NCBI GenBank assembly: GCA_002269645.1 | Contig: NIVC01004379.1 | Location: 1-48,023 of the forward strand | Source of the DNA: Macrostomum lignano | Lineage: Eukaryota | Direction: 5' to 3' | DNA: 48,023 nucleotides | In this document: in pieces, positions 1 to 48,023 of the stretch | Layout: each line of letters opens with the position of its first letter | Position numbering within the stretch: the stretch's first letter is position 1 | The notes under the pieces: model-generated | What the model was told of the DNA's origin: nothing | The model's database searches: none | What the model saw: the letters and a program-made list of their open reading frames with translations, nothing else | Position numbers and translations under genes: made by a program

Positions 1-3000
1 AACTAGTTGGTAATTCATTCTTGTGGTAGATTAGGGGCGGATTCTTGTGGTAGGTTAGGGGCGGATTCTGTGGTAGGTTAGGGACGGATTCTGTGGTAGG
101 TTAGGGACGGATTCTTGTGGTAGGTTAGGGACGGATTCTTGTGGTAGGTTGGGACGGATTCTTGTGGTAGGTTAGGGACGGTTCTGTGGTAGGTTAGGAG
201 GACGGATTCTGTGGTAGGTTAGGGACGGATTCTTGTGGTAGGTTAGGGACGATTCTTGTGGTGGTTAGTGGCAGATTCTTGTGGTAGGTTAGGGGCAGAT
301 TCTTGTGGTAGGTTAGGGCGGATTCTTGTGGCAGATTAGGGCCGGATTGTTGTCGTAGGTTAGGGGCGGATTTCTGTCGTAGATTAGGAGCGGATTCTTG
401 TGTAGGTTAGGAACGGATTCTTGTGGTAGGTTAGTACGAATTCTTGTGGTAGGTTATGGGCGGATTCTTGTGGTAGGTTAGGGACGGATTCTTGTGGTAG
501 ACTGGGGGCGGTTCTTGTGGTAGGATAGGGGCGGATTCTTGTGGTAGATTAGGGGCGGATTGTTGTCGTAGGTTAGGGCGGATTTCTGTCGTAGATTAGG
601 AGCAGATTCTGGTGGTAGGTTAGGTTAGGGGTGGATTTTTGTGGTAGGTTACGGACGGATTCTTGTGGTAGGTTAGGGACGGAATCTTGTGGTAGGTTAG
701 GACGAATTCTTGTGGTAGACTGGGACGGTTTCTTATGGTAGGATAGGGGCGGATTCTTGTGGTAGGTTTAGGGACGGATTCTTGTAGTAGGTTAGCGACG
801 GATTCTTGTGGTAGGTTAGCGACGGATTCTTGTGGTAGGTTAGGGGCGGATTCTTTGTGGTAAGGTTAGGGACGGATTCTTGTGGTAGGTTAGGGACGGA
901 TTCTTGTGGTCGTTAGGGGGATTCTTGTGGTAGGTTAGGGACGCAGATTCTTGTGGTAGGTTAGGAGCGGATTTTGTGGTAGGTTAGGGACGGATTCTTG
1001 TGGTAGGTTAGGGACGGATTCTTGTGGTGGTTAGGGGCAGATTCTCTGTGGTAGGTTAGGGGCAGATTCTTGTGGTAGGTTAGGGGCGAATTCTTGTGGC
1101 AGATTTGGGGGCGGATTGTTGTCGTAGTTAGGGGCGGAATTTCTGTCGTAGATTAGGGAGCGGATTCTTGTGGTAGGTTAGGGACGAATTCTTGTGGTAG
1201 ACTGGGGCGGTTTCTTATGATAGGATAGGGGCGGATTCTTGTGGTAGGTTAGGACGGATTCTTGTGGTAGGTTAGGAGGGATTCTTGTGGTAGGTTAGGG
1301 ACGGATTCTTGTGGTAGGTTAGGGACGGATTCTTGTGGTGGTTAGGGGCAGATTCTTGTGTAGGTTAGGGCAGATTCTTGTGGTAGGTTAGGGGAATTCT
1401 TGTGTAGGTTAGGGCGGATTCTTGTGGTAGATTAGGGCCGGATTGTTGTCGTAGGTTAGGGGCGGATTTCTGTGTAGATTAGGAGCGGATTCTTGTGGTA
1501 GGTTAGCACGGATTACTTGTGGTAGGTTAGTACGACATTCTTGTGGTAGGTTATGGGCGGATTCTTGTGGTAGGTTAGGGACAGATTCTTGTGGTAGGTT
1601 AGGGACGGATTCTTGTGGTAGGTTAGGGACGGATTCTTGTGTAGGTTAGGACGGATTCTTGTGGTAGGTTAGGACGATTCTTGTGGTAGGTTAGGCGACG
1701 GATTCTTGTGGTAGGTAGGGCGGATTCTTGTGGTAGGTTAGGGACGGATTCTTGTGGTAGGTTAGGGGTGGATTTCTGTCGTAGATTAGGTGCGGATTCT
1801 TGTGGTAGGTTAGGGACGGATTCTTGTGGTAGACTGGGGGCGGTTTCTTGTGGTAGGATAGGGGCGGATTTATTTGTGGTAGATTAGGGCGGATTGTTGT
1901 GGTAGGTTAGGGACGGCTTCTTGTGGTAGACTGGGGCGGTTTCTTGTGGTAGGATAGGGGCGGATTCTTGTGGTAGATTAGGGGCGGATTGTTGTGGTAG
2001 GTTAGGGGCGGATTTCTGTCGTAGATTAGGACGATTCTTGTGTAGGTTAGGTTAGGGGTGGATTTTGTGTGTAGGTTAGGACGGATTCTTGTGGTAGGTT
2101 AGGGACGGAATCTTGTGGTAGGTTAGGGACGAATTCTTGTGGTAGGTTAGGGACGATTCTTGTGGTAGACTGGGGCGGTTTTATGGTAGGATAGGGGCGG
2201 ATTCTTGTGGTAGGTTAGGGACGGATTCTTGTGGTAGGTTAGGAGCGGATTCTTGTGGTAGGTTAGGGACGGATTCTTGTGGTAGGTTAGGGACGGATTC
2301 TTGTGGTGGTTAGGGGCAGATTCTTGTGGTAGGTTAGGGGCAGATTCTTGTGGTAGGTTAGGGACGGAATCTTGTGGTAGGTTAGGGACGAATTCTTGTG
2401 GTAGACTGGGGCGGTTCTTATGGTAGGATAGGGGCGGATTCTTGTGGTAGGTTAGGGACGGATTCTTGTGGTAGGTTAGCGGACGGATTTTTGTGGTAGG
2501 TTAGCGACGGATTCTTGTGGTAGGTTAGGGGCGGATTCTTGTGGTAGGTTAGGGACGGATTCTTGTGGCAGGTTAGGGACGGATTCTGTGGTAGGTTAGG
2601 GACGGATTCTTGTGGTAGGTTAGGAGCGGATTCTTGTGGTAGGTTAGGGACGGATTCTTGTGGTAGGTTAGGGACGGATTCTTGTGGTGGTTAGGGGCAG
2701 ATTCTTGTGGTAGGTTAGGGGCAGATTCTTGCTGTAGGTTAGGGCGGATTCTTGTGGCAGATTAGGGCCGGATTGTTGTCGTAGGTTAGGGGCGGATTTC
2801 TGTCGTAGATTAGGAGGCGGATTCTTATGGTAGGTTAGCAACGGATACTTGTGGTAGGTTAGTACGAATTCTTGTGGTAGGTTAGGGGCGGATTCTTGTG
2901 GTAGGTTAGGGACGGATTCTTGTGGTAGGTTAGGGACGGATTCTTGTGGTAGGTTAGGGACGAATTCTTGTGGTAGACTGGGGCGGTTTCTTATGGTAGG

Positions 3001-4365
3001 ATAGGGGCGGATTCTTGTGGTAGGTTAGGGACGGATTCTTGTGGTAGGTTAGGAGCGGATTCTTGTGGTAGGTTAGGACGGATTCTTGTGGTAGGTTAGG
3101 GACGGATTCTTGTGGTGGTTAGGGCAGATTCTTGTGGTAGGTTAGGGGCAGATTCTTGTGGTAGGTTAGGGGCAGATTCTTGTGGTAGGTTAGGGCGGAT
3201 TCTTGTGGCAGATTAGGGCCGGATTGTTGTGGTAGGTTAGGGGCGGATTCTTGTGGTAGGTTAGGGACGGATTCTTGTGGTAGGTTAGGGGCGGATTTCT
3301 GTCGTAGATTAGGAGCGGATTTTGTGGTAGGTTAAGGACGGATTCTTGTGGTAGACTGGGGGCGGTTTCTTGTGGTAGGATAGGGGCGGATTCTTGTGGT
3401 AGATTAGGGGCGGATTGTTGTGGTAGGTTAGGGACGGCTTCTTGTGGTAGACTGGGGGCGGTTTCTTGTGGTAGGATAGGGGCGGATTCTTGTGGTAGAT
3501 TAGGGGCGGATTGTTGTCGTAGGTTAGGGGCGGATTTCTGTCGTAGATTAGGAGCAGATTCTTGTGGTAGGTTAGGTTAGGGGTGGATTTTTGTGGTAGG
3601 TTACGGACGGATTCTTGTGGTAGGTTAGGGACGGAATCTTGTGGTAGGTTAGGGACGAATTCTTGTGGTAGACTGGGCGGTTTCTTATGGTAGGATAGGG
3701 GCGGATTCTTGTGGTAGGTTAGGGACGGATTCTTGTGGTAGGTTAGCGACGGATTATTGTGGTAGGTTAGCGACGGATTCTTGTGGTAGGTTAGCGACGG
3801 ATTCTTGTGGTAGGTTAGGGACGGATTCTTGTGGTAGGTTAGGGACGGATTCTGTGGTAGGTTAGGGACGGATTCTTGTGGTAGGTTAGGGACGGATTCT
3901 TGTGGTAGGTTAGGGACGGATTCTTGTGGTAGGTTAGGGTGGATTCTTGTGGTAGGTTAGGGCGGATTCTTGTGGTAGACTGGGGCGGTTTCTTGTGGTA
4001 GGATAGGGGCGGATTCTTGTGGTAGATTAGGGGCGGATTGTTGTCGTAGGTTAGGGGCGGATTTCTGTCGTAGATTAGGAGCAGATTCTTGTGGTAGGTT
4101 AGGTTAGGGGTGGATTTTGTGGTAGGTTACGGACGGATTCTTGTGGTAGGTTAGGGACGGAATCTTGTGGTAGGTTAGGGACGAATTCTTGTGGTAGACT
4201 GGGGCGGTTTCTTATGGTAGGATAGGGGCGGATTCTTGTGGTAGGTTAGGTACGGATTCTTGTGGTAGGCTGGGGCGGTTTCTTGTGGTAGGTTAGGGGC
4301 GGATTCTTGTGGTAGGTTAGGGACGGATTCTTGTGGTAGGTTAGGGGCGGTTTCTTGGGGCAATG
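1..4365 (+). repeat. ~24-bp G-rich tandem satellite, consensus GGTAGGTTAGGGACGGATTCTTGT, ~175 units, with higher-order variant blocks
   Basis: Direct tandem periodicity; most units carry one TTAGGG; variant units (AGACTGGGGCGGTTTC, GATAGGGGCGG, GATTGTTGTCGTAGG, GATTTCTGTCGTAG) recur in the same order; the array runs off the left edge. Confidence 0.97.
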
Positions 4366-4404
4366 TGGTAGACACTTGGGTTAGCAACTAATTTAAAAAA
4401 TTCA

Positions 4405-4734
<330 letters not shown>

Positions 4735-5300
4735 TTATATATTTATATCATATTGCTAGCTCATTCTATTTTTAGCTTATTATTTCTTTAAAAAACAAAA
4801 AATTGTTCAAATAGAAGCGAATTTGTGAGTGAGTTACCAACTTGGGAGTTAAAGAGAAAGGCCTAGCCTAAGTATTTCAAGTAGATGTTGAAAATTGTAT
4901 TCAAGTCTTAGTTCAGACTGCTAATTCTGAGACTGCTAAGCAGCCTAGGCTACTTACAAAATCTAGAAGAAAAAGATATTGCAAAAGATCCCACTTTAGT
5001 GTCACGTGTTTGAATTTGGAAAAGCCACTTAGGAATTTTGCAATCTATAATAAAACTAGAAGTTCTCCGAAGCCTTACATTCATAGGTAAGTAACAAGTA
5101 TTTTGATATTATTTCTTCTTGTAGCCTAATACTCAATATACTAAATAGAGTTAAGTTAAATTAGAGTTATTCAATCTCAACTTAATGTTAACTAGCCTAT
5201 ATACTCTTTAAGTTTTTTTTAATTCTATTATTATTAATTAATGAACACTATTAATTTCAATAATAGCTACAAAAGACTTCTAAATACATATTTACTCTAG

Positions 5301-5521
5301 GCACCATAAAGATTAAGCTAGATTTATGCCCCATTTTGTCTGTCCAAACTGCCTTGTTGTGCAGCAGCTGTTGGCTTATAGGAGTCAATAGAAAACATAA
5401 GCGCCTCAGAAATAGCCTTTGATGGAGGATTCAGTGGCTTAAGCCATTACTGCTATTGCTACTATTAAAGATATTGAAGATATACTTGCCACTGTTCAAG
5501 CTATTGATAAGGACATATTGG
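5301..5521 (+). pseudogene. Putative decayed exon of an unidentified gene
   Basis: Bounded by ctctag| and |gtaaaac; reads RFMPHFVCPNCLVVQQLLAYRSQ*KT*APQK*PLMEDSVA*AITAIATIKDIEDIL; all five stops are TAA/TAG, compatible with C>T-mutated CAA/CAG/CGA codons. Confidence 0.3.
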
Positions 5522-5888
5522 GTAAAACAGAAAGTTCTTATGGTTTTTGAAGTTTCCTATGAAATGAAGTATATATAATAGTTGAAGTAATAACTATAGC
5601 TGAAACTTGAATTTGGGTTGCTCTACATCAGTCAATGGCTTTTTTATACCTCTGCACACATGGCTTCTAGAAATTCTATAGTCTATCTTCAAAAACTGAG
5701 AACTTTCTGTTTTATCCAATACCTAGCTATACTGCTACTACTGCTGTTATTGAAGACTACTACTCTTTCCAAGAATGGTAGAGGTCAGAAAATGTCTGGC
5801 CGCACCTTCTAAATGGTGGCTTATTTATCCAACTGAGCTTCACGGCTCTGTAATATTTGTCATTTTCTTTGCAAATAAGCCATTTTAT

Positions 5889-6607
5889 TTGCATACCTAT
5901 GCAAGTAGTGCTGACACCTGGTATTGCAGCCAGATCATGAGATCACTAGACTATACATGTCCTTGGTTGGCTTGCACAGGTGCACCTTAGCTGCAGGGAC
6001 ACACAGAGGTCAGTGCAATATACAATATCACACTGAGCAATGATATGAGTGCAACCAACAAGGGCCACTCCGTGGTATTGCAGGCACCTGTTGCCTCCAG
6101 TCCCTGCTATTTCAACTATGGATATGCTAGGTGGTGCTGTGGACTATGAGGCCAATCTTTATCTGGCCCCAGCTATACCAGGTGGTTGCCTTAGACTCAG
6201 TACAATGAACTGCCAAACTCTGAAAGCCCCTGGCATTATATCATTCTTTGCATACCTATGCAAGTAGTGCTGACACCTGGTATTGCAGCCAGATCATGAG
6301 ATCACTAGACTATACATGTCCTTGGTTGGCTTGCACAGGTACACCTTAGCTGCAGGGACACACAGAGGTCAGTGCAATATACAATATCACACTGAGCAAT
6401 GATATGAGTGCAACCAACAAGGGCCACTCCGTGGTATTGCAGGCACCTGTTGCCTCCAGTCCCTGCTATTTCAACTATGGATATGCTAGGTGGTGCTGTG
6501 GACTATGAGGCCAATCTTTATCTGGCCCCAGCTATACCAGGTGGTTGCCTTAGACTCAGTACAATGAACTGCCAAACTCTGAAAGCCCCTGGCATTATAT
6601 CATTCTT
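5889..6607 (+). repeat. Direct tandem duplication of a 359-bp segment
   Basis: 5889-6248 matches 6248-6607 (offset 359); the only substitution I found is G5982 vs A6341. Confidence 0.93.
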
Positions 6608-9450
6608 GTCCAGTTGACCTATGACCTTTAGCTAGAACTCATTATGCTGTAAGTTTCTATTGTGGCTGAGCTGAGGCTCCACTCTGAGGACCTTAAAGCC
6701 AGCTGGAGCCTTTTGTACATATTGGCAAACAACTGCAATTGGGGCAGTGTTGCCATACTGATCAGACTGTCCTTTCAACAAAGTATGCACTGCACTTCAC
6801 TATATGCCTACTGCATCTGGTTGTTTTTTGCATATGTATCCACTGTTATTCATCCCAAGGAGGCTTGTGCCTTTTTTTAACTTCCTGGCTGGGCAGCTAG
6901 AAGAGGTGCCAAACTACAACATACTGGCAGTGCTCCGAGACCTGAAGGCAGTTCTGTGGAGGTCCAAGCACTAGCCCTTTATTGCAGGATACAAGAATGC
7001 TAATACCAATGCACTAGAAGATCTGCTTGAGTGGCTAGACCTGGTGTCTGCAAACATCCAGTTCTGCAAGCCCCCTGCCAATCTGGTTACCATTGCAGGC
7101 TGCAATAGGTGATAGAATGCATGCCGGCAGAATGCCACAAAGAGACTGGTGCAACTCAATGGTATACTGGTTAACACTCATGAGCACCACTGTGCTACTA
7201 ACTGCGACACTATGGCTCCACTGACTCTCTAGTCAGACTATTGACTTCTGCTCTGCAACTTGTAGCTCCACAACTAGCTCTACCAACTGCCAAAGCAGTA
7301 GCAATGGTATTACTATTGTACTCTGTTGGACACCCACATGAAGCATCAATTTGTAGGCACTTTTGTCAGTGATCTTGGAGACTAGCACAAGGCAGAATAT
7401 TCCAACATTAGCACTACCATTAGAGCTGCTGCAGAGCACAGTCCCACTGATATGGCCAGTGCAGAAATTGCTACCTGTCTGGCAGTGACCTGACTATCAG
7501 GCAGGTACAGAACATTGAGTGACTCTACAGAAACTGGCAGCCCACAGGCAACACTAAAGATATGTTTAAGCACCTTCTAAATGAGTGGCAGCAGGCCACT
7601 GTTGATGATGCCATCTAGTCCATCATTGTAGCCAGTCCCAAATGAAGAGCTAAGCAGTGTAGATGGCCATCCAGACCCTGATAGGATAAAATAGATGCAA
7701 AAAGTGTGTGGCACTGAACCTAGCCAGCAACACCCTAGTAGAGCACAGGAATGAATTGCACAACTTCTTTGCTAGCACTATGAATGCACCTGCATTGCTG
7801 CTACTTGCCAATTTTGGGCTTCCACTGAACATGCCACTCCTAGCTAAGGACTTTTGCACCAGCCCAGTCACCACAGAGTATGTTGTGCTACTTGCTCAAA
7901 ACATTAGGCGACAAGGCACTTGGCCCTAATAGCCCTAACAATCAAAGTGCTACAGCTCTGCTATGTGAACTCCCAGGTGACAAGCATCATGCACTATATG
8001 TTAGCTGGCACCCTGCACCCAAGTGGACTATTGGGCATATTGTTCTGATCCCAAAGAAGACAGGGACAATGTGGAAAGAAGACCATTGCCAGTACCAGAT
8101 CTTGCTGATCTCCCACACTGCAAAGCTCTTCAAGCAGCTGCTGCTCAATTGCCTATAGTTGGTGCTGGATCTATACCTGCAAGTACAAGTACAAGCAGAA
8201 TGGATTCTGGCTATAATGTGGTACAGTGACAGATCCTTACACTCTGCCGTCTCTACTGTATCATTAAGGAGGCATGTATCCACCAGTCTATACTTATCAT
8301 TGACTTCATTGACTTTCAAAGGCATTTGACTTGGTGTTGAGAGCCACACTTTCCTTTGTCCTTTGAGCCTACAAGGTACCTTAGCAACTAATTGACATTG
8401 TCATGGCACTGTATTATAACACTTGAGCTGCTTTGGTGATAGTAGATGGCCTATTTGACCTGTTTAACACTTCATCAGGAGTTCTGCAGGATGACACATT
8501 GGCACTGTTCCTCTTCATGCTGCTACTGGAATGAGTGCTTTGGACCACAATCTCCTTGGCTGATGTTGGCTTCTTGCTGCACAGAAGAATCAGTCACCAC
8601 CAAAGCAAAAAGTGTGAGCATGCTTGGCTATGCCAACAACCCCACCCTCCTGTCCTTGTCTGTTGAAGGCCCTTGCACCAGATCAACAGGCTAGTTGAGG
8701 TGGCATTGAGTGTCAGTCTGGTTGTCAACACGCTGATGACTGAGGTGCTGACTATGCTGGCAAACATCCTAGTAGACCTGACATGCCACAGTGTAGACAG
8801 GCAGATGAGCAAGCTTGCACATTGCTAGCAGTTCACCTATCTTGGCGGTGTGGTGCCCCTCATGGATGAAGACCTCTGGTAGCATAGAGGACTTACCTGT
8901 GGCCTTCATTTGATCTAGGCCATCACCCAGTCCAAAGTGCTGGCTGACCACCACAGGGCTTGGCTGTGACAGGTGGTGGTTGAAACTATCCTGCTCTACA
9001 ATGCCCAGATGTGGATGCTAATGGCTACACTAGAGTGGCAGCTAGATTGGCACACTTAGGTCTGCTCTGTGTAGCCATTTGAGCTGACAAGAGCATTGGG
9101 ACCAAAGCCCTATACAATTGGGCCAAGCTACAGTGCCTGTCTATTATCTTGTGCTAGCTACAACTTCAACTCGTAGGCCATGTGATCTGCACCAAGGGTT
9201 ACTGCACCCAACCTATTTAGGATGTTCTGCTGCTCACTTTGCCAGTCCCATTCAGGTGGGGTCAGGCCTAAACCCATCAATATGTAGACTGCCTCCTACA
9301 CAATGCTGGGGTGCCCAACATTGCCAATGGGATAGACTTTCTATACTCTTAGGCTCTGCAACAGGCCATCTGATGTACCTTGTTATAACTATGACCTTGC
9401 ATATGGGGCTATATAATCTATTGTTATTGTTGAATATGTTGAAGTTGCCT
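6560..9450 (+). mobile_element. Heavily mutated non-LTR retrotransposon (RTE-like; APE endonuclease + reverse transcriptase), pseudogenised
   Basis: Relic APE motifs: WGSVAILI, FFNFLAGQLEEVPNYNILAVLRDLKA (GDFNA), LVSANIQFCKP, QLNGILVN. Relic RT motifs: IVLIPKKTG..LISHTAKLF, QNGF, LALFLFMLLL (QGDTLAPFLF), GYANNPTLL (YADD), QFTYLGG, ETILLYNA. Many stops and frameshifts; boundaries approximate. Confidence 0.85.
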
Positions 9451-11509
9451 TGCTAAACACTTTAGTCTCAAAATATATAAAAATATATAAATTATAAAAT
9501 AATTTCAGCTTAGCAACAAAGTTATTTGACTATCCCTAATAGTATGGCAGGACTACTGCCCTATAGGAGCTTATTTGACTAATACTTGTGCCACCCTACC
9601 AAGTAGGTGAACAGACTAAGGGCATAAGGCATAGCTAAGAAATTTTCTTTGGGAAGAGGATAGTCTTAGGGGGAAAAGTCTTCCTGAACTAGACTCTAGA
9701 TAGAACCAAATGGAAAAAGTGACATTTTCCTGGAACATGCATCTGGCACATTTTTTTAATTTCAGGTCAGTGTGGCGCGGCATAGCATAGTGTAGGAGGT
9801 CATGCACACAGTGCAACACAGTGGCCCAGCACAATGCAAGCGCAACATAATGCAGCGCAGCATAGTGCAATGCAACAAGGAAATATTTATGCAGTGTGAT
9901 ACAAAGCAGCGTGGCAGCTTGGCGCACTTTTTAGGCTAAATTTTTGGCCTCAACACACTTTTAAGCTGAAGGCTATCACTTCTTGGCGCACATCCAAGCA
10001 GTTTGTACAAAAATCCCAATTGAATAGATAGATAGGCTTCTAGCTAATTTGGCAACAAGCCAATTTAGTAATAACCATTGAGCTATGCATTTCCACAGTC
10101 CATTACAATAGACAAAAACTCAATAGATTGAATCCAAATGATAATATATATATGCTAGACTGGCTAGACTACATACTTGAATAATTTATTTTTATTTTTA
10201 TCCCTCTTTTGTATATCTATATTTTACAAAACTAACTTAACTTTATGTTCCCTTTATTTATTCTTTCTATAGCATAGCAATCATATGACTTGATAGCTTT
10301 ATCTGATAGCAGTTGCAAATGAGCCTTTGAGTGGAAAACAGTTCATTATGCATATACATATATTTATGATATACAATATATATAATATCTATACTTTTGC
10401 AACAAAAAGTGCAAAGTGTAAAAGTCTTAGTACAAAATACAATTCAACCAGGATTTTTTATGTTTAGTCTATTCAATAATTGTTCTTAGTGTCTCAACAC
10501 TTGTTTTACTATATGCTTTAGGCCTAAGCATATGTGGCTTATACTAGGCCTAGGAAAAACATGTGATATGTATGTGGTAGTTGGTTATTACTTTGGCTAA
10601 TTTTAAAATCTAAATAAACATGCAAACACAACTCAATGGATGACAAATTATAGCACTGTTTTAACTGCCCCCTCATATGTTGCCAAACTGACTATTGCTA
10701 TTGCCAAATTGCTTGCCTGTTGCTAAGTCAACCTGTAGAATAAGATCTTATCAACCAAACAAGGGATCTTAAAAAACCAAACATACAAATGACTTTCATT
10801 TTTATTGTCTCATGAGGAATATATTTTAGGAGTCTAAAAAAGTAACATATCATTTGAAAGAAGATATTCTCATCTACAAAATGAGATAAAGTTTTGACAA
10901 TCTACTCAATAGATACTGACTGATACTCGAGGTCAAGAATAGGCCATAAGTAAACAAAGTGCAATAAAGTTAAGCAACTATTCATTTGAAAGAAAAAATG
11001 TTTTGAACAACTTTGGGGTAGTTTTATTTTATTACATATAAAAAAATGCTATGTATAAGAGAATGTCGAAAAATGACACTTTTATGACATGTTCAGTTGA
11101 TGAGATCTTACCCTAGCCAAAGCCAAACTGCCAAATTAACTGGTTCCCAAAGGACAGATGGTATACCTCATAACTGTACACTGGAAAATTTTGGTGTACA
11201 GAGGGATCTGGCATACACTATTGTGACTATTGGCATACAAATTGGTGTATGCCTACAAAGGGTCAAAGGGGCCTGGTGTACTGCATTGTACTGTCTGTAC
11301 CCCTTGGTGTACAAGCTCAAGCTTGGTGTATAGAGATCGCTGAGACAGCAAGAGGGATTAGGCCTAGGCCTAATTGTTCTGAATCCGAACCAATAAACAT
11401 ATTTGGCGTACAAAAAATGACAAGTTAAAGTTTGGAATAGTCTCTATATGCATAGATGGAGCAACTAAAATTGTTTCAGAAAGAATATAGTACGGAAAAT
11501 TTTTACTAG

Positions 11510-11961
11510 TGTAACGTCGTCGCTTCTGTATTGAAAATGTTCAATTTCGTATTTATGGTTTTTTGCAATTAATATTTAAAACTATATCTATTTTGGTCTA
11601 ATGTTTGTAACTTATTTTTTAGTTACTTTCCTCATTTGGTTTAATTTTGTTTTTCTATTTTCAATTAGTGCAGTTATTCAAATTTTGCTTCTTGATAGTT
11701 TTTGTGTAGAGTCCTGCGCTCTGTGTGTTGGTCTTAGTTCCCGTAGGCTGGGTGGCATTAACATTATATTATCGTCTCAGGTTACCCTTTGGTAATAGTT
11801 GGCATTGCCATACTGCTTCTGACCTACTCACCATTATTCAGACTAGCAATTGAGTTGTTAAATTAATAATACGTATATTGGCCTAGGACAAGATCAACAC
11901 TCAGACTCAGCACGCGCACGCGCATCAGTCCCATGTTCTCGAACTAAATAAACTCGTCACA
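11510..11961 (+). repeat. 5' LTR (452 bp)
   Basis: TGTAAC...TCACA; identical to the 3' LTR except A11918 vs G20607; AATAAA near the 3' end. Confidence 0.97.
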
Positions 11962-11967
11962 TAAATT

Positions 11968-11988
11968 TGGAGGTCCCACCGAGATTCG
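11968..11988 (+). promoter_or_regulatory. Primer binding site complementary to the 3' end of tRNA-Gln
   Basis: TGGAGGTCCCACCGAGATTCG, 6 nt after the LTR; reverse complement CGAATCTCGGTGGGACCTCCA matches the conserved metazoan tRNA-Gln 3' end (...TCTCGGTGGGACCT-CCA). Confidence 0.88.
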
Positions 11989-12602
11989 TCGAACTCGCAT
12001 CAGCTCGGATTCAGCTCGCATACGGCTATATGCCATCAAGTATCTGCAGCAGTGCACAGGTACTCTAAAACCAAGTGGCAAGTGTTCCTGCATCCAACAG
12101 CGAGAGCGAGACAAACCCCCGCCATCACGTGACCGCGAGTCACCCCTTAGCTGGCCAACCAGAAGCTACCTGCCCGACTGCCTGCAAGTTTTCGTCCTTT
12201 GGGGTTGCGCGCAACGATACCCCTGTCAGAATCAACGCCAGTCAGAGTCAGCCAATCGAGACTGCACTACAAGTACAAGCGCCAAGAGACCAACTGACCA
12301 ACAACAAATTGAGCTTAAGCCGGGAGGCCAAGCCAACGCCGGCGGCAACCCAGGACTACACCGAATCACGTGGCAGTGGCAGGAGACCAGCTAGGTGAGG
12401 GAGTTTTCTTAGTATTCAACTCTGCATAGGAACATAGGGCCTGTCTGGCAGAGCCAGTATAATATTTTCTGGGTTAGTCTAATTTTTCTAGGAATTGTAG
12501 TGAGGCTCTTTAACTCTGCCAGACTTCTTTCGTGTTTTTATTATCTGGCCTTTCCTCTCGCCACTCTCTGGCAAAGCAATATCTGTCATATCTCGTCTCC
12601 TA

Positions 12603-15600
12603 ATGTCCTCTTCTAACGAAGAAAGTGATGAGGCCTTGTCGCCCAATGGGGCTGCTGGCCAGGGCCAGCAGGTTTTACAGTTGCAGACAGAGAGTAGCAC
12701 ATCAACGCCACCTGAAGCTGGTGCCTCAAGCCAACAGGCTGCACAGGTTGGAGACACAAGTAGGGATGCGAAACCACCACATGGTATGGCAGAGCAGTCA
12801 GACTTAAGTAAGGTCCTCCAGACTCTAACAATGATCCTAGAGAAAACTTGTGACAGAGAGGCTTCCGCAGCAGCTGAGAAACTTTCAAACTCGAGCCCAA
12901 AGCTACGACCACCACCACCCTTTCAACCCCAAATGAATTTCGAACTATGGGAGACACAGTTTCTGACTTATGTTGAAGCTCATCATGTCCCAACACCTCA
13001 GCAACCAGCTGTCCTATTGTCAATGCTCGCACCTGAGTGCCAAGAATTCATTTTTAACAACTCTCTGCACCGCGAGTCCATTCAAACTGCACTAAAAAGT
13101 CTGAAAGATCGATTCACAGATTCGGGAACAGAACACAAAAGCTACTTAGAGCTTGCGGTTGCCGAACAGTTAAACTCGGAAACAACACAGGAGTTCTTTG
13201 ACAGACTAACAAGACTATCAAAGTCTGCTAATCTTAAAAAACCTACCGCCGAACCCTTGGTGCGAGCTCGGTTTTGCTATGGTCTGAGAGATAAGGGTCT
13301 TGCTGAAAGACTGATCCTCCTGGGTCAAGAAAACCCAACATGGTCTGCTGAAGATTTAGCAAAAAAGGCCAGGGAAATTGCCGGTGTCAAGAAGCTCTTA
13401 TCTAGTGAAGTAACTCCAGTCATCAGAGCTGCCGCCCCTGACAGAACAGCAGAATTAGAAGCCCGAATCCGCGAGCTTGAAAAACTAGTTCAACAGAATC
13501 AGACCACTCAGTCTTCAGATCATAATTCAAAAGATTTTCAGAACTTTCCTTCACAAGTGCCGCCTGTCAATCTGGGACAATCTGGCCAGTACAAGAACAG
13601 TAGTCGTTGGTCTAAATCCCCTAAGCGATGCAATCGGTGCAGCGACCATGACCATTTAACTGCGGACTGCCCGAAACCACCGCCCTCCAATGGGGTAGGG
13701 GCAGGTGGAAGACCAACTGGTATGGCCCCAATGATGGAAATAGGAACCATAACGGTTTGGAAAGGTGGATTTGGCTTTATCCAGCCAAGTCAGATGCCAG
13801 ACTCCCTCTTTTGCCATTATTCCAGCCTTGACAACGAGTTAAAACAGGTTGCAAACAGCCATCAGTTAGTAGGCACAACTGTGCAATTCTTACGCCGAGC
13901 AGATCCTGGTCACAAACATGATAGAGCAGTAGGGGTCTGTCGCTACCAAATGCCTGTCCGATGTGACCAATCCTGGGCGGCCGATACTCCAGTCGAGTCT
14001 AGTATGTTTGTGCAGTTGGGAATTGGAGACAACAAGGTCATCGCTTGCCTTGATTCAGGTTGCAATGCAAGCGTCATGGGCACCAAAGTCAGAGACCAAC
14101 TGATTGCAAACGATCCAATCAACAATACATTTATTCCTGCTAGAAAATACCAAGCTGCAACAGCATTTAATGGTACCTCGACACAGATTCTAGGCACCCT
14201 ACACTGTGAAGTCAAGCTGGGCAAAATATCACAGACTCACGTGTTCCTAGTCACAGAAGGTCAAGTTACAGACGTCCTCTTAGGAATAGACTTTATGAGA
14301 GGTTTTAACGTGAACCTGCTTGTTGCAGATGGTCAGGTAACTGTAGCGGGCGAAGTGGTACCTGTGATTGAAGGCGATCGGGGAGTCTTTCAAGCTCGCA
14401 GAGTCACTGCAGCTTGCAACGTGCAGTTACCCCCCAGATCAGAGACCATGGTGCCAAGCCGAGTCATTGGTGCAGATCCTGGCTCTCCTGGATTCCTGGG
14501 CACCAAGCTCTTTTGTTCTGACTCGGAATTCTTTGTGGCTCATTCTGTGGATAGTGTGAGCAGCACTGGTCATGTCCTGGTACGCCTATTGAATAGTGGC
14601 AACCAGCCGTCCGAAATTGCTGCGGGACAGGAGATCGCCTCCTTTCAAAGCTTAAGAGTTGGTGAGACCATCTCGCACACTGCTCTCACCGAGAAGGACT
14701 TCTCAGTTAGCAGTTCCAAAGATCTGGGAACCAAGCTTGCTAAACTTCCTGACCCTGATCTTGGCACAGCATCTTGGCTAAAGAAGCAGTTCAAACTAGA
14801 AGAGTCCACCCTGTCAGAAACCCAGTTGACAATAACATTAAAACTGTTAAACTATTTCCTCAGTGCGATATCTAAAAGTGACACGGATTTAGGGAAAACA
14901 CACCTTCACGAGATGGCTATTGAGCTCAACGAACCAACCTGCCGACCCATCTCGCAACCCTCAAGACGCACAACACCAGCGCAAAAAGAATTTTTAGATC
15001 GGCACATAAACCAGCTAATTGAACAAGGAGTAATCGAAGAAAGCAACTCAGAATGGGCTTCTCCCATAGTCTTAGTTAGGAAAAAAGACGGCTCGCAGCG
15101 CCTTTGCATTGATTACCGTAGTGTCAACAAAGTCATAAAACCGTGCACCTTTCCGCTGCCTCTAATAGAGGAGTCCTTTGATAGCTTAGCGGGGTCAAAG
15201 GTATTCTCAAGTTTAGATCTTACATCTGCCTACTGGCAGGTAGGTATCCGAGAACAGGACCGTGATCTCACGGCCTTCACATGTCCCCAGGGGACCTATC
15301 GCTGGAAAGTTGTCCCATTCGGGATAAAAACAGCCCCAGCGAACTTTGCCAAGTTGATGCACAAAGTTTTCCGACCTTTATTAATGCGCGTCAGCCTCAT
15401 CTACTTGGACGACATCATTATAAAAGCCAGAGACAATGACGAAATGATCGTCCACCTGGCCCTTGTCCTTTGGCAACTTAAAAAGGCCAATCTAAAAATC
15501 AAGCCATCGAAATGTGAACTTTTTAAGGATCGAGTTCGTTTCTTAGGATTCGTCGTCTCCTCCCAGGGCATAGAAGCAGATCCGACTAAGATCGACGCTG

Positions 15601-17012
15601 TTAGAAACTGGTGCAAGCCAACAGACAAGAGGCAATTACTAGCTTTTCTTGGATTCGCGAATTACTACAGGAAATTTGTAGCTCGATTTTCTGTAATCGC
15701 ATCTCCTCTGTATTCGTTGGCCAAAGGGTCATCAAAATTCTGCTGGCTCGAACATCACGACAGAGCATTTGAAGAGTTGAAGGCCAATTTATGTGCTCCT
15801 CCAGTTCTAGCATATCCTGACCTCAAGCCGTCAGCTGGGCCCTTCATCTTGGACTGTGACTCCTCGCTCGAAGGAGTTGGCGGAGTATTGTCACAAGAAG
15901 GCCCAGATGGACAAGAGCACGTTGTGGCGTACGCGTCCAAGAAATTCACGCACTCCCAGCGGAACTATTGTGCTACTATGCGCGAACTACTTGGCTTGGT
16001 CATTATGTTAGAACACTTCAGAACGTACCTCTTGGACCGCAGTTTTCTGGTGCGTTCCGATGCAGCAGCCTTGCAGTGGCTGCACACCAAAAAACATAGC
16101 ACGGGCATGCTAGCTCAGTGGCTGGCAACCATTGACGTCTACAACTTTAAGGTATGTCAGACACCACTGGAACGACTTGCGGAGTATGACTTCTCAGTGG
16201 AGCATCGTCCTGGCCGTGATCATGTTAACGCGGATATGCTCAGCCGCAACCCCAGGTTTAGGTCAGATCACCATGACTGCCCAACGTGCAGCAAAATCCC
16301 TGCTTTCCAAGACAAATTTAGGAAGTTGGAGGAGCAAAGGTGCCAGGACGAGGATGAGGATACAGACAGCATGCCCGCTGTGCAGCTGAGAACAGCACAA
16401 ATAGACGCTTGCTGCCAGACGGAGCCCCACCAATCAAACCAAGAGCCGAAGTATCCTTCCGAGATTTTGACCAGCCATGAAGGGTCGGATGAGGTCAGAA
16501 GCCATCGGTCGCTTAGCTTGCCTTCGACAGCCCAGGATCCGGACCCGGAGGGAGAAACATCTGAGGATGAGATGTCAGAAAACTCCGAGAATCTATGGGC
16601 TAGAGAAGCTCAAGAATCTAGCACAGATCTCGTGAGATTGATTGAGGCCGTTGAAGGGAAATCTCCAAGACTAACTAAGGTTGAAGTCCAGGACTGCAGT
16701 CGTGAAATTCGAACGCTTTGGGCCATGTTTGACGAACTCGAAGTTGTAAATGGCCTTCTGACTCGCGTCAAACCCGCTAAGCAGGGCCAAGTCAGTCAGC
16801 GACTCATAATCATACCAGAGACAGCAGATGTTGATGAGCTAGTTTCCTGCTATCACAGAGACATTAATCACTGCGGAATCAACAAAACAGTCCGGGCCTT
16901 AAAACAAAGGTTCCAAATCACAAACCTCGAAGTATTCGTGAAGGAATCATTGCTGAATGCGAGGTATGCTGCCGCACTAAGAAGAACAAACGGAAGAATA
17001 AAGAACCATTAG
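12603..17012 (+). CDS. Gag-Pol polyprotein part 1: capsid, CCHC knuckle, cold-shock-like domain, aspartic protease, RT, RNase H, start of the integrase zinc finger
   Basis: CNRCSDHDHLTADC (CX2CX4HX4C, 13629-13670); CSD-like 13740-13943; LDSG protease; YLDD RT; FILDCDSS..GVGGVLSQ and HRPG..H.NAD.LSR RNase H; YHRDINHCG. The true frame shifts at ~16945. Confidence 0.96.
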   Translation: MSSSNEESDEALSPNGAAGQGQQVLQLQTESSTSTPPEAGASSQQAAQVGDTSRDAKPPHGMAEQSDLSKVLQTLTMILEKTCDREASAAAEKLSNSSPKLRPPPPFQPQMNFELWETQFLTYVEAHHVPTPQQPAVLLSMLAPECQEFIFNNSLHRESIQTALKSLKDRFTDSGTEHKSYLELAVAEQLNSETTQEFFDRLTRLSKSANLKKPTAEPLVRARFCYGLRDKGLAERLILLGQENPTWSAEDLAKKAREIAGVKKLLSSEVTPVIRAAAPDRTAELEARIRELEKLVQQNQTTQSSDHNSKDFQNFPSQVPPVNLGQSGQYKNSSRWSKSPKRCNRCSDHDHLTADCPKPPPSNGVGAGGRPTGMAPMMEIGTITVWKGGFGFIQPSQMPDSLFCHYSSLDNELKQVANSHQLVGTTVQFLRRADPGHKHDRAVGVCRYQMPVRCDQSWAADTPVESSMFVQLGIGDNKVIACLDSGCNASVMGTKVRDQLIANDPINNTFIPARKYQAATAFNGTSTQILGTLHCEVKLGKISQTHVFLVTEGQVTDVLLGIDFMRGFNVNLLVADGQVTVAGEVVPVIEGDRGVFQARRVTAACNVQLPPRSETMVPSRVIGADPGSPGFLGTKLFCSDSEFFVAHSVDSVSSTGHVLVRLLNSGNQPSEIAAGQEIASFQSLRVGETISHTALTEKDFSVSSSKDLGTKLAKLPDPDLGTASWLKKQFKLEESTLSETQLTITLKLLNYFLSAISKSDTDLGKTHLHEMAIELNEPTCRPISQPSRRTTPAQKEFLDRHINQLIEQGVIEESNSEWASPIVLVRKKDGSQRLCIDYRSVNKVIKPCTFPLPLIEESFDSLAGSKVFSSLDLTSAYWQVGIREQDRDLTAFTCPQGTYRWKVVPFGIKTAPANFAKLMHKVFRPLLMRVSLIYLDDIIIKARDNDEMIVHLALVLWQLKKANLKIKPSKCELFKDRVRFLGFVVSSQGIEADPTKIDAVRNWCKPTDKRQLLAFLGFANYYRKFVARFSVIASPLYSLAKGSSKFCWLEHHDRAFEELKANLCAPPVLAYPDLKPSAGPFILDCDSSLEGVGGVLSQEGPDGQEHVVAYASKKFTHSQRNYCATMRELLGLVIMLEHFRTYLLDRSFLVRSDAAALQWLHTKKHSTGMLAQWLATIDVYNFKVCQTPLERLAEYDFSVEHRPGRDHVNADMLSRNPRFRSDHHDCPTCSKIPAFQDKFRKLEEQRCQDEDEDTDSMPAVQLRTAQIDACCQTEPHQSNQEPKYPSEILTSHEGSDEVRSHRSLSLPSTAQDPDPEGETSEDEMSENSENLWAREAQESSTDLVRLIEAVEGKSPRLTKVEVQDCSREIRTLWAMFDELEVVNGLLTRVKPAKQGQVSQRLIIIPETADVDELVSCYHRDINHCGINKTVRALKQRFQITNLEVFVKESLLNARYAAALRRTNGRIKNH

Positions 17013-18733
17013 AACCAATTTTATCAGGCTATCCAAATCAAATTGTGCACGTTGACCACGCAGGGCCTTTCCCAGAGCAGGAGGGCAACCGTTACTTGCT
17101 GGTGCTAGTAGATAACTTTTCTGGGTATGTAGAGATCGTGCCTGTCCCAGACGTCTCGGCCGCAACTACCGCCACAGTTATACTAACCGAGTGGATAGTT
17201 CGATATGGCACTATGGAGAAACTTGTTTCGGATAATGGCACGGCCTTCATAAATAAAACGGTAGCGGAGCTCACCAGACTACTTGAAATAGACATGGCAC
17301 GTATCACCGCACACAGGCCGCAATCAAACGGTAAAGCGGAAAGGACCATACAATCAATCAAAGCGCAGATTCGTGCAATTTGCCTTGAAAAAAGAGTCAA
17401 TTGGGTCTATGCAGCTCGTTTGGCCGGTCTTTCAATCCGGACGACTGTGGCCGAATCCACAGGCTGGACCCCAGCCAGGCTCTTTTTCGGTCGGGAACTT
17501 GTGCTGCCTCTAGACCTGCTGTTCAACCCGCCAAGGCACGACAGGTATGATCCAGACTGTTATGCACACAAGCTGCACAAACTATTGGTGGAGGTATCGG
17601 CGATCGCCCGCATGGAGCGAGGTAAGGCCCAACAGAGGCAAAAGCGGAATTATGATCGTAATACCATTCACTCCAACTTCGAAATCGGAGAACTGGTGTG
17701 GGTACTCAACCCCGACCATCGGGGATTAGACTCAGCCGTCTGGTTAGGGCCATACAAAGTAGTTCAAAAGGTTTCTGAGCGAAACTACCGCCTCATTCCC
17801 GAATTCGCTCGCATCAATCCAATCTGCCAAACACCAAATCCGAGTCATAACATCTACAACGTAGACCGAATGAAGCGGTGTATCCGCAAGCAAACGTACC
17901 AAGATATCGCCGACCGGTTCGAACTCAGGGTCCCAGCTCTGATTCCACCTTCGAGATTAGGCCAACTGGATGATCAATCCGAGTCTCGCAGTGACTCCTG
18001 GGGTTCATCGGCCACTACCTGCAGTGAGCCGGAACCAGAAGCTGAAGTTCCCAACACACAGGATGACGAAGCGCCTGATCCACCGCACACATCAGCACCT
18101 GATCCACCACACACACCAGCGCCTGATCCACCGCGCACATTAGCGCCTGATCCACCGCACACATCAGCGCCTGATCCACCACACACATCAGCGCCTGATC
18201 CACCGAACACATCAGCGCCTGATCCACCGCGCACATCAGCGCCTGATCCACCGCATCCACCAGCGCCTGATCCACCGCACACATCAGCGCCTGATCCACC
18301 GCACACATCGTCGCCTGATCGTTTAGCACGAAACCAGTCGCCAAGCTTGCCTAGCGCTTTCGTAGAAGTGGCAGACTCGGGGAATCTGCAACAGGATTAC
18401 CAGGTACCTGAAATTGGTGCAGAAGTGGAAGTACCGCAGAACAACACAGAAGAACAGCTGCCAGAATCTCGAGTCCATGAAAGCAGCACTACCATGCCTG
18501 CAATGGACGGCTTGCGTCCAGAAAGTCCAACGAGTGGCAGCCATTGTATTCAAGAGACACCACCAGCGCAAGATACCGTGGATAGTGATAAAGTGGAAGC
18601 ATTTCCAGCTGGTCCAGTCACTACGCCGATTACGACGACCCGTTCCGGCCGTCTGGTGCGTAAGCCTCAGCGTTTCTTGAACACTATAGTGCGTCTGTGT
18701 TCGAGGAACGGACATTTAAGCAACAGCGCCTAG
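16946..18733 (+). CDS. Gag-Pol polyprotein part 2: integrase (CxxC of the zinc finger, DD35E core, GPY/F module, Pro-rich tail); -1 frame relative to part 1
   Basis: The frame of ORF 17045-18733 extends upstream as IIAECEVCCRTKKNKRKNKEPLEPILSGYPNQIVHVDHAGPF; HVD, SDNG and GKAE give D,D35E; WLGPYKV; terminal TTRSGRLVRKPQRF. Restoring one base gives a single 2043-aa ORF. Confidence 0.94.
   Translation: MIAECEVCCRTKKNKRKNKEPLEPILSGYPNQIVHVDHAGPFPEQEGNRYLLVLVDNFSGYVEIVPVPDVSAATTATVILTEWIVRYGTMEKLVSDNGTAFINKTVAELTRLLEIDMARITAHRPQSNGKAERTIQSIKAQIRAICLEKRVNWVYAARLAGLSIRTTVAESTGWTPARLFFGRELVLPLDLLFNPPRHDRYDPDCYAHKLHKLLVEVSAIARMERGKAQQRQKRNYDRNTIHSNFEIGELVWVLNPDHRGLDSAVWLGPYKVVQKVSERNYRLIPEFARINPICQTPNPSHNIYNVDRMKRCIRKQTYQDIADRFELRVPALIPPSRLGQLDDQSESRSDSWGSSATTCSEPEPEAEVPNTQDDEAPDPPHTSAPDPPHTPAPDPPRTLAPDPPHTSAPDPPHTSAPDPPNTSAPDPPRTSAPDPPHPPAPDPPHTSAPDPPHTSSPDRLARNQSPSLPSAFVEVADSGNLQQDYQVPEIGAEVEVPQNNTEEQLPESRVHESSTTMPAMDGLRPESPTSGSHCIQETPPAQDTVDSDKVEAFPAGPVTTPITTTRSGRLVRKPQRFLNTIVRLCSRNGHLSNSA
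18071..18320 (+). repeat. Coding 24-bp tandem repeat, (APDPPHTS)x~10, in the integrase tail
   Basis: GCGCCTGATCCACCGCACACATCA repeated in frame. Confidence 0.95.
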
Positions 18734-19026
18734 CGTTTAACCTTAATGGGGCTTACTTGGGGTCATTGCTCACTACTAATGATTTGTAACTGACAAAAAA
18801 ACTTTTAAAAAATCCAAAAATATTGAAATGGAAATATTCGAATACGACATTGCAGCAGTCGTTAAAGTAACCATGAAAAGGTAAATTTGAGTTTTCAGTT
18901 TTCAGTGCTGGTGGTCTGCTTTGGTTTTCACACATATCGTTTGCCTTGGCTGTGTTGCGGGCTATCGTTGCTGCAACGCTCTAAGCCTGGTGTGAAACTT
19001 TCCTAGCTTTCTTGTGCCTTTCCACC

Positions 19027-20001
19027 TTAGGTTCTTTTCTTTCGTCTTTGGGGGGGGGGTTCTGCAGTTGTAGTTATTAGGGGGGGGGGGATCGGTCTCC
19101 TGCCAGCCACCATCGGCCTCCTGCCGGCTACCATCGGCCTCCTGCTGGCTACCATCGGCCTCCTGCTGGCTACCATCGGCCTCCTGCTGGCTACCATCGG
19201 CCTCCTGCCGGCTACCATCGGCCTCCTGCCGGCTACCATCGGCCTCCTGCCGGCTACCATCGGCCTCCTGCCGGCTACCATCGGCCTCCTGCCGGCCACC
19301 ATCGGCCTCCTGCCGTCTACCATCGGCCTGCTCCTGCCGGCTACCATCGGCCTGCTCCTGCCGGCTACCATCGGCCTCCTGCTGGCTACCATCGGCCTCC
19401 TGCCGGCTACCATCGGCCTCCTGCCGGCTACCATCGGCCTCCTGCCGGCCACCATCGGCCTGCTCCTGCCGGCTATCATCGGCCTGCTCCTGCCGGCTAC
19501 CATCGGCCTGCTCACGCCGGCTACCATCGGCCTGCTCCTGCCGGCTACCATCGGCCTCCTGCCGGCTACCATCGGCCTCCTGCCGGCTACCATCGGCCTC
19601 CTGCCGGCTACCATCGGCCTCCTGCCGGCCACCATCGGCCTCCTGCCGGCTACCATCGGCCTGCTCCTGCCGGCTACCATCGGCCTGCTCCTGCCGGCTA
19701 CCATCGGCCTCCTGCTGGCTACCATCGGCCTCCTGCCGGCTACCATCGGCCTCCTGCCGGCTACCATCGGCCTCCTGCCGGCCACCATCGGCCTGCTCCT
19801 GCCGGCTACCATCGGCCTGCTCCTGCCGGCTACCATCGGCCTGCTCACGCCGGCTACCATCGGCCTGCTCCTGCCGGCTACCATCGGCCTAATGCCGGCT
19901 ACCATCGGCCTCCTTTGGCGTTTCGTTCGCTCGTATGTCTTAATCCACTTTTGATTCCTTCTGACCGTTTGTCTCTCAATTAATTTTTCGCGAATATACA
20001 A
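19027..20001 (-). other. Antisense Arg-rich repeat ORF, (RRPMVAG/RSRPMVAG)n; coding status unproven
   Basis: 324-codon open frame; listed start is TTG, first ATG at 19905; basic unique flanks, C-terminal QRRKKRT. Confidence 0.3.
19090..19915 (+). repeat. 21/24-bp GC-rich tandem array (~37 units) between pol and the 3' LTR
   Basis: CCTCCTGCCGGCTACCATCGG and CCTGCTCCTGCCGGCTACCATCGG units; a higher-order block of ~15 units is duplicated. Confidence 0.96.
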
Positions 20002-20185
20002 TAGTTATATTACTGAATTTTATATCGTTACTTATTGCTTAATCGATCGTCTACTGCTTTTATTCCCAACCAATATTTGTGGAGTTCGAGTGCGCTCAAA
20101 TAACAACTTCGTTGACATTTTATTACATTTTAAGCCCTGTTATTTTCGAATTCATAAGATCGCCAGGCCGTTCCCTAATTTTTGC

Positions 20186-20198
20186 GGAAAGGGGCGGA
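20186..20198 (+). promoter_or_regulatory. Polypurine tract
   Basis: GGAAAGGGGCGGA immediately 5' of the 3' LTR. Confidence 0.85.
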
Positions 20199-20650
20199 TG
20201 TAACGTCGTCGCTTCTGTATTGAAAATGTTCAATTTCGTATTTATGGTTTTTTGCAATTAATATTTAAAACTATATCTATTTTGGTCTAATGTTTGTAAC
20301 TTATTTTTTAGTTACTTTCCTCATTTGGTTTAATTTTGTTTTTCTATTTTCAATTAGTGCAGTTATTCAAATTTTGCTTCTTGATAGTTTTTGTGTAGAG
20401 TCCTGCGCTCTGTGTGTTGGTCTTAGTTCCCGTAGGCTGGGTGGCATTAACATTATATTATCGTCTCAGGTTACCCTTTGGTAATAGTTGGCATTGCCAT
20501 ACTGCTTCTGACCTACTCACCATTATTCAGACTAGCAATTGAGTTGTTAAATTAATAATACGTATATTGGCCTAGGACAAGATCAACACTCAGACTCAGC
20601 ACGCGCGCGCGCATCAGTCCCATGTTCTCGAACTAAATAAACTCGTCACA
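20199..20650 (+). repeat. 3' LTR (452 bp)
   Basis: Near-identical to 11510-11961; followed by TSD CTAG. Confidence 0.97.
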
Positions 20651-21922
20651 CTAGACCATAGACAGAATTGAAAACTAAATTAAAAATTGTGTCCAACTTA
20701 CTAAGAAACTAAAATTAAAACAAAATAAATCTAAAAAACTAGTTTCTTACAGTCTAGAAGTCTATAGGTCTATGACAAAGTTTTATTGATTTTTTGCATA
20801 GGGCCTAGTAAAGAAACGTGCAATTGCAAGCCTTTTTATTTTTGTCTTGGTGTGCAAGATTTTTTGTGTGAAATAGGCTAGGCCCTATTAGTCCATTGGC
20901 ATGTAGGGGCCTACACATTGGCGTACGATAGCTAATTTAGCAAATTTTCTTCTGGCACTGGTACATGATCCTGATACTTGTTTCCAAACAAGACCCTCAG
21001 GAACTTTGTGTATTGGGTGTCACATTGTCCATTCATTGTTTTTTTGTAATTTCAGACTAACAAAACTACGCTCCTAGACACTTTTTACATCTTGCATGTT
21101 AATGTTATTCTTATTCCCTGTTACCCCTTACGGCTTAAGTCTTTTTGACTTTTTTATTCCTAAAGTTATTTAAAAAGTTACTATTTTCTACAGAAGTAAT
21201 TTAACATGCGAAACTAGGGGCCTACAGTGTACACTACAGTTAGTCATATGCCTTAATAAATGTAAATGTACGATTATTAATAAGTAATAAAAATATTAAC
21301 TTTATGTACTTTAACTGAAATATGTAATTTTAAGTTATGAAATAATCAATTAAATCTAATAAATCTAATTCAAGTCTGATCAGATCCAGAAATATATATA
21401 TAAATATGGGGGTATATCAATTAGCTACTTTTTGTTTTGCAATCTGCTGAGTACTAGGTCCTTGTTCAATCTATGTAATTTGTGGTAAATTTCAATTTTG
21501 TCTATGTCGTATGACCAAATATATATATTGTTTATTTGCTCCCCAGCGAGTGGGAAATAAATGCATTTATCATCCAGGGCAAGATAAATATAATGCATTA
21601 AAACATAGACTAACCAAGCGGGCAAATGGGAGATACATATGGATCTAGGCTCTTTCTAATGAAATTAGAGAGGGCAATAAATATTTATAAACAAGTTTTA
21701 TGCAATGGCAATAAAAAGTTATAGCTACTGTAGGTATATAGTTTATCTTATCTGTTTTAGTATACTTTAGCAATGGTCAATTATTATGCCAAACAAAATT
21801 CATTGTAATTATTTTAGTTTTTTTGCACTTATTATTGATTTATGTTACCATTTTTAGATAATTTTGTTTTGATTCTCATTTCTCTAATAGTTAAAAATTC
21901 AAAACTGCAGCCTACAAAAATA

Positions 21923-22532
21923 TTAGGGTGAGCCAAAAGTTTCCGGAATTTTTTAGAATCGAACTTTTAGTTAATTTTTGTCTATGGAAAAGCTTAAAAG
22001 CAGCAACCATCTACTATGCTGTTGGCCAGCCTTATCATCACTCTTTAGCTTAACATTGCTCAGTTTCCCAGACCCTGCCTACTTAAGCCAACAAACGCAT
22101 CCAATGGAACTGCCAAGAACTGAATGGCGAGCAATTCTGCTCAGCCACTTTCATGCGGGACGCAACGCAGCAGAGGCACATCGCAAGTTGTTGCAGCTGA
22201 TGGGCCCACATGCACCCTCCAAGTCGTCGGTGTACGACTGGTTCTCTCGCTTTGCTGAGGAGAACTATGAGCTGAAGGACAAGCCGAGGTCAGGCCGACC
22301 CCCTGCTGCTGATGGCGATGCCGTTCTCCAAGCCCTTGAGGACAATTATCCAGACTACAGCGTGCGCAAGCTGTCAGCCGCTACTGGGGTGTCCTATGGC
22401 ACGGTCCAGCGGAGCCTGCATGCTGCGGACAAGGTGCCAAAGAAGCCAACTCTGGTTGGCTGCCGAAGAGACCACTTTTTTACCATTTTTCGGTTTTGCA
22501 CATGCTAAAAATATGCTCGCTGGACACCCTAA
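21923..22532 (+). mobile_element. Truncated Tc1/mariner (mariner-type) element retaining only the transposase DNA-binding N-terminus
   Basis: TA|TTAGGGTGAGCCAAAAGTTTCCGG resembles mariner TIRs; right end has only the partial inverse CACCCTAA (22525-22532); no DD34D domain. Confidence 0.8.
22104..22508 (+). pseudogene. Mariner transposase N-terminal bipartite HTH fragment
   Basis: MELPRTEWRAILLSHFHAGRNAAEAHRKL...SKSSVYDWFSRF...LKDKPRSGRP...SVRKLSAATGVSYGTVQRSL is a Mos1/Hsmar1-type HTH1-GRPR-HTH2; catalytic domain absent. Confidence 0.85.
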
Positions 22533-24128
22533 CTAGGGCCTATAGTATGACTTAAATTGTACTTACAATTTAAAGGGTCTAGTAAAAATGCACCAAGGAT
22601 TCATTCTCCAAGGTAGCTACATAGCCTATGCCATATCAAGGGGTCATCAAATGTGTGCTGGGGCCTATGAGACATTGCAACAAAAAAGGACCTTTTTGCC
22701 ACTCTGTATTAAAAATGTGCTAGGCCTAGATGGCTATCTTCCATAGCAACTTTTCTTATAGAGGTTTTAAGGACATTTCTGACACTATCTACTCTAATCT
22801 AACATTTGTTAGGCCTATTTAATAATGGCCAAATGGCCAATATTTAATAATTACTAATTGGCCATGACCATGACATGAGTCATGACTATGACAATTGACA
22901 ATATAGCATACCAAACTGAAAGATAAATATATCTAATAATTGTTTTTAAAGTAATAAGTGTTTTGTTTTATGTTTTTTATATACAATTTATGTAATTATA
23001 TTATTGTTATTATTAGGCCTATTCATTACATTTATAAGCCAAATTACTAAGTATTATTATATATAATATATATAGACCTATAATAATATTATGCAAGAAA
23101 CCTTAATGAAGTTTCCTAAATTCACCAAGGAATCTCTTAGATCCTTAAAGGAGCCTCCTAGCTCTTAAAAGACATTTAGGAGTTAGGAGTTAGGACACTT
23201 AAGGATTTAGAAGTTAAGAGTATTCTATAACATAGGCCTCAAGTCCTCCTCATCCTTGAAGCTATTATTGGCCATGGATTAGCTAAGCATGGCAAAAAGG
23301 TAGTAGTCAGTAAATGCAAGATCTAGGTTATAAGGTAGATAGAAAAGAATGCCTAACTCAGTGCCAACAGTTTCTTATGCATTAACTAAGCTTTGTGCAC
23401 TAGTGCATTGTCATGCAAAATGATGACCTTGCAAGGTTCTAGGCACTTATTGGTCAAAACCTATTGCAGATGGTCTTGGATACAATTAGACCAACCTTGG
23501 ATACAATTTAACATTCTAGAATTAGCAAAAAAACCTAGTCTAAGTAAGGAGCTTATTTTCATCCTTGTTAGGCCTAATATCTAGTTATACTTTAACAACT
23601 TTGTTAGAAGGCATATTGGTAATGATAGATTGTATTTCATATTCATATATACTTTTGTTTTGGGCTTGCTAAGCACATTGCCAAAACAAGTGTGTTTTAT
23701 ATTGTGCTGCTAATCTCCTGGTAAACTAGTATAGAATCTAGATTTTGACAATGAAGAAAAGACAATGTCCTAGGCTTAAGGCAAGATAGAAGAAGGTTAG
23801 CAACAGCAACATAGATAGGCCTACCTTAGTAAATATTCAATGTATTAACTGTAACACCCTTTAGAAGATATTTGTGAAAAAAAAAGAAAATTTAACTTTG
23901 AATAATCTTATTTCACAGGAAAAATGCAAAGTTGGGCAAAGCTTCCTATTGTGCAAAAAGCAAGGAAAGAGCCAGTAGAGAAGCCACCTCAAGCAACTTG
24001 TAGTCATGCAACACTAAGCCCACTTAAACAAGCCATAGATTCTGCTAAACAAAAGCTGAGTATAACTAGTATTGATATCTATTCACTCAATCACTCTACC
24101 TAGAGGCAGCTTTTCACTCACTAAGAAT

Positions 24129-24397
24129 GTGGTAAGCTGGGGCGGTTTCTTGTGGTAGGTTAGGGACAGATACTTGTGGTAGGTTAGAGATGGATTCTTG
24201 TGGTAGGCTAGGATGGTTTCTTGTGGTAGGTTAGGGGTGGATTCTTGTGGTAGACTGGGACGGTTTCTTGTGGTAGGCTGGGGCGGATTCTTGTGGTAGG
24301 TTAAGGGCAGTTTCTTGGGGCAATGTGGTAGACAATTGGGTTAGCAACAAATTTTAAAAGTTCAATCACTAATTATATTAGAAATGTTACTGCTTAC
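24129..24397 (+). repeat. Second short copy of the satellite end plus adjacent unique intron sequence (paralog of ~4170-4437)
   Basis: 8 satellite units, then GGGGCAATGTGGTAGAC..GGGTTAGCAAC..TTCAATCACTAATTATATTAGAAATGTTACTGCTTAC, nearly identical to 4358-4437. Confidence 0.92.
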
Positions 24398-25001
24398 TTG
24401 GGCACTATTCAATACCACTTAAGATGTTTTGGACTCTAATAAGAATTTTTAAATCAAAACTGATTTTCATCCATCTGTTTTTTGGTTGTTGCACTATAGC
24501 ACAGGCCAAAAATTCTAAAGTTAGAAATAAATTGATAAATAAATAAATAGTGATTTTTATTCTTCATAGAAATTAACAAAGTTCTATTGAAAAAAAAGAA
24601 AATAAGTATAAATAAATTTTTGTACTTCACCAAACAATACTTTTCTCCATATTCCATAATTAACCACTCTCATACCACTCTCAAGGCCATAGATGCTTTG
24701 GCCTTCATCTTAGCCAATCTAATTTGCCTGATAGCTCTTTAACTAGCTAAAAAACATTAGTGTATTGGTCCTTTAGATCCTTAAGAGCCTTAAGACACAG
24801 AGTTTACATGCCTGCGTACAGTATTGGCGCGCTTGTGTGTGCTCCAGGAGTCAGCTCAGGACTCAGGAGTCTTTTGCCTAATCCTATTTGATGAATGAAT
24901 TTCCATAGTTTTAAAATAAACAGAAAGCATTAAACTTGGGCTTTAATGCATGTTATTTAATCCCGCTTAGCAGCAGTCACTATCCTGTCAATCAAACAAC
25001 A

Positions 25002-27694
25002 ATGCACCGGCCCAGCCTGTCAGCTTGCCAGCTCATTCTTCGCTCATTCGGTCGCAGCGGTGGCAACATTGTTGCCAGCCGCCGGTTCGCTTCATCAATG
25101 AATGTGCGCGATGCCTTGAACTCCGCCATGAGAGAGGAGATCGAGCGCGACCCTAATGTCTTCCTAATGGGCGAAGAGGTCGCACAGTACGAGGGTGCTT
25201 ATAAAGTGTCCAAGGGTCTGTGGAAATTGATGGGAGATAAACGCGTGATTGACACTCCCATCACTGAGATGGGCTTTGCCGGTGAGTGGCAAACTACGAG
25301 TATGTCTATGTCTTTCATCACCTGACTAATCACATTTCTAATCCCTTTAGAAGTCACTTATCAACCAGTCAGCTACCTGAGAAATCCTTCCCTAGCAGCC
25401 TGAGAAATCCCTCCTTAGCAACCTGAGAAATCCTTCCCTAGCAACCTGAGAAATCCCTCCCTAGCAACCTGAGAAACCCCCCCCTAGCAACCTGAGAAAT
25501 CCCTCCCTAGCAACCTGAGAAATCCTTCCCTATCAGCCTGAGAAATCCTTAGCAACCTGAGAAATCCTTCCCTAGCAACTATTGTGTACCTGGTAAATCC
25601 TCCCCTAGAAATCATTTAGAAACTTAAGAAATACTCCCACTAGCAACAATTCAACCCCTGAATAAATGCTTTAGCAACCACTCAGTACCTCGAACCCCTT
25701 TTGGGCCACTCTACATCACTGATTAAAAGTGAAATACTTGTCGCAATCGCCACCTCAGGTCTGGCCGTGGGAGCAGCCATGGCCGGTCTCCGGCCGATCT
25801 GCGAGTTCATGACCTTCAACTTCTCGATGCAGGCCATAGATCACGTGATCAATAGTGCGGCTAAAACCTACTACATGAGCGCCGGCGATGTCAAGGTGCC
25901 AATCGTATTTCGCGGGCCCAACGGAGCCGCTGCCGGTGTGGCGGCCCAGCATTCGCAGGACTTCGCCTCATGGTACTCTCACTGCCCCGGGCTGAAAGTG
26001 AGTCTTTCAATAGCCGCCCTGCTTCTGATTTTGCGTTGTGGTAACTTTTTCCAGCGCCTATAGCAACCGAATTAGACATTATTAGACATTACATCCCTAG
26101 CAACCAGATGTGGCAGCCCTAGCAACTAGATTTAACAGCCTTAGCAACTAGATTTGACATCCTTTGCAACCCTAGTAACCAGATTTGACAGCCCTAGCAA
26201 CCAGATTTATCATCTCTAGCAACCCGATTTGGCATCCCTAGCAACCAAATTTGGATTTCCTAGCAACCAGATTTGGCAGTCCTAGAAATTAGATTTGAGC
26301 GTCCTTAGCAATCCATAGTTCACATCCCTAGCAACCGGATTTTGAATCTCTAGCCTTATATTTAGCATCCCTAGCAACCAGATTTCGAATCTCTAGCCTC
26401 ATATTTATCATCCCTAGCAACCAGATTTGGAATCTTTAGCCTCAAATTTAGCATCCCTAGCAACCAAATTAGGATTTCCTAGCAACCATACGAGTATTTG
26501 GCATTCCTAGCAACTAAATTTAGCATCCTCGGCAATCAAGTTTGGCGTCCCTAGCAACCCGGTTTGACATGACATCCTTAGCAACCAGATTTAGCGCCCC
26601 TAGCAACTATATTTGTCCAACACTGAAAGGTACCTGGTAGCTTTCCAACATCTTGCAAAAATTTCTAGTGCATTTTATTGAGAAACTGACAGGCACGCCC
26701 CATCCTTTGCACTCTTGCGCAGGTCGTGTCCCCGTGGAACAGCGAGGACGCTCGCGGCCTATTGAAGGCCGCCATCCGGGACAACGATCCTGTTGTTTGC
26801 CTCGAAAACGAAATGATGTACGGCGTCAGCTTTGAAGTGTCGCCCGAGTGCGAGTCTAAGGATTTTCTCATTCCCATTGGCAAGGTGACGAGCTTAATTT
26901 TTTTTAACATTTCTCTGTTCTATTTATCTCTAGCATTGTAAGTCATATTCCAGCCTCATTGTGAGTCATATTCCAGCCTCATTGTGAGTCATATTCCAGC
27001 CTCATTGTGAGTCATATTCCAGTCTCATTGTGAGTCATATTCCAGTCTCATTGTGAGTCATATTCCAGTCTCATTATGGCTCATATTCCAGTCTCACTGT
27101 GAGTCATATTCCAGTCTCATTGTGAGTCATATTCCACTCTCATTATGGCTCATATTCCAATCTCATTGTGAGTCATATTCCAGTCTCATTGTGAGTCATT
27201 CCAAGCTCATCATAGCTCATAGTTCAGTGAACTTCGCTGCCAAATCCATCCCAAATCAATCCGAATCCCAAATCCCCCAACCGCAGGCCAAGATAGAAAT
27301 CCCCGGCAACCACATCAGCCTCATCTCGTACGGCAAGTTTGTCGGCCTCTGCGTCGAAGCCGCCGCCGAGCTGGCCAAAGAGGGCATCCAGTGCGAGGTG
27401 CTGAACCTGCGCACCCTCCGGCCACTGGACGAGGAGGCCATCGTGAAGTCGGTGATGAAGACTCACCACGTGGTCACGGTGGAGAGCTGCTGGCCCCAGT
27501 GCGGCATGGGGGCGGAGATCGCGGCCAGAATCATGGAGTCGCAGGCATTCGACTATCTGGACGCTCCGCTGACCAGAATGACCGGGGCGGATGTACCGAT
27601 GCCCTACGCCCAGGCCCTGGAGGCGGCGGCCCTGCCTCAGGTGGCCGACATCGTCCGAGTGGTTCGTCGCACTTTAAATCGCGCGGCCAAGTAA
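25002..27694 (+). CDS. PDHB: Pyruvate dehydrogenase E1 beta subunit, mitochondrial; 4 exons, 362 aa
   Basis: Exons 25002-25281, 25759-25997, 26723-26884, 27287-27694 (1089 nt, GT-AG, phases consistent). Motifs [70 protein letters not shown]; Arg/Ser-rich transit-peptide-like N-terminus. Confidence 0.98.
25375..25580 (+). repeat. 23-bp minisatellite in PDHB intron 1
   Basis: CCCTAGCAACCTGAGAAATCCYT x~8. Confidence 0.92.
26055..26610 (+). repeat. Diverged ~22-bp minisatellite in PDHB intron 2
   Basis: Recurrent CCCTAGCAACCAGATTTGGCAT-like units. Confidence 0.88.
26939..27200 (+). repeat. 23-bp minisatellite in PDHB intron 3
   Basis: TGTGAGTCATATTCCAGTCTCAT x~11. Confidence 0.93.
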
Positions 27695-28012
27695 ATAAAG
27701 AAAAACAGCTCATCCTATGTATTGTACTGGATTACCTAATTAGTTCGATGCATAGATTAGCTACAGGAATTTCTAATTAATTAGCTATAGCAACCAGCGA
27801 CTGGACTGGGCCTTGGTGCGGTCTGGCTCAGCCTTTTTGTGTTTTGTCTCGCACCTCTCACTCTCAGATGAGCGAATTATAACAATATATTATAGATATT
27901 AGTAGTTGTTTTCGAATAGATATGAAATAGAATTGTTTTGTAATTTTAATTTTAATTTTGCTTTTTTGTCTACATGTACTCACTTTTGTTGCCAAGGGCG
28001 TCTTAGAAATTA

Positions 28013-28240
28013 GAGGTCAAATGACCCCTGAATCGCAATAGGGAGGTCAGATAACCCCTTTATCGTATTAGAGAGTTCAGATGACCCTTGTATCGCAATA
28101 GGGAGGTCAGATGACCCCTGTATCGCAATGGGAAGGTCAGGGGACCCTTTTTTGAATGGGTGGGTCATAAGACCCCTTTTATTTGAGTTAGGAGGTCAGA
28201 TGACCCCTGTATTTAAGCGTCAGGACAGGTTGACCCTTGC
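28013..28240 (+). repeat. ~30-bp tandem repeat with an internal GGTCA-nn-TGACC palindrome
   Basis: GAGGTCAGATGACCCCTGTATCGCAATAGG-like units x~7, decaying rightwards. Confidence 0.8.
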
Positions 28241-29267
28241 GTTGTAATTTAGTCATATAAATGCGTCTGTTGAGCTTCTTTTTAAACAGTCAAGATGTCC
28301 CTTGCAACAATGTCGATGGGATCTAACTAATAAGACAGCAGTCTACTACTTCGTAATGCAGGAATTGCAGTGGCTTGATGTTGCTCCCAGACTCCTTAAT
28401 ATACAAATTATATCTCCCGCCAATATTGCTTTTGAAGTGCGCGTTGAACACTTGAAAATGAATAGATTTCTTCGCTAATTTTAATTTGCCGCGGATAGTA
28501 ATTTTCTAGTTCTTTCTCTAGATACTACTTATAGTTGCTCGTGAGTAGTAGCGTCGGCATTCGGCCGAAAGCGACTATATTATAATTTAGTTTTGTTAAT
28601 CGTCCGCAGCAATCAAATTTTTGTTGTTCGTCTGTTTTCTCGACTTTTCTTTATTTCTTTGCTACTAAATTACTGGAACGTAAAGTAGTATATTAGGCAC
28701 ATTGTAGTTATAAATATAATAAAAATCGTATAGAAGAAATACATATATGCACATTGACAGCACTGAGTGGATTCTAATCTAACTGGTACACCTCTGCTGT
28801 CTTCTTGCTACTAATTTTGCTGGATTCCACACTGCTAGTATCTGTCATCACCAAATTGCCTGTTTTACAAGTGTTCAACACTTCTTTTTTGATTCAGAAA
28901 AATATTACCACGGACCATGGGTCCAGTAGACACTGGTGTGCTGGGTGGAATAGCATAGATTTAAGATAATGATCGGGAAACATGGTTTTGAAATAAATAC
29001 CACCAGATGGTAGTTTATTAATTTACACAGCTTTTTGTACAACCCTCGTAACATTTTGTAATGAGTAATATACATTTATATACAAGCATGATCTGTTACT
29101 ATAGGCGTGTGTACAGTGGTGAATCTTCAAAAATGTGAGTTAGTATGACTTAAAACACAAAGATTCTGGTCCTTGATGACGTGGAGGTCCTAGGAAAAAG
29201 GTAAACTCAAAAAACAGCTGTCTGCTTGCGTCCGATTGTCATGTCACCCTTGCACGCAGTTCGTACA

Positions 29268-32129
29268 TTAAGAAGCGTTACCTAGAGAGCTCGGACTCTT
29301 CAGCCTGAAGTTCAGCCTCTCTTCAACTTCCTCAATCATGTCCAACTCTTTGTCCATTTTGATACTCAACGATCGCATTCTAAGCAGGCAATGCTTGAGC
29401 TGCTCAGCGTCGCGCGAGAACTTGGCGAACAGGTACAACTCGTAGATGTCGTTAGAGTCCTCTTCAGAACACAGCTCCGAGTACCACTGCGACACGAGCT
29501 CGCCGGACCGTTCTGGGATGAGACACATGCTGAGAACTTTGAGAGCGGCGTCGAAATTGACAAAGTAGGCGAAGTCGAGCAGCAGGTGGCCCGGCAGCTG
29601 GTAGAAGCCGAAAGCCGACTCGTCGAGTTTTCCGGTCACGTGATCGGACAGGAACCCGAAGTCCAGCTTCTCATTAAAGTAGAAGCAGAACTTCCAAGCG
29701 CAGTTGCTAGTCTCCAGCTGATGGAGAACAATTCTTTTGGCATCGTCCACAGACTGGGGATGCTGGAAGTCGATGCTTCTCTTCGCTTGAATGCCTTCGG
29801 AATCTTTTAGCACCTGCCTGGCCGATGACAAACTGCCAAGCTTCAGGTGTAGCAGCACTCTTAGCACCGCTCTAACAGTAGCGGCTGCTCTCTCCGGCAG
29901 AGAGTCGATGTCGCGACTAAGATCTTCGCAGCGCTCACCTGTGCAGCGCGGGTTGCCAATGTCGGCGAGAATTTTAAACAGCATGGGATAAATATCCTGA
30001 TACCGGGCCAGCTGACCCGACTCAAGTTTTTTCGGCCGCTTGAATGGGGTGACGAGTTCGATGAGGCTGAACGGCTGGAACACGAACGGCGACTCCGAGC
30101 CAAGCCGCAGTGGCCGCAGCTGCTCGCTCATGTAGCTCGCCAGAATCGAGCGCACGTCGCGCCGCGCCGCCTGCAGGCAGCGAACGAGGGCTCGCCTGTC
30201 AGCGGCCGAGCCAGTCTTGAAGTACACCCAGGCATCCCGGATGAAGAAGTGCGGCATGCAGTTTGAGGCTCCGTACTCTTCGCTCTCGATGACGAACTGC
30301 TCGAAACGGTGCAGAGCGGCAACGACCAGCCACTCCAGCCTGTCTGCCGTCCATTGCTCCTCGGGAATCTCGCACACCAGATAGAACATGAGCGTCTTCG
30401 AGTGGTAGGACTTCAGCCCTTTAGCAGCCAATACTTGCTTGAATATGTACTTAACAAGCACGAATACCTGGCCCTGGCAGGTGCTCAGCTGTCGAAGAAT
30501 CGCCTTCTCCAACGAAGTGCAACTGATGCGCATTTCCATCACGTCGGTGCATTCCGGTCGCACAGACCGGACGAATTCCACTTCCGGATTAGCCGGAAAT
30601 TCAAATCGCTTTGGCAGCTTTGACAGACTTGTGCGCAGCTCAATCGGGATGCAGCAGCTCGGCCGGAACGAGCAGAAGTCCATCGATGGCCGCACTCCCA
30701 CGCCTATATCCGTCCTGCTGGGCTTGTCGCCGCACACGTCCGGCAGTCTGAGGAAGCCCTCCTCCAGCCTGTAGGTTGGCGCAACCAGACACTTGCAGGA
30801 GCCCTCAACGTGCACCGGATTCCTCTGTTGCACGCTCATGTCAACATCGGAGCTGCTGGCCACGCTTCCGTTCAGGCGCTGCAGGCTGCTGCCCCAGCCA
30901 TCGGCGAAACTTCCTGACGCTTTGCGCTTGTCGAATCGGTCGCGCAGCTCTGAGATGTTGCCCAGCTCAGCCAGGAGGTCCGCCGCCCCAGCCTGGAAGA
31001 CTGCGCGGTGGCTGCTGTAGCCGGAGTCGAGCATAGCGCGATGGAGCTTCAACGAGAACTCTTCAGAGGACAGTTGAACTGCCTGTTCGTTCAGCACCAA
31101 CTCGAACTGGTAGAGTTTGCAAATCTTGCTGGAGTCGCAGCTCGGAGTGCCGTTCAAATTAACGATGAGAATCTGTGCGCAGCTGTGACTTCCGTGAACC
31201 TCCGCGACATCGAGAGCTGTGCGACCCCTTGAATCAGTAGCTTTCGGGTCTAGCTTTCCGGACAGCAGCCTCATCGTTTTGCTGCTGTCATGCGTGGCGG
31301 CTACGTGCAGAGCTGTTCCATGATCACTGCTGCTGCTAATCACATCGTCCATGTTGTCCAGGAGTAGCTGCGCGACCGTGTGATGATCTCGCTGGCAGCT
31401 GTACATCAAAGGAGTGAACCCGTTCTTGTCCCGCGCCTCTAGCATCTGTCTGATCGTTTCCTTGACGCAGTTCGACAGCAAATACTGCGCAATCTCCAGG
31501 TGACCATCGCGACAGGCAAAGTGCAATGCGGTGAGGCCCCTGTACTGCGCGCAGGTCCTGTCCACGCCCGCACCCAGCAGCATCCGCACGATGGTGGCGT
31601 GCCCGGGTCTGGCCGACACGATCAGCGCCGTGGACTTGTTGCTGTTCCTGGCGTTGAGGTCAAGCGAACGCAACTTCAGTAGAGAGGCCACCAGTTTCTC
31701 GTGTCCCCTGCTAGCGGCCATTATCAGGGGGGTTGTGCCGTCCTCCCTGCTGAGGTTGCAGTCGATGCTGGGGTGGTCGATGAGCGCCTGGGCGAGCTTG
31801 ACCTCGCCTTTGCCGACCGCGTCAACCAGCATCGGGCTGCTCATCCCGCCGGGTTCGTCCCGCTTCTGGTTGGGATCGGCCTGCCCGGCCTTGACCATGG
31901 CTTCGAGCTCGGCATAGTTTCTTGCCTGAATCAAATCAGCAACTGAGGACGCGTTCCGTTGCCAAGTGTCGCGTACAAGCCTTCTGTCGCTGCTGACTCG
32001 CCGGAAACGGAGCCGCTTGGACTTGCGGTGCACTGCCAGCCCGATGAGAACTGTCGCCAGAGCGACAGCTGCCAGCGCAAGCGCTAGCAGTTGCGAAATT
32101 TCCAACACCGCCGCTTCAGTTTGTGACAT
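29268..32129 (-). CDS. Transmembrane anchor + ~7-8 ankyrin repeats + Mab-21/cGAS-like nucleotidyltransferase (cGLR) + helical C-terminus; 953 aa from Met at 32129 (ORF open to 32372)
   Basis: TM LLALALAAVALATVLIGLAV followed by HRKSKRLRFRR; ankyrin repeats TTPLIMAASRGH, STALIVSARPGH, LTALHFACRDGH, FTPLMYSCQRDH, TALHVAATHD, RTALDVAEVHG; NTase motif SGSFADG..SDVD (30914-30840); Mab-21 C-domain MRISCTSLEK..LVKYIF..LKSYHSKTLMFYL..W..CMPHFFI. Confidence 0.9.
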   Translation of the reverse strand: MSQTEAAVLEISQLLALALAAVALATVLIGLAVHRKSKRLRFRRVSSDRRLVRDTWQRNASSVADLIQARNYAELEAMVKAGQADPNQKRDEPGGMSSPMLVDAVGKGEVKLAQALIDHPSIDCNLSREDGTTPLIMAASRGHEKLVASLLKLRSLDLNARNSNKSTALIVSARPGHATIVRMLLGAGVDRTCAQYRGLTALHFACRDGHLEIAQYLLSNCVKETIRQMLEARDKNGFTPLMYSCQRDHHTVAQLLLDNMDDVISSSSDHGTALHVAATHDSSKTMRLLSGKLDPKATDSRGRTALDVAEVHGSHSCAQILIVNLNGTPSCDSSKICKLYQFELVLNEQAVQLSSEEFSLKLHRAMLDSGYSSHRAVFQAGAADLLAELGNISELRDRFDKRKASGSFADGWGSSLQRLNGSVASSSDVDMSVQQRNPVHVEGSCKCLVAPTYRLEEGFLRLPDVCGDKPSRTDIGVGVRPSMDFCSFRPSCCIPIELRTSLSKLPKRFEFPANPEVEFVRSVRPECTDVMEMRISCTSLEKAILRQLSTCQGQVFVLVKYIFKQVLAAKGLKSYHSKTLMFYLVCEIPEEQWTADRLEWLVVAALHRFEQFVIESEEYGASNCMPHFFIRDAWVYFKTGSAADRRALVRCLQAARRDVRSILASYMSEQLRPLRLGSESPFVFQPFSLIELVTPFKRPKKLESGQLARYQDIYPMLFKILADIGNPRCTGERCEDLSRDIDSLPERAAATVRAVLRVLLHLKLGSLSSARQVLKDSEGIQAKRSIDFQHPQSVDDAKRIVLHQLETSNCAWKFCFYFNEKLDFGFLSDHVTGKLDESAFGFYQLPGHLLLDFAYFVNFDAALKVLSMCLIPERSGELVSQWYSELCSEEDSNDIYELYLFAKFSRDAEQLKHCLLRMRSLSIKMDKELDMIEEVEERLNFRLKSPSSLGNAS

Positions 32130-33929
32130 GATGTGACGCTGGAACTGGGACCCCTTCCCGTGGATTTGCCCTGGACAGTCGCCCCCCCCCCGCATGTGTC
32201 TTTTGTACCCTGGCCCCGTCCCAACCGCCTGTGTTGATATAGTAGGTACTATAAATATGTCGATCATTGCCAGAAATAGCAGTCGAGAATAGCCGATAAT
32301 TGCGTCTATAGAAACTGTAACAGTAGGAACTAAAAAACTGTATAAGGTACAACTGCAGTTGTCATCAATCATTGCTAATTATTTCGCATTTCTTGCCGGA
32401 ACAGCAAATCACAAGCAGCATGTTATCAGTGCAGGCACCTCTAGGAAAGCCCGGCCTTGATAGCAAGATAGCAAAACGAGACAGACGAGGCTTAATGAGG
32501 GGAGTGGGAATCTTCTGGGCACTGACAAGCCCAAAAGCAGTTATTTGTGCATAAATAAAAAGCTAGGATAAATAGAAGTGTAACTGCACTAGGTCGTGAT
32601 AAAAAATCGATGCACAGATTGAAGGATAAATGCAAAATCACTAAGAATGAATCGAACATCTTCTCCCCTGCAGCATTGACGCAGAGACAAATTGCAGACG
32701 CATTTTTTGCTACGCCACCTGCTATTCCTCCTTCTGCCACTGCTGGGACACCAATTTCATGAAAGTTGCAATTCAGACCAAGCTGAAGCAGGCAATCTCT
32801 GAATGCGATGCTGATTTCAATGGATTTGCCAGCGAAGCCGATTCTTGACGCGAACCTGGGAGTCTCCCAGTTCCTACCCAATTGACATTTTACATGTAAG
32901 AGTGAAAAATAAAGGGAAAATTGAAAAGATTCCTAAGACGCTCATCTGCATGTGAGAAGTGGCTTTTCAGGCTTCGCCTCGGAGATTCTGCATAGACAGT
33001 CTCCTCGTTTCAGTAGGTTATTATACATTAGATGAGGTAATTGAGTGTGTGTGGCGACCATCCAGTCCTTGGACTGAACAGCCGTACGCAGCCTTCAGAT
33101 GCGCCGCGTTGGTTGCACATGTGCCCACTAGGGCAGGTACTCGTATAATTCAGTATTAATTAATCACTTCAACTAAAATCCACTTGTCGTATATTAATTA
33201 AGTATAAAAGAGTATTTTTTGTTTCTAGTTTCGGTACTTTAAAAATCCTGGATCAGCCACGTGTTTATTTATGATTAAAAAGGTATTTGGACCATTCGGT
33301 AAAACATACTACCGTTTAGTAGTAGCCTCAAACGCGTGTTAACTTGTTTTTTTCTATCTTCGTGCAGTGTGTATGTGACGTTTTCAGTGAAGTTTCATAG
33401 CATACCCATTCAGACTTGTGGGCACCGATGCATGTGCAGTACAAGGACTACAAAAGTAGAAGGACGCAGCTATGTCTATGTTAATTTATTATACTACGTT
33501 AAATTGCACATGTCCTGTGCCTAAAAATCATGAAAACCGCTCAGCTGATTGGTTTTATGGATCTTTAAAACCAAAGATTGGAGCTGTGTCATGCACTTTT
33601 ATGATTTTTAGGTACAGGAAGTGTATTTTTGTAGTGTATTAGTGTAGTGTAGTGTAATCTCTGTAGTGTATTTTTCAGCGAAAAGTGGCCTTCAAAGCTT
33701 TTTCCATGAAACGTGAGTGTCGCGTCCTGTATATACGTTGCTTTAGTTGTCCTTGGTACAGTACGGTATCATGACTAAATATTTTCTAAGCGATATGAAA
33801 ATAAAACTATGATGAATATCGATCGATTGATGTCTGACAGAGCCATCTGTCGATCAAGTTTAAGCAGCATCCTGATTGATGTGTCAGGCGAATGCAGCCG
33901 ATTTTTTCAATACCGCCGCCATTCCTTGT

Positions 33930-34310
33930 CTACAGGCCCGCCTTGAAGACCACAACGTTGTAGGGCGGATAATTGAAGGTGCCGAAGGTGCCGTCTTCGT
34001 GCCCCACGTGGCTGAAATGCAGAACAATTGGACATTGGACACTTGCTGTCTGTCAGTCAGTCAGTCAGTCAGTCAGTCAGTCAGTCAGTCAGTCAGTCAG
34101 TTAGTTATTCAGTCAATCAGTCAGCACTCACCAGGCGTAGCTTCGTCCCACGATGACGTGCCAGGTCGGGGACAGCTGGTTGTCCATCCTGCTCTTCAAG
34201 AACTGCGCTATCTCGCCCTCGTCCTTGGAAGAGTTGCAGGCCTGCGTCAGCAAGGACTGGATTGTGTGCCGGAATTCGACACTGAGTTCTTTCCTTATGG
34301 GTCTCTCCAT
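33930..34310 (-). CDS. Dynein light chain (LC8 family), divergent paralog A; 2 exons, 86 aa
   Basis: Exons 34310-34132 and 34011-33930; ..EIAQFLKSRMDNQLSPTWHVIVGRSYAC|HVGHEDGTF..NVVVFKAGL*; GT-AG phase-2 intron. Confidence 0.92.
34052..34124 (+). repeat. (TCAG)n microsatellite in the dynein light chain intron
   Basis: Direct. Confidence 0.95.
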
Positions 34311-35038
34311 GACTAATCAGGTTTTCCAACAGCGGCTTGTATTCCCAACCTGGGCTGGTGGATGACCTCTGGAATAATCCTGTGGCGTTTTAATTTATAG
34401 CAATCAAACCAGATGCACCCGATGACCCCGAATAAGCCTGTCTGTCTGAGCAGAAGAGAACTGGTTTAAGAAATTGCTCGGAAATTACAGTAAAAAAACT
34501 CAACCCAGTCTCTCTTAAAAGCTGCTGCAGCCTTCGTTTGTGCTTTTGTCTGCTCAGCCAGACAGGCTTGTCTACTCCAGTGGACAAAACAAGTCCATTG
34601 TGCCAGTCAATGAGAGCAGATGAAGCTCTGAGAAGGTTTGATATTTCTCTGCTTCGAGGGCAGTCGCTTCTGCATGAGCAGCTTGCCTGCTGGGTTGTTC
34701 GGTGCGTTGGTGGTTATTGTAATAAAATTCTGTGCACTTCTGTTTCTCTGGTACGCTGCGGTCACTGATTTCAGTCTTAGATTTGCGCACTGAAACTGGC
34801 GATGGATGAGCACTGTCTGACGAGATGAAGAAGACAGAGCCGCTGTACACCCTATGTGAGCGTGCAGCGTTGCTGCGAGTCGATGAAGCCAGTGACGCTG
34901 CATCGATTCAGACAGCTTTGATAACAAGTTTCCAAGTCTCTGGAACTCGCTGACCCATTAAGCATGGGAACTGGATACCCGCACTGACAGAGTGCTCTGT
35001 GTCCTTCAAATTGTTGTGCACGCAAGTACACTCTAAAG

Positions 35039-35283
35039 CAGGGGTCGGCAAACGTTTTTACTTCAAGGGCTTCAAGGGCTGGATAGAGAATTTAGTGCAT
35101 GACTGCGGGCCAGATGAGAGGAGAGGAGAGGGAGAGGAGGGAAAAGAAGAGAGGTTATTAGAGAGAAGAGAGCTGAGAAGAGACGAGCCGCACTGCTATT
35201 GTGAAGTTCCAAAGGTACCGAGGGCCGGATGGAGAGGTTTCGCGCGTGGTATTTGACCCGCGGGCCGGAGTTTGCGACCCTTG
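35039..35283. mobile_element. hAT-superfamily (Charlie-like) MITE, 245 bp
   Basis: TIRs CAGGGGTCGGCAAAC / GTTTGCGACCCTTG; 8-bp TSD CTCTAAAG (35031-35038) vs CTCTAAGG (35284-35291); subterminal GCGGGCCG motifs. Confidence 0.82.
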
Positions 35284-35639
35284 CTCTAAGGCTCAGTCCC
35301 ACTGCCATCGAATGAGCCACCAGATCACACGGCCAATGTACAAAGGAATCAATTTTGATGCACAAGTTGTGTGTGATCACACAAAGATTGGCCTTACTTG
35401 ATCTCGGTGTGAACGATCAGGCCTTAACCCCCCACCATTGCGTTTGGTTAACTTTTAGCCGCTTACCCCCCTTCCCCCTTGAGCCATTTGCGTCACCCAG
35501 TGTCACCCCCTAGTCTACCTTGCATTCTCTACCCAGCGCTTGCTCTGATTGGCCGGCTGTGGAGACGGTCCTCAACCGTCGAGGGCGCCCAGCGACAACT
35601 GGACAGCTGGTTGCTGTTGCGGCAAGTGTCGGTCTTGTT

Positions 35640-36155
35640 GGGCCATTTTGTGCCGAGGCGCATGCATAGACAGGCGATGGATCGAGCTTCCGCAATGTGA
35701 ACAGTTCGTCTACCTCGGCGGTCTGGTTCTCAGCGTCTACGAGAATCTGCGGCGTCGCCGGGCTTGCCTTTAGTTCTGTGAGGGCGGCCGTGCAGCCCGA
35801 GGCCCTACCTGACCGTCAGAGGGCAACGTTACTCCAGGCGGTGGACGAGATCCCGTCCTGGTGTACAACCCTGAGACCTGGACGCTGACGGACTAGCTAG
35901 GTCCGAAAGGACCTGTTGGGCCCGTCGGCGACCCCAGCTCGCAGGCAACATCATCCACGCCGAGTCGTACCGCTCACAGCCGAGGCAGGAGGTGCTGCTG
36001 CTGACGCTGCAAGCACCCTACCGGCAAGGACAGCCGCGCACTCGGCGTTTCGTCGACATCCTGCTGGGCTGACGCCGGCGCCCCAAATTCCATCGGCGAC
36101 GCGGCCTTTGTTCGTGACCTGGCCCAGAGGCGCGGCCCTTGACGCTGCCATCTAA
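35640..36155 (+). mobile_element. 3' fragment of an RTE-like non-LTR retrotransposon (CpG-intact relative of 6560-9450)
   Basis: LPQCEQFVYLGGLV, VLVYNPETWTLT and YRSQPRQEVLLLTLQAPYRQGQPRTRRFVDILL align with the decayed copy at ~8815-9400. Confidence 0.8.
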
Positions 36156-36591
36156 GGACTCTCACGAGTATTTTGTTGTCTGATGTCTGACCAACAGCTA
36201 GCTGATTTATGTGGCTCGACGCTCTCTCCTCCACACTGCAGCCGCGAACTGATTGAAAGTGAGTCTTCTTCCCGTATTATTCCTTTTCGGGATCACCCGA
36301 CGCGATCCTCCGCTCAAGTTTCGAAGTCAGTCCGGCTAGCGGGCTGACGCAAACGCAAGCTCGTCCGCTGGGAGAGCTGGGCAACTCTGTTAGTAGACGA
36401 CGTTCGGATCACGCCGTCACAACACAATCTGCAGGTAGCAATAGCAGTCCAGTCGCATGCGCAGAGTGGGGGCGACGAGGGGTCGCGTCCCCTTCCCTTC
36501 CCAACTGTTACCCAGAAAAAAACTGCGTTCCTCCAAATATTAACTGAAACAGGTAGCCAAGCTCGACGAATGTCAAGAGCTCAACTTTTGC

Positions 36592-36860
36592 CCAAGAGAC
36601 AGGGGTAGGGTCTCCAACCAAGAGACAGGGGCGTCCACCAAGAGACAGAGGCGCCCACCAAGAGATAGGGGCGTCCACCAAGAGACAGGGGCGTCCACCA
36701 AGAGACAGGGGCGCCCACCAAGAGATAGGGGCGTCCACCAAGAGACAGGAGCGCCCACCAAGAGACAGGGGCGACTACCAAGAGACAGGGGCGTCCACCA
36801 AGAGACAGGGGCGTCCACCAAGAGACAGGGGCGTCCACCAAGAAACAGGAGCGCCCATTA
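36592..36860 (+). repeat. 19-bp tandem repeat
   Basis: CCACCAAGAGACAGGGGCG-type units x~13. Confidence 0.93.
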
Positions 36861-37819
36861 AGACACCAGATATTGGCGCCCCTCAGAGTTGCGGCCCCTC
36901 CAATTAAAACTACGACGTAGGCACTGTAGCAGTATAGCTAAGATTAATAAACTGTATTACACGACATGTCTGTGAACAAACAAACATGTTTAAAACTTTG
37001 ATTTCCATGTATTATTGAGAAATTGCAGCCTCTTGCCGACAAAACAAATTTAAAAGGCAGGTCTCTCTCTTCTGGCGTATGCGTTTGCGTAAGCAGCATT
37101 AGTCAAAGCATTCAAAATGCTAGATAGCGCTAGTAAAAAGCTTACTGTGTCCACTGCACTCGCACCCACCCTACAACGATGCAAATGCATTTTTAGCTTG
37201 CTTGGGCGGCTCTCTTGCTGAGCTGTGCCTTCAGCATGTTTGCCCAGCCGTGCCCTGCCGTGCCCCGAGAGACGCAGAACAATAGGCCACTCTGCATATG
37301 GTAGCTTTATCCACGAAAATATGCAAACGCTCGAATAGAATTTCATTCTCTCCTCCATCTTCAGGCAAGTTGGCACCCCCGTCAAATTTGCATTCTCAAT
37401 GAAGAAGCTTCTATTCATTGACAAGAGCGAACTCAAAGCCCCCACCCAGCCGCACTAAAAAACAGCGGCTATTGTGGCGGGCACAGAGACAGCTCTGCAG
37501 CATGCACCCACTCGCATTCTTGAGGCGGTGGTCAAGTCCTCAGAGAGTCTGGATGAATGCCGCTCCAGCCGCACAAGCCAATGGCGCGGCTCCCCGGGAG
37601 TTTAGCTGCAGCTAACCACGCGGCCCTAAGCCCCTGGCAGCATTGGAGTCTGTGCGAATCTCGCCAACCAATTAACAGGCAGATCGCGAAGCTAATCCGC
37701 TAACTCCGTCAGCCTACTTAAACGCCAACTGGGGGTGCGCCGGGTCGCCCCGCCGGAACGCCACTTCTCATCTGAATCTCGTCAAAAGAGCTACAAAACA
37801 GCAACAACAACAGCAAGCC

Positions 37820-38176
37820 ATGGAGCTGAACCGCAGCGATCTTAACGAGGACGTCCGTCGCGCTATCCAGGCCATCGTCAACGAGGTCTGCTCCGTCCAC
37901 AAGGACGAGGACGCCGCCGCGCAGAACATCAAGCGCAAGCTGGACGGCCAGCTCGGCTCCACCTGGCACGTGATTGTCGGCCGCAGCTATGCCTGGTAGG
38001 TTCAGATCGAATAAGACGACGCAAAACCGCAGGCAAACAATTTGAATAAAATTTAAAATAACGAATTATTTATTTTCTGCCATTCCAATTGCAGTCACGT
38101 TGGTCACGAGAAGAACACATTCGGCGTGTTCAAAAGCGACAATCTAAACATTGTGGTGTTCAAGGCGGGCCTGTGA
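37820..38176 (+). CDS. Dynein light chain (LC8 family), divergent paralog B; 2 exons, 85 aa
   Basis: Exons 37820-37995 and 38095-38176; MELNRSDLNEDVRRAIQ..AAAQNIKRKLDGQLGSTWHVIVGRSYAC|HVGHEKNTF..NIVVFKAGL*; missed by the ORF track. Confidence 0.92.
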
Positions 38177-39094
38177 ACTTCCGGAATTATAGATTATTCG
38201 ATGAACAACTGAAGTCAGCTCGAGAGGTACCGGGAGTCTCGTAGAAATATATTTGTTAAAACTAATTTGAATTCGATTCTAAGCCATTTCAAATCGCCGC
38301 AGTAGTGCGAATATTAACACTCTCCCATTTAAATAAACTTAATTTTTAACAACAATTATCTAGTTAATAAATAAACTACATTTCAAATTATTAGGGTTAA
38401 TTCAGTTATTTTGTTATTTTCATTTATTGCCATTCTTCTCTCAGCTATTGATGGCGTTACAAAGCGTTTTACAGACTTTGCAGACTTTTACAGACTGGCG
38501 TTACAGAGCACATACAATAAGCGTGCCAATACTGTACACAGGCACGCACTCATACGAACGCTCACACAGGGTGTACAGCGACCCTGACATTCTAATCGTC
38601 ATGCGTGTACACTCTGTGTCTTGGGGTTGGTCGGCATAGGTTTGAATCGCACGACAATTAACCACCTTCCAATTTTTGGTGCACAAACTCAAAATGAATG
38701 TCGTAATCGAACCATTGGCTGTGGAGTCACGGAGGGAGTCACAGAGTCACGGAGCTCCTGTTCCCCTCGAGAGGTGCGTTTCTTAATTTAGAAACAGGGA
38801 AGATTTTTGCATTTTTTGGTTTACAAACACTTAAATACCACTAAAAGTAGAAATACGAGAAAGCTAGTTTTTTAAAACGTTAAATCCAAAGAATAGCAAA
38901 AAGAAACAATATAAACTGTACCCTTTTGTCTATGGTTCTCGGCAGTAAGACTTTCGGCAACAACTCAAATTGTTTGCCGGCTGTTTTAGATTGTTTCAGG
39001 AAAATTAACGGAAACATTTGGCTATATAGAAAAGAATCGGAACATGGTTAAGACCAACAACAACTGAAGCAACGAGAAGGAGTAATTTGTTCCT

Positions 39095-39500
39095 CCGGTA
39101 ATGATTCTCCGGTAATGATTCTCCGCTAATAATTCTCCGGTAATGATTCTCCGGTAACGGTACCAATTCTCCGGTAATGATTCTCCGGTAACGGTACCAA
39201 TTCTCCGGTAATGATTCTCCGGTAATGACTCTCTGGTAACGGTAACGATTATCCGGTAATGATTCTCCGGTAATGGTAATGATTCTCCGGTAATGGTAAT
39301 GATTCTCCGGTAACGGTACCAATTCTCCGGTAATGATTCTCCGGTAATGGTAATGATTCTCCGGTAATGGTAATGATTCTCCGGTAATGGTAATGATTCT
39401 CCGGTAACGGTAACGATTCTCCGGTAATGATTCTCCGGTACGCTCGTAATGATTATCCGGTAATGATTCTCCGGTGCGCTCGTAGTGCTTCTCCGGTAGT
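39095..39500 (+). repeat. 14/20-bp tandem repeat
   Basis: GGTAATGATTCTCC units with GGTAAT/GGTAAC expansions. Confidence 0.93.
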
Positions 39501-39565
39501 GATGTTCACCTGGCGATTGACGGATGGGGATTCCAGGTGCCGTTGAATGGGCGCACGAAAACAGA

Positions 39566-39860
39566 TTAGAAACATCGGTGCGTAGTATGTTCCATCCTGC
39601 TTTCGAAGAGACGAATAGAAAAGCGTCTCGGATAATCGTTCAGGAATCGATCCAGTACGCGCTGAAACTCCTGGCAGAGCCCAGCAGCTAGCTTCTCATT
39701 GAGGAACTGGCAGAACCTTGTCACTTGAAGTTTTCGGCGAGTCTCGGTCGATTTCGGCACAGATTCATTCTCAATCCGGTCTAGCATTTGCAGATCTTCG
39801 CTAGTCTTCTAAGGTAGCGCTTCGGTACTGCACGACGAATCCAAGTTGTTAATCTCCTGA
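39566..39860 (-). pseudogene. Possible Crypton-type (tyrosine recombinase transposon) N-terminal relic
   Basis: TSEDLQMLDRIENESVPKSTETRRKLQVTRFCQFLNEK..LDRFL..YPRRFSIRLFESRMEH recalls Crypton/KIAA1958-type N-termini; recognised from memory only. Confidence 0.25.
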
Positions 39861-41326
39861 ACAAAGCGATTGCTCGACTCTCGGGTGACAGAAGCCAACT
39901 AGTCCGTGGAGAGACCACATATTTCTCCGCATATATCTTTACATTGGTCTCATAAAAAATCTTTATTCTTCAATTTCATTTTGTTCACCAGTCTCTCAAC
40001 GAAGACTAAATTTGCCTTCACGGCTTCACTCTGCCAGCGTAAAATATTTGACTGGTTCGTTGAATTTATTTGTGGGAAAGCTAACGCTCTAAGGAATATG
40101 TACTCACGATATAGATAATTCATATTTATATTAAATTATTTCAAAAATAAAGTAAAAACCTAAAAAAAACTATGCAATTAGCGAAAAAACTTTTTTCTTA
40201 ATAGAAAACACAGAAAAATTTCCAGTCTCTAACTCAAGAAAGTTTCTTGATTGTCTTGTACAAGAACTAACGAACTTTATTATTTATATGCATTACATGC
40301 ATACGTCTTAAGCTAGTAAAGTTTAGTGGATGTGAAAATTTATTATTATTATTATAATCTATATATGTTCAATATATATGTAAATATACAAATAAAATTA
40401 AGGCTAGATTCGACAAGAGAGATTTGAAGGTCGACTTTTCTGAGAAAAAAATCACGATAAAAACAGAATTAGCTAATCAGTATATTTTCAAGGCTACGTA
40501 AAAAAATTCGAATATTATGTTGATCTCCTAAAATGTAGTTATAGTTTAATTTTTTAGGAAAAATTTGCCTCGATGACATATTGAACGGATTCCCAGCTGT
40601 AAAATTTAGTTATCTCAAAACGAGTTTTATAATAAAAATATTGTTTGCTAGAAAATTTTCGGGCTGCTTTTGCACGAATAAAACAGCATCTTATTTTTGC
40701 AAAACCAGATTGAAGGCTCATATTTGAATTAATAACAATCCTATTTTATTGATTCTTACAAAGCTTTGTTTGCAAAAAGAAAAATTTTAAACCTATTTTT
40801 GTGCACATACCAAAAAGCATAAAAGACAAAATCAGTTGTGCAAAACTGAAAAACCAGCAAAACCACGCCCTAAAAAATTGTTCAAAGAAGCAAGCGGGTT
40901 TCCCGCCCTCCTAATGCTGGATATCCTTAAGCTCTATATCACATGTATTTTCAGTTTTTCGTTTTATCGTTTGAAAATGTCTCCAGAAGTAGAACAGATT
41001 AGCGAACAGATAATCTTGCAGCTAAAAATTTTACATCCGGTATTGATTTTGTTAACTGTGGTTCAACGGCCGACATGTATCGTAATAATCTTTTTACACT
41101 AGTAGCTACGAGAGTAAAATATAAAAATGGACGCTAGACGACTCAAACTCGTCGTGGCTTCGGTAGCATTTTATGAAAAAAATTGGTTGAGTTGTACAGA
41201 CTGCCCGCCTGCTTGCTGTGATAGACATCTTGGACTAGTTGTTCCTGGTCTCCAGTTCAAAGGCTCTAATTAAGCTCTAACGTAAGTCAGGGTGAGCTTC
41301 AATTTTTAAATATCGCTGAATCATGC

Positions 41327-47500
<6,174 letters not shown>

Positions 47501-47523
47501 CTGGAATAAGCTCGGACTGATAA

Positions 47524-47838
<315 letters not shown>

Positions 47839-47839
47839 G

Positions 47840-48023
47840 GAATCACTGCAGGCATTCACACAGACTTACTGGAGGCATTTACACAGACTCACTGGAGGCA
47901 TTCACACAGACTCACTGCAGGCATTCACACAGACTCACTGGAGGCATTCACGCAGACTCACTGGAGGCATTCACATAGACTCACTGCAATCATTCACACA
48001 GACTCACTGCAATCATTCACACA
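47840..48023 (+). repeat. 23-bp minisatellite
   Basis: CACTGGAGGCATTCACACAGACT-type units to the window end. Confidence 0.9.

Follow-up and report, generated by a model that had tools for sequence, protein, structure and literature searches.

We identified a previously unannotated gene in a 48,023-nt stretch of Macrostomum lignano DNA, analyzed as a whole and referred to here as the window. On the minus strand, an open frame spans 32372 to 29268; from the ATG at 32129 it encodes 953 residues and a stop codon in one exon, with no interruption. GC3 lies between 0.5 and 0.93 over the whole ORF, beginning ~20 codons upstream of this ATG, and falls to 0.30–0.47 further upstream. Thus, the coding region starts either at ATG 32129 or at a second in-frame ATG (Table 1). 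The former carries an A at position -3 and lies 9 nt after a pyrimidine-rich, acceptor-like site (...ttccag). The ORF is real and intact. An exact-sequence lookup of the 953-residue protein returned no record, and a search of M. lignano protein sets did not find the protein. The window was also surveyed for a second paralogue, STING, TIR and death domains, and none was found. A first-pass annotation had read in this uninterrupted ORF a hydrophobic helix at the N-terminus with a basic cluster behind it, about seven to eight ankyrin repeats, a Mab-21 C-domain and a helical tail, and each of these elements was recovered in our analysis.

Table 1 Features of the gene, in window coordinates.
Feature	Position	Strand	Evidence or remark
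Complete single-exon CDS	29268..32129	-	Alternative in-frame ATG 22 codons upstream, 32195-32193
Predicted N-terminal TM signal-anchor, residues 11-33	32031..32099	-	Kyte-Doolittle 2.7; n-region without positive charge
Juxtamembrane basic cluster HRKSKRLRFRR, residues 34-44	31998..32030	-	Segment 34-100 has pI 11.1
Ankyrin-repeat array, residues ~96-325, 7 repeats	31155..31844	-	Pfam Ank_2/Ank/Ank_4/Ank_5; PDB ankyrin-1 E = 4.7e-63
Mab21/cGAS-type nucleotidyltransferase core, residues ~353-545	30495..31073	-	Foldseek to cGAS/cGLR structures; hhalign to canonical Mab-21
G406-S407 activation-loop motif, context GSFADGWG	30909..30914	-	Invariant in 22/22; aligned to canonical Mab-21 GS
D428-V-D430, first two catalytic acids, strand beta-2	30840..30848	-	D428 in 22/22, D430 in 21/22; model strand E99-105
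D484, third catalytic acid, context RPSMDF	30678..30680	-	21/22; aligns to invariant canonical Mab-21 D; model strand E153-162
Mab-21 C-terminal helical (HhH/H2TH-like) domain, residues ~546-690	30060..30494	-	Pfam PF20266; PDB profile to Sp-cGLR1 2.3e-8 and cGAS
Family-specific C-terminal domain, residues 701-953	29271..30029	-	Helical hairpins and 3-stranded sheet; AF2 pLDDT 88
AATAAA, candidate polyadenylation signal	29014..29019	-	~250 nt past stop codon; read from sequence

Residues 11–33 (ISQLLALALAAVALATVLIGLAV) reach a mean Kyte-Doolittle value of 2.7 over 19 residues, and no segment of the protein outside them rises above 1.55. The combination of a hydrophobic helix of ~20 residues with a charge-asymmetric flank is that of a putative single-pass signal-anchor, and by the positive-inside rule the basic cluster that follows the helix would place the C-terminus in the cytosol. 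This is the sole topology that fits the ankyrin and nucleotidyltransferase domains. We rejected a cleavable signal peptide on account of the 23-residue hydrophobic core, the acidic n-region and the downstream position of the basic cluster. In a survey of 104 relatives, a transmembrane (TM) helix before the ankyrins was seen in only one (P0009), and it is of a different type. The absence of a TM of this type from the other relatives, together with that of a STING or receptor gene from the window, counts against the function proposed below. A literature search for a TM-anchored cGAS-like receptor (cGLR), or for work on cGAS or STING in Macrostomum, found nothing relevant, and the predicted membrane anchor is apparently a new feature.

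The 103 relatives without a TM upstream of the ankyrins could also indicate that the gene encodes an ordinary soluble ankyrin-cGLR, whose mature form lacks the hydrophobic N-terminus owing to a true start or trans-splice acceptor further downstream, or that we are dealing with a recent duplicate that is not expressed. Spliced-leader trans-splicing is common in M. lignano, and an mRNA that starts or is trans-spliced downstream would lose the TM, which weighs against membrane anchoring. The absence of the gene from the protein sets searched fits such an explanation, as does its lack of introns compared with two in the paralogue P0004. However, GC3 stays coding-like through the TM codons (0.63–0.73) and drops only upstream of them, and the context of ATG 32129 described above favors its use. 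The next Met is residue 78, which falls inside a possible degenerate ankyrin cap (residues 60–95), and the 953-codon ORF keeps every residue that is invariant in the family, arguing against decay. We regard a soluble or unexpressed product as unlikely.

The ankyrin array consists of tandem 33-residue repeats and scores 121 bits with Pfam Ank_2 and 88 bits with Ank over residues ~100–325. We counted seven repeats by eye, in addition to the possible cap.

The region that follows the ankyrins has the Mab21/cGAS fold. The AF2 model of this module (pLDDT 86, pTM 0.88) was most similar to cGAS, Cv-cGLR1, MB21D2 and Sp-cGLR1 in Foldseek searches (E ~1e-7, target-normalised TM 0.50–0.59); comparison of an AlphaFold model with cGAS or cGLR1 had been suggested in the first-pass annotation. 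Comparison of the family alignment (A1) with canonical Mab-21 proteins using hhalign gave a probability of 99.9 and E = 5.6e-31 over 310 columns, covering module residues 72–395, and the columns of the GS, the DxD and the third D coincide. A PDB search with the family profile matched Sp-cGLR1, cGAS and MAB21L1. Pfam, which had also been suggested as a check, recognized the ankyrins and the C-terminal half of the fold (Mab-21_C, PF20266, 26.4 bits with the cutoff at 24.1, residues 551–633) but not the nucleotidyltransferase core: PF03281 gave no match even at E <= 10, for this protein and 21 relatives. The core is thus established only by the profile-profile comparison and the fold, while homology extends over both the core and the C-terminal helix bundle. 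A PADLOC search for bacterial CBASS CD-NTases returned ankyrin-based matches only, and a relationship to these bacterial enzymes was rejected.

The protein carries a complete G-S / D-x-D / D active-site motif, on which the synthesis of nucleotide second messengers depends. Its first two elements, G406-S407 and D428-V-D430, lie exactly where the first-pass annotation had placed them. Of the two candidates offered there for the third acid, MDFC proved correct, supplying D484, whereas the D of TDIG is not conserved and was rejected. We also rejected G412-S413 as the activation-loop GS, as the canonical GS aligns with G406-S407 and the relatives have G, A or S at position 413. The published cGLR motif h[QT]GS-X8-20-[DE]h[DE]h-X50-90-h[DE]h (Li et al. 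2023, PMC9980059) finds a single match in the protein, comprised of A-S-G406-S407, X20, D428-V-D430-M, X51 and M-D484-F, where the residue before the GS is S rather than Q/T; the relatives have V, T or C at this position. The final selection motif of the same study, G[S/G] with [E/D]h[E/D] X50-90 [E/D], is present in full. The conservation of the catalytic residues in 21 or 22 of the 22 aligned paralogues, at only 24–32% identity, is an argument that catalysis is under selection. At two positions where His is found in nearly all relatives, the protein has F459 and E518, which may mean that a structural or metal site is gone from this paralogue.

Beyond the Mab-21 C-domain, a family-specific domain of 250 residues packs onto the Mab21 fold. 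This tail, mostly helical with a small sheet over residues ~700–953, contains three residues that are invariant in the family (W812, N858 and D894). It had no match in Pfam or among PDB sequences, and none at E < 0.001 among PDB or BFVD folds, where the best matches were vaguely TPR-like (E >= 0.2). A conserved tail with no counterpart in the PDB of solved structures or in BFVD, which holds predicted viral ones, is apparently new, and this confidently folded domain is a candidate for a regulatory or effector role.

The first-pass annotation had advised a search for paralogues. An exhaustive search of representative protein sequences recovered a large M. lignano family of more than 75 sequence clusters. 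All relatives with the whole module come from this species, with pairwise identities of up to ~36%, and N-terminal ankyrin arrays are nearly universal among them. According to the first-pass annotation, no characterized protein is known to join a TM, ankyrins and a cGLR. This apparently holds for the TM anchor, but ankyrin-cGLR fusions have been published, and Li et al. 2023 (PMC9980059) already class the Macrostomum clade as ankyrin-fused cGLRs; M. lignano does not appear in their per-species table of cGLR and STING counts. Five clade members (PAA86972.1, PAA45980.1, PAA57558.1, PAA93208.1 and PAA68676.1; samples 89–93) were included in their cGLR screen as ankyrin-stripped proteins; they were not marked active with the pool of nucleic-acid PAMPs, and none is among the 15 active enzymes (PMC9980059). 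The lack of an 'active' note for these five, the silence of PF03281, F459/E518 and the absence of the protein from the sets searched are points that weigh against a cGLR enzyme at this locus.

The activating ligands identified for cGLRs are always dsDNA or dsRNA (PMC9980059), and by this precedent the protein could be a conventional sensor whose Mab21 domain binds nucleic acid in the manner of cGAS or cGLR1, the ankyrins and TM only setting its location. The strongly basic juxtamembrane segment and the pI of the Mab21 domain (8.25) lean in this direction. However, a pI >8.5 is reported for nucleic-acid-sensing cGLRs (PMC9980059). The Mab21 domain does not reach this value, and the pI is lower still for the tail (5.6) and for the C-terminal module as a whole (6.5). 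The outcome of the screen likewise speaks against a nucleic-acid trigger, which we consider improbable. The low pI, the relatives not marked active and the near-universal ankyrins are indirect points compatible with a proposed membrane sensor triggered by something other than nucleic acid.

We propose, with somewhat more confidence than doubt, that the gene is an intact, highly divergent paralogue of the Macrostomum-specific ankyrin-fused cGLRs and works as a membrane-tethered sensor enzyme. The single signal-anchor and its basic cytosolic flank would tether the protein, leaving the remaining domains facing the cytosol. There, the ankyrins, possibly together with the tail, may either recognize a ligand other than nucleic acid, such as a protein, or keep the enzyme off. 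Ligand binding would reorder the GS activation loop, and NTPs would then be condensed into a cyclic di- or oligonucleotide that signals to a receptor in the animal. In its boldest form, which we hold to be rather improbable, the proposal would make this cGLR an integral membrane protein and the first enzyme of the cGAS-like type to sit on a TM helix of its own, with ankyrins and tail sensing a non-nucleic-acid cue at the membrane and feeding a STING-independent second-messenger pathway. It would be part of the expansion of the family in a flatworm with a free-living habit. Most other sequenced members of this phylum are without cGLRs, and they have been listed as having neither cGLR nor STING genes. 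Predicted cGLRs number in the thousands and are mostly orphans. If active, an ankyrin-rich clade with one membrane-anchored member would be tractable for studying cyclic-nucleotide immunity gated by protein ligands or by location, in a model animal open to RNAi and transgenesis.

We compared the protein to its relatives and to other known systems. The ankyrin-fused cGLRs of M. lignano (e.g. PAA75531.1 and PAA66982.1) share the 600-residue module, with its GSxxEGWG...SDIDv...RPxxD core, Mab-21_C and tail, and most have N-terminal ankyrin arrays; they differ from the window protein in lacking its signal-anchor TM, its replacement of two His and its intron-less gene. The structures of cGAS, Cv-cGLR1 and Sp-cGLR1 (PDB 4K97, 8GJW and 8GJY) share the bilobed Mab21 fold and the catalytic GS/DxD/D with the window protein, at ~14% identity. 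Relative to these, the window protein adds the TM, the ankyrins and the 250-residue tail, carries an additional Cys/His-rich insert after the DxD and before the third D, and its module is not strongly basic.

MiD49 and MiD51 (PDB 4NXT and 4OAF) are Mab21-fold adaptors anchored by an N-terminal TM in the mitochondrial outer membrane, which bind nucleotide without catalysis. The shared layout of an N-terminal TM and a cytosolic Mab21-fold domain, and a significant Foldseek match to MiD51 (E = 1.5e-5 to 8e-5, target-normalised TM 0.52–0.56), raise the alternative of a membrane-anchored, non-catalytic scaffold that uses its ankyrins and tail to bring partners to the surface of an organelle. Activity has been demonstrated for none of the relatives, and the two conserved His are gone from this paralogue, both of which suit a scaffold. 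To our knowledge, however, MiD49 and MiD51 are without catalytic acids, ankyrins or tail, whereas here the acids are present and conserved, with the complete motif also in 21 of the 22 paralogues despite their low identity, and the match to MiD51 is poorer than those to cGAS and cGLR structures. We consider a scaffold doubtful and prefer the tethered enzyme. Placement of such sensors on membranes has parallels, since the p46 form of OAS1 is prenylated and human cGAS resides on the plasma membrane via an N-terminal phosphoinositide-binding segment. These proteins rely on lipid modification or binding, rather than a TM helix, and are unrelated in sequence to the window protein outside the fold; they resemble it in that a sensor of the nucleotidyltransferase fold is placed on a membrane, which restricts what the sensor sees.

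The gene at 29268-32129 is best interpreted as a divergent, intact member of a Macrostomum ankyrin-cGAS-like receptor (cGLR) expansion that has acquired a predicted membrane anchor. Its minus-strand frame is open from 32372 to 29268 without interruption and encodes 953 residues when read from the ATG at 32129. Only a retrotransposon pol ORF rivals it in length within the 48-kb window, and it has no introns, versus two in its paralogue P0004. The first-pass annotation had proposed one uninterrupted ORF comprising an N-terminal hydrophobic helix with a basic cluster, ~7-8 ankyrin repeats, a Mab-21/cGAS-type nucleotidyltransferase (NTase), a Mab-21 C-domain and a ~200-residue helical tail. Each element was recovered.

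Residues 11-33 have a Kyte-Doolittle mean of 2.7 (19 residues), while no other segment of the protein exceeds 1.55, and are directly followed by HRKSKRLRFRR. Since ten residues of acidic character precede the 23-residue hydrophobic core and the basic cluster lies downstream, the positive-inside rule predicts a signal-anchor with a cytosolic C-terminus; a cleaved signal peptide was rejected on the same features. Among 104 family sequences, this predicted N-terminal signal-anchor is unique to the window gene. A TM segment precedes the ankyrins in only one other, P0009, and is of another kind: a signal peptide, a Ser/Thr-rich stalk, the TM, a Cys cluster (CCGLCCCPCC) and then the ankyrins. P0009 would represent a second, different route to membrane tethering; its gene or transcript model may be chimeric. 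One main rival explanation of the solitary anchor is that it is artefactual, the true 5′ end lying farther downstream. Third-position GC is 0.5-0.93 in all 30-codon blocks from ~20 codons 5′ of the ATG at 32129 and drops to 0.30-0.47 farther 5′, therefore the coding start is placed at 32129 or at an in-frame ATG 22 codons 5′ (32195-32193), and the hydrophobic segment lies inside the product with either start. A G10 homopolymer (32181-32190) sits in this upstream extension, 52 nt 5′ of the ATG at 32129, and a length error there would alter whether the ATG at 32195 is in frame.

Every Pfam ankyrin model matched residues ~96-325 (Ank_2 at 121 bits), as did PDB ankyrin-1 (E = 4.7e-63); seven repeats were counted, and residues 60-95 may form a degenerate cap. 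Residues 551-633 matched Mab-21_C (PF20266, 26.4 bits versus a curated threshold of 24.1) and, in a single-sequence PDB search, only Sp-cGLR1 (8GJY, E = 1.9e-4). The Mab-21 NTase core model, PF03281, found no match in the window protein. We aligned the C-terminal ~600-residue module (NTase core, Mab-21_C and tail) with those of 21 Macrostomum lignano paralogues, which are 24-32% identical to it. The resulting profile matched Sp-cGLR1 (2.3e-8), many cGAS entries (~1e-6) and MAB21L1 in the PDB, and, in a profile-profile comparison, aligned over 310 columns with an alignment of canonical Mab-21 proteins (probability 99.9, E = 5.6e-31); of ten of the latter that were scanned, eight carry both PF03281 and PF20266. 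The GS, SDxD and third-D columns coincide (RPxxD versus xxxxD-V-A).

The published cGLR motif matches the window protein once, as G406-S407, X20, D428-V-D430-M, X51, M-D484-F. The G-S and D-V-D coordinates of the first-pass annotation proved exact; of its two candidates for the third acid, the D of MDFC (D484) holds, since the motif matches once and the third-D column coincides, and TDIG was rejected. G406, S407, G411 and D428 are invariant in the 22 sequences, and D430 and D484 are each kept in 21; a single sequence, likely a dead paralogue, lacks both. In the AlphaFold2 model of the module, built with the 22-sequence alignment (pLDDT 86, pTM 0.88), GS lies where a strand meets a helix; the following strand carries D428 and D430, and another strand D484, as in the Pol-beta NTase arrangement. 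All three sequence and structure criteria of Li et al. 2023 (PMC9980059) for a cGLR are found in this putative enzyme.

The first 39 Foldseek matches of this model in the PDB were cGAS, Cv-cGLR1 or MB21D2 throughout, followed by MiD51 and Sp-cGLR1 (E = 2e-7 to 8e-5, target-normalised TM 0.50-0.59, ~350-400 aligned columns). A MiD51-like, non-catalytic anchored scaffold is a second main rival; that paralogues sharing ~27% identity have kept the catalytic motif argues for an enzymatic family. The window protein retains the family-conserved H440, C445, C447 and C492 and carries F459 (30753-30755) and E518 (30576-30578) where 20/22 sequences have His at each; one metal or structural site may have been lost, perhaps both residues together as a pair.

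The tail (residues ~700-953) is conserved across the family, with W812, N858 and D894 invariant. Modelled alone (pLDDT 88, pTM 0.87), it forms helical hairpins and a small three-stranded sheet. It had no match in Pfam or PDB sequences, nor at E < 0.001 among PDB and BFVD structures (best TPR-like, E >= 0.2). The high pTM of the full-module model suggests that the tail packs on the Mab21 domain.

The third main rival is an ordinary nucleic-acid sensor. Nucleic-acid-sensing cGLRs have pI > 8.5 (PMC9980059); the values here are 8.25 for the Mab21 domain, 6.5 for the whole module and 5.6 for the tail. In the biochemical screen of the same study, samples 89-93 are five Macrostomum lignano members of this family with the ankyrins removed, and the 'Note' column marking 15 active enzymes is blank for them. 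The near-universal ankyrin arrays, the weak charge and these unmarked relatives would fit autoinhibition or a trigger other than nucleic acid but do not prove either.

The window gene and PDHB lie in convergent orientation, and the remainder of the window is repeat- and transposon-rich. With 97% identity to the Macrostomum lignano protein, the PDHB exons assign the window to this species or to a very close relative. Searches of the 48 kb found no STING, no TIR or death domain and no further Mab21 gene. The Ty3/gypsy-type element may have been recently active, and the mariner ORF is a DNA-transposon fragment. Much of the kinase-matching ORF is repeat-derived, given its microsatellite overlap. 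The ORF at 19027-20001 is almost certainly no gene, and its Pfam match a repeat artefact.

Features of the window surrounding the ankyrin-cGLR gene
Feature	Position	Strand	Remarks
G-rich satellite, 24-bp unit ATTCTTGTGGTAGGTTAGGGGCGG	17-4357 (4.3 kb)		~182 copies; GC skew +0.63; unit holds TTAGGG-like core; related short array at 24128-24317
Ty3/gypsy-type retrotransposon, two long open frames	12603-18733	+	First frame 1469 aa (aspartyl protease, RT, RNase H), second 562 aa (integrase core); 24-bp tandem array inside at 18070-18320
324-aa ORF	19027-20001	-	Wholly 21-bp tandem repeat; Pfam 'grass antifreeze beta roll' match
Mos1/mariner transposase HTH ORF	21978-22508	+	HTH_48, E = 1.4e-11
PDHB (pyruvate dehydrogenase E1 beta), three exons	24936-27694 (~24.9-27.7 kb)	+	Last exon 97% identical to Macrostomum lignano protein; 23-bp tandem array 26934-27199 extends into its ORF
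AATAAA	29014-29019	-	~250 nt past the stop codon of the window gene; sequence reading
ORF, C-terminal 100 aa matching Tyr/Ser-Thr kinase domain	42582-43598	-	Overlapped by (GTCT)n microsatellite 42926-43554

An exhaustive HMMER search with residues 330-953 returned 112 cluster representatives (76 with E < 1e-10), where a word-indexed search returned none. Most are 28-39% identical to the window protein pairwise, and many span the whole 600-residue module. All organism records among the 17 of these 76 looked up were Macrostomum lignano (two had MetaClust identifiers only), with UniProt names of the type 'Mab-21-like HhH/H2TH-like domain-containing' or 'ANK_REP_REGION'; the three weaker matches looked up, one from the annelid Lamellibrachia and two ENA records, share only Mab-21_C with the window protein. 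An exact-sequence look-up did not find the window gene in the protein sets searched. Ankyrin-fused cGLRs as a kind, and the Macrostomum clade, are already published, with ~13% of cGLRs carrying extra domains, ankyrin repeats among them (PMC9980059). Within the literature our search reached, we found no report of a TM-anchored cGLR, nor of the family's tail lacking counterparts in solved structures and in predicted viral ones. The value of the find hinges on transcript evidence and biochemistry. Among the Macrostomum lignano relatives, P0001 has two full modules arranged in tandem, and P0006 has part of a second one; either gene or transcript model may be chimeric, and the duplication is reminiscent of OAS2 and OAS3.
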